The notes: generated by a model not told the origin, from the sequence alone. A stretch of DNA of 64,000 nt from Alphaproteobacteria bacterium UBA6411 (GCA_002438565.1 DJPN01000006.1:8544-72543), one strand, 5' to 3'. Positions 1 through 64,000 are shown, counted from the stretch's first letter. Numbers and translations are program-made.

Positions 1-1028
1 TTGTCGTGTCGGGCGGCGGCCGGCTGGAGCATGAATTGGAACGAATCGGCGTGGAACACATCACCCTGCCCGTTTACTCCAAAAACTACTTTACCATGCG
101 CAAAAACGCCAAACTGTTGGCGCAAATCATCAAAGACAAGCATGTCGACATCATTCACGCCCGTTCCCGCGCCCCCGCGTGGAGTGCGAAATGGGCGGCT
201 GAAATAGCCGGCATCCCGTTTATGACGACATTCCACGGCGCGTACAACATCGGACCGATAAAGCTGAAAAAAGCCTACAACCGCATTATGACCGAAGGTG
301 TCGTCACCATCGCCGTATCCAATTTTATAAAACGGCACATCATGGACAACTACGGCCTTGACGAAAGCAAAATCCGCGTCATCCACCGCGGAGTCGACAT
401 CGACCGCTTCGACACGGCGAAAGTTTCGCCCGAACGCATGATTGCTTTGGCGAAAAAATGGAACCTGCCCGAAGACCGCCCCGTCATCATGCTTCCCGGC
501 CGTTTGACCCGCTGGAAAGGACAACTGGTTCTGCTGGACGCTTTGGCGAAAATGAAACACAAGGATTTGCGCTGTCTGTTTGTCGGTTCGGATCAAGGGC
601 GCGTCGCTTACCGCAAGGAAATGGATAAAAAAGCCAAAAAACTGGGACTGGAATCGGTTGTACAGGTGGTTGACCACTGTTCTGAAATGGATGTGGCGTA
701 CCTGCTGTCCGACATTGTCGTTTCGGCTTCGACCGATCCCGAAGCGTTCGGCCGCGTCGTTCCCGAAGCGCAAGCCATGGGACGAATCGTCGTTGCCTCA
801 AATCACGGCGGCGCGACGGAAACCGTGCGCGACGGTGAAACGGGATTTTTGTTCCCGTCGGGTGATTCGACGGCTTTGGCTGAAATTCTGGATAAAATTC
901 TGGATATGCCCGCCGCCGAACGCGACGCTATGACGAAACGCGCCGTCGACAGCGTGCGTTCAGAATTTTCAAAAACGAAAATGTGCGATAAAACCCTTGC
1001 CGTTTATCGGGAAATTTTACAGCATTAA
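1..1028 (+). CDS. Glycosyltransferase, GT4-like (group 1), 5' end probably truncated by the window edge
   Basis: ORF runs to the window start. C-terminal region is typical of GT-B/GT4 enzymes (..GRLTRWKGQ..VGSDQG.., EAFGRVVPEAQAMG, GGATETV). Confidence 0.65.
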   Translation, partial: VVSGGGRLEHELERIGVEHITLPVYSKNYFTMRKNAKLLAQIIKDKHVDIIHARSRAPAWSAKWAAEIAGIPFMTTFHGAYNIGPIKLKKAYNRIMTEGVVTIAVSNFIKRHIMDNYGLDESKIRVIHRGVDIDRFDTAKVSPERMIALAKKWNLPEDRPVIMLPGRLTRWKGQLVLLDALAKMKHKDLRCLFVGSDQGRVAYRKEMDKKAKKLGLESVVQVVDHCSEMDVAYLLSDIVVSASTDPEAFGRVVPEAQAMGRIVVASNHGGATETVRDGETGFLFPSGDSTALAEILDKILDMPAAERDAMTKRAVDSVRSEFSKTKMCDKTLAVYREILQH

Positions 1029-1032
1029 ACGC

Positions 1033-1061
1033 TTGAATCCGAAACAAAGCGGTTATACAAT
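1033..1061 (+). promoter_or_regulatory. Sigma70-like promoter candidate upstream of thrS (TTGAAT-N17-TACAAT)
   Basis: -35 TTGAAT at 1033-1038 and -10 TACAAT at 1056-1061 with a 17-nt spacer, about 40 nt upstream of the thrS start. Confidence 0.3.
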
Positions 1062-1102
1062 GCGCGCAATTTGAAACTTCAATTTTGAAAGAATGAAACA
1101 CT

Positions 1103-3022
1103 ATGCTTTCGATAAAACTTCCCGACAACACCGTCTTGTCCTTTGACGCCCCCGTCAGCGGCGCGGACATCGCCGCCAAAATCGGCGCGGGTCTGGCAAA
1201 GGCGGCTCTGGCAATCAAAGTCAACGGCAAACTGCAAGACTTGGCAACGCCGATTGCGTCCGACGCGGACATCGACATCATCACCGCCAAATCTCCGGAA
1301 GGGCTGAACATCATCCGCCACACTTGTTCGCACGTTATGGCGCAGGCGGTTCAAGAATTGTATCCCGAAACGCAGGTCACCATCGGCCCCGCAATCGAAA
1401 ACGGATTTTATTACGACTTCGCGCGTCCCACTCCGTTTACTTTGGCGGATTTGGAAGCGATTGAAAAACGCATGGCGGAAATCGTCGACCGCGACGAAAA
1501 AATCGTCCGCATTGAAAAGAAGCGCGAAGACGCCATTGAATTTTTCAAAAACAAAGGCGAAAAATACAAAGTCGAACTGATTGAAGACCTGCCCGCAGGC
1601 GAAACAATCAGCTTTTATCAGCAGGGGGACTTTATCGACCTGTGCCGCGGACCGCACCTGCCGTCCACGGGCAAAGTCGGCAAAGCGTTCAAATTGATGA
1701 AAGTCGCGGGCGCTTACTGGCGCGGCGATTCCAACCGCGAACAACTGCAGCGCATTTACGGCACAGCTTGGGCGGATAAAAAATCGTTGGAAGCTTATCT
1801 GACCCAGCTGGAGGAAGCCGAAAAACGCGACCACCGCAAACTGGGACGCGAAATGGACTTGTTCCACTTTGAAGAAGTCGCCCCCGGCGATATTTTCTGG
1901 CATCCGCACGGCTGGACTTTGTTCCAGACGCTCATCAGCTATTTGCGCAAACGGCAAGACGATGTCGGCTATGTTGAAATCAACACGCCGCAAATCATGG
2001 ATCGCGTTTTGTGGGAAACGTCGGGACACTGGGACTGGTATCGTGAAAATATGTTCACCACAACCATTGAAGACCGCGTTTTCTGCGTCAAACCGATGAA
2101 CTGCCCCGGCGGTATTCTGGTGTTCAAGCAGGGCTTGAAATCCTACCGCGATTTGCCGCAGTACATTGCCGAATTCGGCCGCGTTCACCGCTACGAAGCG
2201 TCGGGCGCTCTGCACGGATTGTTCCGCGTCCGCGCCTTTACGCAGGACGACGCGCACATTTTCTGCACGCCCGAACAGCTGGAAGACGAATGTCAGAAGG
2301 TCGTTCGTCTGATGCTGGATATTTACGACGCGTTCGGACTGAAAGACGTCAACATCAAACTGTCAACCCGCCCCGCCGAACGCATCGGCGCCGACGAATT
2401 GTGGGACAAAACCGAGACCGCTTTGGCGCAGGCGTTGACCGATATGGGATACAAATACACCTTGAACCCCGGCGACGGCGCGTTCTACGGCCCGAAGCTG
2501 GACTTTAAGGTCAAAGACGCCATCGGCCGCGAATGGCAGCTGGGAACTTTGCAGGTTGATATGAACCTGCCCGAACGCTTTGACGTTTCGTATGTCGGCG
2601 AAGACGGCGAAAAGCACCGCCCGATTATGCTGCACCGCGCTTTGTTCGGTTCTTTGGAACGCTTTACGGGCATTATGATTGAGCATTATGCGGGCAAATT
2701 CCCGTTCTGGCTCGCCCCTGTTCAAGCTGTTGTCGCGACAATCACCGACGACGGCGACGAATACGCCAAAGAAGTCCAAAAGGCGATGAAAAAAGCGGGA
2801 TTGCGCGTCGAATTGGATTTGCGCAACGAAAAAATCAGCTATAAAGTCCGTGAACATTCAATGAAGAAAGTTCCGGTCATTATCGCCATCGGCAAACGCG
2901 AAGCGGCGGAACACACCGTTGCCATTCGCCGCTTGGGCGAAGACAAGCAGGAAGTCCTGCCCTTGTCCGAAGCGATTGCCAAATTGACGGCTGAAGCGGT
3001 TTGGCCGCATATTGAAGACTGA
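1103..3022 (+). CDS. thrS: Threonyl-tRNA synthetase
   Basis: 639 aa with TGS/second-additional domain, class II aaRS core and anticodon-binding domain (HTCSHVMAQA.., FYYDF.., class II motifs). Lies immediately upstream of infC, as in most bacteria. Confidence 0.95.
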   Translation: MLSIKLPDNTVLSFDAPVSGADIAAKIGAGLAKAALAIKVNGKLQDLATPIASDADIDIITAKSPEGLNIIRHTCSHVMAQAVQELYPETQVTIGPAIENGFYYDFARPTPFTLADLEAIEKRMAEIVDRDEKIVRIEKKREDAIEFFKNKGEKYKVELIEDLPAGETISFYQQGDFIDLCRGPHLPSTGKVGKAFKLMKVAGAYWRGDSNREQLQRIYGTAWADKKSLEAYLTQLEEAEKRDHRKLGREMDLFHFEEVAPGDIFWHPHGWTLFQTLISYLRKRQDDVGYVEINTPQIMDRVLWETSGHWDWYRENMFTTTIEDRVFCVKPMNCPGGILVFKQGLKSYRDLPQYIAEFGRVHRYEASGALHGLFRVRAFTQDDAHIFCTPEQLEDECQKVVRLMLDIYDAFGLKDVNIKLSTRPAERIGADELWDKTETALAQALTDMGYKYTLNPGDGAFYGPKLDFKVKDAIGREWQLGTLQVDMNLPERFDVSYVGEDGEKHRPIMLHRALFGSLERFTGIMIEHYAGKFPFWLAPVQAVVATITDDGDEYAKEVQKAMKKAGLRVELDLRNEKISYKVREHSMKKVPVIIAIGKREAAEHTVAIRRLGEDKQEVLPLSEAIAKLTAEAVWPHIED

Positions 3023-3053
3023 AGTTTAACACCTTAACTAATGGAGGCTTTTT

Positions 3054-3590
3054 ATTACTACCGATACGACACATGCCACGCCCACCCGTGAGGGGCCGCG
3101 TGCCAACGAAGACATCACAGCCAAACAAGTTCGACTGATTGGTGCCGCAGGTGAGAACATTGGAGTTGTTTCTATTCGCGAAGCTTTGCGGCTGGCGGAT
3201 GAAGCGGGGTTGGATTTAATCGAAATTTCGCCGAACGCCGAACCGCCCGTATGCAAAATCTTGGATTTGGGCAAGTTCCGCTACGAACAGCAGAAACGCA
3301 AGGCTGAAGCCAAAAAGAACCAAAAAGTCGTCGAAATCAAGGAAATCAAACTGAGTCCGAATATCGACACACACGATTACGAAGTCAAAATGAAAAGCGC
3401 ACAGCGCTTTATCACGGACGGCAACAAAGTGAAATTCTCGCTGCGTTTCCGCGGGCGTGAAATGGCTTATATTGAACAGGGGCAGGAAATTATGGCGCAC
3501 GTTGTCGAAGACAGCGATTTGTTCGCCAAAGTGGAACAGCCCGCCAAACTGGAAGGCAAGCAGATTACAATGGTGCTTGCGCCGAAATAA
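3054..3590 (+). CDS. infC: Translation initiation factor IF-3, non-canonical ATT start codon
   Basis: In-frame extension of the track ORF 3186-3590 back to ATT at 3054. GGAGG (3043-3047) sits 6 nt upstream. The product aligns with the IF-3 N-terminus (..EDITAKQVRLIGAAGENIGVVSIREAL..) and C-domain (SPNAEPPVCKI, RFRGREMAY). AUU/AUA starts are the conserved autoregulatory feature of infC. Confidence 0.85.
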   Translation: MTTDTTHATPTREGPRANEDITAKQVRLIGAAGENIGVVSIREALRLADEAGLDLIEISPNAEPPVCKILDLGKFRYEQQKRKAEAKKNQKVVEIKEIKLSPNIDTHDYEVKMKSAQRFITDGNKVKFSLRFRGREMAYIEQGQEIMAHVVEDSDLFAKVEQPAKLEGKQITMVLAPK

Positions 3591-3596
3591 ATCGAA

Positions 3597-3620
3597 AACC
3601 CGCCGACAGGCGGGTTTTTT
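3597..3620. terminator. Bidirectional rho-independent terminator between infC (+) and the convergent secreted-protein gene (-)
   Basis: CCCGCC-GACA-GGCGGG hairpin followed by TTTTTT on the + strand. An A/T run precedes it, so the reverse complement also reads hairpin then TTTTCGATTT. Confidence 0.6.
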
Positions 3621-3648
3621 AATACATAACGGGTTTTTTCGGTTTAAA

Positions 3649-4215
3649 CTATTTTGCCGACAGCAAATCCAACGAATTGCCGATAACGTTTTCAAACGTC
3701 ATCCCTGTTTCGTTTTCGATTGTTTCACGCGCAAATTGAGCTGAACGGGAAAACGGATCATTCGATCTTTCCATATCTTTCATCGCTTTCATGATACGTT
3801 CACGAACCGCCTCGGGTGCCGATTTGATTCTTGATTCAAACGATGTCGGAATTTTATAGCCCATGCGACGCAAATGTTCCGTAATCGACAGCATGTTGTG
3901 CATATTGACTTCGGGAGCCGTCGCGCGCTGGCCGTAATCCGTCCCCCACGTTGTCATTTCACCTGTAAATTCGGGCATTTTCGTGTTCCAGATGTTATTT
4001 GAACCGCCCGCATACGTCGGCTGATACGGCTGGGAACCGTAAACAACGGGACCAACCTGCTGCACTTGAATCGGCTGTTGCTGCTGATAATAAACAGGCT
4101 GTTGAGCCGTATTCGCCGCCGCCCATGGATCGGACGGCAACGCCTGCGCATTCGCCTGCGCCGCCAATGCAACAAACGAAACCGCCGCTGTCAAAATCGT
4201 GCTTTTGTTCATCAT
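3649..4215 (-). CDS. Secreted hypothetical protein with a Sec signal peptide and a Gln/Tyr-rich low-complexity segment
   Basis: N-terminus MMNKSTILTAAVSFVALAAQANA looks like a signal peptide with an AxA cleavage site. Followed by ..QQPVYYQQQQPIQVQQ.. No family recognised. Confidence 0.55.
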   Translation of the reverse strand: MMNKSTILTAAVSFVALAAQANAQALPSDPWAAANTAQQPVYYQQQQPIQVQQVGPVVYGSQPYQPTYAGGSNNIWNTKMPEFTGEMTTWGTDYGQRATAPEVNMHNMLSITEHLRRMGYKIPTSFESRIKSAPEAVRERIMKAMKDMERSNDPFSRSAQFARETIENETGMTFENVIGNSLDLLSAK

Positions 4216-4302
4216 CGGATCACCTCCGCCGAATTTTCATTGTTGGTTACAGGATACTCCCTTTTTCGCAGAAGGGATAGTGACAAAAATATGTCGTTTT
4301 GG

Positions 4303-5679
4303 TTAAGCCCGTTTCCATTGCGTACCCGACGGCGTGTCTTCAATGACAATGCCTTTATCCGCCAATTCTTTGCGCACGGCATCCGCCGTCGCGAAATCTT
4401 TGGCTTTGCGGGCGTCGGCGCGCTTTTGAATCAAGGCTTCAATTTCCGATTCGGACAACCCCTGTTCCTGTTTGGCGGGAACCCGGCGGAACCATTCTTC
4501 GGGATCTTGGTACAAAATACCCAGCAAATGCCCCGACGCAATCAGCGTTTTTTTCAGTTCCGCCGCTTTTTCTGGAGACTTGTTCATTTCGGTCACAAGC
4601 CCATGCAAAACGGCAATCGCTTTCGGTGTGTTCAAATCGTCGCTCAACGCTTCGACGACCTCGGCTGACGGTTCGGCATCCGACAAATCGACATCGGGTG
4701 TCGAACGCAAAGCCGTGTAAAATCTGTCCATGGTTTGCTTGGCCTGCTTCAATCCTTCGGGCATCCAGTTCAGCGGCTGGTGGTAATGCGTTCCCAAAGT
4801 ATACAAACGGAATGCTTCCCCGGGCACTTGATCGAGGATTTCGCGAATGGTAAAGAAGTTGCCCAGCGATTTCGACATTTTTTCGCCGTTGACCATCAAA
4901 TGCCCGTTGTGCATCCAGTATTTGGCGTAAAAGTCGTGTCCGAACGCGCAGCACGATTGCGCGATTTCGTTTTCATGATGCGGGAAAATCAAGTCTTGAC
5001 CGCCGCCGTGAATATCGAACGTTTCGCCCAAGTATTTGCTGCTCATCGCCGAACATTCCAAATGCCACCCCGGACGACCGCGTCCCCAAGGACTGTCCCA
5101 TCCCGGCTGAGTGTTGTCGGACGGCTTCCACAAAATAAAGTCGGCGGCGTCGCGTTTGTACGGAGCGACTTCGACGCGCGCGCCCGCAATCATTTCGTCC
5201 ATGGAACGTCCCGACAGCCGCCCGTAATTTTTCATTTTGGCAACGCTGAACAAAACGTGTCCCTCGGCTTCGTAAGCATAGCCGTTGTCAACCAGCTTTT
5301 GCACCAAAGCAATCATTTCCGGAATGTGTTGAGTGGCGCGCGGTTCGACGTCGGGCGGCAAAGCGTTCAATTCGGCGATGTCGTCGTGAAAGTATTTCGA
5401 CGTTTTTTCGGTGATGACATTAATGGGTTCGCCCGATTCCTGCGACCGTTTGATGATTTTGTCGTCAACGTCGGTGATGTTGCGAACGTAGGTTACCTTG
5501 GGATACAGCTGTTTGAGCAAACGGTACAGCGTATCGAAAACGATAATCGGACGCGCGTTGCCGATATGGGCGCGGTCGTAAACCGTCGGACCGCAAACGT
5601 ACATACGGACGTTGTTCGGGTCAAGCGGCTCGAATTTCTCCTTTTTGCGGCTCATCGTGTTTGTAACGTACAAAGTCAT
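4303..5679 (-). CDS. cysS: Cysteinyl-tRNA synthetase
   Basis: 458 aa. Class I aaRS motifs (CGPTVYD..HIGN, KMSKSLGN). The start has an AAGGA SD and sits 5 nt after the gltX stop, so the two genes are coupled. Confidence 0.95.
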   Translation of the reverse strand: MTLYVTNTMSRKKEKFEPLDPNNVRMYVCGPTVYDRAHIGNARPIIVFDTLYRLLKQLYPKVTYVRNITDVDDKIIKRSQESGEPINVITEKTSKYFHDDIAELNALPPDVEPRATQHIPEMIALVQKLVDNGYAYEAEGHVLFSVAKMKNYGRLSGRSMDEMIAGARVEVAPYKRDAADFILWKPSDNTQPGWDSPWGRGRPGWHLECSAMSSKYLGETFDIHGGGQDLIFPHHENEIAQSCCAFGHDFYAKYWMHNGHLMVNGEKMSKSLGNFFTIREILDQVPGEAFRLYTLGTHYHQPLNWMPEGLKQAKQTMDRFYTALRSTPDVDLSDAEPSAEVVEALSDDLNTPKAIAVLHGLVTEMNKSPEKAAELKKTLIASGHLLGILYQDPEEWFRRVPAKQEQGLSESEIEALIQKRADARKAKDFATADAVRKELADKGIVIEDTPSGTQWKRA

Positions 5680-5684
5680 CTTTT

Positions 5685-7031
5685 TTATCCTTGCAGACGT
5701 TTTAAAGTTTTTTCATAGCCCAAGACAGGCAGCAGCATTTTCAGTTCGGGTCCCTGCTCCAATCCCGTCAGCGCCAAGCGTATCGGGTGGAACAAATCGC
5801 GCCCTTTGCGCCCCGTTTTTTCCTTGACGGCGGCGGTCCAAGCCCCGAACGTGTTTTCGTCGAATTCGCCTGCCGGCAGCAATTCCGCCGCTTGGCGCGC
5901 GAAAGCGCGGTCTTCGGCGTTCAAATCGAAAACCAAATCTTCGCCGCAGATTTTCACCCAGTCGTTTATATCGTCGACTTTGGACAGGTTCGGCGAAACC
6001 GCCGCCCACAGCTGTTCGGAAACCGGAGCTTTGCCCTCCTCTTTCAAACGGGCGTTGACTTCGGACAGCGGCAAAGCGTGAACGATGCGGGGATTGAGTT
6101 TGAACAAATCCTGCGTGTCGAAATGCGGCTGAGCGCGCCCGAATTTTGTCAAATCAAAGTGCGGAGCAAGGGCTTCCATGCTTGTTTCGACAACGGTCGC
6201 ATCCGACGTTCCCAATCGCGCCAGCAGACAGGCGATGGTCATCGGCTCGATGCCCGCTTCGCGCAAATCGCGGAAGTTGACGGAACCCAAGCGTTTGGAC
6301 AGTTTGCCCTCTTTGCCCGTCAGCAAAGGCGGATGCCCGAACACGGGAACTTTGCCGCCCAAAGCTTCAAACATCTGGATTTGAACGGCAGTGTTTGTAA
6401 CATGGTCTTCGCCGCGGATAACGTGCGTAATGCCGAAATCCATATCGTCGATGACGGACGGCAGCATATAGGGGAAAGTTCCGTCCTCGCGCACGATAAT
6501 CGGGTCGCTCAAGTGCGCGCCGTTGTACGAACAATGCCCGCGCACCATATCGTCCCACGATGTTTCCTTGTGTTCCAAAACAAAGCGGTAATGCGGACGG
6601 CGTCCCTCTGCCTCATAGGCTTTGCGCTGTTCATCGGTCAAATGCATGCCGGCGCGGTCGTAAACGGGCGGCAATCCGCGCGCGCGCTGACGGCGGCGTT
6701 TGTATTCCAATTCTTCAGCCGTTTCGTAACAAGCGTAAATCAAACCCTTGGCGCGCAACTGTTCGACGACTTCGCGGTAGCGATCCAAGCGGGCGGATTG
6801 GTGTTCCAGTCTGTCCCACGAAATTTTCATCCAATTCAACGCTTCGTAAACAGCGGCTTCGTATTCGGGTTTCGACCGTTCCGTATCGGTGTCGTCCATG
6901 CGCAGAACGAAAGACACGTCTTCACCCGCCTGTTTTTTATTCAAGGCAAACAGGTAATTCAACAAAGCCGTACGCAGATTCCCGATGTGCATATATCCCG
7001 TCGGGCTGGGGGCAAAACGAACAACAATCAC
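5685..7031 (-). CDS. gltX: Glutamyl-tRNA synthetase. Start taken at the GTG at 7031; a TTG at 7040 overlapping the nadE stop is an alternative.
   Basis: RFAPSPTGYMHIGNLRTAL.. HIGH-type motif and KLSKR. The track ORF start at 7067 has no SD. The GTG at 7031 lies 9 nt after AAGAAGG. Confidence 0.88.
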   Translation of the reverse strand: MIVVRFAPSPTGYMHIGNLRTALLNYLFALNKKQAGEDVSFVLRMDDTDTERSKPEYEAAVYEALNWMKISWDRLEHQSARLDRYREVVEQLRAKGLIYACYETAEELEYKRRRQRARGLPPVYDRAGMHLTDEQRKAYEAEGRRPHYRFVLEHKETSWDDMVRGHCSYNGAHLSDPIIVREDGTFPYMLPSVIDDMDFGITHVIRGEDHVTNTAVQIQMFEALGGKVPVFGHPPLLTGKEGKLSKRLGSVNFRDLREAGIEPMTIACLLARLGTSDATVVETSMEALAPHFDLTKFGRAQPHFDTQDLFKLNPRIVHALPLSEVNARLKEEGKAPVSEQLWAAVSPNLSKVDDINDWVKICGEDLVFDLNAEDRAFARQAAELLPAGEFDENTFGAWTAAVKEKTGRKGRDLFHPIRLALTGLEQGPELKMLLPVLGYEKTLKRLQG

Positions 7032-7036
7032 TTTAA

Positions 7037-8515
7037 TCAAACCTTCTTGGTAACGGGGAAATTCCAATCTTCGTCAAACGAACGGCGGGACAGCTTGATG
7101 CCCTGCGCGCCCTGTTTGCGTTTGAATTCGGCGCGATGCAGCATCGACCAGACTTTGCGCACCGTCGCTTCGTCATAGCCCGCCGCGACGACTTCGTCAA
7201 CGCCCGCGTCGTTTTCAATCATCATTTTCAAAATCGCGTCCAAAGTCGGATACGGCGGCAAAGAATCCTCATCCTTTTGATTGGGGCGCAGTTCCGCGGT
7301 CGGCGCCTTGGTAATCAGATTGTCGGGCATAACGCGCTTGATGTCGTTTTCAATCCAGCGCGGGTGGTTTTCGTTGCGCCAGCGCGCCAAAGCGTAAGCA
7401 TCCGTTTTGTACAAGTCCTTTATCGGCGCAAAGCCCCCGCACATATCGCCGTACAGGGTCGAATAACCGACGGCTTCCTCGGATTTGTTGCAGGTTGCCA
7501 GCAGCAAATCGCCGAATTTGTTGGACAGAGCCATCAGCATCGTGCCGCGCATGCGCGCCTGCAGGTTTTCCTCGGTCGCGTCGCGGTCTTTGCCCGCAAA
7601 CACGGGGGCGAGCACGTCCTCCATCGCTTTGACGGGATCGACAATCGGCAAAATGTCATAGCGGATGCCCAGACATTCGGCAACGGCGCGCGCGTCGTTC
7701 AAGCTTTCCTCGCTGGTAAAGACGGATGGCATCATCACGGCGCGCACTTTGTCCGCGCCCAAAGCGTCAACGGCGATTGCGGCGCACAACGCGCTGTCAA
7801 ATCCGCCCGACAACCCCAGCAAAACGCCGTTAAAGCCGTTTTTGCGCACATAGTCGCCGACGCCCATCGTCAAAGCGCGCCAAGTGTTTTCGGGTTCGCT
7901 TGTCCACGGCCAAGACACTTCGTCAACGCCCGCGACGCCTTCTTTCCATAGCGGCAGACATTCGATAAAGCCGCCGTCCAAATCCAGCATAAACGAACCG
8001 CCTGCGAAAACCGCGCTGTCGTTTCCGCCGACAAGATTTGTGTACACCAACGGCAGGCGGATGCGCGACGCGAACGTGCGCGCATGTTCCAATGTTTCGG
8101 TAACCGTCCCGCTTCTGAACGGACGGGCGTCCAGAACTATCAGCTTGTCCACCCCGTTGCAGTTAACGGGTTCAAAGCCGATGGACACGGCGACGGCCAG
8201 CCCCGATATGGTAAAGTGGTTGCCGTAATGCACACCTTTGGCATTGACCAGAACGGGGGTCGCCCCGCCCGCGCCGTCGGGAATGGCGGTTAAAATCTCG
8301 CGGTCGTTATGATAGACTTTTTCCAATGTTTTGTGGACTTTAGCCATAAAGGATTTGGAATAAGCCAAATCCCCTAGCGGCCAGCCCGTCAAAGCGTAAG
8401 CGGGCAAAACCAGTGTTTCGCCCTTGCTTTGAATTCCCTGCTCCGCCGCCCAATGAATTTTTTTCAAGTTCCCTTCCAAATCGCCGGCAACAGGATTGAT
8501 TTGCGCAATCAGCAT
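7037..8515 (-). CDS. nadE: NAD+ synthetase with an N-terminal nitrilase-like (CN hydrolase) domain
   Basis: 492 aa. C-terminal PP-loop ATP pyrophosphatase motif SGGFDS. N-terminal CN-hydrolase-like domain. GGAGGA SD before the ATG. Confidence 0.9.
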   Translation of the reverse strand: MLIAQINPVAGDLEGNLKKIHWAAEQGIQSKGETLVLPAYALTGWPLGDLAYSKSFMAKVHKTLEKVYHNDREILTAIPDGAGGATPVLVNAKGVHYGNHFTISGLAVAVSIGFEPVNCNGVDKLIVLDARPFRSGTVTETLEHARTFASRIRLPLVYTNLVGGNDSAVFAGGSFMLDLDGGFIECLPLWKEGVAGVDEVSWPWTSEPENTWRALTMGVGDYVRKNGFNGVLLGLSGGFDSALCAAIAVDALGADKVRAVMMPSVFTSEESLNDARAVAECLGIRYDILPIVDPVKAMEDVLAPVFAGKDRDATEENLQARMRGTMLMALSNKFGDLLLATCNKSEEAVGYSTLYGDMCGGFAPIKDLYKTDAYALARWRNENHPRWIENDIKRVMPDNLITKAPTAELRPNQKDEDSLPPYPTLDAILKMMIENDAGVDEVVAAGYDEATVRKVWSMLHRAEFKRKQGAQGIKLSRRSFDEDWNFPVTKKV

Positions 8516-8589
8516 ACGGATTCCTCCAAAATTCTTTAAGTAAATTTAAGTCAGTCTATCGCGCTTTCGGATTGAATTCCATAAAAAAA

Positions 8590-9492
8590 CTATTCCGTTT
8601 CAATTTCTTTCAACCGCGCTTCGATTTCGCGCAAAGTCGGCTGAGCTTCTTGCGCGCCTGTTTTCAAGCATGTCAAAGCCGCCCCGCAGCACGCGCGCCT
8701 TACGGCATCCGCAAACGGCAGGCCCGCATCAATCATTGCGGCGAATATGCCGACGAAAGCATCTCCCGCCCCCGTCGTATCCACGGGTTTAACCGGCAAA
8801 GAGGCAATCGAAAACACTTGTCCGCCTTTGGCGGCGGCAACGCCTTTTTTGCCCAAAGTCATCAGACACGCCCCGCCCGTTTTTTCCGACAGGGCAAGCA
8901 CGGTTTCGGCAGGCGTTTTGCCTGCCTTGCCCAAAACGGTTTGCGCTTCGATTTCGTTGACAATCAGATAATCGACGCTTTGCAAGGCGGTTTGCGGCAC
9001 TTCGCGCGCGGGGGCGACGTTCAAGACCGTCTTTGCGCCTTTGGCTTTTGCGCGCTCCAACAAAGCGAAATTTTCCGCAGGCGGCACTTCCATTTGCATC
9101 ACGACAACCGTTTCTGGCGTCAACAGAGTATCGGGGACGGCGGAAGCTTTGACATTCATATTTGCGCCGCTGGCCACGACAATTGAGTTTTCGGCCGTTT
9201 CGTCAACCATAATCATTGCCATGCCCGTCGCACGTTCGGCCGTTTGCACAAAAGAGCAATCGACGCCGGCCGCCTTTAATGCCGTCAGCGGCACTTTGGC
9301 GATTTCATCCGCACCGACCGCACCGACCATTTTGACAATGCCGCCCGCTTTTGCCGCGGCGGCGGCTTGATTAGCGCCTTTTCCGCCGGCTTTGACAACG
9401 GCGTTCGGGGTCAAAACGGTTTCCCCCGGTTTCGGAAACGATTTGATATTCAAAAAGAAATCGGCGTTCAAAGATCCGAACACGACTATCAT
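8590..9492 (-). CDS. rbsK: Ribokinase / PfkB-family sugar kinase
   Basis: 300 aa. N-terminal GG motif (..KAGGKGANQA..) and C-terminal DTTGAGDAF anion-hole motif typical of ribokinase. Confidence 0.85.
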   Translation of the reverse strand: MIVVFGSLNADFFLNIKSFPKPGETVLTPNAVVKAGGKGANQAAAAAKAGGIVKMVGAVGADEIAKVPLTALKAAGVDCSFVQTAERATGMAMIMVDETAENSIVVASGANMNVKASAVPDTLLTPETVVVMQMEVPPAENFALLERAKAKGAKTVLNVAPAREVPQTALQSVDYLIVNEIEAQTVLGKAGKTPAETVLALSEKTGGACLMTLGKKGVAAAKGGQVFSIASLPVKPVDTTGAGDAFVGIFAAMIDAGLPFADAVRRACCGAALTCLKTGAQEAQPTLREIEARLKEIETE

Positions 9493-9626
9493 GAAACTGC
9501 TCCTTTTTCGGTTTTGCCCAGCATAGCAAAACGGCTTGATTCCGACAAGTGCGGATTTTATTTTGTATTTTAAGAAAAAAGCGATAATCTCTAACCCGAT
9601 TCAATTTCAGCTGAAAGGTTTGACAA

Positions 9627-10592
9627 ATGGCTAAAAACGATGATTGGGATGCCGACGATTTGGACGACGAAATCGAAAACGGCAACAGCGGCGATACGGC
9701 GGACGCCGAGGATTCGGCGCGATCCAGACGGCTGCTTTTCGGCGCTTTGAAAATCATCGTTTCGCTGGCTTTGCTGGGCGGCGCGGCGGTGTTCCTGTTC
9801 GCCCCCGAAAAAATACCCGCACCGGTGATGAACAAGCTTAAACAAGCCTCCCCCGTCGTCAAGCAGGCAAGGCATCGCGTCGAATCGGTCATTTCCAAAA
9901 TAACGGACGGCGACAAACCGACCGCCCCCGCGCCGGCGGCGGTCGCGCCAGTTTCCAAACCGCCTGTCAATTTTGCACAAAAACGCACCGCGCCTGCGGA
10001 GCAAAGCCCTGCCGCTTCCGAAGTCAAAGAAACGGCTCCGCTTCAAAACAGCACTCCTCAGCCGCAACAAAAACGGTTTAATTTGCGCGGTTACGGGAAA
10101 ATTCCCGATTTGCTGACGGCGATTGCCGGCAATCCGTCTTTAAAAGACACTTTGCTGAAAGCGGACGTCTACACCTTTGAACAACTGCCGAAATTGCGTC
10201 CGTTCGTTCAATCGTTCATTTTGCAATGGGCGCAGGCCGATTCCCCCGAAGCCGTTGAACAATTGGCGGGTGTTCCGTTCAAAACGTTTGAAAACCAGGT
10301 TTTGGTCGAATTGTTGCCCTTTACGACGTTCAGACGCGCGAAACTGACGCCGTCTTATGACGCGAATTTGATAAAAGAAACGCCGACGGACGCCGCCAGC
10401 ACGCTGTTCATGTATCTGAAGCCGATTGTCGACGAACAGCAGACGACGCAGGAAAAATTGGCTTTTGTCGAACCCGTGTCCACCTTTTTGCTGTATCGCT
10501 GCGGGCGGGACGCCGATTGTCTGGCGTCGTGGGACCTGCTGCTTGACATGCTGGATTTGTCCGATTACAAGGATCAGCTGAAACAATGGTGA
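9627..10592 (+). CDS. Hypothetical protein: acidic N-terminus, one predicted TM helix, Pro/Ala-rich linker and a conserved C-terminal domain
   Basis: ORF with a GAAAGG SD. Segments include MAKNDDWDADDLDDEIENG.., LLFGALKIIVSLALLGGAAVFLF, PAPAAVAPVSKPP. The stop overlaps the next gene's ATG (ATGGTGA). Confidence 0.55.
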   Translation: MAKNDDWDADDLDDEIENGNSGDTADAEDSARSRRLLFGALKIIVSLALLGGAAVFLFAPEKIPAPVMNKLKQASPVVKQARHRVESVISKITDGDKPTAPAPAAVAPVSKPPVNFAQKRTAPAEQSPAASEVKETAPLQNSTPQPQQKRFNLRGYGKIPDLLTAIAGNPSLKDTLLKADVYTFEQLPKLRPFVQSFILQWAQADSPEAVEQLAGVPFKTFENQVLVELLPFTTFRRAKLTPSYDANLIKETPTDAASTLFMYLKPIVDEQQTTQEKLAFVEPVSTFLLYRCGRDADCLASWDLLLDMLDLSDYKDQLKQW

Positions 10593-12436
10593 ATTTCCGC
10601 GACTTCCTTTGGCGCGTAAAAATCGGTGTTCTGAGCAGAACGGCCGCCTTAAAGGCTAAAACGGCCCGTTTTACCGAACGGATGAAACGCTTTTCAATCC
10701 GCCAAAGCATTCGCGAATGTTTTCCCGCCGCAAAAGATTTTCTGAGCCAAACGCCATCGACGCTTTTATTGTGGACATCCCAAGCGAAAAACGGACGGTT
10801 GCGTTTGTTTTTGCTGTTCGCTTTACTGTCCGTTTTGTTCGGTCTGGCGGCCAAGCCGCTGTATTTTATCGCAAACGACGGGTTTGTGTCGTTCCGTTAT
10901 GTGGCGCAAGCCGTTGACGGGAACGGTTTTGTTTGGAATCCGCCGCCGTTTGAACCCGTCAACGGGTATTCTGGCTTTGTATGGCTGATTTGCTTGCGCG
11001 TTTTGTGGCTTTTAGGCATACAGCCGCCGCTTTCCGCCGATTTGCTGAGCTTTGCATTTTCCATGGGAGGCGTTGCTTTCGGCTTTTTGTTTCTGCGGCG
11101 CATGCCCATGTTTTCAAACCTGCAGGCAAAAAGTCTGTTTCTGTTTTTGCTGTATTGCTTGATTTTACTGACAAATAAAACATTTTTGATGTTTTTCTGG
11201 TCGGGAACGGAAACGGCGCTGTTTAATTTTTTGGTCATGTGGTGGACCTATGCCGTTACGGACAGGAACAAGCATCCCGTCGGACAAGCGTTGATTGCCG
11301 TTCTGTTGGCTTTGACACGGTGGGACGGTGTTCTGTTTTTGCCGTTTGCACTGATTGTCGCCCTGTTTTCGTTCAAAGAATCCAAAATGCGGACTTTGCT
11401 TGCACTGGCGGTTTTGGGAACGCCATGGTTTTACGTCGAATATGCCGAGAAAAGATACGGTTCCGCAATTCCGCTGAGCTTTACGGCTTTTCACAAAGAT
11501 TTAATGCCGTTCGGGCTGGATTACATCGGCAGTTTCGCTGTTGAATACGCCCTATGGTTTTGGCTGGCTTTCGCTGCGGTTTGGGCTGGCTTCAAAATCT
11601 TGCGCCATAAAACGGCGGATTTGCTTTTTCCCGCTTTGCTCTGTTCATTTTTCGTCATTTATGTCGGAACATACACGGCGTTAATGGGCGCGGACGTTTT
11701 GGGATACCGCCCCCTGTCGTATTTGATTCCGCTGATTGCCGTCGGCGCGTTTCGGATACTGACGGCCAATATCACAAAAAAAATGCAAACGGTTACCGTT
11801 GTCATTGGAATTTATTTGCTTGCCGCGACAGCAATCCCTTTGGCGCAAAGCAAACTGACGCGCGATTTGACGACGCGCCGGCAAACGGCGTTTTTGTATA
11901 AACCCCTGTCGCGGGAACACCGGCATTTTTACACTTTTTTTGCCGATTACTGGAACAAAGCTCAAAAACGACTGATTTATCAAGGCGCGGCTTTGCGGCA
12001 CAAAGAACACCAAGCGTTTTTCATCGGGTTGAAAAACAGCCTGCCGACCCGCGAGGAAGGCAAACTTTTGAAACCCGAATACAGGCGGCTGATGGCGTGG
12101 GATTTTGCGGGGCAAATCGCATGGACATTCCCGTACGTTTATATTCTGGACACGTCGGGACAAAACGATTTGTTTGCTTCAAAAGCCGATTTCAAATACG
12201 CCTCCAGACGGCTGCTGGGACACGAAAGAAACGTTCCCCCCGGCTATGCGGATTGTTTCGGGGGCAATACTTTGTTGATTACACCGTTTGACAACACGCC
12301 CGACGTGCGATACGTTCCCGCCCCCTTTCCTCTGACGGACGGCGTAATTACAGGGTGTGAGAAACTCTGGCATTATCAAGGGAAACTGGCGGAATTCAAG
12401 CGCAATCCCGTTTTACGCAATCCCCAAAAGCCTTAA
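10586..12436 (+). CDS. Large polytopic inner-membrane protein, possibly a GT-C-fold glycosyl/arabinosyl transferase-like protein. Start uncertain; an internal start near MKRFS is possible.
   Basis: 616 aa with at least 10 hydrophobic helices and a large C-terminal soluble domain. Translationally coupled to the upstream ORF. No confident family assignment from sequence alone. Confidence 0.5.
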
Positions 12437-13779
12437 ACCTTGCTTTTCAGCATTTCGGCAACCAGAAAAGCCAGTTCCAGCGACTGGTTCGCGTTCAGAC
12501 GCGGGTCGCACAGCGTGCTGTAACGCTGCCCGAGCGTTTCTTCTGTAATCGCCTGCGCGCCGCCGACACATTCCGTTACATCCTGCCCCGTCATTTCAAA
12601 GTGCAAACCGCCCGCGTAAGTTCCCTCGGCTTTATGAACGGCGAAAAAGTTCTTCACTTCTTCCAAAATCGCATTGAAATCGCGGGTTTTGTAGCCGTTC
12701 GACGCAACTTGTGTATTGGCGTGCATCGGGTCGCAAGACCAAACGACTTGGTAGCCTTCGCGTTCAACCGCGCGAATCAGCGGCGGCAGTTTTTCGGCAA
12801 CTTTGTGCCGTCCCATGCGGATAATCAAAGTCAACCTGCCCGCTTCGTTCAACGGGTTCAGAATATCGCACAGCCGCAGCAAATCGTCGGTTTGAACATT
12901 GGAGCCGACCTTGACGCCTATCGGATTGGATATGCCGCGCGCAAATTCCACGTGCGCCCCGTTCGGATCGCGCGTGCGTTCGCCAATCCAAAGCATATGC
13001 GCCGAACAATCGTACCAGTCCCCCGTTGACGAATCGACGCGGGTCAAAGCCTCTTCAAACGGCAAAAGCAGAGCTTCGTGCGATGTGTAAAAAGGAGTTT
13101 CGCGCACCAGAGGAACAGTTGCCGCAGAAATGCCGCACGCCGTCATAAAATCCAACGTTTCGCTGATTCTTTCCGAAAAACGGCGATACTGTTCGCCCTG
13201 CAAAGAATTGGCGACAAAGCCCAAATTCCATTCCTGCACTTTGTTCAAATCGGCAAAACCGCCCTGCGAAAACGCACGCAGCAGGTTCAGCGTCGCCGAT
13301 GCGTGATGATACGCCTGCAGCATCCGTTCGGGCTGAGCCGCGCGGGATTCGGGGGTGAATTCGATGCCGTTGATGTTGTCGCCCTTGTACGACGGCAAAG
13401 TTACACCGTTGATTGTTTCAAACGCAGACGATCGGGGTTTGGCAAACTGTCCAGCCATACGTCCGACTTTAACGACGGGACGGGCCGCGCCATACATTAA
13501 AACGACCGCCATTTGCAGCAAAATGCGGAACATGTCGCGGATATTGTTTGCACCGAAGTCCTCAAAACTTTCCGCGCAATCACCGCCTTGCAGCAGAAAC
13601 GCTTTACCGTTCGCGACTTCACCCAGCGATTTTTTCAACCGTATGGATTCTTCCGCAAAAACCAAAGGCGGATACTTATGAAGCTTTTGTTCCACCTGTT
13701 TCAGCAAATTTTCGTCATTGTATTCCGGTAAATGCGCCGCGGGCTTTGAACGCCATGAATCGGGCAGCCATTCTTCCAT
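12433..13779 (-). CDS. 3-deoxy-D-arabino-heptulosonate-7-phosphate synthase, class II (plant-like AroAII)
   Basis: 448 aa. Class II DAHP synthase hallmarks (..LPEYNDENL.., ..[11 protein letters not shown].., ..KPRSS..). Its length also fits the about 450-aa class II type. Confidence 0.9.
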
Positions 13780-13826
13780 CGTGTTGTACCCTCGCCTTAT
13801 AAAAACGTTATCCGCGTTTATATGCT

Positions 13827-14396
13827 TTATTGCGCGCTTTGACCAGATTTATTTTCCAGCCGTTCCAACAGGATTTTATTTTGTTCTTCAATCTCTTTTT
13901 CCAGCTTCAGCCGTTCTTGACGCGCCTGCTCCATCAAAGCTTTTGCGTCAACAGGAACGGCATCGGAGGACGGCAAGCCGTCAAACTGTTTGAACCGTTC
14001 CTGCAGATATTTGTCTTCAATCAGTTTTTCAAACAATTCCTTTTCCGCTTTTTCGTCAATCGGCGGCAAAGAAAACGGTGGCGTAAAATCGGGCGGCAGG
14101 TATTCGTTCCCCGTTACTTTTCCCCAAACGACGCGCGCATCGCACCACGCGGTTTGATAAGCGCACGACGTCAAGCGCGCCATTTTGCGGACGGACAAAT
14201 CCTGTGTCAATTCATCCCCCATGCAAACAAACAGCCGCGCGCCGCATCCTTTGAAAGAACCGTCTTTGGACGTCAGCACAAAAAAAGCCAACATTCCCAA
14301 TACAATCAACAGAAGCGCGGCAGGAAACCACAGCGTAAAGACATACTTTACACTTTTTTTTAAATTCCGCGCAATTCTGATGATTTTTTCTTTCAT
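13827..14396 (-). CDS. Hypothetical bitopic membrane protein with a C-terminal coiled-coil
   Basis: 189 aa. One TM helix ([22 protein letters not shown]). C-terminus rich in E/K/L heptads. Confidence 0.5.
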
Positions 14397-14405
14397 TCCC
14401 GCTCC

Positions 14406-16232
14406 TTATTCCACCGTCACGCTTTTTGCCAGATTGCGCGGCTGGTCAACGTCCGTTCCCTTCGCGACAGCTGTATGATACGCCAGCAGCTGAACGGGAA
14501 TGGCGTACAAAATCGGCGCAACGAACGAATCGACCGTCGGCAGGATAATCGTCGCCGCCGAACGGTCTTTGACCGTGCCGACGCCGTCTTTGTCGCCAAA
14601 GAAAACAACCTTGCCGCCGCGCGCCATGACTTCCTGCATATTGGAAATCGTTTTGCCGAACAGTTCATCCGTCGGGGCAACGACCACCACGGGGACTTCG
14701 TCGTCAATCAAGGCAATCGGCCCGTGTTTCATTTCGCCCGCGGCGTATCCTTCGGCGTGGATGTAGGAAATTTCCTTGAGCTTCAGTGCGCCCTCCAAAG
14801 CAATCGGATAGCTGCTGCCGCGTCCCAAATACAAAACATCGTGCGCGGGAACCATCAAATTTTGGGCAATCTGCTCAATCGCTTTGTCGTTGTTCAGCAC
14901 TTCGGCGGCGCGGGACGGCACTTCAACCAAAGCGCGGGACAGGCGGCTTTCCTCGGAACGCGACAGAGTGCCTTTCGCGCGCCCCAAAGCAATCGCGAAG
15001 CACGCCAGCAAAGTCAGCTGGGTCGTAAACGCTTTTGTGGACGCGACGCCCATTTCGGGACCCGCCAAAGTTTTCAGCACGCAATCGGATTCGCGCGCCA
15101 TAGTGCTGCCCGACACGTTGACGATGGACACAATTTTCTGCCCCTGTTCCTTGCAATAACGCAAAGCCGCCAAAGTATCCGCCGTTTCGCCCGATTGGGA
15201 AATGAACAGCGACACCCCGCCCTGCTCCATTACGGGACGGCGATAGCGGAATTCAGACGCGACGTCAATGTCGACGGGAACGCGCGCAATCGCTTCAATC
15301 CAGTATTTGCCGACCATGCCCGCGTAATACGACGTGCCGCACGCCACAATCGTCAAACGCGTCATATCCTTTAAATCAAACGGCACGTTCGGCAAAGTAA
15401 TGGTGTCCATATCCTGATTTATCATCGTGTTCAGCGTGTCGCCGATAACCTGCGGCTGTTCGTAGATTTCTTTGAGCATAAAGTGGCGATAGCCGCCTTT
15501 GCCGATCATCGCGCCCGACGTCGAAGACTGCTCGACGGGACGGGACACCACTTTGTCGTTTTCGTCGTAAACCGTTGCGGACGTGTGCGTCAAAACAACC
15601 CAGTCGCCGTCTTCCAGATACATAATTTTTTGAGTCAAAGACGCCAAAGCCAAAGCGTCGGAGCCGAGGAACATTTCCCCGTCGCCAAAACCGACCGCCA
15701 AGGGGGCGCCTTTGCGCGCGCCGATGAGGATGTCTTCGCGTCCCGCAAAAATAATCGCCAAAGCAAACGCGCCGTTCAGCCGCTTCAAAGACTGCGCGAC
15801 CGCCGTCTGCGGGTCAAGCCCTTCTTCGATTTTCTGGGAAATCAGATGAACGACGACTTCTGTATCTGTTTCGCTTTCAAAAACATGTCCCAATTCTTTC
15901 AGTTCGTCGCGCAGTTCGCGGTAGTTTTCGATAATGCCGTTATGCACGACGGCGACATACTTTGTCGCGTGCGGGTGCGCGTTCGTTTCGTTCGGAACGC
16001 CGTGCGTCGCCCAGCGGGTGTGCCCGATTCCGATTGTCCCCGTCAGCGGATTTTCGGCGATTTTCTTTTCCAAGTTGACGATTTTTCCCTTGGCGCGGCG
16101 GCGTTCGATTTTGCCGTCAACCAAAGTCGCAACCCCTGCGGAATCGTACCCGCGGTATTCCAGCCGTTTCAGCCCGTCAATCAATAACGGGGTGACTTGT
16201 CTGTTCGATATAATGCCTACAATGCCGCACAT
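14406..16232 (-). CDS. glmS: Glutamine--fructose-6-phosphate aminotransferase
   Basis: 608 aa. N-terminal MCGIVG Ntn-glutaminase domain and two SIS domains. Confidence 0.95.
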   Translation of the reverse strand: MCGIVGIISNRQVTPLLIDGLKRLEYRGYDSAGVATLVDGKIERRRAKGKIVNLEKKIAENPLTGTIGIGHTRWATHGVPNETNAHPHATKYVAVVHNGIIENYRELRDELKELGHVFESETDTEVVVHLISQKIEEGLDPQTAVAQSLKRLNGAFALAIIFAGREDILIGARKGAPLAVGFGDGEMFLGSDALALASLTQKIMYLEDGDWVVLTHTSATVYDENDKVVSRPVEQSSTSGAMIGKGGYRHFMLKEIYEQPQVIGDTLNTMINQDMDTITLPNVPFDLKDMTRLTIVACGTSYYAGMVGKYWIEAIARVPVDIDVASEFRYRRPVMEQGGVSLFISQSGETADTLAALRYCKEQGQKIVSIVNVSGSTMARESDCVLKTLAGPEMGVASTKAFTTQLTLLACFAIALGRAKGTLSRSEESRLSRALVEVPSRAAEVLNNDKAIEQIAQNLMVPAHDVLYLGRGSSYPIALEGALKLKEISYIHAEGYAAGEMKHGPIALIDDEVPVVVVAPTDELFGKTISNMQEVMARGGKVVFFGDKDGVGTVKDRSAATIILPTVDSFVAPILYAIPVQLLAYHTAVAKGTDVDQPRNLAKSVTVE

Positions 16233-16245
16233 GGTTGTTTTTTCC

Positions 16246-17592
16246 TTATTTCTTCAAAGATTCTTTTAACGCTTTTTTCTGTTCGCGGAATTTTTCCGCC
16301 CAGCCGTCCAACACCGTTTGCTTGCCGCGCGCGACAGCCATGGCGTTTTTGCCGACCGTTTTAGTAATGACAGACCCCGCCGCCGTCATCGCGCCGTCCT
16401 CGATGGTGCAAGGCGCGACGATAATCGTATTTGACCCGATGAAAGCCCCCGCGCCGATGTCCGTTTTCGATTTGAAATAACCATCGTAGTTGCAGGTAAT
16501 CGTCCCTGCGCCGATATTGGTTTTAGCCCCGATTCGCGCGTCGCCGATATAGGACAAATGGTTGACTTTCGCCCCCGATTCGATAACGGATTTCTTGATT
16601 TCCACGAAATCGCCGATATGGCAGTTTTCGCCGATGTCGGATTCGGGACGCAGGCGGGCGAACGGTCCGACTTTTGCGCACGAACGGATATGAGTGCCTT
16701 CAAAATGGCAGAATCCTTTGATTTCAACGTCGTCTTCGACAACGCATCCCGTTTCAAAGATAACGTTCGGTTCAATCACGACATCTTTGCCCAACACGGT
16801 ATCGTACGAAAAATACACCGTCTTCGGGTCAATCATGGTGACGCCTTGCGCCAAGAACTTTTCGCGCATTTCGTTTTGAACGGCCGCCTCAATTGCCGCC
16901 AAATCCGCGCGGGAATTCGCCCCCGCGACTTCCGATTCGGCACATTCGATAGCGACGGCTTTGCCCCCGTCCGCGCGCGCCAAAGCCACCAAATCGGTCA
17001 AATAGTATTCGCCCGCCGCGTTGTCATTCGTCAAGCGGTCAAGCCACCCGAACAGCTTTTCGGCGGCAATGCACATCACGCCCGAATTGCACAGGCGAAC
17101 GGCGCGTTCGGATTCGGAAGCGTCCTTGAATTCGACGATTTTTTCCAATCCGTCTTTGCCGACAATCAGCCGCCCGTAGCGCGCGGGGTCGGCGGGACAA
17201 AAGCCCAAAACAACCACATCCGCGCCGTTTTCGCGTTCGGCAATCATCGCTTCCAACGTTTCTTTGCGCACCAGCGGCGTATCGCCGTACAGCACCAAAA
17301 CGCTGCCTTTTGCACCCTGCAAAGCATCGCGCGCCGCCTTGACCGCATCGCCCGTTCCCAGCTGTTTGTGCTGAACGGCAACGGCATGCGGAGCAACCGC
17401 CTGCGCGACCTGCTCCATATTCGGGCCGACGACGACGACGGCTTTTTCGGCATGCAAAGAATCGACGGTCGCCAGCAAATGCGACACCATCGGACGCCCA
17501 GCGATTTTGTGCAGGACTTTGGGCAAAGCGGACTTCATGCGGGTTCCCTGCCCCGCCGCCAGAACGACGGCATAAATCGAATTTTCAGCCAT
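16246..17592 (-). CDS. glmU: Bifunctional UDP-GlcNAc pyrophosphorylase / GlcN-1-P acetyltransferase
   Basis: 448 aa. LAAGQGTRM nucleotidyltransferase motif and C-terminal hexapeptide-repeat (LbH) domain. Immediately upstream of glmS. Confidence 0.95.
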   Translation of the reverse strand: MAENSIYAVVLAAGQGTRMKSALPKVLHKIAGRPMVSHLLATVDSLHAEKAVVVVGPNMEQVAQAVAPHAVAVQHKQLGTGDAVKAARDALQGAKGSVLVLYGDTPLVRKETLEAMIAERENGADVVVLGFCPADPARYGRLIVGKDGLEKIVEFKDASESERAVRLCNSGVMCIAAEKLFGWLDRLTNDNAAGEYYLTDLVALARADGGKAVAIECAESEVAGANSRADLAAIEAAVQNEMREKFLAQGVTMIDPKTVYFSYDTVLGKDVVIEPNVIFETGCVVEDDVEIKGFCHFEGTHIRSCAKVGPFARLRPESDIGENCHIGDFVEIKKSVIESGAKVNHLSYIGDARIGAKTNIGAGTITCNYDGYFKSKTDIGAGAFIGSNTIIVAPCTIEDGAMTAAGSVITKTVGKNAMAVARGKQTVLDGWAEKFREQKKALKESLKK

Positions 17593-17687
17593 AAGCTTCC
17601 CTCTTTATCTTTCTGCCGAAATTTGGCATACTTAAGTTCAAATTTGAAATAAATTATGACTACATATTGTTACGGAAGTTTAAACAA

Positions 17688-18350
17688 ATGACGAAAAAGT
17701 ACCTTGTTTTCGATTTGGACGGCACGTTAATCAACTCGATTCCCGATTTGTGCCGCGAAATCGGGCTGTTTTTGCAAAAACAGGGCGAACGTCCGCTGAC
17801 CGAACCCGAAACCGTGTCGATTATCGGCAACGGCGCGCGGGTCATGCTGGCGGGCGCGTTTAAATTGGTCGGCAAAGAAACGACACCCGAACAGTTTGAA
17901 GCTTTGCTGTCCGACTGGCTGAAACAGTACGCCGAAGCCCCGATGAACCAAACGAAACCGTGGAAAAACGTCGTTAAAACGCTTGAAAAACTGAAAGCAG
18001 ATGGCTTTCAGATGGCGGTTTGCACGAACAAACCCGCCGCCCCCACCAAAGCCATTTTGCAAAAGCTGGATTTGGAAAAATACTTTGATGTTGTGTTAAG
18101 CGCGGATTCGCTTCCCGTGCGCAAACCGCGCCCCGAACCGTTGTGGGAAGCCGTTAAACGCATGGGCGGAACGAACGATAACGCCGTCATGATTGGCGAC
18201 AGCGAAGCGGATGCCGAAGCCGCCCGAAACGCAGGCTTTCCCGTTGTTCTGCTCAGCTTCGGCTACGCGCATGTTCCGTTTTCCGAAATCAAACCCGATG
18301 CCCTGATAGACGATTTCGGCGATTTGCCCGCTGTCTTGTCAAAGCTTTAA
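17688..18350 (+). CDS. gph: HAD-superfamily phosphatase, phosphoglycolate phosphatase-like
   Basis: FDLDGTL HAD motif I and a later ..GDSEADAEAA.. motif. Start moved to the ATG at 17688, which has a GGAAG SD (MTKKYLVFDLDGT..). Confidence 0.75.
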   Translation: MTKKYLVFDLDGTLINSIPDLCREIGLFLQKQGERPLTEPETVSIIGNGARVMLAGAFKLVGKETTPEQFEALLSDWLKQYAEAPMNQTKPWKNVVKTLEKLKADGFQMAVCTNKPAAPTKAILQKLDLEKYFDVVLSADSLPVRKPRPEPLWEAVKRMGGTNDNAVMIGDSEADAEAARNAGFPVVLLSFGYAHVPFSEIKPDALIDDFGDLPAVLSKL

Positions 18351-19409
18351 TTACTTGCAAATGCAATAATGCAGATATTCCGTCGTTTTGTTGGCTTGGT
18401 ATTGCCGATTGGCATCTGCTTTAAAGCGGTTGTACTCTTGTTTAAAACAGCCATATTCGCCTTTTTGCGAAAATATTTCTTGAATATCGTCCAAACTTAA
18501 CAACCCTTCATTGTTGTAGCTTAAAAAGATGTATTTCATATTTGCATTTTCGACAATATCTTTGAAAGCTTCCCTAACGCTTGATTTTGAACAGTATTGC
18601 GATTTTTGTTCTTTGTAATTCCGAAGCCCCGTTTTCCCCGAAATCACGGGATTGTCGTATTTGGCGATTGTTTCCAACAAATGATAGTTTGCGCAATACT
18701 GCCGTTCATTGTAAGGCGGATCCATATACAAAATGTCTGCTTTTATTTGTCGAATCAGCTTGTTGGCATCTTGGTTGTAAATGGAATGCTCCTTATCATT
18801 TAAAATCAATTCAACGGGCTGCATCGTCAATGCCGTCTTGGCGCTGTTTTTCAGTTTTTTCAAAAACGCACCGTATACGGATGCCGTGTTAGCCGTCTTG
18901 TCAATCGCTTCCAACAGCGTGGCAAGCAAAAAGAAATACTCGTCATCCGTAATTTTTCCACCGCTTTTCCATTCATCGATTTTCATTCTAACGGCATCGC
19001 ATTTTTTCGCGTTTTCGTCTGAAAAATACATTCGCTCAAACTCAGTTCCAACAGAACCGCCCAACGCATAGTTTTTATAAATGAACCCGGAAGTTCCTTC
19101 CAACCGTTCCAAAAAAGAGCAAACAGCCGCACTTCTGTTTTCAATCGCCATATTCGACAAAGGCAGTTCGTCTACCAATCCGTCGAACGGTAAAAGTTTG
19201 TGATTGCCAATATAATGACGGTTCAAAACATAAGCGTAATATTGAATATCATTCGCAATGATTTGATAGCCGCGGCGTTTAAAATATGTCCCTACAGCCC
19301 CCGTCCCTGCGAAAATATCACAAAAAGATTCTGCTACTTTTCCGACAACCGCATTTATCGATTCATCCAAAAACGACAGTAAACTTTTTTTGCTTCCGAT
19401 ATAGTTCAT
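18351..19409 (-). CDS. N6-adenine DNA methyltransferase, D12 class (Dam-like, alpha group)
   Basis: 352 aa. N-terminal NYIGSKKSLL.. and FAGTGAVG (motif I). MDPPY (motif IV) in the C-terminal half, the order typical of T4 Dam/DpnM-type enzymes. Low-GC gene. Confidence 0.85.
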   Translation of the reverse strand: MNYIGSKKSLLSFLDESINAVVGKVAESFCDIFAGTGAVGTYFKRRGYQIIANDIQYYAYVLNRHYIGNHKLLPFDGLVDELPLSNMAIENRSAAVCSFLERLEGTSGFIYKNYALGGSVGTEFERMYFSDENAKKCDAVRMKIDEWKSGGKITDDEYFFLLATLLEAIDKTANTASVYGAFLKKLKNSAKTALTMQPVELILNDKEHSIYNQDANKLIRQIKADILYMDPPYNERQYCANYHLLETIAKYDNPVISGKTGLRNYKEQKSQYCSKSSVREAFKDIVENANMKYIFLSYNNEGLLSLDDIQEIFSQKGEYGCFKQEYNRFKADANRQYQANKTTEYLHYCICK

Positions 19410-19412
19410 TGC

Positions 19413-20210
19413 TTACCCCGCCTTTTTCAGCAGAAAAATATATTCATGTTTGAAAATATAATAGTCACTTGCCAAAGCTCTATATCTCCAAATCGAATTT
19501 TGGTTCTTTTTTCCGCGATTGCCGTCCATATTTTTCACAATGACACTTTTCAAGGTCAATCCCTGTCGCATAGCTTCCTGCATACAGTAAAAACCCAAAG
19601 GATACCATTGCCCTACGGAATACTTATCCCCGATAACAATCGCCAAATAACGCCCTTTTTCCAGAACACTGACTACATTTTCAACCACTTTTCCGAATTG
19701 TTCCAAAAATTTAAACAACGATTCTGCATTGGACAAGTCATTCGGATTATCGCTGAATTTGACTATATCGAAATAAGGTGGATGCAAAACCGCCAGCTGC
19801 ACATTTCTGCGATTATGTTTCGTTAAAACCGCACGCACTTTGTCGGGTGTCGAACTGTCCGCACTGTCTGCTTGAAATATCTCGAAAAAATTTTCAGACG
19901 ATGCATCCGACATTTTTTGTTGAATATACGAAACCATATCCGCTTTTAAATCTATCGCAATACAATTTCTGCCCAAAGTTTCCGCTTCGTAAACCGTCGT
20001 TCCGCTTCCCACAAACGGATCCAGCACAACATCCCCCGCTTTTGTATAGCGCTTTATCAGCTGCCGCGGAATTTGCGGAACAAAGTTCCCATGATAAAAG
20101 CCGTCATTTTTGCCGGAGTTATCGCGTTTGTCGATAATCCATAAACTGTCTGTTTCAATATCCCCCAAACTTTTCCAGTTTTGCATATCGAAATCGTTAA
20201 ACTTAGGCAT
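19413..20210 (-). CDS. Second DNA amino-methyltransferase (N6-A or N4-C). Motif I LDPFVGSGTT precedes motif IV HPPY, a gamma-like order.
   Basis: 265 aa. ..HGNFVPQIPRQLIKRYTKAGDVVLDPFVGSGTTVYEAETLGRNCIAIDL.. resembles the SAM-binding block of PF01555-type methyltransferases. HPPYF lies about 70 aa later, and a C-terminal region could be the target-recognition domain. Confidence 0.7.
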   Translation of the reverse strand: MPKFNDFDMQNWKSLGDIETDSLWIIDKRDNSGKNDGFYHGNFVPQIPRQLIKRYTKAGDVVLDPFVGSGTTVYEAETLGRNCIAIDLKADMVSYIQQKMSDASSENFFEIFQADSADSSTPDKVRAVLTKHNRRNVQLAVLHPPYFDIVKFSDNPNDLSNAESLFKFLEQFGKVVENVVSVLEKGRYLAIVIGDKYSVGQWYPLGFYCMQEAMRQGLTLKSVIVKNMDGNRGKKNQNSIWRYRALASDYYIFKHEYIFLLKKAG

Positions 20211-20430
20211 CGTTTTGTTCCCCGATTTCTTTAATCAGTTCAAGCGGGCTAACCCCCAGAAAATCAGCCAATTCTTTGACATTGCTTTTAACGGGAGTAT
20301 ATTTTTCGGATAGAATGTTCGACAGCTGCGCAGGGGTAATATTCAAGCAAGCCGCCAAATCCTTTAAAGATTCCAACTGCTTTTTTGCCATTAGCTCTTT
20401 CACCTTCAATCGGTTAATCACTAATTTCAT
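20203..20430 (-). CDS. Small HTH (XRE-family) regulator in the controller (C) protein position of the R-M operon
   Basis: About 75 aa. The HTH is LESLKDLAACLNITPAQLSNILSE. GAGGG SD before the ATG at 20430. Overlaps the downstream methyltransferase start by 8 nt. Confidence 0.6.
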   Translation of the reverse strand: MKLVINRLKVKELMAKKQLESLKDLAACLNITPAQLSNILSEKYTPVKSNVKELADFLGVSPLELIKEIGEQNDA

Positions 20431-20463
20431 TTTTACCCTCGGCAAATCAAAAATTCAAGTATT

Positions 20464-21132
20464 TTATGAATTTTCTTTTATTATTTTATTAAGCTCCTCA
20501 CGCCAGCGATACGGATTATGCCAAAAGCACCCGACACATCCCGCTTCATCGTTCGGGGAAGCCGCATCCCAATTTTCACCGCCTTTGTACCAGAAATGAA
20601 TCCCCGGGAAACAACCTCTTTTGCCCGTTTCAAAACATTTTTCGCATTGACGGGATTTCAACAAATTGTTTGAACGATTCAGTAACATAAATTTTGCTTT
20701 AAGCTCTTCATTGGAAAGTCTGTCGTTGTCCTGTTCGTTTTGCCCCCAGCGAATTTGCGGAAAACGATGATCAACTTCCAATTCCCTGTCAGATAATTTA
20801 CGGAGCAAAACAGCTTCTTCGTTTTTGTATAAATTTTTCACCCGTTTTGCAACAGCCTCCGAAATCCCCGAACGCGCTTTGGATACAGGCAATAACTCGG
20901 TTGAAGCCAGTTTGCGAAAAACAGTCTTGCTCTTGCAATGCGGACAATATTGTTTTTTAAAAAGATTGCCTTTCTCATCACAGTCAAGCTGAATCCCTTT
21001 TTCCTGCCGCCAAACTTGCCACGTTTTGGCTTGCCCCGATCTCAGCTCGCACTTTGTGCAATGCCATTGCAAATCGGACATTGTTTCGAAATCTTTGTAA
21101 TTCGTACTGCCTTCTTTAAAAGGATTCGTCAT
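20464..21132 (-). CDS. Cysteine-rich HNH-like nuclease, putative Type II restriction endonuclease
   Basis: 222 aa. Four CxxC pairs (CTKC, CPHC, CEKC, CVGC). A central ..ELEVDHRFPQIRWGQNEQDND..N.. stretch resembles the HNH / beta-beta-alpha-Me motif. First gene of the low-GC R-M operon. Confidence 0.5.
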   Translation of the reverse strand: MTNPFKEGSTNYKDFETMSDLQWHCTKCELRSGQAKTWQVWRQEKGIQLDCDEKGNLFKKQYCPHCKSKTVFRKLASTELLPVSKARSGISEAVAKRVKNLYKNEEAVLLRKLSDRELEVDHRFPQIRWGQNEQDNDRLSNEELKAKFMLLNRSNNLLKSRQCEKCFETGKRGCFPGIHFWYKGGENWDAASPNDEAGCVGCFWHNPYRWREELNKIIKENS

Positions 21133-21133
21133 T

Positions 21134-21958
21134 TCATTCCCCTATTTTCAGTCCGTTCAAAAACTTGTCGAAGTCTTTGCCGTCGTAGTCTTCGATTTTG
21201 CCCGCGTCGCACATTTTTGCCGTTTCGGGGTTCATCGGCAGCTGGACGGTATACGGAATTGCGTATTTTCCCGCAATTTCAAAGATATGGCTTTCCCCGA
21301 AAATATAATGCTTTTTATGGCAGTCGGGACATTCAAAGTACGCCATGTTTTCGACGATTCCCAAAACGGGAACGTTCATTTTGTTCGCCATTTTGACCGC
21401 TTTTTCGACAATCATCGAAACCAATTCCTGCGGCGACGTTACAATCACGATGCCGTCGACGGGAATCGACTGAAACACGGTCAGCGGCACGTCGCCCGTT
21501 CCGGGGGGCATATCGATAAACATCACGTCGACATCGCCCCAGACGACATCCGTCCAAAACTGTTTGACCGTTCCCGCAATCACGGGACCGCGCCACAGCA
21601 CGGGGTCGGTGTCGTTTTCAAGCAGCATGTTGACGGACATGATTTCAACGCCCGATTTTGTTTCGGCGGGAAAAATGCCGCTGTCGTTGCCCATCGCCTT
21701 TTGCGTCACGCCGAACGTTTTGGGAATTGAGGGCCCCGTAATGTCCGCGTCCAAAACAGCGGTTTTCAAGCCTTTTTTCCGCGCTGCAACCGCCAGCATG
21801 CTTGTCACCGACGATTTGCCCACGCCGCCTTTGCCGCTGACAACCGCAATGACTTTTTTGACATGCGAATCCGTGTTCGATTTGGCAATCAAATCCTCTT
21901 TGCCGCGTTCCGAACAATGGTGCGAACAGGTTGAACAGTTATGCAAACATTCCGCCAT
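21134..21958 (-). CDS. apbC: Mrp/ApbC/NBP35-family iron-sulfur cluster carrier ATPase
   Basis: 274 aa. Deviant Walker A GKGGVGKSS, CxxC near the C-terminus, and an N-terminal Cys cluster (CSTCSHHC). Confidence 0.85.
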   Translation of the reverse strand: MAECLHNCSTCSHHCSERGKEDLIAKSNTDSHVKKVIAVVSGKGGVGKSSVTSMLAVAARKKGLKTAVLDADITGPSIPKTFGVTQKAMGNDSGIFPAETKSGVEIMSVNMLLENDTDPVLWRGPVIAGTVKQFWTDVVWGDVDVMFIDMPPGTGDVPLTVFQSIPVDGIVIVTSPQELVSMIVEKAVKMANKMNVPVLGIVENMAYFECPDCHKKHYIFGESHIFEIAGKYAIPYTVQLPMNPETAKMCDAGKIEDYDGKDFDKFLNGLKIGE

Positions 21959-21959
21959 T

Positions 21960-23123
21960 TCATTTTTCCTTTATCAAATCCAAAATCGCGTCGGCGGCTT
22001 TTTGGCTGGGCGTTTCAGCCCCGTCCGCCCCCAGCATTTTCAGCACGTCGAATGCGCCGTTCACTTCGGCGTCTTTGTACGCTTCATCCGTCAAAAGCTT
22101 TTCGACTTCCGCCGCCAAAAGGTCTGGTTTGCAGTCCTCCAGCAAATATTCTTTGACGATTTCCTTGTCCGCCAAAATGTTGACCAAGTTCGCATACTTG
22201 CCGCTGACCAGTTTGCGCGCCAAAAACGATGAAACGGGGTTCATTTTGTACGCAATCGTGTAGGGAACTTTCGCCATCGCCAGTTCCAAAGCGACCGTCC
22301 CCGACGCCGCCAAAGCCGCGTCCGCCGCCGCAAAAGCGTCATACCGCGCCGTTTCACCCGTCACGACAATGACGGGCAAAGCCCAGTCCTTGACCGCCGC
22401 CTTGACCGCGTACTGCACCGTCGCAACCGTCGGTACGACGATTTTCATATCGGGGTGTTTTTGCGCCAGCAAAGCGACCGTATCTTTGAACACAGGCAGC
22501 AAGTATTTGATTTCCGACCGTCTGCTGCCCGGCAGAACGCACAGCAGCTTTTCATTTTCGGCAATGCCGTGTTCGGCGCGGAAAGCCGCCCCGTTTCCTT
22601 TTGCCGCGCCGCCCTCGACAACGGGATGACCGACAAAATCGACTTTCAAGCCGTAGGGCGTAAAGTATTTCGCTTCATACGGCAACAAAGCCAGAAGCAA
22701 ATCAATGTAGCGTCCGCACGTTTTCGCGCGCCCCTTTTTCCACGCCCACACTTGCGGGGCGACGTAATGCACCTGCGGAATCCCCGTGTGCAAAGAGCGC
22801 AAGCCTTGATTGACCCGCACTGAAAAGCTCCAGCTGTCGACGGTAACGACAACGGCGGGCTTTTTGGCAACAATGTCGTCGACCGTTTGACGGATGCGCG
22901 CCATAATGCGCGGAATGGACGGAATGACCTCTGCCAAACCCATCACCGCCAGTTCCGACGAATCGAACAGGCTTTCAAAGCCCTGTTCCGCCATGGTTTC
23001 ACCGCCGACGCCCGCAAAGCGGACTTTTCCGCCCGTTTTTTCACGCAGGGCTTTCATCAGCCTTGAAGCCAGCAAATCGCCCGACGGTTCGCCCGCAATC
23101 AGATAAATCAGTCTTTCTTTCAC
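21960..23123 (-). CDS. lpxB: Lipid-A-disaccharide synthase
   Basis: 387 aa. GEPSGD N-terminal motif. GT-B fold (GT19). Confidence 0.9.
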   Translation of the reverse strand: MKERLIYLIAGEPSGDLLASRLMKALREKTGGKVRFAGVGGETMAEQGFESLFDSSELAVMGLAEVIPSIPRIMARIRQTVDDIVAKKPAVVVTVDSWSFSVRVNQGLRSLHTGIPQVHYVAPQVWAWKKGRAKTCGRYIDLLLALLPYEAKYFTPYGLKVDFVGHPVVEGGAAKGNGAAFRAEHGIAENEKLLCVLPGSRRSEIKYLLPVFKDTVALLAQKHPDMKIVVPTVATVQYAVKAAVKDWALPVIVVTGETARYDAFAAADAALAASGTVALELAMAKVPYTIAYKMNPVSSFLARKLVSGKYANLVNILADKEIVKEYLLEDCKPDLLAAEVEKLLTDEAYKDAEVNGAFDVLKMLGADGAETPSQKAADAILDLIKEK

Positions 23124-23128
23124 AGCGG

Positions 23129-23950
23129 TTACTCCTGTATTTTAATCCCGACAACAAACAGTCCCAACTCATCTGCTTTGGCGACCACGGCGGAGCGGTC
23201 GACGATTAAAGTCTTGCCCGCCTGCACCGCAATTCCACGCAATCCCGAAGCCACCGCGTTTTCCACCGTCGAAACGCCGATGGTCGGCAAATCCGCGCGC
23301 TGTTCCTGCTGCGGCTTTTTCGTTTTGACCAATACGCCGCCCAAGCCGTCGCGTTTCAAATCTTTGCACCGTTTTATCAAAGCGTCCGTTCCCTCGACCG
23401 CTTCGACGCCCAGCACGATGCCCTGCTGAACGATGACGGACTGTCCGACGTCCAACGCCCCCAGACCGAGGGCGATTTTGACGCCGTGTTCAATGTCCGC
23501 CAAAGCCTGCGCGTCGGGTTTGATTTTGCCGAACACGCCTTCGGTCGCCAGAATGTCGCCCAAAACTTCGTGAACGCCGATGATTTTAAAGCCTTCTGTT
23601 TCGATGTATTTGATGACCGAAGTCAGCAAATGGTCGTCGCCGAACGCTTTAAATCCGATTTTGGCAAGGAATTTCGCCGTCCACCAATCGGGGCGCAGCT
23701 GAAACAAAGACGGACGGCGCACGGGACCGATCATCACGATTTCCTCAACGCCCTGTTCATGAAAGAACTTGACAGCCTTTCCCGCTTCGCCCAGCCGAAT
23801 CCACAACCCGACATCGCCGCCGATTGAATCGGGCAAAGCGAAATCCTTTAACCCGACAACGGCAAAGGGGCGACCCTGCGCCCGACAGCCGTCAATCAGC
23901 TGCCGCGGCAAGTGACCGCCCCCCGCTATAATGCCCAGTTTTTTCATCAT
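23129..23950 (-). CDS. lpxI: UDP-2,3-diacylglucosamine hydrolase LpxI (DUF1009)
   Basis: 273 aa. Sits between lpxA and lpxB, which is the characteristic position in alphaproteobacteria. GIIAGGGHLP N-terminus. Confidence 0.75.
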   Translation of the reverse strand: MMKKLGIIAGGGHLPRQLIDGCRAQGRPFAVVGLKDFALPDSIGGDVGLWIRLGEAGKAVKFFHEQGVEEIVMIGPVRRPSLFQLRPDWWTAKFLAKIGFKAFGDDHLLTSVIKYIETEGFKIIGVHEVLGDILATEGVFGKIKPDAQALADIEHGVKIALGLGALDVGQSVIVQQGIVLGVEAVEGTDALIKRCKDLKRDGLGGVLVKTKKPQQEQRADLPTIGVSTVENAVASGLRGIAVQAGKTLIVDRSAVVAKADELGLFVVGIKIQE

Positions 23951-24735
23951 TCCGCAGTCTTGGGATGCATAAAGCCGCGCTTGTAGTCGGTTTGCATAAA
24001 CGTGACAATCTCCTGCACGGGTTCGCAGTCGCGATAAGTTTCCGCGACTTTTGCCACACGGTCGGACAAAGTGCCGTCGCCGTTGAAGATTTCTCCGACC
24101 GCCAGACGCAGCGTGTTAATCGTTTCCAGCGAAAAGCCTCGGCGTTTCAAACCGACGATATTGACGCCTTCCAGCACATTGAAAGAAATCAAGGAATACG
24201 GAATCACGTCGCGGGCGATGCCGCACATGCCGCCGACCATCGCGTGCGCGCCGATGCGCGTAAACTGATGCACTGCGGACAGTCCTCCGATAATCGCGCG
24301 GTCGCCGACTTTGACGTGTCCCGCCAAGGTCGCATTGTTCGACATGATAACGTTGTTGCCGACTTGACAGTCGTGCGCGATGTGCGTCCCGATCATGAAC
24401 AAGCCGTTGTCCCCGACGCGGGTCACGTTTCCGCCGTCGGGCGAGCCGGGCTGCATGGTCGCGTGTTCGCGAATCGAGTTGTTTTTGCCGATAATCAGCT
24501 TGCCTTTCTTTTCCTTGTCTTTCAAGTCTTGATTTTTACCGCCGATGACGGCAAAAGGGCTGATTTCGGTGTTTTCGCCGACAGTCGTATCACCGCCGAC
24601 CCACACATGGGAAATCAAAGTAACGCCGTCGTTCAAAACGACCTGCGGCCCGACATAGCTGTAAGGTCCGACCGTTACGTTGTCGCCCAACTGCGCGCCG
24701 TCTTCGATAATGGCGGTAGGATGAATGTTGTTCAT
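23947..24735 (-). CDS. lpxA: UDP-N-acetylglucosamine O-acyltransferase
   Basis: 262 aa left-handed beta-helix with hexapeptide repeats. Operon context fabZ-lpxA. Confidence 0.9.
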   Translation of the reverse strand: MNNIHPTAIIEDGAQLGDNVTVGPYSYVGPQVVLNDGVTLISHVWVGGDTTVGENTEISPFAVIGGKNQDLKDKEKKGKLIIGKNNSIREHATMQPGSPDGGNVTRVGDNGLFMIGTHIAHDCQVGNNVIMSNNATLAGHVKVGDRAIIGGLSAVHQFTRIGAHAMVGGMCGIARDVIPYSLISFNVLEGVNIVGLKRRGFSLETINTLRLAVGEIFNGDGTLSDRVAKVAETYRDCEPVQEIVTFMQTDYKRGFMHPKTAE

Positions 24736-24738
24736 GGG

Positions 24739-25206
24739 TTATTTCTTTTCTTCAAAAATCATGGCTGTAAAGACGGCTTCCGCGTGCAAAACGCCGTCAA
24801 CCGTCGCTTCGCCGCGGAAACGGTAGACATTACGGCGTTCCTGTTCCTTGACGACGTGCATTTTCAGCTGATGGCCGGGCAGAACGGGTTTGCGGAATTT
24901 GGCGTTTTCGACGCTCATAAAGAACACGCTTTTCTTGTGCCCCTCTTCTTGATTGCTCATTACGGCAACGGCGGCGGTCTGCGCCATCGCTTCAATAATC
25001 AAAACACCGGGCATAACGGGATTTTCGGGAAAATGTCCCGTGAACTGCGGTTCGTTCATCGTGACGTTTTTCAGACCGATTGCTTCTTCGTTCGGTTTGA
25101 TGATGTCCACCTTGTCCACCAGCAAAAACGGATAGCGGTGGGGAATCATGGTCAAAATTTCGTTGATTCCGATTTCTCTGATAACTTCTTTTTCCACGGA
25201 AAGCAC
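24739..25206 (-). CDS. fabZ: 3-hydroxyacyl-ACP dehydratase
   Basis: 155 aa. LPHRYPFLLVD hot-dog motif. Confidence 0.9.
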   Translation of the reverse strand: MLSVEKEVIREIGINEILTMIPHRYPFLLVDKVDIIKPNEEAIGLKNVTMNEPQFTGHFPENPVMPGVLIIEAMAQTAAVAVMSNQEEGHKKSVFFMSVENAKFRKPVLPGHQLKMHVVKEQERRNVYRFRGEATVDGVLHAEAVFTAMIFEEKK

Positions 25207-25209
25207 TCC

Positions 25210-26226
25210 TTAACGTTTAATCAGTTTTTTCAAAGTGGCGACTTGGCGCATGTATTCTTTCAACGGAACGGCGGGCGATCCCATCAAATGTTCCATCGGT
25301 TCGACATCGCGCAAAATACCGGATTGAGCCGCAATCTGCGCCCCGCTGCCGATATTCAAGTGACCTGCAACCCCTGCCTGCCCCGCCAAAACGACAAAAT
25401 CCCCCATTTTTGTGCTGCCTGCGACGCCGACTTGCGAAACGATGACGCAGCATTTTCCCGTTTGGACGTTGTGGCCGAACTGAATCAAGTTGTCCAGACG
25501 AGAACCGTCGCCGATGACCGTATCGCCCAAAGCCCCGCGGTCAAGGCAGGTATTCGCGCCGATTTCCACATCGTTGCCGATAATCACGCGCCCCAGCTGC
25601 GGAATTTTGGTGTGTCCCTTCGGGCTCATAAAGAATCCGAAGCCGTCCTGTCCGATGCGGGCGCCCGGATAAATGTAAACCTTGTTGCCAGCAATCGTGT
25701 ACTGCACGGACGCGTTTGCACCGACAATGCAGTCGTCGCCCAAAATCACGTTGTCGCCAATAACTGCGTTCGGGAAAATGTGGCCGTTTTTGCCGATTTT
25801 GACGTTTTCACCGACGACCGCCCCCGCGTCAATGCGCGTTCCTTCGCCGATTTCAGCCGTATCGGCAACAACGGCGCGCGGGTGCACGACGGTTTTTTCC
25901 GATTTTTCGTTCGGATAGAACGCCGCCGCCGCCAATCCGTAGGAACGATAGGGTTCTTTGGCAACCAAAACCGCGGAAGATTCGGGAACTTTATCGACAA
26001 ATTCGGCGGAAACGATGCACACGCCCGCTTTGGTGTTTTCCAAATCGCCAACGTATTTTTTGCTTAACAAAAAGCTGACGTCTTTTTCACCGCCGTCCTG
26101 CAAAGAACCGACGTTTTCATACACGGCATCCGCTTTGGAATGAGGTCCGATTTCAGTCTGCGTGATTTCCGCCAACTGCTGCAAAGTAAAAGGTCCCGCC
26201 TTTTTGAAAAAACGACTGTCGGGCAT
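25210..26226 (-). CDS. lpxD: UDP-3-O-acylglucosamine N-acyltransferase
   Basis: 338 aa. LbH repeats. Sits upstream of fabZ. Confidence 0.9.
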   Translation of the reverse strand: MPDSRFFKKAGPFTLQQLAEITQTEIGPHSKADAVYENVGSLQDGGEKDVSFLLSKKYVGDLENTKAGVCIVSAEFVDKVPESSAVLVAKEPYRSYGLAAAAFYPNEKSEKTVVHPRAVVADTAEIGEGTRIDAGAVVGENVKIGKNGHIFPNAVIGDNVILGDDCIVGANASVQYTIAGNKVYIYPGARIGQDGFGFFMSPKGHTKIPQLGRVIIGNDVEIGANTCLDRGALGDTVIGDGSRLDNLIQFGHNVQTGKCCVIVSQVGVAGSTKMGDFVVLAGQAGVAGHLNIGSGAQIAAQSGILRDVEPMEHLMGSPAVPLKEYMRQVATLKKLIKR

Positions 26227-26247
26227 TGATGTATCCTTCTCGGTTAA

Positions 26248-26808
26248 TTATTTTTTGGATTTTTTCGCGGGTTCAAGCGAAACTTTTTTGATGTCGATTT
26301 TGGGCATTTTTTTGTTGACGCGTTCAATCGCCTGTTTTGTCATATCCAAATCGTTATCAAAGTAAAACGCATTGCGGGCATCGACAATCGCGTCAAAGCC
26401 TTTTTCTTTCGCCAATTCTTTGACAACAGGATTTACAGCGTTTTCTTTGAAGGAAATCAAAGCCTTTGCGAACTCTTCCTGCAATTCCTGTCCGGCCTTT
26501 TGCGCTTTTTCCTGCAATTCGCGTTCAGCTTTGTCAATGGAATCCAGTTTGATGCCCAGTTCTGCTTTGGACAAATTATTTTCCTGTTCCGCCAGCTCTT
26601 TTTTGCGATTGACGATGGTTTGAGCTTCCTTTTCAAACTGGGACTTCAACAAAGCGAGTATTTTGTCGCGCTGCAGCTGCAATCCCTGCAAAGCCGTCGA
26701 CTGCTGAGCCAATGCGGCATCGTTGATAAATCCGATTTTTGTTTCATCCGCACGAACGGAAGTCGATAACAAAACGCCTGTCATCACCAATAAAAGTTCT
26801 TTTTTCAT
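26248..26808 (-). CDS. skp: Periplasmic chaperone Skp/OmpH
   Basis: 186 aa. Signal peptide, coiled-coil-rich. Lies between bamA and lpxD. Confidence 0.75.
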   Translation of the reverse strand: MKKELLLVMTGVLLSTSVRADETKIGFINDAALAQQSTALQGLQLQRDKILALLKSQFEKEAQTIVNRKKELAEQENNLSKAELGIKLDSIDKAERELQEKAQKAGQELQEEFAKALISFKENAVNPVVKELAKEKGFDAIVDARNAFYFDNDLDMTKQAIERVNKKMPKIDIKKVSLEPAKKSKK

Positions 26809-26811
26809 TTT

Positions 26812-29076
26812 TTAAAATCCTGTCCCAAAGTTCAAACGGAAATACTCTGTTTTATCAAAGCGTTCTTTCCGCACCGGAATCGCATAGTCAATGTTAATCG
26901 GCCCCAAAGGCGACGACCACACAAAACCGATACCTATACTACCACGCAATTTGGAAGAATACCACATTTCAGATTCATTAAATCCGCTGGGTTTTCCCGT
27001 AACGCCCCAATCGGTGAAAATTTTACCCTTCATGCCGAATTCGCTGGGCAGCCCCAACGGGAACATCAGCTGCGCGCCGGCCGTCAGCTGCCAGTTGCCG
27101 CCCAAAGAATCGTCGCCCTGCTTGGCGCGCGCAGTAACACCGCCCGTTTCAAAACCGCGCAGGTTTCCACCGCCCAGGAAATAGCGGTTATTCAGACGCA
27201 CATCCTGCCCGAAGCCGAAGATATAGCCGCCCGAAGTGCTTAATCCCAGCACCCATTTGTCGGACAGCGGCGTATAAGTGCCGAAACTGTAATCAGAGCG
27301 CAAATAGCGGTTGTCGCCGCCAAATCCCGCCAAATCGTTGGAAAGCGACAAATACCAGCCGTCCGTCGGATTATAGCGGTTGTCCAAATAGTCCCAAAAC
27401 AGCGATTGGGAAACCATTGACGTCAGAGTCGTCCCTTCCTGTTCGCGCACATAGCGGGACGCCCCGTCGCTGATATCGAAAATTTTGTCGTTGCGTAAAG
27501 TGTATTTGACGGAATGGGACAGCTCTTCGGTATATTTCCAGCCGAACGAATTGGAAAAGCCGGCCATTTCGGAATTGTATGAACTGGTATCCTTGTAATT
27601 TCGGGTCAAGTAGAACACATCCACGCCCCACGACAATTCCCTGTCCAAAAACCACGGTTCGACAAAACTGATATCAAACAGCGTTTTTTGTTCCGCAACG
27701 CTTGCCGACGCGCCGACAACCCGTCCCGTCCCCAAAAAGTTCCGTTCCTGCACGGACACTTCCGCCAAAGGACCGTCATAGGACGACCAGCCGATTCCCA
27801 ATTTCAGCGCCCCCGTCGATTTTTCCGTTACATCGGCGCGCAAAGTCGCTTTGTCGGGCGCGTCCTCGGACGGTTCGATATTGACATCGACCTTTTCAAA
27901 ATAGTTCAGATTTTCAATGCGCTGTCTGGTGCGGCGGATTTTGGCGGGACTGTAAGCGTCGCCTTCGGAAAAACGGAATTCGCGGCGGATGACGCGGTCC
28001 TGCGTGCGGGTGTTGCCGCGAATGTCGATGCGGTCGATAAACAGGTGCTGCCCTTCTTTGACATCGAAAACGACATCCACGGTCGAATCGTCATGCTTGT
28101 CCAGTCTGTATTCCACATCAACGAACGGAAACCCCTGCGCCCCGACCGCATTGGTCAAAGCCAGCACACTGTCGTCGACTTTACTTTGATTGAACGTCTT
28201 TCCCGCCTTAAAAGTCGGCACGGAGCGCACGGTTTCGGGATTGAAACCTTTTAACGACGAAACGATTTCAACTTTGCCGACCGTGTATTTTTTGCCTTCT
28301 TCCAACAGCAGCGTCAGATAAAAATCCTTGCGGTTCGGGGACAATTCGGCGGACGACGACACGACTTCAAAATCGATGTAACCGTGATTGAAATAAAAAC
28401 GGCGCAAAAGCTCTTGATCGTAAGCGAACCTGTCGGGATCGTAAGTATCCGTCGACGTAAACCAGCGGTACCAGCGCGCTTCTTTGGACAGCATGGTTTC
28501 TTCCAGCAAATCGGAATCGAAAGAATTGTTGCCGATAAAGTCGATTTTGCGGATATACGTCGGTTCGCCTTCCGTAATTTCAAAAACGACATCCAAACGA
28601 TTTTGCGGACGTTCGATGATTTTCGGTTCGACAACGGCGGAATACCGTCCCATGCGGCGGTAAAGTTCGACAATTCTTTGCGTGTCCGCCCGCGCTTTCG
28701 CCCGGGTGAAAACCGTTCGCGGACGTAGCGTCAATTCGCCTTTCAGCTGGTCGGATTTGATTTTTTTGTTTCCCTCGAACGTGATTTTGTTCACAATCGG
28801 ATTTTCGACCAAGTCAACCGTCAAAACGCCGTTTTTTTCGGAAAGTTTGACATCGGCGAACAATCCCGTCGAAAACAGTGACTTCAACCCCTTGTCCAGT
28901 CTGTCCGGCGTCGCTTCATCCCCCTGCCGAATCATCAGATAAGTCAAAACCGTTTCGGGTTCGATACGCATCGTCCCGTTAATGACGATTTCATTCACGA
29001 TTTTCGGCGTTTCCTGCGCATTGGCAAAGGAAACAGCAAAGCATAAAGCGACAATCAGCGAAAAGCGGCGAAACAA
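26812..29076 (-). CDS. bamA: Outer membrane protein assembly factor BamA
   Basis: 754 aa. Signal peptide, POTRA repeats, C-terminal beta-barrel ending in an aromatic residue (..NFGTGF). Confidence 0.9.
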   Translation of the reverse strand: MFRRFSLIVALCFAVSFANAQETPKIVNEIVINGTMRIEPETVLTYLMIRQGDEATPDRLDKGLKSLFSTGLFADVKLSEKNGVLTVDLVENPIVNKITFEGNKKIKSDQLKGELTLRPRTVFTRAKARADTQRIVELYRRMGRYSAVVEPKIIERPQNRLDVVFEITEGEPTYIRKIDFIGNNSFDSDLLEETMLSKEARWYRWFTSTDTYDPDRFAYDQELLRRFYFNHGYIDFEVVSSSAELSPNRKDFYLTLLLEEGKKYTVGKVEIVSSLKGFNPETVRSVPTFKAGKTFNQSKVDDSVLALTNAVGAQGFPFVDVEYRLDKHDDSTVDVVFDVKEGQHLFIDRIDIRGNTRTQDRVIRREFRFSEGDAYSPAKIRRTRQRIENLNYFEKVDVNIEPSEDAPDKATLRADVTEKSTGALKLGIGWSSYDGPLAEVSVQERNFLGTGRVVGASASVAEQKTLFDISFVEPWFLDRELSWGVDVFYLTRNYKDTSSYNSEMAGFSNSFGWKYTEELSHSVKYTLRNDKIFDISDGASRYVREQEGTTLTSMVSQSLFWDYLDNRYNPTDGWYLSLSNDLAGFGGDNRYLRSDYSFGTYTPLSDKWVLGLSTSGGYIFGFGQDVRLNNRYFLGGGNLRGFETGGVTARAKQGDDSLGGNWQLTAGAQLMFPLGLPSEFGMKGKIFTDWGVTGKPSGFNESEMWYSSKLRGSIGIGFVWSSPLGPINIDYAIPVRKERFDKTEYFRLNFGTGF

Positions 29077-29087
29077 CAGTTCAATCC

Positions 29088-30176
29088 TTATCCGAACAGA
29101 CGTGAAACAATGCGCACAATATCATTCCACGACGTTACAATCAATAACCCGATAAGCAGGAAAAAGCCTATATTCAACGCGATTGTTTCAGCTTTTTCGG
29201 GAACGGGACGGCGAATGACGGCCTCAATCGCGTAAAACAGCAAATGGCCGCCGTCCAGCATAGGCACGGGCAACAAGTTCAAAAAACCGATGCCGATTGA
29301 CACTTGAATCAAAAATGTCAGAAAACTGACCGCTCCGCCCTTTGCGGCGTCGCCCGACGCTTCCGCGATTCCCAAAGGTCCGCGCAAATCGTCGGCGGAA
29401 CGTTCACGCAAAAGAATACGCTTCAGAACCGCCGTCGTATCCGCCGTCAGTTCCCAAGTATCTTTCAAAGCGGTTTCAAACGCTTCCCGCAAATTCAAAT
29501 CTTTGTAGTGTTCGCGCTGCATGACGGCTTGAACACCCAAAACCGCGCCGCCGTTTTCACGTTTCAAAACAGCGGTCAATTCAACTTCTTTGCCATCGCG
29601 CAAAACAACCATGTTCAAGGTGCTGTCCAGTTCAATCGCCCGACGGATGTCATGGAATTCGTTGATTTTCATGCCGTTGATGCTGATAAAGCGGTCATTG
29701 GGCAAAACCCCAGCGGCTTCTGCGGCGGAACCGGCTGATACGGCGGACACGACGGGCGGCACGGTCAACAGCCCGTATGCGCGCAGCAATCCCGTCAGCA
29801 GAACGATTGCAAACACATAATTCATTGCCGGTCCGGCAAAAGCAATCACCGCCTTTTTCCACAACGGCTGATAAACGATAGAGCTTTTCTTTTCTTCATC
29901 CGTCAGTTCTTTGACTTTTTCATCGACTTTCGTCCCCGCCGCATCGGCGTCGCCCAGCATTTTGACGTAGCCGCCCAACGGAATCAGGCAAACTTTCCAC
30001 AGCGTCCCTTTTTTATCCGTGCGCGACCAAAGCGTTTTTCCGAAGCCGACGGAAAACTCGTCAACCTTGACGCCGCAGGAACGCGCGGCTTGGAAATGGC
30101 CGAACTCGTGAACGATAACGACCAAAGACAACACAAACAAAAAAGAAACCGGATACAACAAAGCCGTCATTTTCAA
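29088..30176 (-). CDS. rseP: Site-2 zinc metalloprotease RseP
   Basis: 362 aa. HEFGH zinc motif in TM1. PDZ domain. C-terminal LDGG motif. Confidence 0.85.
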   Translation of the reverse strand: MKMTALLYPVSFLFVLSLVVIVHEFGHFQAARSCGVKVDEFSVGFGKTLWSRTDKKGTLWKVCLIPLGGYVKMLGDADAAGTKVDEKVKELTDEEKKSSIVYQPLWKKAVIAFAGPAMNYVFAIVLLTGLLRAYGLLTVPPVVSAVSAGSAAEAAGVLPNDRFISINGMKINEFHDIRRAIELDSTLNMVVLRDGKEVELTAVLKRENGGAVLGVQAVMQREHYKDLNLREAFETALKDTWELTADTTAVLKRILLRERSADDLRGPLGIAEASGDAAKGGAVSFLTFLIQVSIGIGFLNLLPVPMLDGGHLLFYAIEAVIRRPVPEKAETIALNIGFFLLIGLLIVTSWNDIVRIVSRLFG

Positions 30177-31327
30177 GCCCTTTCACGGATAACAGCCGCC
30201 GCCTGTTCGCGCGCCTGCGCGTCAACGGCAATCACATCGCCGATAGTGCGAACGGCGGGCAAAGACGTTCTTTCCAGAACCGCTTCAACCGTTTTAACAA
30301 TATCCAAAAAGCCGATTTTGCGATTAAGAAAAGCCCCGACCGCAACTTCGTTCGCCGCGTTCATCACCGCCGTCGCCGTCTGCCCTTTGTTCAAAGCGGC
30401 CTTGGCAACGCGCAAAGCGGGGAATTTTTCTTCGTCGGGATGGCTGAACGTCAACCCCGACAGCGCCGTCAAATCCAACGGCTTCGTCGGCGATTCCATG
30501 CGGTTCGGATACGCAAGGGCATAAGCAATCGGCGTGCGCATGTCGGGCATGCCCATGTGCGCCAAAACCGAACCGTCAATATAAGCGACCGCGCTGTGCA
30601 CAATAGACTGCGGATGCACCAAAACTTCGATTCTGTCCGCACCGAAACCGAACAGATGATAAGCTTCGATGATTTCCAATCCTTTGTTCATCATCGTTGC
30701 GGAATCGACGGAAATTTTCGCGCCCATGCTCCAATTCGGGTGGGCGACCGCCTGTTCGGGGGTAACTTGCGTCATAAACGCGGTATCTTTTTCACGGAAA
30801 GGTCCGCCGGAAGCCGTCAGCAAAATACGGTCGACGGCGGCGCGGTGCCGTTCTTCCAAAGTTTGAAAAATCGCGCTGTGTTCGGAATCGACGGGAACCA
30901 ACGTCGTATTTGTTTCCTTTATCGCGCGCATCACGATTTCGCCCGCGCAAACCAGCGTTTCCTTGTTCGCCAAAGCCAGCGTTTTTCCGCGTTTGACGAC
31001 TTCCATCGTCGGAACCAAGCCCGCCGCGCCGACAATCGACGACATTGTCCAGTCGGCATCCAAGGCCGCCGCCGCTTCGACGGCTTCGTCGCCCGCTTCA
31101 ATGCGGACGGACGTGCCGCTCAAAGCGTCTTTCAAAGCGGCGTAGTTGTTTTTGTCGGCCGTAACGGCGACTTCAGCGTTCAGCTGTTTAGCCTGCTGCG
31201 CCAGCAAAGCGACGTTTTTATTGCCTGTCAAAGCCACCACGCGGTAATCGTCGGGATGACGGCGGATGATATCAACGGTGCTTTTGCCAATCGAGCCTGT
31301 CGAGCCTAAAATCGTAACGGATTTCAT
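30173..31327 (-). CDS. dxr: 1-deoxy-D-xylulose 5-phosphate reductoisomerase
   Basis: 384 aa. GSTGSIG NADPH-binding N-terminus. Overlaps the rseP start by 4 nt. Confidence 0.95.
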   Translation of the reverse strand: MKSVTILGSTGSIGKSTVDIIRRHPDDYRVVALTGNKNVALLAQQAKQLNAEVAVTADKNNYAALKDALSGTSVRIEAGDEAVEAAAALDADWTMSSIVGAAGLVPTMEVVKRGKTLALANKETLVCAGEIVMRAIKETNTTLVPVDSEHSAIFQTLEERHRAAVDRILLTASGGPFREKDTAFMTQVTPEQAVAHPNWSMGAKISVDSATMMNKGLEIIEAYHLFGFGADRIEVLVHPQSIVHSAVAYIDGSVLAHMGMPDMRTPIAYALAYPNRMESPTKPLDLTALSGLTFSHPDEEKFPALRVAKAALNKGQTATAVMNAANEVAVGAFLNRKIGFLDIVKTVEAVLERTSLPAVRTIGDVIAVDAQAREQAAAVIRERA

Positions 31328-31330
31328 ACC

Positions 31331-32113
31331 TTACCCCCAAAAATCCAATTCGGGAAAGAACGCCAAAATCAGAACGACAATCGGCGTCACAGCCAGCAAA
31401 GCGTCCGTGCGGTCGAAAATGCCGCCGTGTCCCGGAATCAAGTTTCCCGAATCCTTGACGCCCAAATAGCGTTTAATCCACGATTCAAACAAATCGCCGC
31501 CCTGCGACACCGCCGCCAAAACAGCGGAAACAATCATCACAAAGCCGAAATTTTGCAAACCGTCCAGCTTTGCGCAACCCAATCCCCACACAGCCGCCGT
31601 CGCCATGCCGCCGATTAAGCCGGCCCAAGTCTTCTTGGGGCTGATTTTCGGGCAAAGTTTGGGGCCTCCGATGGTTTTGCCGAACGCATACGCGCCCGTG
31701 TCCATCGCCCACACCGTCCCGATCAGCCAAATCGTGCAGACGAAGCCGTAATTTTGCAGCATATACGCCAATGCGACCATCGGATAAACCGAATACGCCA
31801 TGCCGAATGCGAACAGTTTTTGATGTTCGGTGTTTTCCTTTTTAACGGCAATATACAAGACAACCGTCATCACGGCGGGCAAAGTCCATGCGACTTCGGG
31901 GAAATCGCCCAGCATAAACACGCACGCGACGCCTACGACGGCAATCAGCATCCCTAAAACGGTAAAGCGTTTCAGCACCAGTTTTTCCCATTCCCAGCCC
32001 ATAGCCGTCAAAGCGACGGCGCACAGCAATTCAAACCACGGAGATTCGTAATACAGCGCCAAAATCGGCAAAGGCAACAGTATCAAAGCGGATAAAATTC
32101 GTTGTTTCAACAT
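31331..32113 (-). CDS. cdsA: Phosphatidate cytidylyltransferase
   Basis: 260 aa polytopic. C-terminal ..GHGGIFDRTDALL.. signature. Confidence 0.85.
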   Translation of the reverse strand: MLKQRILSALILLPLPILALYYESPWFELLCAVALTAMGWEWEKLVLKRFTVLGMLIAVVGVACVFMLGDFPEVAWTLPAVMTVVLYIAVKKENTEHQKLFAFGMAYSVYPMVALAYMLQNYGFVCTIWLIGTVWAMDTGAYAFGKTIGGPKLCPKISPKKTWAGLIGGMATAAVWGLGCAKLDGLQNFGFVMIVSAVLAAVSQGGDLFESWIKRYLGVKDSGNLIPGHGGIFDRTDALLAVTPIVVLILAFFPELDFWG

Positions 32114-32128
32114 AAAAAAGCTCTCCTC

Positions 32129-32845
32129 TTACACTTTGCCGAAACGGCGCTGACGTTTGGCGTATTCGGTCAGCGCCTCATGTAAATCTTCGGCGGAAAA
32201 ATCGGGCCACAGCGTATCGGTGAAATACAATTCCGTATATGCCAGCTGCCATAATAAAAAATTGCTGATTCGCAATTCGCCGCTGGTGCGGATAAGCAAA
32301 TCGGGATCGGGAATGTCGGGACGGTACAGCGCCCGTTCAAACAGGGTTTCGGTAATGTCGGCCGACTTCAATGCCCCTGTTTCAACCTGTTGCGCCAAAC
32401 GGCGGGCGGCTTGGGTGATTTCCTCGCGTCCGCCGTAACTAATCGCCAGATTCAAGCGCATCTTTTCCTGTTCGGCCGGCAGATTTTGCGATTCAAAATC
32501 GCGGATTGTTTTCTGCAGTCCCGCGGGCAAGCGGTCGATTTGTCCCGTAAAAACGGCGTTAATGCCTTTTTGGCGGAACGGAGCGAGTTCCTTGTGCAAA
32601 TACTCGTCCAGCATTTTAAACAAAGCGGCAATCTCGGCTTGCGGTCTGTTCCAGTTTTCCGAAGAAAAGCAGAACAAAGTCACATACCGAATCCCCGCAG
32701 CAAGGCACGCGTCCGCCAGTCTTTCGACCGCTTTTGCGCCCGCGCGGTGTCCCTGTGTCCGGGACAGTCCTCTTTGTTTTGCCCAACGACCGTTGCCGTC
32801 CATAATGACGGCGACATGCGCCGGAATCCGCCCCGAATCCGTCAT
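32129..32845 (-). CDS. uppS: Undecaprenyl diphosphate synthase
   Basis: 238 aa. HVAVIMDGNGRWA motif. Confidence 0.9.
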   Translation of the reverse strand: MTDSGRIPAHVAVIMDGNGRWAKQRGLSRTQGHRAGAKAVERLADACLAAGIRYVTLFCFSSENWNRPQAEIAALFKMLDEYLHKELAPFRQKGINAVFTGQIDRLPAGLQKTIRDFESQNLPAEQEKMRLNLAISYGGREEITQAARRLAQQVETGALKSADITETLFERALYRPDIPDPDLLIRTSGELRISNFLLWQLAYTELYFTDTLWPDFSAEDLHEALTEYAKRQRRFGKV

Positions 32846-33417
32846 TAAACCTGCTTGATTTCCTGTTCTTTGATTTTCAAAGCTTCGTCAACGGCTTTAA
32901 TGGCGGTGTCCGTCATCGTTTGAATTTCCGTTTCGTATTTTTTCTGTTCGTCTTCGGAAATATCGCCGTCTTTCTGCATTTTCTTGACCGCATCCATCGC
33001 GTCGCGGCGGATGTTGCGAATGGCGACGCGCGCCTGTTCCGTATATTTGCCAGCAACTTTGGTCAATTCAACGCGGCGTTCTTCCGTCAAAGCGGGAATG
33101 GGAACGCGAATCACCTGCCCGTCGGAAGCGGGATTCAATCCCAAATCAGACGAACGAATCGCTTTTTCAACAGCTTTCGTCAAAGAACGGTCCCAAACCT
33201 GCACGGTCAACATTCTGGGTTCGGGAACGCTGATGTTGGCGACTTGGTTCAACGGCGACATGCCGCCGTAGGCTTCAACCGTAATCCCTTCCAGCAACGC
33301 CGTGGAGGCGCGTCCCGTGCGCAAGCCCGAAAAATCCTTTTTCAAAGCTTCCGTCGTTTTATCCATACGCACGCGCGTATCCTGCTTTAATTCGTTGTAG
33401 TTTGCAAAAGTTCCCAT
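32845..33417 (-). CDS. frr: Ribosome recycling factor
   Basis: 190 aa. Conserved RRF sequence. Overlaps the uppS start by 1 nt. Confidence 0.9.
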
Positions 33418-33427
33418 TGTAGTATCC

Positions 33428-34144
33428 TTATTTATCGCAAGTGATTTCCGTAAACGCGCCCTGCCCCGACAAAGTGCGCATCAACGCGCCCTGTTCGTGC
33501 ATGGAAAACACAACAATCGAAATGTTGTTGTCGCGCGCCAAAGCAACAGCCGAAGCGTCCATCACTTTCAAATTCTTGACCAACACTTCATCATAGCTGA
33601 CTTTTTCAAAGCGTACAGCATTTTTATCTTTTTTCGGGTCGGCGGAATAAACGCCGTCAACCTGCGTGGCTTTGAAAATCGCTTCACAGCCCATTTCGGC
33701 GGCGCGCAACGCCGCGCCCGTGTCCGTCGTAAAGAACGGATTTCCCGTCCCCGCGGCAAAGATGATGACATCGCCGTTTTGCAAATGGCTTTTTGCTTTT
33801 GGCTGAATATAGGGTTCGCAAATCGTCGGCATGACCACACCCGAAACAACGCGCGTCGGCACGCCGATTCGCAACAAAGCGTCCTGCATCGCCAAAGAAT
33901 TGATAATTGTTGCCAACATGCCCATATGATCGGCGCTGACCCTGTCCATGCCGCCCGCCGCGCCTTTCAGTCCGCGGAAAATGTTTCCGCCGCCGATAAC
34001 GACCGCCAGCTGAATGCCCGCATCATGCACCTGTTTGATTTCCTGCGCCATTTCGGACAGTTTGGCTTCGTCCAAACCGAACGATTTTTCACCCATCAAG
34101 CCTTCACCCGACAGTTTCAACAAAACGCGCTTGTATTTGACCAT
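33428..34144 (-). CDS. pyrH: UMP kinase. Start moved to the ATG at 34144 ([14 protein letters not shown]..).
   Basis: KLSGE motif 8 aa after the chosen start. The track ORF begins 46 codons upstream in basic, non-conserved sequence. AAAGGGGA SD before 34144. Confidence 0.88.
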
Positions 34145-34208
34145 TGCAGTCCCCTTTGAATTGACACAAAAACGGCGGGATGTTTGATGTCCCGCCGTTT
34201 CAAAAGTT

Positions 34209-35150
34209 TTACTTTCCGGCAGCTGCCGCGACTTCGGCAGCGAAGTCTTCCTCTTTCTTTTCGATGCCTTCACCCAATGCAAAGCGGGCGAAAGCTTTCA
34301 GTTCGACAGGGGCGCCGACTTCTTTGGCGGCTTCCGCGACAACTTCTTTGACTTTCTTTTTGTCGTCCATGATGAAGAACTGTTCGTTCAAAACGACTTC
34401 TTCATGGAATTTGCGAATACGGCCGACAACCATTTTTTCAATGATTTCGGCGGGTTTGGATTTGCCCGTTTTCGCCTGTTCTTCTTTAATCTGCGCTTCG
34501 ACAACGTTCTTTTCGCGTTCTTCCATTTCGGCGGGAACGTCGGCGACGTTCAAGCAGACGGGAGCGGCGGCGGCAACGTGCATCGCCAGATTTTTAGCCA
34601 ATTTTTCCAAAGCGGCTTTGTCGCCTGTCGATTCCAAAGCGACCAGCGTGCCGATTTTGCCCAGACCGTCGGCAATCGCGCCGTGCATGTAGCCGACGAC
34701 AACACCGTCGGTGACGGACAGTTTCGCAACGCGGCGCAAGTTCATGTTTTCACCGATTTTGGCAATCAAGTCGGTCAAAGCGGCGTGAACGTCTTTGCCG
34801 TCTTCATACGCGGCGGCTTTCAAAGCTTCGATGTCGCCATTGCCCTGCAGGGCGATATCGGCGGTTTTGGCAACAAACTGCTGGAACAATTCGTTTTTGG
34901 AAACGAAGTCGGTTTCGGAGTTGACTTCGACGACAACACCCTGTTTGCCGTCCGTTTTCAAAGCGACCAAACCCTGAGCGGCAACGCGGCCGGCTTTCTT
35001 CGCGGCGGTCGCCAAGCCTTTTTCACGCAACCAGTCGACGGCTTTTTCGATGTCGCCGTCGGACGCGGTCAACGCTTTTTTGCAATCCATCATGCCTGCG
35101 CCGGATTTTTCGCGCAATTCTTTTACAGCGGCGGCGGTAATTTCAGCCAT
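34209..35150 (-). CDS. tsf: Elongation factor Ts. Start moved to the ATG at 35150 (MAEITAAAVKELREK..).
   Basis: Canonical EF-Ts N-terminus. Dimerisation/core domains follow. Confidence 0.9.
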   Translation of the reverse strand: MAEITAAAVKELREKSGAGMMDCKKALTASDGDIEKAVDWLREKGLATAAKKAGRVAAQGLVALKTDGKQGVVVEVNSETDFVSKNELFQQFVAKTADIALQGNGDIEALKAAAYEDGKDVHAALTDLIAKIGENMNLRRVAKLSVTDGVVVGYMHGAIADGLGKIGTLVALESTGDKAALEKLAKNLAMHVAAAAPVCLNVADVPAEMEEREKNVVEAQIKEEQAKTGKSKPAEIIEKMVVGRIRKFHEEVVLNEQFFIMDDKKKVKEVVAEAAKEVGAPVELKAFARFALGEGIEKKEEDFAAEVAAAAGK

Positions 35151-35236
35151 TTGAGTATTTTCCTTTCTGAACAACTGATATTTATAAAATAATGGCGGCA
35201 GAACAAAGCCACCGCCATTAGTCAAGCCTTTAAGAC

Positions 35237-36007
35237 TTAAGCGTCGGCTTTGTCGGCGACTTCAACGTCTTCGACAACGGTTTCCTGCGCACCCAAATCA
35301 ACGCCGGCGGCGGTCATTTCCGCCTGAATGCCGTCCAACACGGAACCGGCGATCAAATCGCAGTACATGTTGATGGCGCGAATGGCGTCGTCATTGCCCG
35401 GCACGGGGAATTCAATGTCGTCGGGATTCGAGTTCGTATCGCAAATCGCGATAACGGGAATGCCCAAACGGCGTGCTTCGTTCAAAGCCAAGCCTTCCTT
35501 AACGGTGTCGATGACGAAAATCAAGTCGGGACGACCGCCCATATCCTTGATGCCGCCCAGCGAACAATCCAATTTTTCGCGTTCGCGTTCCAGATTCAGT
35601 TTTTCCTTTTTGGTCAAACCTTCCAGTTCGCCTTTTTCCTGCTTGGCATTGATTTCTTTCAAGCGGCGAATCGACTGGGAAACGGTTTTCCAGTTCGTCA
35701 GCGTTCCGCCCAGCCAGCGATGGTTGACGTAATACTGACCGCAACGTTCCGCAGCTTCGCGAACCGCCTGCTGAGCCTGGTTTTTCGTGCCGACGAACAA
35801 AACGCGGCCGCCGTTTGCGGCGACATCGCGCGCCGCCTGCATGGCGCGGTACAGCATCGGAACCGTCTGCTGCAAGTCGATAATATGAACATTGTCGCGC
35901 GTGCCGAAAATGTACTGTTTCATTTTCGGATTCCAGCGACGGGTGTTGTGACCAAAGTGAACGCCCGCTTCAATCAGCTGACGCATTGTGAATGTGGGAA
36001 GAGCCAT
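35237..36007 (-). CDS. rpsB: 30S ribosomal protein S2
   Basis: 256 aa. [15 protein letters not shown] motif. About 160-nt leader upstream. Confidence 0.95.
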
Positions 36008-36168
36008 TTTTATCCTCTTTTTCCGGTTAAACCTCCGCGGGTTGTTGAGGCGGGAACCCTCCCGCCACCGGAGCGATTTTCCCCTTGCGAAGAAATCCGC
36101 CTGTACCCGCGTGTGAAATCGGGTTGTTTTTACCCTGTTTTTTTTCCTTTTGCAAGCGTTTTGTTCAA

Positions 36169-36915
36169 TTACGCTTCATCTTTCAGACGGACGTACAGAT
36201 AGGCCAGAAAAGCCGCCTGCATCATCACGGAAACAAACAAGCTTAAAACCGCCAAAAAGTTGCCGAACAAAGGCCCGACGGGAAGAGTCGACGCCACCGT
36301 CACCGCAACCAGCAAAGGCGCGACGGAAATCAGCAGGTAGTACAGGCTCAGCAGCAAGCCGCACCCGCTTGTCATTTTCCAGCTGTGCAACAGCCGCGCG
36401 TTGTCGCCGGCGACGGCCGCGCTCAAAGCCAACCCTTGACGAATGACAAAGTACGGAACCAGCATTGCCGCTATCGTCAGCGTCACGGAAAAACCAAACG
36501 GAGGAAACGTCAAAAACGTCGACATCATATAAAGTCCCGCATAAGACGCCGCCACGCTTGCCGCAATGGCGAACAGCACGCTTTTCGCGAAAACGGCGGA
36601 AAAACGCGCCGCGTCTTTGGTCAAAGCGGGGATGAACAGCGCCGCCGTCGAATCCGCAAAAAAGATTATCCTCATCGTTTTGACCATTTCAGCCGCGACC
36701 GTTCCCGCGAACACAATCAGACAAATGCCCAAAACCCACGGATTTACCGTCAAAACGAAACGCTCCGTTTCAGAAGGGCGAAGCAAAGGAACAAAATGCT
36801 CAAGCACGGCCATTCCCAGCGACACGGCCGACAGCCACGGCAAAAAGTAACGCCACACGGATTTTACAGATAAAAACTTTATTGTTTGCCGAGCGGCTTG
36901 CATTAGCGGGGACAT
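36169..36915 (-). CDS. Hypothetical polytopic membrane protein
   Basis: 248 aa, about 7 hydrophobic segments, no recognised motif. Lies between rpsB and dnaE. Confidence 0.5.
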
Positions 36916-36926
36916 GGGACATTCTC

Positions 36927-39900
36927 CTAAATTTCTCTGATTTCATTGACACCGGAACATTTACGCAGTTCGGACATCACTTCGGCGGACAAGGCATACG
37001 GCTTTTCCAGCAGCACTTCTACATCCCAATCATCGACCTGCACGACAATCCAGACTTTCGTACGTCCGAACGGCACATGCGCAAAGATGTCCTTGACCTG
37101 CCCGACAGCCTCCGGCTTGCTGATGCAGACCATCAGCCCGTCCGTCATTTTGGAAATCAGCTCCTCCAGATTTTCGACGTTCTGCACAATCATGCGCGGA
37201 GCGTCGGCATCTTCTTTCTTTTCCGCCGTAACGCTGACAAGCAAAGGCTGTTGGGATTTCAGCAAATCGCGGTACAAATTCAGCATTTCGGAAAAAGCCA
37301 TCATTTCAAAGCCGCCCGTCGAATCAGAGGCGGAAATAAAGGCGAATTTCGTTCCCTTTTGGCTGATTTTTTCACGCACGGAGTTGACGGTCAGCGCGAT
37401 TTTTGCGCGCACCTGTCCCGCCTTGGCGGCGTTGCGGGCGGTTTCGGCGTACGTCATCGCGCGCAGGCGTTCCAAAGACGACGCGTACTTGTCCAGCGGA
37501 TGCGCCGACAGATAAAAACCGATAACAGACAGTTCCGCCGCCAGCTTTTCATCCAAATTCCAGTCTTTGGCCGGCGTCAAAGCAATCGGCGGATTTTCTT
37601 CCGTCGTTCCGCCGAACAGACTGATTTGAGAGCTGTTTTTTTCCTCGACCGCCGCTTTGGCGTGCTGCATCAGATTGGTCAAGTTTGCAAACAGCAGGCC
37701 GCGTTTTTTCTCGAAACAATCAAAAGCTCCCGCCTTAATCCACGCTTCCATTGATTTGCGGTCAAGGTTGCTGGCGTCCACGCGGCGGATGAAATCGGAA
37801 ATGGATTTGTATGCTCCGTTTGCGCTGCGTTCGGCGACAACGGCGTTCGCCGTCGCTTCGCCCGACCCTTTGACCGCCGACAAAGCATAGCGCACCGCCC
37901 CGTTTTCAACCGAAAAATGCTGAACCGATTTGTTAATGTCGGGCGGCAGCAGTTCAATGCCCAAACGAACCAGTTCGCGCTTGTACTGCGCCAGTTTGTC
38001 CGTGTTCTGCATATCGTAAGTCATGGTCGAAGCCATAAACTCGACGGGATAATGCGCTTTCAGATAAGCCGTCTGATACGTCACCAAAGCGTACGCCGCA
38101 GCGTGGGATTTGTTGAACCCGTATTCCGCGAATTTCGCCATGCGGTCGAAAATCATTTCGGCAAGGCTTTTTTCAATCCCGTTTTTCACGGAGCCCGACA
38201 CAAACTTTTCGCGTTCAAGGGGCAATTTTTCCTTAATCTTTTTCCCCATGACCTTGCGCAAGCCGTCCGCGCCGCCCATCGTGTAGCCGCCCATTTTCTG
38301 GGCGATCTGCATGACTTGTTCCTGATAAATCATAATGCCGTAGGTTTCTTTGAGGATGCCTTCCAGCATCGGATGCATATAGTCGGGTTCTTCCTGCCCT
38401 TTTTTGCGGGAAATATAGCTCGGGATGTTATCCATGGGGCCGGGACGGTAAAGCGAGATGACCGCGATGATTTCCTCGAACGTCGTCGGCGCCAAATCGC
38501 GCAGGACTTTGCGCATGCCCGTACTTTCCAACTGGAACACGCCGTCCGTTTCAGCCCTTTGCAGCAAAGCGAACGTTTCTGGGTCTTCCAGCGAAATTTC
38601 AGAGATGTTCAGCGGCTTCTGCCCTTGCTTGACAATGCGTTCGTTGACCATGTCGACGGCTTCTTTAATCACCGTCAGCGTTTTCAAACCCAGAAAATCG
38701 AACTTAATCAAGCCCGTCGATTCGACGAATTTCATATTGTACTGTGTCACAGGCAATTCCGAACCCGAACTGACATCGCGAAACACGGGAACGATTTGGT
38801 TCAGCGGCTTTTGCCCCACCACGACGCCCGCCGCGTGGGTCGACGCGTTGCGGTACAGTCCCTCCAGCTTTTCAGCCAAGGAAAGCAAGCGGTCGACGCC
38901 CGCGTCGTCTTTGCGCCAGCGGGCGAATTCGGGTTCGGAATCATACGCGATTTGCAGCGTCATTTTCGGATCGGGCGGCACCATGCGCGCCAGCTTGTCT
39001 GCGACAAAGTCCATTTGCAGCACGCGCCCGACGTCGCGAATGACGACTTTCGCCTGCATTTGACCGAACGTGATGATTTGCGCCACGCGGTCGTGTCCGT
39101 ATTTGTTGCGGACGTATTCAATCGTTTCGCCGCGGCGCGTCTGGCAAAAGTCGACGTCGAAGTCGGGCATGTTCACGCGTTCGGGGTTCAAAAAACGTTC
39201 AAACAGCAAATTGAACCGCAAAGGATCCAAGTCCGTAATCGTCAAAGACCACGCCACAACGGAACCCGCGCCCGAACCGCGCCCCGGTCCGACGGGAATG
39301 CCGTGCGCTTTCGACCACGCGATAAAGTCCGAAACGATAAGGAAGTAGCCCGAAAACTTCATTTTGATAATGACGGACAGTTCGTATTCCAAACGGTCGT
39401 AGTATTTCTGCCCCGCCTGTTTTTTGTCCTCGTCGGTCATATCGGGGGTGAAAACGTGAACTTCCAACCGTTTGACCAGCCCCGCGCGCGCCCTTTTTTG
39501 GACGGTAACGGCTTCCTGCAGTTCGCCCAAAGTGCGCGAATCCAGCTGTTCCTGCACCGTTTTTCCCGTTTTCGGGTCGTCGGTCAGATAGCCGCGGATT
39601 TTGTCGTACATTTCTTCGCGCGCTTTTTGAATGTCGTCGCCGACGGGTTCGCAGTCGGGGTAAATCGGCAAAGCAGGCGGCTGAAATTCCACCATAAAGC
39701 CGCAGCGTTTCGCAATGTTGACAGTGTTTTCAATCGCTTCTGGCAAATCCTCGAACAGCTTTTTCATTTCGTCGGGCGATTTGAAGTAGTATTCGGGATT
39801 CAAGCGGCGGCGGTCGTTGACAATGACGTGTGTTTTGTCTTTGATGCACAGCAGGGCATCATGCGCTTCAAACATGTCGGGCGTGGCGAAAAACACTTCG

Positions 39901-40544
39901 TTCGTCGCGACCAAAGGCACGTTGTATTTAAACGCCAAATCCAAAAAAGCCTGTTCGGTCTTTTCCTCGTCCGCCGTGCCGTGCCGTTGGATTTCCATGT
40001 ACAGACGGTTCGGGAAAGCGTCCATCAAAAGCTTTAACGCTTCCTCGGCTTTTTCCTTTTTGCCGGCCAGCAGAAATTTACCGACGGGACCGTTCACCCC
40101 TCCCGTCAGACAAATCAGCCCGTCCGAAAATTCCTTGAGCTTGTTATACGGCACGTGCGGGCTTTCGTTGTCGGGCGTGAACATGTACATCTGTTCGGAC
40201 TGCAGGCGCAGGCTGTTGTATCCCGCTTCGTTTTGTGCGTACAAAACAATGTTGGACAGAGCGTAATCGGGATCTTTGGCGGTAAAGCGTTTTTCCTCCA
40301 GCCCGATGTCGATGGCGGTCTGCACGCCGATAATCGGCTGAATCCCGTGCGCCGCACATTCCGTCGACATTTCAAACGCGCCGCACAGGTTGTTCGTGTC
40401 CGTCATCCCGACCGCGGGCATGGCGTATTTTTCGCACAATCCCGTCAGCTTTTTGACTTTGACCGCGCCCTCCAGCAGGGAATAGTTCGTGTGAACGCGC
40501 AGGTGGATAAAGTCCGCGGGGGGAGTCCGCACCTCGTCGGTCAT
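36927..40544 (-). CDS. dnaE: DNA polymerase III alpha subunit
   Basis: 1205 aa. N-terminal PHP domain (HLRVHTNYSLLEG), polymerase core, OB fold. Confidence 0.95.
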   Translation of the reverse strand: MTDEVRTPPADFIHLRVHTNYSLLEGAVKVKKLTGLCEKYAMPAVGMTDTNNLCGAFEMSTECAAHGIQPIIGVQTAIDIGLEEKRFTAKDPDYALSNIVLYAQNEAGYNSLRLQSEQMYMFTPDNESPHVPYNKLKEFSDGLICLTGGVNGPVGKFLLAGKKEKAEEALKLLMDAFPNRLYMEIQRHGTADEEKTEQAFLDLAFKYNVPLVATNEVFFATPDMFEAHDALLCIKDKTHVIVNDRRRLNPEYYFKSPDEMKKLFEDLPEAIENTVNIAKRCGFMVEFQPPALPIYPDCEPVGDDIQKAREEMYDKIRGYLTDDPKTGKTVQEQLDSRTLGELQEAVTVQKRARAGLVKRLEVHVFTPDMTDEDKKQAGQKYYDRLEYELSVIIKMKFSGYFLIVSDFIAWSKAHGIPVGPGRGSGAGSVVAWSLTITDLDPLRFNLLFERFLNPERVNMPDFDVDFCQTRRGETIEYVRNKYGHDRVAQIITFGQMQAKVVIRDVGRVLQMDFVADKLARMVPPDPKMTLQIAYDSEPEFARWRKDDAGVDRLLSLAEKLEGLYRNASTHAAGVVVGQKPLNQIVPVFRDVSSGSELPVTQYNMKFVESTGLIKFDFLGLKTLTVIKEAVDMVNERIVKQGQKPLNISEISLEDPETFALLQRAETDGVFQLESTGMRKVLRDLAPTTFEEIIAVISLYRPGPMDNIPSYISRKKGQEEPDYMHPMLEGILKETYGIMIYQEQVMQIAQKMGGYTMGGADGLRKVMGKKIKEKLPLEREKFVSGSVKNGIEKSLAEMIFDRMAKFAEYGFNKSHAAAYALVTYQTAYLKAHYPVEFMASTMTYDMQNTDKLAQYKRELVRLGIELLPPDINKSVQHFSVENGAVRYALSAVKGSGEATANAVVAERSANGAYKSISDFIRRVDASNLDRKSMEAWIKAGAFDCFEKKRGLLFANLTNLMQHAKAAVEEKNSSQISLFGGTTEENPPIALTPAKDWNLDEKLAAELSVIGFYLSAHPLDKYASSLERLRAMTYAETARNAAKAGQVRAKIALTVNSVREKISQKGTKFAFISASDSTGGFEMMAFSEMLNLYRDLLKSQQPLLVSVTAEKKEDADAPRMIVQNVENLEELISKMTDGLMVCISKPEAVGQVKDIFAHVPFGRTKVWIVVQVDDWDVEVLLEKPYALSAEVMSELRKCSGVNEIREI

Positions 40545-40547
40545 GGG

Positions 40548-41303
40548 CTACACCTCGACAAAGCGTTGCTTGAAAGCGATGCGGCCGCTCATCCCCAGCG
40601 TGTCCATTTCCTCCAATCGTCCGTCTTTCAGCGCGATTTTCCTGTCCATTCTGTCCGCCAAGTCGGGGTTGTGCGTGGCGATTAAAGCCGACAGTCCCGT
40701 TTCGCGCACGATGTTCATCAAAAAGCCGAACACCGTTTCAGACGTCATCGGGTCAAGGTTGCCCGTCGGTTCGTCCGCCAGCAGCATGTGCGGTTTGTTC
40801 GCCAAAGCTCTGGCAATCGCGACGCGTTGCGCTTCGCCGCCCGACAGCTGGGCGGGACGGTGCTTCATGCGGTCTTTCAATCCCATTTTTTCCAGCAGAT
40901 GCGCCGCGTATTCGGCGGATTCGCGTTTGGATTTGCCCGCAATCATCTGCGGAATCATCACGTTTTCCAATGCCGAAAATTCGGGCTGCAGGTTGTGGTT
41001 TTGGTACACAAAGCCCAAGTATTCCCGCCGCATTTTCGTCCTTTCGTCGTCGTTCATGTCCGAACACGGCGCGCCGTTCAAAAACACTTCGCCCTCGTCG
41101 GGGGCTTCCAACAATCCCGTAACGTGAAGCATGGTCGATTTGCCCGCGCCCGACGGTCCGACCAATGCGACCATTTCCCCATGACGGATTTCCAAATCAA
41201 TGCCGCGCAGAACGTCGATAATCGTTTTGCCCTGCGTGTAGTGGCGGCGCACGTCTTTTAAAACAAGGACGGGAATCCCCGTTTGATTGACAATATCACT
41301 CAT
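40548..41303 (-). CDS. lolD: Lipoprotein-releasing system ATP-binding protein
   Basis: 251 aa ABC ATPase ([28 protein letters not shown]) including the LolD-motif region. Overlaps lolC/E. Confidence 0.85.
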
Positions 41304-42546
41304 AGCGCAAAGCCTCCACAGGGTCTAATCTTGCCGCGCGCCAAGACGGATAAATCGTCGCGGCGAACGATAAAAACAAAGCCATTGCCACAACGGCGAC
41401 GACTTCGACGGGGTTGACTTCGGCAGGCAGGCGCGACAAAAAGTAGATTTCGGCTGAAAACAAATCCGTTCCCGTCAAACTTTCCAAGAAACGGCGAATA
41501 TTTTCGATGTTTTCGCAGAACACAAGCCCGACCAGCACGCCGAACAAAGTGCCGAAAAACCCGATGGACGCGCCGCTCATAAAGAAAATGCGCATAATCA
41601 TCCCGCGCGTCGCCCCCATGGTGCGCAACACGGCGATGTCGCGGCCTTTGTCCTTGACCAGCATAATCAAACCCGAAATCATATTGAACGCCGCAACAAC
41701 GATAATCAGCGTCAAAATCAAAAACATCACGTTGCGTTCGACTTGAATCGCGTTGAAAAACGCCGCGTTCGACCGCTGCCAGTCGTAAATCCGAAATCCG
41801 CCGCCCAGCTGCGCCGCCGCGGCTTCCTGCACGCTTTTGACCAAATCGTGGTTATCCAAAAACAGTTCCAGATTCGTCACGCCGTCGTCCATATTGAAAA
41901 ATTTTTGCGCTTCGGCCAGCGGCATAAAGATAAAACCCGAATCGTATTCGTACATCCCGACGGAAAACGTCCCGCCGACGGTGTACGACCTCATTCTGGG
42001 GATTGAGCCGAACGCGGTCACCGTGCCTTTGGGCGAAATCAGCGTGATTTCCTCGCCCGCATAAACTCCGAGCTTTTGCGCCAAGCGGTCGCCGATGAAT
42101 ACGGTATTCGGTTCGTTGAATTCCTCCAGCCTGCCGCCGACCAGACTGTTTTTCAAAATGTCGCGGCGGGTGAAGTCCTGCGGACGGATGCCGCGGACAA
42201 TCGCGCCTTGGGCGTTGCGCACGGAGCTGACCATAACCTGCCCCTCTATCAAGGGCATGACCATTTTGACGCCTTTGATTCGTGCGGCACGTTCAGCCAG
42301 TTCGTCATAGCCCGTCAAAACCGTGCCTTGATAGGCGTAAATTCCCAAATGACCGTTCAAGCCCAACACGCGGGAAAGGAGCTCTTGACGAAAGCCGTTC
42401 ATCACGGCCATCACGATAATCAAGGTTGCAACCCCCAACATAATCCCCAAAAAGGAAAACGCCGCAATGACGGAAACAAACCCCTCTTTGCGCCGCGCCC
42501 GCAAATAGCGGAATGCAACCATTCGTTCAAACGCCGAAAAGATCAT
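41296..42546 (-). CDS. lolC: Lipoprotein-releasing system permease (LolC/LolE family)
   Basis: 416 aa. FtsX-like, 4 TM with a large periplasmic loop. Upstream of lolD. Confidence 0.85.
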
Positions 42547-42565
42547 CTTTCCCCCGTACGGTTGA

Positions 42566-43885
42566 TTACTTGATCAAAAAAGCAACAGCCGCTTCGGGCG
42601 TCATTTCCATGCGTTCGCCCGTCTTGCGGTTTTTGACTTCGACAACGCCGTTCGCCAGTCCGCGCGATCCGACAATCAGCTGATACGGCAAACCGATTAA
42701 ATCCATCGTCGAAAACTTCACGCCCGCGCGTTCGTCGCGATCGTCGTACAGCACTTCGACGCCCGCTTTTTGCAGTTGAGCGTACAAGTCTTCGCACGCT
42801 TTGTCCGTTTCGGCCTTGCCCGTCGTCAAGTTGACCAGTCCGACTTTGAACGGAGCGACGGATTCCGGCCAAATGATGCCGCTGTCGTCGTGCGACGCTT
42901 CAATAATCGCGCCCATCAGACGCGACACGCCGATACCGTAGCAGCCGCCCTCGAACAAAACAGGCTTGCCGTCTTCACCCGTAACGGCGACGTTCATCGG
43001 CTTCGAGTATTTTTTGCCGTAGTAGAACACCTGCCCGACTTCGATGCCGCGCGCGCTCAACAGATTGCCGCCGACGGCTTTGGCTTCGGCTTCGTCGTAT
43101 TTTTCCTCGGTCGCGGCGTACAGCGACGTCCATTTTTGGTACAGCGGTTCCAAATCCGAATCATAGTCAATGTTTTCGGACGGGATTTCCATATCCAGAT
43201 ACGCTTTGTCGCAGTAAACTTGTTCTTCGCCCGTATCCGCCAAAACGATGAATTCATGGCTCAAATCCCCGCCGATGGGACCCGTGGACGCTTTCATCGG
43301 AATCGCGTGAACACCGCAGCGCGCGAACGTGCGCAGATAAGCGACGAACATTTTGTTATAGGAATGTTTCGCGCCCTCGTACGTCAAATCGAACGAATAG
43401 GCGTCTTTCATCAAAAATTCGCGGCCGCGCATCACGCCGAAACGGGGACGGACTTCGTCGCGGAATTTCCATTGAATATTGTACAGGATTTTCGGTGCTT
43501 CCTTGTAGCTTTTCAGTTCGTTGCGCACCAAGTCGTTAATCACTTCCTCGGCGGTCGGACCGTAGACCAGAACGCGGTCGTGACGGTCGGTAACGCGCAA
43601 CATTTCGGGACCGTAAGCGTCGTAGCGCCCGCTGTCTTTCCACAAATCGGACGGCTGCAAAGTCGGCATCAGCAATTCCTGCGCACCCGCGCGATCCTGT
43701 TCTTCGCGCACGATGTTTTCGATTTTTTTCAGCACGCGCAATCCCAAAGGCAGCCAAGTGTAAATTCCCGCGCTGCTTTGGCGGATCATGCCTGCGCGCA
43801 GCATCAAGCGGTGGGATACGATTTGGGCTTCAACCGGATTTTCTTTCAAAGTCGGCATAAAATAACGGGATAAACGCATAGTCAT
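42566..43885 (-). CDS. proS: Prolyl-tRNA synthetase (short alphaproteobacterial/eukaryote-like type)
   Basis: 439 aa class II aa[16 protein letters not shown]-terminus. Confidence 0.9.
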
Positions 43886-44020
43886 ACTCTTTTTTTAACA
43901 CACGAAAACAACGGGCGCGGCATGCACCCTTTGGATTGAACTTTAAGCAATCCGTCGCCAATAAGCAAAGCTTTTTTAGTTTCGGCGACAAAGATTTTTA
44001 ATTTGCGCCCTCTAACGCAC

Positions 44021-44052
44021 GACCCCCGATTACAGGTCGGGGGTCGTTTTTT
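44021..44052 (+). terminator. Intrinsic-terminator-like hairpin plus T-run, oriented for the + strand only, in the proS-lon intergenic region
   Basis: GACCCCCGA-ttacagg-TCGGGGGTC, a 9-bp GC-rich stem, followed by GTTTTTT. The reverse complement has the A-run before the hairpin rather than after it. Confidence 0.4.
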
Positions 44053-44056
44053 CATA

Positions 44057-46471
44057 TCAATGACAGGAAACCGTTTCTTCCGGTTCTTTATCCTCGTCGG
44101 ACAAAGCGGCATGCGGTTCCTCATCCTCGTTCCATTCAATCGGCACCAAAGGCTGAATCAGAGCGTGCTTCAGCACCTCCTCCGCCGTTGAAACGGGAAT
44201 CAGGTTCAATCCGTGTTTCACGTTGTCGGGGATTTCCTCCAAATCCTTTTGATTATCGAAAGGAATCAGAACGGTTTTAATTCCCGCCCGCAAAGCCGCC
44301 AGCAGTTTTTCTTTCAGCCCGCCGATCGGCAGAACGCGCCCCAACAAAGTGATTTCGCCCGTCATCGCGATATCTTTGGAAACGGGAATTCCCGTCAAAG
44401 CCGACACCAGCGACGTGCACATCGCAATTCCCGCCGACGGGCCGTCTTTCGGCGTTGCGCCCTCGGGAACGTGAATGTGAATATCGCGTTTGTCGAACAG
44501 GTCTGGACGGATACCGAATTGAATCGCGTGCGAACGCACATACGACCGCGCGGCGGAAATGGATTCTTTCATCACATCGCCCAGCTGTCCCGTTTGAATG
44601 ACGCGCCCGTGTCCCGGCATGGTTACCGCCTCTATCGACAGAATTTCACCGCCGACTTCCGTCCACGCCAAGCCCGTTGTCACACCGACCAAGTCCTGTT
44701 TTTCCGCAACGCCGAACGTATATACGGGAACGCCCGCGTATTTTTTCAAGTTCTTTTCGGTAACAGTCACCGATTTTTTCTTGTCCGAAGTCATCAGTTC
44801 CTTGGTCGCTTTGCGCGCCAAACCGGCCAAAGCGCGGTCCAGACTGCGGACGCCCGCTTCGCGCGTATACAGCCGAATCAGCTGACGCAAAGCCCCGTCG
44901 GTAATCGACCATTCGTTTTCTTTCAATCCCGCGGCTTCACGCTGCTTTTTAATCAAGTGGCGTTTGGCGATTTCGACCTTTTCGTCCTCGGTATAACCCG
45001 CAATGCGGATGATTTCCATACGATCCAGCAAAGGACGCGGCATTTTCAGCGAGTTCGCCGTCGTGATGAACATCACGTCGGACAGGTCGTAGTCGACTTC
45101 CAAATAATGGTCGTTGAACGTGCTGTTTTGCGCGGGGTCAAGGACTTCCAGCAAAGCGGAAGACGGGTCGCCGCGCCAATCCGCGCCCAGCTTGTCGATT
45201 TCATCCAGCAAAAACAGCGGATTGCGGGTTTTGACCTTTTTCATGCTTTGAATGATTTTCCCCGGCAAAGCCCCGACGTAAGTGCGGCGGTGACCGCGAA
45301 TCTCGGCCTCGTCGCGCATACCGCCCAAGCTGGCGCGCACGAACTTGCGTCCCGTCGCCCGCGCGATGGATTCGCCCAAAGACGTTTTGCCCACCCCGGG
45401 AGGGCCGACCAAGCACAAAATCGGTCCTTTGACGGATTTTGTTTTCTTTTGCACCGCCAAATATTCCAAAATGCGCTCTTTGACCTTTTCCAAACCGTAG
45501 TGGTCTTGGTCGAGGATTTTTTCGGCGGCCGCCAAATCCGTTTGGATTTTCGCCTTTTTGCCCCACGGCAAATCAATCAGCCAATCCAAGTAGTTGCGGA
45601 TGACCGTCGCTTCGGACGACATGGGGCTCATGTGGCGCAGTTTTTTCAGTTCGGACAAAGCCTTTGCATTGGCTTCGGCGGACATTTTCGCCTTTTTAAT
45701 TTTGGCTTCCAATTCGTCGTATTCGGCGGAACCGTCGTCGTCGCCCAGCTCTTTTTGAATAGCTTTCATCTGTTCGTTCAGATAATAGTCGCGCTGGGAT
45801 TTTTCCATTTGCTTTTTGACGCGGCGGCGGATTTTCTTTTCAACCTGCAGAACGTCCTTTTCGGCTTCCATCAATCCGTACAGTTTCTCGACGCGCGCCA
45901 GAACGTCCGCCGTTTCCAGCAAATCCTGCCGTTCCGAGATTTTCAGCGACAAATGCGACGCAATCACGTCCGCCAGTTTCGACGCGTCGTCAATCTGCGC
46001 AATCGACAGCATGATTTCGGGCGGAATTTTTTTGTTCAAGCGGACGTATTCTTCAAATTGGGAAATCAACGAACGCACAAAAGCCTGCACGTCTTCTTTT
46101 TCGTTGATTTTGTCCGCAACGGCTTCGGTTTCCGCTTCGTAAAAAGCAGCGTTATCCAAAAAGCGTTTGATTTTGACGCGTTCGACGCCTTCGACCAAAG
46201 CTTTGACCGTGCCGTCAGGCAAACGTAGCAGCTGAACCACGTTGCCGATTGTCCCCGTGGTGTACAGTTCTTCGGGCAAGGGCGAATCTAGCGACGGGTC
46301 TTTCTGCGTCAGCAAAACAATTTTTTTGTCGCCGCCCATGGCTTTGTCCAACGCTTTAACGGACTTTTCGCGTCCGACAAACAAAGGTACAATCATATGC
46401 GGAAAGATAACGATGTCGCGCAACAGCAACACGGGATAGGTTTGTTCTTGAATAGGTGTATCCATAGTCAC
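44057..46471 (-). CDS. lon: ATP-dependent Lon protease
   Basis: 804 aa. LON N-domain, AAA+ (GPPGVGKTS), S16 protease domain (PKDGPSAG). Confidence 0.95.
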   Translation of the reverse strand: MTMDTPIQEQTYPVLLLRDIVIFPHMIVPLFVGREKSVKALDKAMGGDKKIVLLTQKDPSLDSPLPEELYTTGTIGNVVQLLRLPDGTVKALVEGVERVKIKRFLDNAAFYEAETEAVADKINEKEDVQAFVRSLISQFEEYVRLNKKIPPEIMLSIAQIDDASKLADVIASHLSLKISERQDLLETADVLARVEKLYGLMEAEKDVLQVEKKIRRRVKKQMEKSQRDYYLNEQMKAIQKELGDDDGSAEYDELEAKIKKAKMSAEANAKALSELKKLRHMSPMSSEATVIRNYLDWLIDLPWGKKAKIQTDLAAAEKILDQDHYGLEKVKERILEYLAVQKKTKSVKGPILCLVGPPGVGKTSLGESIARATGRKFVRASLGGMRDEAEIRGHRRTYVGALPGKIIQSMKKVKTRNPLFLLDEIDKLGADWRGDPSSALLEVLDPAQNSTFNDHYLEVDYDLSDVMFITTANSLKMPRPLLDRMEIIRIAGYTEDEKVEIAKRHLIKKQREAAGLKENEWSITDGALRQLIRLYTREAGVRSLDRALAGLARKATKELMTSDKKKSVTVTEKNLKKYAGVPVYTFGVAEKQDLVGVTTGLAWTEVGGEILSIEAVTMPGHGRVIQTGQLGDVMKESISAARSYVRSHAIQFGIRPDLFDKRDIHIHVPEGATPKDGPSAGIAMCTSLVSALTGIPVSKDIAMTGEITLLGRVLPIGGLKEKLLAALRAGIKTVLIPFDNQKDLEEIPDNVKHGLNLIPVSTAEEVLKHALIQPLVPIEWNEDEEPHAALSDEDKEPEETVSCH

Positions 46472-46508
46472 CTTTCTCCTAGCATTAAGGGTTGTTTATT
46501 TTCCTTAT

Positions 46509-46537
46509 AGATAAGGGACAAAAATCTGGAAAGCAAG
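46509..46537 (-). promoter_or_regulatory. RpoH (sigma32)-type heat-shock promoter candidate upstream of lon
   Basis: On the minus strand, CTTG, a 17-nt spacer, then CCTTATCT, about 40 nt upstream of the lon ATG. Matches the alphaproteobacterial sigma32 consensus CTTG-N17-CYTATNT. Confidence 0.35.
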
Positions 46538-46556
46538 AAGCCGGCGCTTAAAAAAA

Positions 46557-47831
46557 TTACGACGCGGCTTCCGTTTTTTTCTTGGATTTCTGGGCGTAGA
46601 TAATCAGCGGTTTGTTTTCGCCCGCGACGGCTTTTTCGTCAACGACGACTTCCGTCACGTTTTCCAACCCCGGCAGCTCGAACATCGTTTCTAGCAGCAA
46701 CCCTTCGATAATCGCGCGCAACCCGCGGGCGCCCGTCTTGCGTTCAACGGCTTTCTTGGCGATTTCCTTCAGCGCCGCGTCCGTAAAGGTCAGTTTGACA
46801 TTTTCCATCGCGAACAGCGTCTGATACTGCTTGACCAAAGCGTTTTTCGGCTGAACCAAAATTTCAACCAAAGCCGCTTCGTCCAAATCGTCCAAAGTCG
46901 TCAAAACGGGAACACGCCCGATGAATTCGGGAATCAATCCGAATTTCAGCAAATCTTCGGGTTCGATGTCGTGCAGGATTTCGCCCGTTTTGCGGTCGTC
47001 CTCGGCTGTGACTTTCGCCCCGAATCCGATGGAGGATTTGTTCGTGCGCTGCTGGATGATTTTTTCCAATCCCGCGAACGCTCCGCCGCAAATGAACAGA
47101 ATGTTCGTCGTGTCAACCTGCAAGAATTCCTGTTGCGGGTGTTTGCGTCCGCCCTGCGGCGGAACGGAAGCGACCGTGCCTTCCATAATTTTCAGCAAAG
47201 CCTGCTGAACACCCTCGCCCGACACGTCGCGGGTAATCGACGGGTTTTCGGATTTTTTGGAAATCTTGTCGATTTCATCAATGTAGATAATGCCGCGCTG
47301 CGCCTTTTCGATATTGTAATCGGCGGCCTGCAGCAGCTTCAAAATGATGTTTTCAACATCTTCGCCGACATAGCCCGCTTCGGTCAAAGTCGTCGCGTCA
47401 GCCATGCAGAACGGCACGTCCAAAATGCGCGCCAACGTGCTGGCAAGCAGCGTTTTGCCCGATCCCGTCGGCCCGACCAGCAAAATGTTGGATTTCGAGA
47501 TTTCCACGTCGGACGTCTTGGCTTCCTGCGTCTGCAGGCGTTTGTAGTGGTTGTAAACACTGACCGCCAAAACTTTTTTGGCGTATTCCTGCCCGATGAC
47601 GTAATCGTCCAGCACTTCTTTGATTTTCTGCGGCGTCGGGATTTTATCGGATACCGCCGCGCCTTTTTCCTTGGCTTCATCCGCGATAATGTCGGTGCAA
47701 AGCCCGACACATTCGTCGCAGATATAGACATTCGGTCCCGCAATCAGTTTTTTGACTTCATGCTGGCTTTTGCCGCAAAAAGAACAGTACAGAGTTCCTT
47801 TTTTTTCTTCTTTGGACGGTGTTTTCGTCAT
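46557..47831 (-). CDS. clpX: ATP-dependent Clp protease ATP-binding subunit ClpX. Start moved to the ATG at 47831 ([21 protein letters not shown]..).
   Basis: C4 zinc finger directly after the chosen start. AAA+ motifs (GPTGSGKT). Confidence 0.93.
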
Positions 47832-47903
47832 CGCAGTTATCCTTGGTTTTTGTCTTGGTTTGATGTTACACGCTGCGCCAAACAAAGGCAATAAGTATTA
47901 TGG

Positions 47904-48533
47904 TTACGCTTCCGTTTTCGGGCGGGCTTTGACCACTTCGTCGACCAGACCGAACGCCTGCGCTTCCTCGGCGCTCATAAAGTTATCGCGCTCCATGGCT
48001 TTTTCAATCGTTTCCAAATCCTGCCCCGTGCGTTCGACATAGATGTTGTTCAGCCGCGCGCGCAAAGCCAGAATTTCACGGGCGTGAATTTCAATATCGC
48101 TCGCTTGTCCGCGGAAACCGCCCGACGGCTGATGAATCATCACGCGCGCGTTGGGCAGACAGAAACGCTTGCCTTTCTGCCCCGCCGCCAGCAGCAGCGA
48201 TCCCATGGAAGCCGCCTGTCCGATGCACAGCGTCGACACGTCACAACGGATATAGTTCATCGTGTCGAAAATCGCCATACCCGACGTTACAACGCCGCCG
48301 GGGGAATTGATGTAAAAAGCGATGTCTTTGTTCGGATTTTCGGATTCCAGGAACAGCAGCTGCGCGCAAATCAAGCTCGCCACTTCGTCCTGCACTTCGC
48401 CCGTCAAAAACACAATGCGTTCTTTGAGCAAGCGGGAATAAATGTCAAAAGACCGTTCCCCCCGACTGGTCTGTTCAATGACCATCGGCACCAGAGTATT
48501 CATATAAACGTCCATCGGATCGCGTTCGTGCAT
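47904..48533 (-). CDS. clpP: ATP-dependent Clp protease proteolytic subunit
   Basis: 209 aa. Conserved ..[32 protein letters not shown].. catalytic Ser region. Confidence 0.95.
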
Positions 48534-48562
48534 TTTATCCTCGCTTTATAATTCGACCAAAA

Positions 48563-48590
48563 GGAACCTGCGGAAAAATCCGCGGGTTCC
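48563..48590 (-). terminator. Hairpin terminator candidate after tig
   Basis: GGAACCTGCGGA-aaaa-TCCGCGGGTTCC (one mismatch), flanked by T-runs on both strands. Located 28 nt downstream of the tig stop. Confidence 0.4.
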
Positions 48591-48617
48591 TTCGATTTTT
48601 TCAAGCCTTAAACCGGA

Positions 48618-50066
48618 TTATTCTTCGGTTTTGGCGGTTTTCTTTTTGGCGGGAGCCTTTTTGGGTTTGTCTTCCTTTTCGGCTTCCTTGTCGGCGGCTT
48701 TTTTAGCCGTCGATTTTTTGGCTTTTTTCGCCGCGGGCTTCGCGTCTTCGGCATCAGCCTTGTACAGTTCTTCCGGCGTTACTTTCTTTTCGTTCAGCTT
48801 CACGCCTTTCAGAATAAAGTCGATGACTTTTTCTTCAAACAGCGGAGCGCGCAAACGATCCAGCATTTCGGGATGTTTCGCATAGAAATCGAAAACAGCC
48901 TTTTCCTGACCGGGGAACTGGCGGGCTTCCATCATAATGGCGCGGTTCAAATCGGCGTCGGTGACGGCGATTTTGTTCTTCATGCCGATTTCGGCAAGCA
49001 GCAGGCCCAAACGGACGCGGCGTTCCGCAATTGCGCGGTAGGCGTCTTTGAGTTCTTCTTCGGTCTTTCCGGCGTCGTCTTCGTCCAAACGGCCGGCCTT
49101 TTTCGCGGCTTCAACCTGTTTCCAAATCGCGTCGAATTCCAAATCCAGCATACCCTGCGGAACGGGGAAGTCGTGCGCGTCCGCCAAAGCGTCCAGCAAC
49201 AGCTTTTTCAAGTTGTTCATGGAAACGGCTTCGTATTCGCGCGCCAATTCGCCGCGAATCATTTCGCGCAGTTCGTCCAGCGTTTCCTTGCCGAAGAATT
49301 TTGCGAAAGCATCATCCAATTCGGCAGGCTTTTTGGTGCGCAATTCTTTGATTTTCACGGCAAAAACAGCGTCTTTTCCGGCCAAGTCTTTGGCATGGTA
49401 ATCGGCGGGGAACGGAACTTTGACGGAAACGTCTTCGCCCGCTTTATGGCCGATTAACTGATCTTCAAATCCCGGAATAAACGAGTTGGAACCCAGTTCC
49501 AGCGAATAGTTTTCACCCTTGCCGCCGGGGAATTCGACGCCGTCGATGGAACCGACAAAGTCGATTACGGCGATGTCGCCTTTGACCGCGGCGCGGTCTT
49601 CTTTGACGGGTTCGGACGAGCTGCGGGCGGAAGCCAAGCGTTCCAAAGCTTTCTGCACTTCGTCGTCGGGAATGTCGGCAATCAGTTTGTCCAAGGAAAT
49701 GGTGGCAAAGTCGACAGGCGTGATTTCGGGAACGACTTCAACATCCATCGTGAATTCCAAATCCTTGCCGTCGTCAAAGGAAACGACTTCGATTTTGGGG
49801 CGCATGGCGGGACGCAGGGAGCGGTCGCTCAGCGTTTTGGAGGACTGTTCCTGAATCAGTTCGTCCAACACTTCGCCCAAAACGGCTTTTTCATAGCGCT
49901 GACGCAGAAAGCTTTCGGGAGCTTTGCCTTTGCGGAAACCGGGGATGGTCGCCGTTTCGCCGATAGATTTGATTTTATCCGTGACTTTGGAAGCGATAAC
50001 GTCGGCGGGGACGACGACCTTAAAAGCATGCTTCAAGCCGTCAACTTTTGTTTCAGTAACCTGCAT
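48618..50066 (-). CDS. tig: Trigger factor. Start moved to the ATG at 50066 (MQVTETKVDGLKHAFKVV..).
   Basis: Canonical TF N-terminus. The track ORF extends 56 codons further upstream, into sequence that overlaps the tRNA-Leu gene. Confidence 0.9.
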   Translation of the reverse strand: MQVTETKVDGLKHAFKVVVPADVIASKVTDKIKSIGETATIPGFRKGKAPESFLRQRYEKAVLGEVLDELIQEQSSKTLSDRSLRPAMRPKIEVVSFDDGKDLEFTMDVEVVPEITPVDFATISLDKLIADIPDDEVQKALERLASARSSSEPVKEDRAAVKGDIAVIDFVGSIDGVEFPGGKGENYSLELGSNSFIPGFEDQLIGHKAGEDVSVKVPFPADYHAKDLAGKDAVFAVKIKELRTKKPAELDDAFAKFFGKETLDELREMIRGELAREYEAVSMNNLKKLLLDALADAHDFPVPQGMLDLEFDAIWKQVEAAKKAGRLDEDDAGKTEEELKDAYRAIAERRVRLGLLLAEIGMKNKIAVTDADLNRAIMMEARQFPGQEKAVFDFYAKHPEMLDRLRAPLFEEKVIDFILKGVKLNEKKVTPEELYKADAEDAKPAAKKAKKSTAKKAADKEAEKEDKPKKAPAKKKTAKTEE

Positions 50067-50124
50067 GAACCTAAATCCTATAAAAATAAAACACGTTTCG
50101 TCTGCCGCAAAGGGGGAAACAAAC

Positions 50125-50209
50125 TGGTGCGGGTGAAGGGACTCGAACCCCCAAGGCGCAAGCCACCGGAACCTAAATCCGGCGTGTCTACCAATTCCAC
50201 CACACCCGC
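50125..50209 (-). tRNA. tRNA-Leu (anticodon TAG), type II with a long variable arm
   Basis: Reverse complement folds as a cloverleaf. GCGGGTG/CACCCGC acceptor stem, CCGGA-TTTAGGT-TCCGG anticodon arm, long variable arm, TTCGAGT T-loop, CCA end. 85 nt. Confidence 0.85.
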
Positions 50210-50373
50210 GTTTAACTTCGCGGAAACGATTCAACAGACTTCTATATCATAAAAAGGGAAAACTGCAAACGGATTCTTTATTTTAGCAACCGAAAGGATG
50301 AAAAAAGAGGAAAAACAGAAAAAAGGACTTGAAAAACGCCCAAAACACCTTTATACAAAAGGACGGTTACAAT

Positions 50374-50449
50374 GCCGGCTTGGCACAGTTGGTAGCGCAG
50401 TTGATTTGTAATCATCAGGTCGGGGGTTCAAATCCCTCAGCCGGCACCA
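50374..50449 (+). tRNA. tRNA, probably Thr (anticodon TGT)
   Basis: 76 nt. GCCGGCT/AGCCGGC acceptor stem, AGTTGGTAG D-loop, anticodon loop TTTGTAA, GGGGG-TTCAAAT-CCCTC T-arm, ACCA end. One mismatch in the anticodon stem, so the isotype needs tRNAscan confirmation. Confidence 0.7.
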
Positions 50450-50455
50450 TAAAAA

Positions 50456-50484
50456 AGCACTCCCTTGCGGAGTGTTTTTTTATG
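50456..50484 (+). terminator. Rho-independent terminator after the tRNA
   Basis: GCACTCC-cttgc-GGAGTGT followed by TTTTTTT. Confidence 0.55.
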
Positions 50485-50625
50485 GTATCAAGCCTAAAGC
50501 GGGATTTATTCGGAATCGTCGTCCTTTTTTTCATATCGGCCGTCCATCAAAAACAGTCTATTTAGTATAATTCGGACTTGAACGGAATGCAATGAGCCTT
50601 GTCGCCGAATTGCCGTCTTAACCGC

Positions 50626-50664
50626 CCGCCCTCCTTTCCGTACAATCAAAGAAAAAGGAGGCGG
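50626..50664 (+). promoter_or_regulatory. 5'-UTR hairpin that pairs the SD of the POT transporter gene with an upstream anti-SD
   Basis: CCGCCCTCCTTT (50626-50637) is complementary, with a one-base bulge, to AAAGGAGGCGG (50654-50664). The ATG is at 50666. Confidence 0.3.
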
Positions 50665-50665
50665 A

Positions 50666-51955
50666 ATGAAAAACGATACTTTTCTGGGACACCCCAAAGG
50701 GCTTTTTTTGCTGTTCGCCTCCGAATTGTGGGAGCGTTTTTCTTTCTATGCCCTGCGCTCTGTGCTGGTTTTATACTTGACCGCCTTGACGGTTGACGGC
50801 GGATTGGGGTGGAGCAAAACAAACGCTTTGCGGCTGTACGGCATTTATACGGGATTGATTTATGTCACGCCTTTAATCGGCGGCTGGCTGGCTGACAATA
50901 AACTGGGGCAACGCAAAGCCGTTTTAATCGGCGCAATGCTGATGGCGGCTGGACAGTTCGTTTTATCGGCAATCAACGGCGGATTGTACGCCGGACTGTC
51001 TTTGCTGATTTGCGGAAACGGACTGTTCAAGCCCAATATTTCAACCATGGTCGGCGATTTGTACGATCCGAACGACAACCGGCGGGACAGCGCGTTTACG
51101 ATTTTTTACATGGGAATCAATATCGGGTCGTGTCTGGCCGGCATTGCCGCGGGAATTGTGTCCGCCGCTTATTCGTTCAAAGCGGCTTTTTTCGTTGCGG
51201 GATTGGGAATGTTAGCCGCTTTGGGACTGCAAGCTTTCTTTGCAAAACATTATTTGGGAAGCATCGGAACGCTTCCCGCGGCAAAAAAAGCGGTTGCGGA
51301 AAATAAAACCGCCCTTTCCGAACAGGAAACCGATCATCTGCGCGCCTTGCTGGTTTTAGGGGTGTTCTCGGTTGTTTTTTGGGCGGGTTTTGAACAAGCG
51401 GGCGGATTGTTGAATTTATTCGCTACGGAACAAATCAACCGCACGGTCGCGGGCGTGACTGTGCCGGCCGCTTTTTTCCAGTCGCTGAATCCGTTTTTTA
51501 TTATTGTTTTGGCGCCGCTGTTCGCATGGATTTGGGTAAAACTGGGGGACAAAGACCCAAGCTTTACCGCAAAATTCATTCTTGCTTTGATTTTTTCGGC
51601 AACCGGTTTTTTGTTCATGCTGTTTGCGGCTTGGCAAAGCCGCGACGGATCAAAAGCGTCAATGATATGGCTGATAGCCACTTATCTTTTTCACACAATC
51701 GGCGAGTTGTGCCTGTCACCGACAGGGCTGTCCATGGTGGCGCGGCTTGCCCCCGCGCGGTGTTTGTCGCTGATGATGGGCGTGTGGTTCTGTTTTTCAG
51801 CTTTGGCGAATTTCATAGCGGGCTTCGTCGGGTCGTTTTTGGACGATTGGGGTGTTCTGCCGATTTTTGCCGTCCTGCTTGCCGTCAATGCGATTGCGGC
51901 TTTTACGCTGTGGGCTTTGTCGGGAAAACTGACCCGCTGGATGCGTAAATGTTAA
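50666..51955 (+). CDS. Proton-dependent oligopeptide transporter (POT/PTR2 family, DtpT-like). Possibly C-terminally shortened.
   Basis: 429 aa. ExxERFxYY-type N-terminus (ELWERFSFYALRSVLVLYL) and FKPNIS motif (GNGLFKPNISTMVGDLY). Its 3' end overlaps, convergently, the end of the first prophage gene. Confidence 0.85.
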   Translation: MKNDTFLGHPKGLFLLFASELWERFSFYALRSVLVLYLTALTVDGGLGWSKTNALRLYGIYTGLIYVTPLIGGWLADNKLGQRKAVLIGAMLMAAGQFVLSAINGGLYAGLSLLICGNGLFKPNISTMVGDLYDPNDNRRDSAFTIFYMGINIGSCLAGIAAGIVSAAYSFKAAFFVAGLGMLAALGLQAFFAKHYLGSIGTLPAAKKAVAENKTALSEQETDHLRALLVLGVFSVVFWAGFEQAGGLLNLFATEQINRTVAGVTVPAAFFQSLNPFFIIVLAPLFAWIWVKLGDKDPSFTAKFILALIFSATGFLFMLFAAWQSRDGSKASMIWLIATYLFHTIGELCLSPTGLSMVARLAPARCLSLMMGVWFCFSALANFIAGFVGSFLDDWGVLPIFAVLLAVNAIAAFTLWALSGKLTRWMRKC

Positions 51956-53097
51956 AAGCCGGCGTCAATTTCGTCTTGAGTTTGACGTAAATCCAGCAAA
52001 GGCCGCCTTGACGTTTCATTAAAAACTGGAACCGCTTTACAGCGGCAGTTGTACGCTTCGCCGGGGTTGCCGCCTGCAGGGGGATTTTCCGCATCAAAAA
52101 CACCGCCGTTGCGTTCGGCATGTTCCGCACGGACTCTGTCGTCATTTTGCGTTTCCCAAACGTACAGCGGCGCGTCAGCCGCTATATTCAGCAAAGCGGT
52201 TAAATTTTTATAGTCCTCCTTGGCTTCAAAATGATGTTTTACGACTTCGACTAATTTGTCATGTTCCTCTCCGTGTTCAAACAAATAAGCCGAACTGTTT
52301 AGAACATCGTTCAAATCCTTATCGGACAACATGCGGATTTCCGTCGGATCCGGCATTTTCAGCGCCGTTCCGGGAATTAAATGACGCACATCCGTCAACT
52401 GCGGATTTTTATGCAGGATTTCTTCGGGGGCGATGTTGTTTTCCTTGGCAATATTAAAAATCGTATCACCGGCTTTGACAATGTGGAGCTTTTCGATTAA
52501 GTCCTTGCGTTCATAGCGGTTCAGTTTTGCACGGTTGTTGAACACTTCGCGTTCCAAATCCGATTTTTTCAGATCTGTTCCATACTTGTCAAACAAATAC
52601 ATCCCCAGATTGACCGCGTTCGCATCCGTATTTTTATCACCGATAACATTGTTGAAATGACCATTTGCAACATCGTTTAAACGTCCTGCTATATCTAAAT
52701 TCCAGCCATAAACATCACTTAGTTTTCCTGCATAACCATAATGGATATTCGACCAAATATCATGGTCATACAGATATTTGTTATCCCCCGGAATCATCGT
52801 CCCGAAAACCGTAGCGGGTCGTCCTTTCGCATTTGTCAATTTTTTATGAAAATACGATGAAATGTGCTTTTTTAAAACAGGTTTGTGATCCCATTTTGCG
52901 TTACTACGCGCCAGAAAAAGCATCATCTTATTTTTGATAATTAAATTACTTTTTTGTATGTTTTCGACATCTTTGTCCTGCTGTCGAAGCTTCATTTCAT
53001 TAAAAATGCCCGTTACAGCTTTTTCATAATCCGATGATTTCGGATTTAAATGTTTGAATCCTTCATGTTTTGGTATATCATAAGTAGTCATCTTCAT
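51952..53097 (-). CDS. Phage protein with an unknown N-terminal domain, a central LysM peptidoglycan-binding domain and a C-terminal Mu gpF-like (head-morphogenesis/minor head protein) motif. The second ATG at 53091 is the likelier start.
   Basis: 381 aa. LysM: HIVKAGDTIFNIAKENNIAPEEILHKNPQL..LIPGTALKMP. MuF-like: ..YVWETQNDDRVRAEHAERNGGVFDAENPPAGGNPGEAYNCRCKAV.. (the DDRxRxxH...G.VF...PP...NCRC pattern). AAGGAAA SD. Confidence 0.7.
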   Translation of the reverse strand: MKMTTYDIPKHEGFKHLNPKSSDYEKAVTGIFNEMKLRQQDKDVENIQKSNLIIKNKMMLFLARSNAKWDHKPVLKKHISSYFHKKLTNAKGRPATVFGTMIPGDNKYLYDHDIWSNIHYGYAGKLSDVYGWNLDIAGRLNDVANGHFNNVIGDKNTDANAVNLGMYLFDKYGTDLKKSDLEREVFNNRAKLNRYERKDLIEKLHIVKAGDTIFNIAKENNIAPEEILHKNPQLTDVRHLIPGTALKMPDPTEIRMLSDKDLNDVLNSSAYLFEHGEEHDKLVEVVKHHFEAKEDYKNLTALLNIAADAPLYVWETQNDDRVRAEHAERNGGVFDAENPPAGGNPGEAYNCRCKAVPVFNETSRRPLLDLRQTQDEIDAGF

Positions 53098-53134
53098 TTT
53101 CCTTTCAGAGGTTAGAGTTGTTTAATTTTCAAAA
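53020..53134. repeat. Direct repeat, copy 1 (about 115 bp; covers the RBS and the first ~25 codons of the LysM/MuF gene)
   Basis: Near-identical to 53595-53709 (a handful of substitutions and one single-base indel). Confidence 0.85.
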
Positions 53135-53189
53135 TTATAAATTTTTAAAAAAATTTGGACTTAAAATTTTGTCATTATCTATTTTGGTT

Positions 53190-53591
53190 ATGATTTCATT
53201 TTTTTCTTATGAGATTTTTTTAGGCTTCAATAAAAGCCTATCATATTTATTAAATTTAATATTGTATTTGTCATTGTGTTATATTTTCCTTAGAACCACT
53301 TCACATTCTACAAGCAATAAAAAAAATACTGTATTCGTTACACTCTTATTGGCAATAGAATTGCTATTATCGGATATATTCTCATTTTTTATATTTGTTG
53401 TGCTTCCTATCGATGTTCCATTTAAGATAGACTACACTCTATCACTCATAATACCGGCAATATTTACAGCTATACTATTTAACTCGTTTAAACCAAGAAA
53501 AATACTATTCACAATAACACTAATAATACTTCTGCTTCCAATTTATTATCCTTTCATTGCCCATTTTCTTAATCTTTATCAGATTGAATAA
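53190..53591 (+). CDS. Very AT-rich, highly hydrophobic polytopic membrane protein (4-5 TM), candidate immunity / superinfection-exclusion moron. An alternative TTG start at 53118 lies inside repeat 1.
   Basis: 133-157 codons, open in a region that looks well under 30% GC where stops are frequent. Composition dominated by L/I/F/S/K/Y. Sits exactly between the two 115-bp direct repeats; its stop is 3 nt before repeat 2. Confidence 0.5.
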   Translation: MISFFSYEIFLGFNKSLSYLLNLILYLSLCYIFLRTTSHSTSNKKNTVFVTLLLAIELLLSDIFSFFIFVVLPIDVPFKIDYTLSLIIPAIFTAILFNSFKPRKILFTITLIILLLPIYYPFIAHFLNLYQIE

Positions 53592-53594
53592 AAT

Positions 53595-53709
53595 TTTTTC
53601 ATAATCCGATGATTTCGGATTTAAATGTTTGAATCCTTCATGTTTTGGTATATTGTAAGCAGTCATCTTTCTTTTCCTTTCAGAGGTTTGCGTTGTTTAA
53701 TTTCAAAAA
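53595..53709. repeat. Direct repeat, copy 2. On the minus strand it starts a 48-codon orphan ORF whose first ~25 aa copy the LysM/MuF protein N-terminus.
   Basis: Minus strand reads ..AAAGGAAAAGAAAG ATG ACT GCT TAC AAT ATA CCA AAA CAT GAA GGA TTC.. (MTAYNIPKHEGFKHLNPKSSDYEK..), then diverges and stops after 48 codons, antisense to the 3' end of the membrane-protein ORF. Confidence 0.8.
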
Positions 53710-53849
53710 GTTCAAAAAATTCAAGTATTGTTCGCAACGCTGTTGATTGCATCTATTTTATTTCTTCCAAACACTTTGAAAATAATGGGAATTGTTATCA
53801 ATCTTATTTTTCCTTATACTCCATTTATTGAAGAGTAATCAAATTCCAT

Positions 53850-54071
53850 TCACCGCGCGCACAATCGGTCATAGACGATGTTGTTCATATCGATTTGCCG
53901 GATTGTTTGCGCGGTGTCATGATCGTAATCGGCGTAAATCGGCCGATACAGCTCACAAAACCCGCCGCTTGTAAGCGTCGTGCAGCCGCTTGACAACAGC
54001 AGGATTGTCCAAATCGGAACGTGCTTTGCGCGCCGCTGCCTCGGCTTTTGATTTTTTGTCGATTGTTTCAT
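53850..54071 (-). CDS. Outer-membrane lipoprotein, o-spanin (Rz1-like), overlapping the i-spanin gene out of frame
   Basis: 73 aa. Signal plus lipobox ..WTILLLSSGC. The start lies inside the upstream TM-anchored ORF. Confidence 0.6.
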   Translation of the reverse strand: MKQSTKNQKPRQRRAKHVPIWTILLLSSGCTTLTSGGFCELYRPIYADYDHDTAQTIRQIDMNNIVYDRLCAR

Positions 54072-54165
54072 TTTTTTCCTTTTGCCGTCCTGCCCGAAAA
54101 GCGAAAATCATTCCGCCGATCAGCAGGACGGCTTGAGCTGTCAGAATAACGGCTAAATCAGACAT
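53953..54165 (-). CDS. Small N-terminally TM-anchored periplasmic protein, i-spanin (Rz-like) candidate
   Basis: About 70 aa. MSDLAVILTAQAVLLIGGMIFAF TM segment, then a charged helical region. ATGTCTGA overlap with the upstream ORF. The o-spanin is embedded in its 3' half. Confidence 0.45.
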   Translation of the reverse strand: MSDLAVILTAQAVLLIGGMIFAFRAGRQKEKNETIDKKSKAEAAARKARSDLDNPAVVKRLHDAYKRRVL

Positions 54166-54349
54166 TTGTCTCTTTGCCGTCATTGATTTTGGCATTGACG
54201 ATGGACAACACGTCCAATATTTTGACGATTTTTGCCAATACGGCATCGTCTTTTTGCGTCGGGGTCGCTTTGACGATGATTGACGCCGCCGCAACAACCG
54301 TTCCGAACCAAAACAGCACGGTTTCAAAGATTTGTCCCAAGTTTTCCAT
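54158..54349 (-). CDS. Small single-TM protein in the lysis cassette (second holin/antiholin or spanin component)
   Basis: 63 aa. MENLGQIFETVLFWFGTVVAAASIIV.. AAGGAAAAG SD. Between the endolysin and the spanins. Confidence 0.45.
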   Translation of the reverse strand: MENLGQIFETVLFWFGTVVAAASIIVKATPTQKDDAVLAKIVKILDVLSIVNAKINDGKETNV

Positions 54350-54824
54350 GACTTTTCCTTTCGTGTAACAATAAATCGGGGCGGAAATCAACCCGCCCCG
54401 TCGAAAACAATTCGGCTTCGCGCCTTCGCCGCAGTTTCAAACCCTTCCACACATAACCGCCCGCATAAACCCAGCGCATCAGTTCTTGCGGCACTTTGTC
54501 GTAAGCCCCGTCGTTCAGCACGCGCAGCAAAGTCGATCCTGCGAAGTTCCGCCGCCCGATATTGAAAGCGAACGAAATCAGCGCGTCTTTTTGACATTGT
54601 TTCAGCGGCACTTTAACCAGTTCCGCCACCGCGGCTTCCGCTTCGGCGACATCTTGGCGCAACAGTTCTTCGGCTTTTGCTTCGCTGACCCCTGCAGGAA
54701 AGCTTTCACCGCCTTTGACTACGTGACCGTAACCGATTGTGCGCCTGCCCGCGACACAAGTGTATTCCAGCGGCACAAAGCTTTCAAAAGCCTTGAGCAT
54801 AGCCAGTCCTTTTTTGCTTATCAC
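54324..54824 (-). CDS. Phage endolysin, GH24 lysozyme (P22 gp19 / T4 lysozyme family)
   Basis: 166 aa. ..ISKKGLAMLKAFES..TIGYGH..FNIG..FAGSTLLRVLN..LRRRREAELF.. closely parallels the P22 lysozyme. GTG start overlaps the holin stop (GTGA). Confidence 0.9.
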   Translation of the reverse strand: MISKKGLAMLKAFESFVPLEYTCVAGRRTIGYGHVVKGGESFPAGVSEAKAEELLRQDVAEAEAAVAELVKVPLKQCQKDALISFAFNIGRRNFAGSTLLRVLNDGAYDKVPQELMRWVYAGGYVWKGLKLRRRREAELFSTGRVDFRPDLLLHERKSHGKLGTNL

Positions 54825-54985
54825 GCGCGCTCCCCTTGGTTTTTAAACAGAAAGTAAACGCGCCCGACGGCATAAACCAGCGTCGCAATTCCGATAAAGA
54901 AACCGACGTATTCGTTGAATACGCCAATCCACGCGGGGGCGGTCAAACCGATGCCGACCGCCCCTGCCTCTTTGACATTTTGCAT
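54821..54985 (-). CDS. Holin candidate (54 aa, two predicted TM helices)
   Basis: Below the track's ORF size threshold. MQNVKEAGAVGIGLTAPAWIGVFNEYVGFFIGIATLVYAVGRVYFLFKNQGERA. AGGAGGGG SD 7 nt upstream. Immediately precedes the endolysin. Confidence 0.55.
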   Translation of the reverse strand: MQNVKEAGAVGIGLTAPAWIGVFNEYVGFFIGIATLVYAVGRVYFLFKNQGERA

Positions 54986-54997
54986 TGTTTTCCCCTC

Positions 54998-55369
54998 CTA
55001 CATGAACGTGTCCAGCAAAGACAGCGAGTACTTCAGCTTTGCGGCCTTTTTTTCCGCGCGCGCTTTTCGCATTGAGCGGTACGCTTCACCAACCGCCTGC
55101 TTTTTGTTAAATTCCGCCTCCTGCTCGGTTTTCAAATCATTGTAAAACAAGGCATCGTCGTACGAATTCGCCTTGACGCCCGAAGCCCCGATAAGTGCCA
55201 GATTTTTGCCGCGTTCTTCGTTGTTTTCGCGGCGCAGCTTTTTTTCATCCCACGCGTTTTTATCCAATGAAGCCCGAGCCTCATCCCGCGCATCTAGGTA
55301 AGCAAGTTTCGCCTTTTTCCAATTCTGCCGAACGGTCAGCAGTTTTCCCGCCGTTTTCAGTTTTTCCAT
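54998..55369 (-). CDS. Hypothetical charged phage protein in the position, and of the size, of T7 gp13
   Basis: 123 aa from the ATG at 55369 (MEKLKTAGKLL..). GGAGGA SD 5 nt upstream, directly after the tail tubular B stop. Confidence 0.5.
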   Translation of the reverse strand: MEKLKTAGKLLTVRQNWKKAKLAYLDARDEARASLDKNAWDEKKLRRENNEERGKNLALIGASGVKANSYDDALFYNDLKTEQEAEFNKKQAVGEAYRSMRKARAEKKAAKLKYSLSLLDTFM

Positions 55370-55379
55370 TTCATCCTCC

Positions 55380-57374
55380 TCATATTTTGTTTGCCGCCAC
55401 CACCGGGAACACACCCAATACAGTCAGCGGCAAAGGTTGATTTTGTTCAATTCTGACGGATACTCCGTTTTCCCACCCGCCCGAATACGCGACTTTTTTG
55501 TCGCCGGTAAACAAAGCCGGCGCTTTTCCCATGACATCGCTGATTTGCCGAAACGACAAAGGCTCGCCCGTTTTTTCCAACCCGATTTTAAAGCCGATGC
55601 TTTTGTATAAACGCACCAATACGGCGACAATGCGCTTTTTGGCAAATTCGCCGGCCACTCCGTTTGTCAAAGGCATTGTTTGTAAAACAGACCGGAACGG
55701 CAATCCGACATGCACGACGCCGGCCGCCGTATCCAGTGTAATTTTGCCGTCTGTTACCGTCTTTTCGTTCTGCACCGCGCCGTCGGCCAAAACGGCAACC
55801 GTCTGCCCTTCCAAGTATTCAAGCCCCGAAATTACCGACACTTTATCCCCGCGATACGACGCACCGCAATCCACGAAAAAAGCTTCCATGGAATTTTCGG
55901 CATCTTCGGGCAAGCCGGTTTCCATCACTTCGATGTAGCGGACGGCTTGTCCGTTGACAACACGGCGGACGATTAGATACAGCTCGTCTTTTTCCCCGTT
56001 TGCCGTCGGCAAAGACGCTATGCTTTCAACCTTTCCGTTTTCCGTTTGAAAAGTATGCCATGCGGAAACGGATTCTTCGGCTTCGTAAGTCAAACCCGCC
56101 AGTTTTCCGTTTTTCAGCAAACACCACACAACGGGAACGGGTTCTTGCTGCAAGGCCATTTCTTTGATGCCGCCGAACGTCATGTGCGGCGCCAAAGTCG
56201 TCACATCGCGCGCAACATAGTCGTCCGAAGAGCTGTCGTACTGAAAAGCGCGCACTTTCCGGCCGTAATGCTGAACGAACAAAGTCGCATGACTGACTTT
56301 GACGGGCTGAACGGCCTCGCTGCCAAAGCTTGAGTGTCGCTGCACTTTCACATTCAGCGGCAAAGACGTGTCCCCGCTTGTCGCCGTCAGTGTAAAATCA
56401 GCCCCGACAGTGCCGATGGCCAAAGCTCTGCCGGACGACAGCCAGCAAATATCGTTGATTTGATCGGACGACAATTCGCATCCGTAGCCGTATTCCGCCG
56501 TCACACTTGCATCGGCGGCCGTCGGGGAAAAGATTTCATATTGTCCGACTTTCGACCCGTAAACGCTGTTGCCTTTGCCCAAAACCAGTCTTTGCTCAAA
56601 AAAAGTCACGGCGTTCGCATATCCCGTTGTTTTTGAAAACGCGCCCAAACGCCAAAACTTCGTCGCCGTCGCCGACAAAAAAGGATAGCCGTCTGTCCCG
56701 ACCGCTTTGACAACAGTCGCCCCGACATATTCCGTGATTGTCGCGCACCCCCATTGCACATTGGGTTTGTTTGCGTGCATTAAGCGCACTTGACGGCCGA
56801 CATCCGTTGCCTTGAACACCCCTGCGGAAGCCGTCAAAGTCATCGCCCCGGACAGTGCGGAGGGCGTAATCGAAATATTTTCCGCATTGACGGGCAAATA
56901 CGGACCGTCCATCATTGCAAAGTCCGACAACCGCCAATCCGTCATTCCGTATCGCGTCAAAGTCTTTAACGGAAAATCCTTGTGCGCAATGAAAACGACA
57001 TCCCCCGATTGGGAAAAATACAAACCGTCCAAATCCGCCTCCGCATACGGAGATTTGATTTCATAGGTCGCGCCGTTGCTCAGCACGGGTTGCCCGTGAT
57101 CGAAAAAACGGATGTATTTATCACCGAATTCCAGCAAATAAGCCTGCGTTACGGAAAACTGAAAAGCATACAGACGCGCTTTTTTGTTATTGTCTTTGAC
57201 TGCAGAAACAAAGCGCGTTCCGCCGCGTCTGGATACCGGCCCCTGCACCGACGGAATAAAGTTCTGCAAAACCTGACACGCGCCGCCGTATTCCTCGGTG
57301 TCAATGCGACCGCTCATCAAATCGGATATTTCCCCCGTATTGAAACGGACAAAGCCCAAAGTATCCGCCATCAC
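55380..57374 (-). CDS. T7 gp12-like tail tubular protein B
   Basis: 664 aa. N-terminal ..NTGEISDLMSGRIDTEEYGGACQVLQNFIPSVQGPVSRRGGTRFV.. parallels T7 gp12 (..NLKGGISQQPD..RYPDQGSRQVNGWSSETEGLQKRPP..). Follows the tubular A gene with an ATGA overlap. Confidence 0.65.
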   Translation of the reverse strand: MMADTLGFVRFNTGEISDLMSGRIDTEEYGGACQVLQNFIPSVQGPVSRRGGTRFVSAVKDNNKKARLYAFQFSVTQAYLLEFGDKYIRFFDHGQPVLSNGATYEIKSPYAEADLDGLYFSQSGDVVFIAHKDFPLKTLTRYGMTDWRLSDFAMMDGPYLPVNAENISITPSALSGAMTLTASAGVFKATDVGRQVRLMHANKPNVQWGCATITEYVGATVVKAVGTDGYPFLSATATKFWRLGAFSKTTGYANAVTFFEQRLVLGKGNSVYGSKVGQYEIFSPTAADASVTAEYGYGCELSSDQINDICWLSSGRALAIGTVGADFTLTATSGDTSLPLNVKVQRHSSFGSEAVQPVKVSHATLFVQHYGRKVRAFQYDSSSDDYVARDVTTLAPHMTFGGIKEMALQQEPVPVVWCLLKNGKLAGLTYEAEESVSAWHTFQTENGKVESIASLPTANGEKDELYLIVRRVVNGQAVRYIEVMETGLPEDAENSMEAFFVDCGASYRGDKVSVISGLEYLEGQTVAVLADGAVQNEKTVTDGKITLDTAAGVVHVGLPFRSVLQTMPLTNGVAGEFAKKRIVAVLVRLYKSIGFKIGLEKTGEPLSFRQISDVMGKAPALFTGDKKVAYSGGWENGVSVRIEQNQPLPLTVLGVFPVVAANKI

Positions 57375-57928
57375 AGCCTCGCTTCCAGCCAGCCGCGCTG
57401 GGTATAGCCGTCTTGAACGCCTTCCATGGCCGAAGCGGTTTTCGCCTGTTGAACAAAAGCGTGATATTCCTTGTTCAATGTTTCTTTCAGCGCAACCGAC
57501 GCCGTCAGCGGAACGGCAAGCTCCGCCGCCAGTTTCAGCGCCAGCGCCTCGACAAACATCGGATCGAAAAACGTTGCGTCCTCAATGCGTGAAATGCCGA
57601 CAAAACGCAGTATCGGCGCGTTGTACAAAACAGTCTGTCCTTCGACTTGATAGTTTTCCTCCTCTTCCGTCCGCCAAACACGCAAGCAATCCGCAGGTAA
57701 AGCAAATCTGTATTCATAACCGTACAGCGGTTTGTCTTTCAGCGGAGCCAAAGCATAACGCTTCAGCGCGAACCGCCAAGGGTACGACCGCAATACGAAA
57801 TCGCGCGTATCCGCATACAAAGCTTTGCAGTAACGGGCGGGTTTAGTATCGTCGTCCAGCGACAAAATCACAGGTTCATCGCCGATTTTCGATAAAGCGC
57901 GATTGCACAAAGCAACGATTGAAGTCAT
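57371..57928 (-). CDS. T7 gp11-like tail tubular protein A
   Basis: 185 aa. ..NRALSKIGDEPVILSLDDD.. and ..SYPWRF.. parallel T7 gp11 (..NDILASIGEPPVSTLEGD.. / ..SRGWTF..). Confidence 0.65.
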   Translation of the reverse strand: MTSIVALCNRALSKIGDEPVILSLDDDTKPARYCKALYADTRDFVLRSYPWRFALKRYALAPLKDKPLYGYEYRFALPADCLRVWRTEEEENYQVEGQTVLYNAPILRFVGISRIEDATFFDPMFVEALALKLAAELAVPLTASVALKETLNKEYHAFVQQAKTASAMEGVQDGYTQRGWLEARL

Positions 57929-57990
57929 TTTCTGCTCCTTTCACAACAAAAAAGCGGCGGAGATTTCTCCCCGCCGTTTGACAAGCAAAA

Positions 57991-58896
57991 TCATTCTTTG
58001 CAGTTGATTTTAACGACCAGCTCTTCCTGCATGCGGGTCGCGCCGATAGCCATTTCATAGTAAACCTGCGTCGCAAAGCATTTGTCGTCACGTTCCGTGA
58101 TTTTTCCGATGATATCCTCACCGATGCCCAGTTTGATGCCGTCGCTCTGGAATGCCAGACACGAACGCCCCACGGCCGCGGGACTGTCGCCCGTTGACAT
58201 CACCGTCGGCAAAATCAGCGAACCGTCCGCTTTTTTCGCATTCAGCTGAACAAACTTAAAGCCCATGAATTCCTCGATTTCCCCGCGGACAAGAGCTTTC
58301 GCGGCAGCGTAATCGGCTGATGTCACTTTCGTTTCACTCAGCAAATCGTCCAGCTGCTGAGCGGACAGAACGATATAGCGCCCTTCGGACGGCGCATCGT
58401 TTTTGTCAAACAGCCGCTTGACTTCGCGCAGTTTGTCGAACGTGAATTTGGAAGCGCACGCCGCATCGACAATCTGCGACGCCGGCAAAGCAACTTCCGT
58501 CGCCCCCGTTTCGCCGGTATACGCCGCCCCCAAAGCGGCTTCGACGATTGCTTCATCAATCGCGCGCCCCATCGCCCAAGCGGCGGCGTTCGCATAATCG
58601 TTCGTCGGATCGATAAGCATGCGCACTTTGTCGTCGTTGTCGATTAAATCCGCCCAATGATAAGTGTCCAAACTCAAACGGCGGCGTTTGTGCGGCGTGT
58701 CGGACTGCGGAGTCGCGGCGTGGCGCGTCGTCTTTTTGACGGCGGCAACCTGCCCGATCTGGTCGATGAAAGCCGCCTTGCCGCGCACGCTTTCAAAACC
58801 GACCAAATTGCGCAATTTTGATCCTTTCTGCTGCACCAAAGCTTGAATGTTCGAGCTGTACTGGTCGACAAAAGAAGTGGTAATCTGTGTACTCAT
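57991..58896 (-). CDS. T7 gp10-like major capsid protein
   Basis: 301 aa. ..RGKAAFIDQIG.. / ..DTYHWADLIDNDDKV.. / ..AMGRAIDEAIVEAALG.. mirror the T7 gp10 blocks (..SGKSAQFPVLG.. / ..IDGLLTADVLIYDIED.. / ..AMAADGAVLAEIAG..). Confidence 0.65.
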   Translation of the reverse strand: MSTQITTSFVDQYSSNIQALVQQKGSKLRNLVGFESVRGKAAFIDQIGQVAAVKKTTRHAATPQSDTPHKRRRLSLDTYHWADLIDNDDKVRMLIDPTNDYANAAAWAMGRAIDEAIVEAALGAAYTGETGATEVALPASQIVDAACASKFTFDKLREVKRLFDKNDAPSEGRYIVLSAQQLDDLLSETKVTSADYAAAKALVRGEIEEFMGFKFVQLNAKKADGSLILPTVMSTGDSPAAVGRSCLAFQSDGIKLGIGEDIIGKITERDDKCFATQVYYEMAIGATRMQEELVVKINCKE

Positions 58897-58976
58897 TTAA
58901 TTTTCCTTTCTGTTTTCAATCAACAAAAAAAGCCCCGTTTCAAACGGAGCCGTTACAAAAAAACGTTTGCCCGAAA

Positions 58977-59504
58977 TCAGTCTTCGTTGAACAAACGCTT
59001 GCGCAAAGCGTAAACAGCCTGAACGGTTTTGGCGTGATCGGGATGCTGCGCCTGCATATAGGCCGGATTGGAAGTCAACCCCGCGATTTCGGCTTTCAGC
59101 CGATCGGCAGAGGGAACAACGGCCGATTTTTCACCCACCAATCCCCTGTCTTCGCCCGCCGCATCGGCCAGCCGCATTAAAAAAGCAACGATTTCGCGGC
59201 AGTTGCACAATCCCGTTTCGTTCAAAAATTCAACAAAGCCGTCACCGCCGTACTTGCGCACCAAATCCGCCGCGCCATTTCGTCTGCGGTCAAAATCGCG
59301 TCCGAATTGACGGCGCAATTCGGATTCGGCATCCTGCACGTATGTTTCGGAATCGTTATTCAGTTCTTCCGCAAATTCACGCACGCCGTCTTCAATCCAG
59401 CCCCAAACGCCGGCCTCCTGCCGTTCGTTCAATCCCAAACTTTCAGCCAAATCGTGGAATTCGGCCTTGTCTTCATCATCGATAAAGTCGTTTACGTTAC
59501 TCAT
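58977..59504 (-). CDS. Acidic scaffolding protein candidate
   Basis: 175 aa, strongly acidic. Lies between the portal and capsid genes, as T7 gp9 does. Confidence 0.45.
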   Translation of the reverse strand: MSNVNDFIDDEDKAEFHDLAESLGLNERQEAGVWGWIEDGVREFAEELNNDSETYVQDAESELRRQFGRDFDRRRNGAADLVRKYGGDGFVEFLNETGLCNCREIVAFLMRLADAAGEDRGLVGEKSAVVPSADRLKAEIAGLTSNPAYMQAQHPDHAKTVQAVYALRKRLFNED

Positions 59505-59769
59505 TGTTTTTCCTTTCAGCTTGTTGCAATAAAGTAATCAACCGCTTTTCATCGCAAGCGGTCATCTTCAATATATCCAGAAAAGCGGCGCGCTTTCCGT
59601 CATAGAACGCGCTTGTCGCAACGCCGGACACATCGGTTACAGGGGTCAGCATATGGCATTTGATTGCCAAATCCTCCAAAACCGCCTGCCCGTTTTCGGA
59701 TAAAAAAACAGCCTTGTAAGCTTGTACCAGCTCCAAGGCTTTTTTGGCTTTGTCCCGTCTGTCAAACAT
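59497..59769 (-). CDS. Small hypothetical phage protein (start taken at MFDRRDKAKK..)
   Basis: About 90 aa, between portal and scaffold. The track ORF start overlaps the portal gene's 3' end. Confidence 0.4.
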   Translation of the reverse strand: MFDRRDKAKKALELVQAYKAVFLSENGQAVLEDLAIKCHMLTPVTDVSGVATSAFYDGKRAAFLDILKMTACDEKRLITLLQQAERKNNE

Positions 59770-61249
59770 CGCCCTCCTCCCTTTGTCCCGTGTGAAGCAA
59801 ATCTTCCGAAATGCCGTACATTTCGGCAATTTTCCGCACTGTTTTCGGAACATCGAAAACACTTGCCGCGTCCGGCTGCAGTCTTAAAAAGCCTTCCGCC
59901 AGCTCCAATGTTTGAAGCATCGCCTGCGCTTCGACCTGCCTTTGCGCCAAAGACAGCGGCGACAAATACGACACCGCCGGCATTTTCCCGTGCAAAGAGT
60001 CGGGCAAAGGCGGCAGTTTCCCGTGCCGTATCAGCAGTCCGAACACACGCTCCATCATCGGCCCCAGCAGCTCCGTTTGAATACGCCCGAACACGGGACC
60101 CAACAACCGCATTTTTTCCTCGTTTCTGTGCAAAACTTCGGTTGCGGTCATCGCGGCGTCTTTGGTCGTCATCAAAACGTCGTTGTAAAAAGCGGTGCGA
60201 AGTCTGGCTCGGATTTCGTTCATCATATCCAGCCCTATGCTTGAATTCGCTCCCGACGAAAACGGCTTCGGCGGCTCTCCGTTATAGCGGATGACTCCGC
60301 CCGGAACAGTCGCCAGCGGAGAAAACTGATCATCGTCGCGCACCAGCACGGGCGGACGGTTTGCCAGCTGAGCCGCTATCAGCGTTTCCCTCATCATCTC
60401 CTGCAGCATTTTTATGTCGGGCAAAGCCGAAAAAGCCGGCGACCGGCCGTACACTTCGCCGCTGGCTTTGCTCCAGCGCACAACGAACAAAGGCATTTCG
60501 TCAAACCCGCCGGAAAACAAGACCGTTTGGCTGTCTTTCAGCACATACGCCGATAAAACGGGCTTTTGAAAAACAGCTCCCTTTTCATACAGCGGATTAG
60601 GCAAAACAGCGTGAATGATTTCACATTCTTCTTCCTTCCCTTGCGAAAACAAAGTTTTCAACCGCTCGGGCAAAACATCCGTTCCCCATGTTTTAACGAT
60701 TTTCGACACGGGCAAACGAAATACGCGGTAAACCTCGTCCACCTGCCCCGCCGCGTTTTCGGAAATGAACAGTTCGCCCAAAAAACGGGACTGAAACAAC
60801 AAACAATCCTTGTCTTCGTTCCATCCGACATACAGTCCTGCCGTCCCCAGCACCGCCAAATCCAAATAAACTTCGTGGATATTGGTCGCAAAAGCCGCCG
60901 CCGGCTTTGCGATTTCATCGGCAATGATCCGTTCCGCCTGTTCCAACCATCGGCGGACAGGCTTGCTGTCGGACATGCCCGCTGTTTGCAAAGCAAACCA
61001 CTTTCCCGCGGGATTTGTCATCAATCCGTGCAGCCCCGCCGCCAGCAGTTCCGCCGCGTTGACGGCCGTGGTCTCGAACAGCTTGCGCGTTCGGGGCGTT
61101 CCAGCCGTCTGAGCAACCGTAAAATCGGCTTTTCGCGGCAGGACAAGCTCGGAAATTTCCTGCCACGATTTTTCAAAATTCAGACGATTGCTTTTCAAAG
61201 CGGCAACCTTGTCAGCCACCTGCTTTGCCAAAGAAACAATCTCTCTCAT
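59762..61249 (-). CDS. T7 gp8-like portal (head-to-tail connector) protein. Start taken at the ATG at 61249; the track ORF extends to 61357.
   Basis: About 495-531 aa. ..TPRTRKLFETTAVNAAELLAAGLHGLMTNPAGKWFALQ.. parallels T7 gp8 (..TPWQAVGARGLNNLASKLMLALFPMQTWMRL..). Size matches the T7 portal. Confidence 0.65.
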   Translation of the reverse strand: MREIVSLAKQVADKVAALKSNRLNFEKSWQEISELVLPRKADFTVAQTAGTPRTRKLFETTAVNAAELLAAGLHGLMTNPAGKWFALQTAGMSDSKPVRRWLEQAERIIADEIAKPAAAFATNIHEVYLDLAVLGTAGLYVGWNEDKDCLLFQSRFLGELFISENAAGQVDEVYRVFRLPVSKIVKTWGTDVLPERLKTLFSQGKEEECEIIHAVLPNPLYEKGAVFQKPVLSAYVLKDSQTVLFSGGFDEMPLFVVRWSKASGEVYGRSPAFSALPDIKMLQEMMRETLIAAQLANRPPVLVRDDDQFSPLATVPGGVIRYNGEPPKPFSSGANSSIGLDMMNEIRARLRTAFYNDVLMTTKDAAMTATEVLHRNEEKMRLLGPVFGRIQTELLGPMMERVFGLLIRHGKLPPLPDSLHGKMPAVSYLSPLSLAQRQVEAQAMLQTLELAEGFLRLQPDAASVFDVPKTVRKIAEMYGISEDLLHTGQREEGDV

Positions 61250-61250
61250 C

Positions 61251-61574
61251 TTACAGCCCCAACAAGCTTTTGCGTCCGCCCAATCCGACAGAACTGTTTC
61301 CGCCCAGCAATCCCGCAAAAACCACTTTGGATTTTTTGCCGCGGCGGCGTTTTTCATCCAACTGATTTAAAAAGTCATTTTCTTCCGCGGCGGCGGCCTG
61401 TTCAACGGCTTGTTCCGCCGCCTGCTGTTTTCCCTGTTCAATTTGATTGTTTTCCCGCTTGGCGTCTTTGTAGCCGTGAACCGCCGCCGAAGCAAAGCCC
61501 GTAGTCATTCCCAAAATCAAAGCGGGATTGAGCATACGTTTGAAAATTTTGCTTGTAATTTTTTTCAGCTTCAT
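61251..61574 (-). CDS. Small hypothetical protein with an N-terminal hydrophobic segment and a Gly-rich C-terminus
   Basis: 107 aa. Its stop is 1 nt before the portal ATG. Confidence 0.4.
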   Translation of the reverse strand: MKLKKITSKIFKRMLNPALILGMTTGFASAAVHGYKDAKRENNQIEQGKQQAAEQAVEQAAAAEENDFLNQLDEKRRRGKKSKVVFAGLLGGNSSVGLGGRKSLLGL

Positions 61575-61695
61575 TTTTTTCTCCTTGAGTATAAAAAAAG
61601 ACGCCTGTAAAAACAGGCGCCTTCATACGCATCTAACGCATTGTATTAACAATATGTCATAATTTTTTCTAATTGTCAATACATTTTGTTATATT

Positions 61696-62712
61696 TTATT
61701 TGCTCATTCCCGCTTTGGCTTTCAAAACCGCAGGATTGACAACGGTTTTCTTGCCGCGATTTTCTTTCTTTTCCGCGATTTTTTCGGCAGCGGCGGCTTG
61801 GCGGTTTTCAATCGTCGGCAAAGGCAGCGCTTCCGGCACAATCCGTTTCGGCATATATGTAAAGTGCGGACGCATCACCAAATCCAGCTTGTTTTTCATT
61901 TCCTCGTTCTGGTCTTTGGAATAATCCAGCTTGTACGGCCGATAGCAGTTGGCATAAATATTGTTGAAGCGTTCAAACGAAACCGTTTTGGCATCATCCG
62001 TGCTGAAAAATTCTTGCGTTTCCTTTTCGGACAAATACGGCTTGCCGTTGCAGGTGCAGACTTTCTGCACCACGTCGTTCACGGGTACTTCCCGCATAAA
62101 AGCTTGATTTTCTTCTTCGCGCGTACAGTTGCGTTTGCGCTGACGCACCATTTGAATATACAGGCAGTCATAGCTGTCGCGGGTGCAGTAATCGGTGAAC
62201 CATCCTTTGAACGCGGCCTTGTACGCTTCGCCGTTTTCCAGTCCGCCGTTGACCGCGGCGTTTTGGAACGGATTGACGAAATGCGGATCTTTTTCGCGCA
62301 GGCTTTCCAGCGGTTTGTCGTTGCCCTGCAAAGCCAGCTCGTAACACGCGGCGCAAGACGTCGCGGACGCGTCGGCTTCAATGGCGGCTTGGTTTTGGAT
62401 GTAAGTTTTCGGCGTATCCAGCAAAGCATCCAGCAAAATGCCTTTTTGGAACTGTTGGGCGTGCCTCAATTCATGCGCCGCCGTTCCGATTAAACGGTCA
62501 TGGGAACTGGTCGGATTCAAACGCAAATGGTTTTTCACTTCGTCATACGAACCGTAAGCGCGCATCGCCCCGTCGAAAGCAACCGTTGTTTTGTGTTCAA
62601 CGGCATCCTCAATCAGCTGCTTGCCGATTTTGCTTTTCGCCAGTTCGTCCATCACGGCTTTGATGCGAGATTCTTCTTCTTCGTTTTCGGCTTTGATAAT
62701 AGGATATTCCAT
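61696..62712 (-). CDS. Putative zincin-like metallopeptidase-motif protein (HExxHxxQQ, DUF4157-like) with a Cys-rich C-terminal region
   Basis: 338 aa. ..LIGTAAHELRHAQQFQKG.. The C-terminal ~230 aa contain about 11 Cys (CAACYE, YCTRDSYDCLY, KVCTCNGKPY, ANCYRPY). Confidence 0.55.
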   Translation of the reverse strand: MEYPIIKAENEEEESRIKAVMDELAKSKIGKQLIEDAVEHKTTVAFDGAMRAYGSYDEVKNHLRLNPTSSHDRLIGTAAHELRHAQQFQKGILLDALLDTPKTYIQNQAAIEADASATSCAACYELALQGNDKPLESLREKDPHFVNPFQNAAVNGGLENGEAYKAAFKGWFTDYCTRDSYDCLYIQMVRQRKRNCTREEENQAFMREVPVNDVVQKVCTCNGKPYLSEKETQEFFSTDDAKTVSFERFNNIYANCYRPYKLDYSKDQNEEMKNKLDLVMRPHFTYMPKRIVPEALPLPTIENRQAAAAEKIAEKKENRGKKTVVNPAVLKAKAGMSK

Positions 62713-62844
62713 TTTCCTGCCCTTTTGTCGAAAATTTTGTTTATTTCTGATAGCGATTGTACAATTTCACAAAAACGATGTCCAGCAAAATAACGCTAAA
62801 ATCCTTGACTTTTTTCCGATAAACGCTTTAATCGCCTTAACACT

Positions 62845-63954
62845 ATGGAAAAGGAGTTGCTTATGCTGAAATTTGAGGTTGAAAAAACCGTCGGACGGTC
62901 GCGTCTGGGCAAGCTCTACACCGCGCACGGCGTTGTGGAAACCCCCGCGTTCATGCCGGTCGGCACGGTCGGCACGGTCAAAGCGATGATGCCCGAATCG
63001 GTCGCCGAAACGGGGGCGCAAATTCTGTTGGGCAACACCTATCATTTGATGCTGCGTCCCGGCGCGGACAGAGTCCAACGCTTGGGCGGCCTGCACAAAT
63101 TTATGAACTGGAACAAACCGATTCTGACCGATTCGGGCGGTTTCCAAGTCATGTCGCTGTCCAAACTGCGCAAAATCACCGAAGACGGCGTCGACTTCCG
63201 CTCCCATCTGGACGGCAGCCTGCACCGCCTTTCACCCGAAATTTCCATCGGCATTCAGTACAAGCTCGACAGCAACATCACGATGTGCTTCGACGAATGT
63301 CCGCCCTATCCCGCGGATAAAAAGTATGTCGCTGATTCGACCCGCCGCTCGATGCGCTGGGCAAAACGGTCGCGCGATGCGTTTGTCGACCGCGACGGCT
63401 ACGGAATTTTCGGCATCGTTCAAGGCGGCGTACACGAAGATTTGCGCCTTGAATCCTGCGAATCGCTGACAAACATCGGCTTTGACGGCTACGCTTTGGG
63501 CGGTTTGGCGGTCGGCGAAGGACAGGAATTGATGTTCGACACGATTTCGTTCACCACACCTCACCTGCCCGATGACAAACCCCGCTATTTGATGGGGGTC
63601 GGCCGGCCGTCGGATATCGTTGGCGCGGTCTTGCGCGGCGTCGACATGTTTGACTGCGTCATGCCCAGCCGTTCGGGCAGAACGGCGCAAGCGTTCACAC
63701 GCAACGGCGTTTTAAACATGCGCAACGCGTGTCACATCGACGATGAAAGGCCGATTGATTCGCAATGCCTCTGCCCCGCGTGCCGCAATTACAGCCGCGC
63801 GTACATCCACCACTTGTTCCGCGCCCATGAAATCCTCGGCGCAATGCTGCTGACGTGGCACAATCTGACATATTATCAAGACTTGATGAAGGGCATCCGC
63901 CAAGCGATTCGCGAAGACCGTCTGGAAGAATTCGCAAAAGGCGACTTTTCATGA
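62845..63954 (+). CDS. tgt: Queuine tRNA-ribosyltransferase
   Basis: 369 aa. ..TPAFMPVGT.., DSGGFQ, and a CxCxxC..H zinc site near the C-terminus. Confidence 0.95.
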
Positions 63955-64000
63955 CAAAACCGCCGATAACCGAACACCGCCGCCGAAACGGACCGGCTCT

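Follow-up and report, generated by a model that had tools for sequence, protein, structure and literature searches.

The window analysed here is a stretch of 64,000 nucleotides whose minus strand carries, between positions 53850 and 61574, genes for a candidate small virion protein, a portal, a Bbp19-like protein, a scaffold, a capsid, an adaptor, a nozzle and a gp14-like protein, together with a lysis part comprising holin, GH24 lysozyme and spanins (all features below are on the minus strand unless stated otherwise, and all dN/dS values were calculated by NG86). The operon's first gene (p107; 61251-61574) sits just upstream of the portal gene, the position of T7 gp7.3, which suggests a role in the virion; it is kept in 27 loci at 32-81% identity, matches phrog_1320 ('host range and adsorption protein') weakly (E = 0.004), and has a dN/dS of 0.09-0.27 in most pairs and 0.50 in one. 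The portal, 495 residues when read from an internal ATG (59762-61249; start verified), matches PF12236 (E = 7e-122) and the portal in PDB 8CK0 (E = 6e-55), with a dN/dS of 0.06-0.11. It is followed by the 90-residue Bbp19-like small phage protein (59497-59769; PF25181, E = 9e-13), which all loci have, and, between portal and capsid, by a 175-residue scaffolding-protein candidate (58977-59504; phrog_3742, E = 4e-17; dN/dS ∼0.1) that is N-terminally shorter than the 219-221-residue version of related phages and aligns with residues ∼100-219 only of the protein of phage L056. The major capsid protein (57991-58896; 301 residues, HK97 fold family, PF19821, E = 1e-83) is 79-98% identical across 22 species and 72-75% identical to the capsids of phages L033 and L056, which are intact, uncultured temperate podophages of the same hosts.

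At the position of T7 gp11 lies the 185-residue tail tubular protein A, or head-tail adaptor (57371-57928; phrog_394, E = 2e-52; PDB 8CK1_E 'Connector Protein', E = 7e-17; dN/dS 0.04-0.13), and at that of gp12 the 664-residue tail tubular protein B, or nozzle (55380-57374; phrog_376, E = 2e-197; PDB 8CK1_A 'Tail Nozzle', E = 7e-85; dN/dS 0.05-0.13). Directly after the nozzle gene, at the same position as in phages, is a gene for a gp14-like internal virion protein (54998-55369; 123 residues from an ATG, 138 from an upstream GTG). Among its orthologues, 13 of 19 match PF24072 (T7_gp14; best E = 1.6e-7), the window's own copy doing so weakly (E = 6e-4 to 1e-3), and the protein also matches phrog_418 ('internal virion protein'). 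The homology to portal, capsid and tubular proteins that the first-pass annotation had suggested for the 495-, 301-, 185- and 664-residue proteins is thus borne out at the level of families, whereas T7 itself is only weakly similar in direct comparison, its portal entries 7Y1C and 8DGF matching the window's portal at only E ∼ 1e-4. Its statement that gp14-16 are lacking holds for the large core proteins of gp15/gp16 type, but a gp14-like protein is present.

The lysis part begins with a 54-residue protein with two hydrophobic, presumably transmembrane (TM), segments (54821-54985), encoded upstream of and overlapping the lysozyme gene; it is 49-100% identical in 26 loci, with a dN/dS of 0-0.11, and is a candidate holin. 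The endolysin is a 166-residue GH24 phage lysozyme (54324-54824; PF00959, E = 4e-39; phrog_7, E = 7e-46; dN/dS 0.07-0.17). A 63-residue single-TM protein (54158-54349; phrog_9685, E = 1e-10), kept in 28 loci, might be another holin, or else an antiholin. The i-spanin (Rz-like) candidate (53953-54165; 70 residues, with a TM segment at the N-terminus and a charged helix) has an ATG that overlaps the upstream stop codon (ATGTCTGA), and relatives have annotated genes of 66-69 residues at this position. Its gene is overlapped, in another frame, by that of a 73-residue o-spanin (Rz1-like) lipoprotein (53850-54071; lipobox LLSSGC; phrog_1275 'Rz-like spanin', E = 1.5e-7). Candidate holin and Rz-Rz1 genes and a GH24 lysozyme gene are all there, as first described, but the architecture is generic and not specifically that of P22.

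Upstream of the first gene, a promoter scan (10/12 match) located a conserved region (61649-61689) with an invariant palindrome, ACAAAATGT (61681-61689), and a -35 element TTGACA (61674-61679) that an A-rich spacer of 17 nt separates from the -10 element, CATATT (61651-61656). The -10 element overlaps another copy of ACA-N3-TGT and is followed by GTTAAT; these promoter positions are invariant in an alignment of 20 distinct loci in which synonymous sites are saturated. Between the promoter and the RBS and ATG of the first gene is an intrinsic terminator with a 12-bp stem and U7 (61597-61624; MFE -24.6 kcal/mol, z = -4.25), preceded by a small hairpin at about 61625-61641. The terminator covaries, with 7 of 10 stem pairs still pairing via double changes in the 20 loci, and has no family match in Rfam. 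Two further intrinsic terminators lie inside the operon, one in the gap between scaffold and capsid genes (58931-58951; a hairpin and T-run at the same site in all compared loci) and one between capsid and adaptor genes (57955-57976; in all loci, with compensatory stem changes). The presence of terminators on both sides of the capsid gene implies antitermination control.

The interval 51952-62712 had been taken as one element, and of this the core, 53850-61574, stands; the genes at its two ends fall outside the conserved unit. The upstream one (61696-62712; DUF6782, PF20573, E = 1.5e-55), a putative HExxH metallopeptidase, is an accessory gene that lies upstream of the promoter as a transcription unit of its own, is missing between tgt and p107 in four loci (L015, L017, L018 and L021), and has paralogues elsewhere in the genome (L043). 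At the other end is a lineage-specific accessory insertion (51952-53850; GC 31-43%) found only in the closest relatives (L011, L013 and L014). It contains a 381-residue Ntox44-LysM-MuF-core protein (51952-53097), a 157-residue multi-TM ORF on the strand opposite to the toxin gene (53118-53591), and a 122-nt direct repeat (53020-53141 and 53595-53716) that duplicates the 5' end of the toxin gene. As in described MuF polymorphic toxins, which have been proposed to travel in phage heads (PMC5576092), the protein joins a MuF (SPP1 gp7-like) core to a predicted toxin domain, its gene adjoins phage head genes and shows a cassette-like duplication, and immunity might be encoded by a small ORF next to it. 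In contrast to them, the toxin domain is N-terminal, LysM central and the MuF core C-terminal, the reverse of the described order; the Pfam MuF model is matched over its last ∼45 residues only; and the ORF that might confer immunity lies on the other strand and belongs to no known family.

The block of structural and lysis genes is thus confirmed, and so are the absences reported for it. Using tblastn with BcepC6B and L033 phage proteins (E ≤ 1), we found no terminase, fibre or large internal-protein homologue in the 64-kb window; the block contains neither integrase nor replication genes, no att-like direct repeats were found flanking it, and its GC content is that of the host background.

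Comparison of the locus across related genomes revealed the same reduced set. A collinear cluster of ∼7.8 kb is found in 22 species-level gut/rumen alphaproteobacterial MAGs (GTDB species representatives) and on many metagenome contigs, adjoining tgt-dciA-ATP synthase or tig-clpP-clpX-lon on contigs of up to 566 kb. All ORFs in the window are intact; among the relatives there is one split nozzle gene, in an operon that also carries inserted foreign genes (L032, CAG:977), which indicates that the system can decay. For most cluster genes dN/dS is 0.02-0.15 even where dS > 1, the smallest genes reaching ∼0.4, and the capsid (0.02-0.04) is as constrained as tgt (0.02-0.05). Pairwise divergence of the cluster correlates with that of tgt (r = 0.75-0.93), and this co-divergence, with protein identities of 55-90%, excludes that the related loci are recent horizontal copies of one sequence. 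The element's loci are inherited vertically under strong purifying selection.

The terminase and fibre are not lost from these hosts. In related genomes (the window's own genome being seen over 64 kb only), a large terminase (TerL) and a fibre occur as isolated one- or two-gene units among housekeeping genes at other chromosomal loci. Neither lies just outside the block, where an ordinary prophage would have it. A lone TerL is paired with a head locus in three genomes, as judged from MAG binning: CAAGCB01 (head locus L024; TerL, fibre and chaperone in L043), JAFZYY01 (L015 and L045) and CAVCSV01, of the window's species group (L013 and L046). The fibre and chaperone are so paired in one, and fibre-chaperone pairs amid host genes are also seen in L047-L051. 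The fibre is short and of T7 type. TerL, in which the phage enzymes' Walker A, Walker B and nuclease motifs are preserved, has a dN/dS of 0.07-0.13 and looks functional; it has no adjacent cognate small terminase (TerS) or pac context. Head, lone TerL and fibre loci all open with a TTGACW-17..19-CAWWAT-GTKAT promoter, a short leader, an intrinsic terminator, an RBS and an ATG. When a composite promoter/T-run/ATG pattern built from sites already seen was searched on both strands of 1.08 Mb, all 37 matches fell at starts of the three locus types and none elsewhere; 33 of these were the head and TerL starts used as templates, and four were fibre starts outside the templates. At the level of the genes, the retained set is split over at least three loci: head-tail-lysis, lone TerL, and fibre plus chaperone.

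The nozzles encoded in the chromosomes make up a clade of their own whose sister group is phages L033/L056, and the TerL tree places every TerL of chromosomal length (432-441 residues; the three checked are all chromosomal) in one clade beside the same phages. Among cultured phages, the BcepC6B/BPP-1-like ones and pelagiphages of the HTVC010P type come nearest, their nozzles being 35-40% identical to that of the element. All these phages share with the element a homologous, collinear portal-Bbp19-scaffold-capsid-adaptor-nozzle-gp14 module, with late genes behind a promoter and terminators, and the L033/L056 nozzles are 40% identical to those of the element. In the phages, however, TerL is directly upstream of the portal gene, the scaffold is longer, and a 141-aa gene follows that of the capsid; this gene, TerL, and the phages' fibres, repressor, primase and three large internal virion proteins are all missing from the element's head locus; replication, lysogeny and large ejection-protein genes are lacking at all loci examined. 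As judged from sequence comparison, the element descends from a relative of the temperate podophages L033/L056 that was endogenised once.

The block is thus rather likely to be the head-tail-lysis part of a podovirus-derived 'viriform' that is fixed in the chromosome at multiple loci and resembles gene transfer agents (GTAs), and the suggestion of a domesticated particle-forming element, offered at first as one of two alternatives, receives strong support. Multi-locus GTAs with antitermination control are known (PMC9662315, PMC11150451). As in RcGTA (Rhodogtaviriformidae) and CcGTA, phage structural genes are chromosomally fixed at several sites, a module for replication or integration is lacking, the loci co-diverge with the host under vertical inheritance and purifying selection, release is by holin and endolysin (predicted for the element), and internal terminators imply antitermination of the kind shown for GafZ (PMC9662315, PMC11150451). 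Unlike these siphovirus-like, HK97-type head-tail clusters, the element is of independent, T7-architecture podovirus origin (PF12236 portal, adaptor, nozzle, gp14 and T7-type fibre), with TerL physically apart from the head genes and the lysis cassette inside the head-tail operon. The two-operon, podovirus-like FpGTA of Faecalibacterium prausnitzii (PMC12946183, Nat Commun 2026) likewise has a gut host, a predicted podovirus-like morphology and more than one locus, with one operon for head genes and with chromosomal RBP, holin and endolysin genes. Its host phylum is Bacillota, however, its phage ancestry is unrelated, TerS and TerL lie within its head operon and the lysis genes with the tail operon, and packaging of host DNA, which is predicted for the present element, has been shown for FpGTA by long-read sequencing of VLPs (PMC12946183).

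Other readings fare less well. The element might instead be silent behind its terminators until a podophage of L033/L056 type supplies a late antiterminator, and then act as a fixed satellite with its own capsids, or as a population defence through premature lysis and decoy packaging. Related phages do have the same promoter and terminator architecture in their late operons (in L033/L056, TTGAC promoters and terminators precede TerL), phage and element coexist in HGM16795 (L033 and L028), and a host-encoded regulator was not found. We nevertheless regard this as unlikely: the phage late promoter consensus, TTGACnGATGCnAC-T8, differs from the chromosomal TTGACW...TATGACATWWTGT, the element has no genes for an integrase, replication or helper interference and no match to a PADLOC defence family, and satellites are mobile, whereas the element is syntenic and co-diverges with its host. 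It is quite improbable that the particle serves a role other than DNA transfer, as a toxin or protein vehicle (in the window's lineage, with the Ntox44-LysM-MuF protein loaded into the head as cargo), a bacteriocin-like killer, or programmed lysis with hitch-hiking structural genes. In the window and in its two nearest relatives, the MuF-core toxin-domain gene does follow the lysis genes directly, such toxins being proposed head travellers (PMC5576092), and the missing gp15/gp16 ejection proteins would be a handicap for DNA injection. But the toxin gene is missing in 19 of 22 species and so cannot account for conservation of the cluster, its domain order is reversed, a tailocin or pure lysis module could dispense with capsid, portal and scaffold, and the separate, motif-intact TerL under purifying selection argues for selected DNA packaging. 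Finally, the missing genes and the L032 lineage notwithstanding, a T7-like prophage that lost its ends by deletion and left a non-functional remainder, as the first-pass annotation had it, is highly improbable, since neutral decay would not keep an identical gene content and order in 22 species, intact ORFs at such low dN/dS, invariant promoter positions and a capsid conserved as tgt.

For the GTA-like element, we envisage that expression would be off by default and would need a processive antiterminator or activator encoded elsewhere, acting as lambdoid Q or GafZ of the Caulobacter GTA do. Upon induction in some cells, procapsids would assemble on the portal with the shortened scaffold, and TerL, which stands alone without an adjoining cognate TerS or pac context, would fill the heads with host DNA; adaptor, nozzle and fibres would attach after packaging, and the producer cell would be lysed by holin, endolysin and spanins. 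In T7, gp14 is a component of the outer-membrane pore. Because gp14 is the sole ejection component retained, delivery into recipients would probably halt at the periplasm and rely on recipient uptake functions, as for RcGTA. No small terminase, regulator or replacement for gp15/gp16 was identified at the loci, and a particle lacking these may be unable to deliver DNA; packaging and transfer of DNA are what the gene content points to. Most likely, then, the conserved gene sets build a non-infectious, DNA-packaging particle, and the element is best read as a new, independently domesticated, podovirus-type GTA-like system of uncultured gut and rumen Alphaproteobacteria.

The window carries, at 53850–61574 on the minus strand, a compact array of co-oriented genes that opens with p107, encoding a 107-residue candidate small virion protein, and continues with a portal (495 residues; PF12236, E = 7e-122), a Bbp19-like protein, a scaffold candidate (175 residues), a major capsid protein (301 residues; PF19821, E = 1e-83), a tail tubular A or adaptor protein (185 residues; phrog_394, E = 2e-52) and a nozzle or tubular B protein (664 residues; phrog_376, E = 2e-197). 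Directly after the nozzle gene comes a gp14-like internal virion protein, recognized via its orthologues (13 of 19 match PF24072, best E = 1.6e-7), followed by a holin candidate of 54 residues, a GH24 lysozyme (PF00959, E = 4e-39), a 63-residue transmembrane protein and, at the end of the array, an overlapping pair of i-spanin and lipoprotein o-spanin genes. The GC content of the block (51–54%) equals the background. In sequence searches against solved structures, the podovirus entries 8CK0/8CK1 were matched by the portal (E = 6e-55), the adaptor (E = 7e-17) and the nozzle (E = 7e-85); the T7 portal itself matches the window portal only at E ∼ 1e-4. The first-pass annotation had described a T7-like structural module joined to a P22-like lysis cassette at 51952–62712, and this observation is confirmed as a whole, including protein sizes of 495, 301, 185 and 664 residues; the gp14 protein that it took to be absent is, however, present, and the genes at both ends of its interval fall outside the conserved unit. 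The lysis genes do show the P22-type architecture (holin, GH24 lysozyme and Rz with an overlapping Rz1 lipoprotein), but this arrangement is generic to many phages and implies no specific tie to gp13/19/15 of P22.

Among phages in culture, the BcepC6B/BPP-1-like group and pelagiphages of the HTVC010P type come nearest, with nozzle identities of 35–40%. In BcepC6B, TerS and TerL lie immediately 5′ of the portal gene, and three internal virion proteins (700–860 residues) and fibres stand between the gp14 homologue and the holins. Two uncultured relatives from the same host group, the phage contigs L033 (13 kb) and L056 (flanked by genes for a cI-like repressor, a primase and a Bro protein), have the order TerL, small ORF, portal, Bbp19, scaffold and capsid (72–75% identical to the window capsid), and then a 141-residue gene, adaptor, nozzle and large internal proteins. 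Compared with these phages, the window block starts exactly after the TerL position and passes from gp14 directly to the lysis genes. TerS/TerL, gp13–gp19 of BcepC6B and the phage-specific proteins of L033 and L056 gave no tblastn match (E ≤ 1) in the 64-kb window, so the absent functions do not lie unnoticed in the vicinity. The block contains no integrase, and no att-type direct repeats or tRNA-fragment duplication surround it, the sole real repeat lying inside an accessory toxin cassette. The block had no Megablast match among 50,697 phage genomes, an exact-protein lookup of the window nozzle found no identical protein on record, and an IMG/VR scan with the capsid brought up, apart from distant phages, just a 4-kb piece of this element. 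We can set aside a complete or inducible T7-like or BPP-1-like prophage, given that the terminase, full internal core, fibres, and lysogeny/integration and replication modules (compare intact BcepC6B and L056) are absent from both block and window, as well as a phage satellite (PICI, cf-PICI or P4-like), given the lack of integrase, primase and att repeats and a chromosomal position that is fixed across species.

A search with the nozzle protein returned 37 clusters at 55–90% identity, all 663–668 residues long and on contigs of up to 387 kb, in contexts where the cluster is the same gene for gene and adjoins tgt-dciA-thioredoxin-ATP synthase. When one genome per GTDB species was scanned, the cluster was present in 22 genomes, namely human-gut HGM/UMGS, UBA and rumen RGIG/RUG MAGs labelled Alphaproteobacteria and “Acetobacter sp. 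CAG:977”; the comparative data are MAGs and metagenome contigs throughout. A tblastn matrix shows all genes from p107 to the spanins to be present and collinear across ∼7.8 kb. The far-side flank is variable, being tig-clpP-clpX-lon in the CAG:977-like lineage; in the window these four genes lie at 44–50 kb, separated from the cluster by tRNAs, a POT transporter and an accessory insertion.

Purifying selection on the array was estimated from Nei-Gojobori dN/dS values in ten genome pairs, dS being saturated in the deeper ones. The capsid gene (0.02–0.04) is comparable with the housekeeping neighbor tgt (0.02–0.05), and low values are also seen for portal (0.06–0.11), adaptor (0.04–0.13), nozzle (0.05–0.13), scaffold (0.09–0.15), gp14-like protein (0.05–0.25), holin (0–0.11) and lysozyme (0.07–0.17); the small p107, Bbp19-like and spanin genes give higher values, reaching ∼0.5 in individual pairs. 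Pairwise identity averages 0.87 for the capsid and 0.88 for tgt, and the divergence of the element's genes follows that of tgt with Pearson r values of 0.75–0.93. In neighbor-joining trees, which carry no support values, the chromosomal nozzles form one clade devoid of phage sequences, with a sister group that includes L033 and L056. The CAG:977 locus (L032) departs from the common pattern in that its nozzle gene is split into 396- and 290-residue parts and a co-oriented histidine kinase gene (HisKA + HATPase_c, 483 residues; L032 5555–7006) has been inserted between those for scaffold and capsid; three related genomes carry a 440-residue ORF of no known function between the capsid and adaptor genes (L032 8116–9441, L028 8115–9437 and L027 24–497). 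The system is therefore not immutable.

With the L033 TerL as query, proteins of 432–441 residues with 67–71% identity were found on long chromosomal contigs. TerLs of chromosomal length form one clade beside the phage TerLs in the neighbor-joining tree, three of them being verified as chromosomal, and in all three contexts that were read the gene is solitary amid housekeeping genes: after mraZ-rsmH-ftsL-ftsI-murEF/amidase/ybaK in contigs L043 (CAAGCB01, the genome of head locus L024) and L045 (JAFZYY01, the genome of L015), and after acnB-icd-gltA-fic in L046 (CAVCSV01, the genome of L013). L013 belongs to the window's own species group (88% nozzle identity). The CAVCSV01 record is titled “Limosilactobacillus gorillae”; because its contigs (L013/L046) show alphaproteobacterial synteny and an element 88–98% identical to that of the window, the bin is probably mislabelled or contaminated. 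The lone TerLs retain the phage Walker A (HRRAGKDS), Walker B-like (VVFSE) and nuclease motifs, are 77–87% identical to one another and have dN/dS values of 0.07–0.13. A tailocin, as a tail-only particle that has lost its head and packaging genes, can be dismissed, since conservation is strongest precisely in the genes for capsid, portal, scaffold and TerL.

In L043, a 296-residue T7-type fibre (PF03906) and a Phage_tail_APC chaperone come next after TerL, and the fibre and chaperone unit stands alone amid host genes in contigs L047–L051. The unit family comprises more than 100 clusters on contigs of up to 652 kb; the tail-binding N terminus of the fibre is conserved (63–78% identity), and the C terminus is variable (29–53%). 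Directly upstream of the unit in L047–L049 (7058–7654) lies a gene for a 198-residue serine recombinase of the Resolvase family, which may be a Gin/Cin-type invertase switching fibre specificity. In L028 and L032 the fibre gene follows tig-clpPX-lon-hupB-tRNA (L028 ∼20700–21540, L032 ∼20700–22018), stands behind two terminators without a cassette promoter of its own, and may be transcribed by read-through from the promoter of the tRNA gene. The corresponding site downstream of lon in the window holds proS, lolDE and dnaE rather than a fibre gene. The TerL and fibre loci were seen in related genomes and not in the window's own, and their co-occurrence with the head locus was established in three genomes for TerL and in one for the fibre.

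The starts of the three locus types (head-tail-lysis, lone TerL, and fibre with chaperone) are linked by a common control cassette. In every locus, p107 is preceded by a near-invariant ACAAAATGTrTTGACA, 12 nt (A-rich) and TATGACATATTGTTAATACA, providing a −35 element (TTGACA), a 17-nt spacer and a −10 element (CATATT), and further downstream a small hairpin, an intrinsic terminator, a ribosome binding site and the ATG. On the minus strand of the window, the promoter region is located at 61649–61689, the leader terminator at 61597–61624 and the p107 ATG at 61574. The sequence of the terminator stem varies by locus with its pairing kept (7/10 pairs show double compensatory changes), and the window leader folds with z = −4.25; Rfam returned no family at the gathering score for the leader and chance-level matches alone at E ≤ 1. 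The lone TerL and fibre units are preceded by TTGACW, 17–19 nt, CAWWAT, GTKAT, a short leader, a terminator, a ribosome binding site and the ATG. A composite regular expression for the cassette has 37 matches in the 1.08 Mb of fetched sequence, both strands included, all at starts of the three locus types; as the expression was composed only once the cassettes were known, and 33 of the 37 are head and TerL starts used to build it (several being near-identical copies of one locus), the informative result is the complete lack of matches elsewhere in the 1.08 Mb. The expression also finds the fibre starts in L043, L047–L049 and L050/L051, of which L048, L049, L050 and L051 were outside its templates, and leaves L028, L030 and L044/L045 unmatched. 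The 9-mer ACAWAWTGT by itself (6 sites versus 2.7 expected in the window) is, unlike the composite promoter and terminator pattern, not specific enough to mark the regulon.

Two further hairpin and T-run terminators flank the capsid gene in all loci. Because of these and the cassette terminators, expression would need a processive antiterminator or activator encoded elsewhere, for which lambdoid Q is a precedent; we found no such regulator of the element. A second precedent is GafZ of the Caulobacter gene transfer agent (GTA), which has its binding element between the −35 and −10 elements and enables RNA polymerase to bypass terminators within the GTA cluster (PMC11150451). In the related phages the late genes likewise stand behind promoters and terminators, but the promoter consensus differs from that of the element. 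A possible alternative reading is that the element responds to phage: the late regulator of L033-type phages would activate it, and it would act as a fixed satellite or as a decoy in abortive infection. No regulator of its own was found, and an L033-type phage and the element do coexist in one genome, HGM16795 (L028 and L033). The differing promoter consensus speaks against this, as do the immobility of the element and the lack of satellite or defence hallmarks; PADLOC assigned none of ten proteins to a defence family.

Genes bordering the array belong to its surroundings rather than to its core. A putative DUF6782 metallopeptidase with an HExxH motif is encoded in its own transcription unit directly upstream (61696–62712); it adjoins the head genes at 22 of the 26 loci, has paralogues elsewhere and was rejected as a core gene, being missing from four loci and lying outside the transcription unit. 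Two paralogues are found 2–5 kb from the TerL/fibre locus of HGM16793 (L043 16652–18457), and a role as an ImmA/IrrE-like regulatory protease is conceivable. On the 3′ side of the lysis genes, a low-GC insertion (51952–53850; GC 31–43%) that is shared by just the three closest relatives (L011, L013 and L014) encodes a 381-residue protein with Ntox44 (residues 64–171), LysM (205–249) and MuF core (312–355) segments and, on the opposite strand, a 157-residue multi-transmembrane ORF (53118–53591) that matches no family. A 122-nt direct repeat (53020–53141 and 53595–53716, 90% identical) is a copy of the 5′ end of the toxin gene, so that an orphan, truncated gene start remains. In temperate phages, MuF polymorphic toxins have an N-terminal MuF domain, a variable C-terminal toxin domain and a downstream immunity gene (PMC5576092); the 381-residue protein resembles them but has the domain order reversed, with the toxin N-terminal and the MuF core C-terminal, and its neighboring ORF is on the opposite strand, so that its architecture is not that of this class. 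The insertion could consist of a head-loaded toxin and an immunity gene. This accessory gene in the window lineage is the sole pointer suggesting that the particle delivers a toxin, a role that cannot account for the conservation of the element in the other 19 species. Elsewhere in the window, a low-GC island (40–42%; 18351–21132) holds a restriction-modification module that combines two methyltransferases, a D12-class adenine enzyme and an N6/N4 enzyme, with an IceA-like endonuclease, and an rpsB sRNA/leader (Rfam RF01815, 49.7 bits; 36008–36115, minus strand) is an ordinary feature upstream of the ribosomal protein region.

Neutral decay of a prophage, the “remnant” interpretation of the first-pass annotation, is excluded by the gene-for-gene conservation in 22 genomes at low dN/dS, the dispersed TerL and fibre loci and the shared cassette. 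Its other suggestion, a domesticated particle, is upheld and extended: the loci are endogenised, they diverge together with tgt, and in the three genomes where it was read TerL is kept at a locus of its own. We consider it very probable that the element is a selected, vertically inherited, multi-locus one. The definition of Kogay et al. (2022; PMC9662315) names six properties of GTAs: particles derived from caudoviricetes; endogenised, often multi-locus genes; mostly vertical inheritance and co-diversification; random host DNA in the particles; a genome of their own that cannot be fully packaged, the head holding less than the set of loci; and delivery to other cells. All three of those that can be read from sequence are seen, at the level of genes, in the present element. 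Its proteins are of caudoviricete derivation (portal, capsid, adaptor, nozzle, gp14, TerL and T7-type fibre homology); its three locus types lie amid housekeeping genes of the same genomes without integrase or att repeats; and its inheritance appears mostly vertical, judging by the synteny with tgt or tig-clpPX-lon, the correlation with tgt divergence (r = 0.75–0.93), the exclusive nozzle clade and the single TerL clade. The block would then supply the head, tail and lysis functions of a GTA-like viriform, a particle system of podovirus origin whose several loci are fixed in the chromosome.

We consider it somewhat more likely than not that the element works as a DNA-packaging particle of GTA type. 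The main argument for packaging as the selected function is TerL itself, which is kept motif-intact and under purifying selection while detached from any TerS/pac context. Because the loci are dispersed on different contigs, their co-packaging in one headful would be implausible. The loss of gp15/gp16-type proteins together with the retention of gp14 suggests that delivery may cross the outer membrane only and then depend on uptake functions of the recipient, as described for RcGTA. A podovirus-like GTA with two operons was recently shown in Faecalibacterium and was presented as the earliest known case both for this morphology and for the gut (PMC12946183). It shares no ancestry with the present element, whose hosts belong to another phylum and whose loci are organized differently. 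In the literature searched we found neither a GTA nor a domesticated podovirus described for these gut Alphaproteobacteria, and the element is thus, so far as that literature goes, an undescribed, independently derived GTA-like system. We tentatively entertain the fuller proposal of an undescribed GTA family, a second independent GTA invention in Alphaproteobacteria, that arose from a podovirus of T7 architecture in human-gut and rumen lineages, with cassette-wired loci read by a dedicated processive antiterminator and a gp14-only ejection apparatus that, in place of injection, passes DNA to the periplasm and uptake machinery of the recipient.

To our knowledge, only a handful of independent phage-to-GTA domestications have been recognized, and mechanistic insight comes almost entirely from the siphovirus-type RcGTA and CcGTA. 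A podovirus-derived, multi-locus element would, if our reading is true, provide an independent case of which phage functions stay, go or are rewired as a virus becomes a host organelle. The promoter-terminator cassette offers a simple sequence signature for listing the full regulon and finding the regulator, and the case illustrates that a block labelled “incomplete prophage” may belong to a functional system dispersed over several loci. The element is fixed throughout a clade of Alphaproteobacteria from gut and rumen that have not been cultured, with structural genes under constraint like that of housekeeping genes, and, if the reading holds, would give this poorly known gut lineage a capsid-mediated route of gene exchange.

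Follow-up and report, generated by a model that had tools for sequence, protein, structure and literature searches.

A DUF6782-family putative zinc metallopeptidase gene between tgt and a phage-derived structural island in an alphaproteobacterial chromosome

Organisation of the locus

The window, i.e. the whole stretch of 64,000 nucleotides analysed here, contains near its end a pair of divergent genes. The plus strand carries tgt (62845–63954), the host gene for queuine tRNA-ribosyltransferase (PF01702, E=6.5e-157), and the minus strand a coding sequence for a 338-aa protein (61696–62712), the two sharing an intergenic region with a promoter-like site. This site, TGGACA-17-TACAAT, is located 5′ of the 338-aa gene (62756–62784, minus strand) and represents a consensus match only. 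Further along the minus strand there are an ORF of 107 aa (61251–61574) and a portal gene encoding a T7-type head-tail connector (59762–61249). Elsewhere the window consists of core chromosomal genes, including dnaE, bamA, lpxD, glmS, thrS, proS, rseP, tig and clpP as well as a gene for an FtsX/MacB-type permease. Both minus-strand ORFs described in the initial annotation are real, and its placing of the 338-aa gene, hereafter the zincin gene, at the very edge of a phage-derived region is borne out.

The 107-aa ORF had been described as following the zincin gene directly; the two are, in fact, separated by 121 bp, in which a conserved block resembling a promoter is followed by a hairpin and T-run. 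The block, ACAAAATGTATTGACA-N14-TGACATATTGT (61649–61689, minus strand), is unique in the window, with 0 occurrences expected by chance, and as ACAAAATGTRTTGACA-N14-TGACATAKTGT it is nearly base-identical in 13 of the 14 syntenic loci fetched; its 16-mer is found once per locus, likewise in 13/14. Judged by its sequence, it would comprise a −35 element and an extended −10 separated by 17 nt, with an imperfect inverted repeat around them. The hairpin, with a 12-bp stem (61597–61624, minus strand), lies about 25 nt beyond the block and is followed by a run of 7–8 T. Three further loci (L005, L013 and L009) have this structure too; the sequence of the stem varies between species while its pairing is kept. 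By its position the hairpin would end the zincin transcript, and it forms part of the phage-like operon's leader; the Rfam scan of this intergenic leader gave nothing at the gathering score.

Concerning the 107-aa ORF, its TAA stop is separated by a single base from the probable ATG of the portal gene (TAAgATG). The portal match (PF12236, E=7e-122) begins at aa 45 of a 531-aa ORF and the homologue alignments at aa 30–42, the start being probably M37. Homologues of the 107-aa ORF are present in all 14 portal-bearing loci and have been found only with the portal cluster. Their Gly-rich C-terminus, F.G.LG....GLGG.K.LLGL, is invariant, whereas the hydrophobic N-terminal stretch to which the initial annotation pointed is not conserved among them, and a reading of the ORF as a membrane protein was rejected on this ground. 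Five of 11 homologues match phrog_1320 (‘host range and adsorption protein’; best E=1.1e-4), and a tblastn search of the 107-aa ORF against phages gave no match. Identity with T7 gp7.3 was rejected (hhalign probability 2.9%).

A counterpart is suggested by position. In the Pelagibacter podovirus HTVC010P, gp04 is a small ORF directly before the portal gene, of 80 aa compared with 107 aa here. It ends ...KGRSTTILTGPKG...GKRSLLGQ and the 107-aa ORF ...GKKSKVVFAGLLG...GRKSLLGL, the two having in common a C-terminal pattern of basic residues, S..(I/V).(F/L).G..G and a terminal G(K/R)(K/R)SLLG(Q/L); the direct hhalign comparison is weak (E=0.018, probability 2.6%). The gene order in HTVC010P is large terminase, gp03, gp04 and portal, so that it is a terminase gene, and not a zincin gene, that precedes the gp04 region there, whereas here the terminase is missing and the host zincin gene takes its place. 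Based on the promoter-like block and terminator, the coupling to the portal gene, the distribution and the putative phage counterpart, the phage-like structural operon begins with the 107-aa ORF, which is not a partner of the zincin. The two do not co-occur throughout: the 107-aa ORF is confined to loci with the portal cluster, and the zincin gene is found also without this ORF, both at all the paralogue loci and at the locus L015, where the zincin gene lies 55 bp from a convergent gene. A toxin–immunity or effector–partner pair is contradicted on these grounds and by the promoter block and terminator between the two ORFs.

The genes after the portal encode a Bbp19-like protein, a scaffold-like protein, the capsid (PF19821), tail-tube A and tail-tube B/nozzle, further members of the island being a gp14-like internal protein, a lysozyme and an Ntox44-LysM-MuF protein. 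The capsid is 52–53% identical to those of HTVC010P-type Pelagibacter podoviruses. The island thus consists of structural genes only, preceded by the conserved promoter-like block and then the leader terminator, and no terminase gene is present in the window. Fourteen species-level genomes carry it at one and the same locus, and it is under purifying selection: the dN/dS values of the portal, scaffold-like, capsid, tail-tube and lysozyme genes are 0.03–0.11, similar to that of tgt. The island looks domesticated. A literature search for an HTVC010P-type gene transfer agent returned nothing relevant.

Family membership, conserved residues and predicted fold

The 338-aa protein is matched by the Pfam family PF20573 (DUF6782, putative metallopeptidase family) with 188.5 bits, the gathering cut-off of the family being 27 bits (E=1.5e-55). 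The match extends over aa 9–227 and covers positions 23–240 of the 241 in the profile. By this profile match the protein is a member of a catalogued, uncharacterised family, and the zincin-type metallopeptidase originally proposed is upheld as a putative assignment by the PF20573 match together with the conserved HExxH. At the family level, the protein does not differ from PF20573, and NCBI records already name such relatives ‘DUF6782 family putative metallopeptidase’. An NCBIfam scan of the protein gave nothing meaningful, and a literature search found no paper mentioning DUF6782 or PF20573. As had been supposed, the zincin is not a phage structural gene; nor is it a T7-type early or middle gene, the alternative identity named alongside.

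With regard to the size of the family, a word-indexed search returned 40 relatives, and a HMMER scan of 1.84 billion cluster representatives gave 1468 DUF6782 matches at E≤1e-3, mostly of 300–400 aa. These clusters, defined at 50% identity, represent nearly always stand-alone proteins. Giant proteins, of 2563 and 2804 aa, also exist; each has Sel1 repeats and two DUF6782 domains, and one has a kinase-like APH domain in addition. An ankyrin-repeat protein is encoded on the same 1.5 Mb contig as one of the giants. Conservation was counted in an alignment of 93 DUF6782 relatives with 17–64% identity, all 93 of which match PF20573; their secondary Pfam matches are to Peptidase_M78 (13), DUF3920 (13), Peptidase_M91 (6) and SprT-like (4).

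The motif AAHELRHAQQ is present as first described, its HELRH segment (aa 80–84; 62461–62475, minus strand) corresponding to the predicted zinc-binding and catalytic helix. Seven residues are invariant in the 93 relatives—H80, E81, H84, E112, D114, Y181 and Y226—which corresponds to an HExxH+E layout with the spacing proper to the zinc site of a gluzincin-type metallopeptidase (two His of HExxH and a Glu further on), and since the invariance holds for all three of H80, E81 and H84, the motif is not a chance occurrence. R83, Q87 and W171 are conserved in at least 90% of the relatives, and so are A113 and A115 of the segment EADA (aa 112–115; 62368–62379, minus strand), which offers E112 as the putative third zinc ligand on the following helix. 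The register, however, is not the one originally given as HExxHxxQQ: it is H80-E-L-R-H84-A85-Q86-Q87, i.e. HExxH-x-QQ, and of the two glutamines only Q87 is conserved.

HExxHxxQQ is the signature register of DUF4157, to which the protein had been assigned. The two families have in common that both are small zincin-like modules with the HExxH closely followed by Gln, the register being off by one, but PF13699 gave no match for the 338-aa protein at E≤1 and none among the 93 relatives at E≤0.01. DUF4157 is, moreover, found at the N-terminus of polymorphic toxins and injection-system cargo, whereas here there is a stand-alone protein of 338 aa encoded between tgt and a terminator.

The nearest solved relative of DUF6782 appears from sequence comparison to be IrrE (PDB 3dte), the relationship being only a remote one. 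The DUF6782 family profile matches it with E=4.9e-4 over the β-sheet and HExxH segment, i.e. over the catalytic core only, aligning ‘...GSYDE..v.LN......R..gTlAHELRHA’ of DUF6782 with ‘...GAYDPEHHVILINSQVRPERQRFTLAHEISHA’ of IrrE, so that the HELRH segment stands opposite TLAHEISHA. The second His of the motif is followed by a Glu at a distance of 28 residues, compared with about 27 in IrrE. The zincin and the ImmA/IrrE proteins also share the lack of a signal peptide. They differ in that the 338-aa protein possesses neither the HTH nor the GAF domain of IrrE and has a helical C-terminal half of its own instead. Against kinship with family M78, the profile PF06114 (ImmA/IrrE, M78) does not match the window protein, and the 13 matches among the 93 relatives are weak (best E=1.5e-5). 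The NleD-type effectors (Peptidase_M91, PF14891) share the zincin core with DUF6782 as well, which indicates a relationship at the superfamily level only: weak matches were seen for the 6 relatives mentioned above and the giant Sel1 fusions, there was none for the window protein, and there is no type III context.

The AlphaFold2 model built with the family alignment predicts one compact, mainly helical fold up to approximately aa 300 (pLDDT 91.9, pTM 0.87), with the EADA segment on a helix at aa 101–128. The approximately 230 C-terminal residues, originally regarded as unassigned, form part of the same domain and fold, because the PF20573 match reaches from aa 9 to aa 227 and the confident model to around aa 300. 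Beyond that point, the confidence falls to pLDDT values of 51–78. A Foldseek search of the model against the PDB and BFVD gave no match at E≤1e-3; weak similarities, limited to a part of the model (TM-score normalised to the query, TMq, ≤0.32), were seen to IrrE/PprI, Wss1, selecase and M1 peptidases (aminopeptidases), and also to IrrE-like and SprT-like phage proteins. The similarity to IrrE concerns the core only (TMq 0.20–0.23), and beyond the zincin core the predicted fold is without a match in the PDB or BFVD. Used alone as the query, the 338-aa sequence matched none of the solved structures.

A Cys-rich C-terminal region had also been reported. As a matter of composition this holds only loosely, the 8 cysteines making up 2.4% of the protein and 3.5% of its last 230 residues, compared with 1.07% in the ORFs of the window. 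C219 is the only conserved one (78/93 relatives), and the CAAC at aa 120–123 is mostly Ala or Val elsewhere; the cysteines being otherwise unconserved, no cysteine cluster is implied, and the idea of a metal site in the C-terminal half has been ruled out.

The two ends of the protein deserve separate mention. The N-terminus is acidic, without a signal peptide or membrane segment, and a hydrophobic N-terminal or membrane-spanning segment is absent in 90/93 relatives. The C-terminus forms a basic tail (aa 301–338; 61699–61812, minus strand) with low-confidence helices and Lys as the last residue. This feature is characteristic of the family: the last residue is Arg in 64 and Lys in 10 of the 93 relatives (R or K in 74), and the mean net charge is +5 over the last 30 residues vs −0.3 elsewhere. 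The tail could serve in nucleic-acid or membrane binding, as an export signal or in blocking the protein’s own active site, a kind of autoinhibition known from minigluzincins. What is new for DUF6782 is this family-wide basic, Arg/Lys-ended tail, together with the arrays of paralogues in gut Alphaproteobacteria described below and the unmatched fold beyond the zincin core.

A host gene adjoining the island

In the scan for loci, which covered a single genome of each species, 29 were found; almost all are titled as uncultured Alphaproteobacteria or Rhodospirillales, and Acetobacter sp. CAG:977 is included; the sample sources, where named, are animal gut, faeces and rumen. The order tgt, DUF6782, small ORF and portal through to lysozyme is found in 14 loci, as in the window, and tgt lies beside the zincin orthologue in 18 fetched loci. 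In four loci (L012, L014, L015 and L016), the orthologue, of 50–55% identity, is located close to tgt, about 1.25 kb away, and no portal or other island gene is seen within the available sequence around the two. With the second paralogue group of these genomes the identity to the window protein is 36–41%, clearly lower than with the tgt-side orthologue. In L015, the order is tgt, HAD hydrolase, DUF6782, CoA-transferase, a gene of the Mur-ligase family and a carboxyl-transferase gene; the adjacency of CoA-transferase and DUF6782 recurs in a relative of only about 25–30% identity, and other distant DUF6782 relatives are also found in neighbourhoods of housekeeping genes.

Mobile elements were searched with the zincin protein by tblastn, which gave no match in 50,697 phage records and none in 72,556 plasmid records, and PADLOC returned no defence match for it. 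The zincin gene is under purifying selection, with dN/dS of 0.06–0.18 in comparison with close orthologues and dS like that of tgt. Because of the tgt loci lacking the island, the housekeeping contexts, the missing phage, plasmid and PADLOC matches and the dN/dS values, the zincin gene is to be regarded as a host gene which the island abuts. The view of it as cargo carried by a phage remnant has to be abandoned: orthologues at island-less loci and the empty phage search exclude phage-borne cargo. The suggested anti-defence role fares no better, given the outcomes of the PADLOC and NCBIfam scans. It should be noted that the genomes lacking the island show the greater distance (50–55% identity), and loss of the island there is therefore an alternative to its insertion here. 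In all 14 island-bearing genomes, the zincin gene lies directly upstream of the island and in the same orientation, and since this arrangement is constant, a functional link between them may still exist.

These gut Alphaproteobacteria possess at least 4–5 DUF6782 paralogues per genome, several of them in tandem. A second, separate locus contains one paralogue of approximately 340–350 aa beside a tandem array of 2–4 more, the array members all retaining an intact HExRHxxQ motif and the basic tail. No conserved partner, such as a secretion system or an HTH regulator, was found around six diverse members of the family.

Proposed function and competing explanations

Taking all the above into account, there is good reason to believe that the 338-aa protein is inherited with the chromosome and acts in the cytoplasm as a zinc metallopeptidase of a single domain, its gene being neither part of the island nor paired with the 107-aa ORF. 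By analogy, it is most likely a site-specific zinc protease of the cytoplasm with the basic C-terminal tail of its family. In the mechanism proposed from conservation and spacing, H80 and H84 of the HExxH helix, together with E112 of the EADA segment in the next helix, would hold the zinc ion; E81, as the presumed catalytic base, would activate the water molecule, and stabilisation of the transition state may fall to one or both of the invariant Y181 and Y226. The substrate cleft would be built by the helical C-terminal half, and the basic tail of about 35 residues, ended by Lys or Arg, would target or regulate the enzyme. From the analogy with ImmA/IrrE (M78), the enzyme most likely acts on a single specific protein or a handful of them and not in bulk protein degradation.

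A less probable explanation, to which we would assign only a small share of our belief, is that DUF6782 proteins leave the cell without a signal peptide, e.g. through a type IV system of the VirB/D4 type, and proteolyse targets in the animal host or in competing cells; the tandem arrays would then, with the same rather low probability, represent a diversifying effector repertoire. A positively charged C-terminus is known as a type IV secretion signal, and the family-wide basic tail, retained by all array paralogues, agrees with such a role, as do the presence of at least 4–5 paralogues per genome in gut-associated lineages, the giant proteins with Sel1 repeats and two DUF6782 domains (one with APH, and an ankyrin-repeat protein on one contig) and the weak matches of 6/93 relatives to Peptidase_M91, the NleD effector family. 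It is opposed by the absence of any secretion-system gene within 8–10 kb of any member examined and by a relative that is encoded in a housekeeping neighbourhood with no markers of host association and has the domain without the basic tail.

It is still more doubtful that the zincin cleaves a repressor bound to the inverted repeat over the island promoter (61689–61649) and thereby turns on particle production. ImmA/IrrE proteases, established to act by cleaving repressors, are the nearest recognisable relatives, and the zincin gene stands directly upstream of the promoter/operator-like block in 14/14 island-bearing genomes. Its orthologues, however, persist beside tgt at loci without the island, DUF6782 genes are widespread in housekeeping neighbourhoods that lack phage genes, and the zincin gene has a terminator of its own; furthermore, no HTH/XRE-type repressor gene lies adjacent to it in the window, in L015 or in L032. 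If the zincin did act in this way, the island transcription would have to pass the conserved leader terminator (61624–61597). The wider form of the idea, that the zincin is the switch protease of a domesticated, terminase-less HTVC010P-type head-tail module and hence of a new, podovirus-derived particle system resembling gene transfer agents, is equally improbable.

The original interpretation, in which a phage remnant carries a DUF4157-type toxin, effector or anti-defence module and the 107-aa ORF supplies the partner or immunity protein, is hardly credible any longer, for it has in its favour the HExxH followed by QQ and the position at the edge of a phage-like region, and against it the unmatched PF13699 in the protein and its 93 relatives, the QQ one residue out of register, the host contexts free of phage genes, the lack of phage or plasmid homologues and of a PADLOC match, the promoter-like block and terminator between the two ORFs, and the 107-aa ORF travelling with the portal gene.

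The zincin gene thus represents neither a novel toxin of phages nor an anti-defence module; its product is one more member of a catalogued peptidase family. Its position marks the boundary of a domesticated-looking, phage-derived structural island, and this neighbouring terminase-less island is the more interesting object of the two. DUF6782 itself may nevertheless be of use as a subject, being a sizeable family with an unmatched fold beyond the zincin core and a strikingly conserved Arg/Lys-ended tail; in gut Alphaproteobacteria, themselves poorly known, the family has expanded to at least 4–5 copies in each genome.

Gene content and distribution of the phage-derived island

The phage-derived island (window 51952-61574, minus strand, ~9.6 kb) carries only structural and lysis-type genes, these being a small pre-portal ORF, portal, Bbp19-like, scaffold-like, capsid, tail-tube A, nozzle, gp14-like and lysozyme genes, and a gene for an Ntox44-LysM-MuF protein; neither the island nor its immediate surroundings yielded a terminase, integrase or replication gene. 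It occupies one shared locus, next to tgt and the gene of the putative zinc metallopeptidase family DUF6782, in 14 species-level genomes, the island-bearing loci besides the window being L001-L011, L013, L017 and L021. Every one of the island ORFs is intact, and the dN/dS values of the main structural genes range from 0.03 to 0.11 at dS of 0.2-0.9, those of tgt being similar. The capsid shares 52-53% identity with the capsids of phages of the type of the Pelagibacter podovirus HTVC010P. The island looks like a domesticated, gene-transfer-agent-like element rather than a decaying remnant.

Putative control region and the start of the operon

The spacer upstream of the first island gene (61597-61689, minus strand) contains a promoter-like block (61649-61689), conserved almost base for base and consisting of TTGACA, 17 nt and an extended -10 element (TG, one base, CATATT), with the arms of the imperfect inverted repeat AACAAAATGT...ACATATTGTT on either side. 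Some 25 nt downstream, ahead of the first island gene, comes a hairpin followed by a T-run (61597-61624); the sequence of its stem differs among species, the pairing being retained. The region 61597-61689 has no match in Rfam. This layout of promoter, leader terminator and operon is reminiscent of the antitermination-controlled late operons of phages.

With regard to the portal, the start of the mechanically listed ORF of 531 aa is probably placed 36 codons too early. These first 36 codons (61250-61357, minus strand) overlap, in a different frame, the end of the 107-aa pre-portal ORF, and in locus L006 the extension frame is closed by a stop codon. The seeming peptide conservation within the extension ('...WAD.K.CWGC...') arises because it overlaps the conserved sequence that codes for GLGG.K.LLGL.

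The far end of the island and low-GC stretches

The far end of the island encodes the Ntox44-LysM-MuF protein of 381 aa (51952-53097, minus strand), in which Ntox44 (aa 64-171) and LysM (205-249) precede the C-terminal part of the Mu F/SPP1 gp7 head-morphogenesis domain (312-355), an order unlike that of the usual MuF-toxin fusions. A GC trough (0.31 versus ~0.52) extends over 53000-54000; the 157-aa plus-strand ORF inside it matches no family, and the stretch varies in length among otherwise syntenic loci, being ~1.1 kb longer in L003, for example. Elsewhere, amid core genes, a patch of lower GC (0.40-0.45; 18000-21000) contains the gene for a D12-class N6-adenine DNA methyltransferase (18351-19409, minus strand), and may be a restriction-modification or otherwise acquired islet.

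Arrays and giant relatives of DUF6782

In loci L018-L026, L030 and L031, two to four DUF6782 paralogues (~335-380 aa each, with the motif HE(S/C/A)RHAGQ) are arranged in tandem on a single strand, each array having a divergent paralogue of ~340-350 aa beside it, and rpsU adjoining the arrays in L030 and L031. The catalytic motif and the basic C-terminal tail are retained in all of these paralogues. The family also includes two giants, P0088, of 2563 aa, and P0090, of 2804 aa (L034, 8001-16415), both combining Sel1 repeats with two DUF6782 domains, and the former possessing an APH kinase-like domain in addition. Further genes on the 1.5 Mb contig of P0090 code for an ankyrin-repeat protein and for ATP synthase B subunits of the YMF19 type. 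The architecture of these giant Sel1/DUF6782 proteins looks effector-like.
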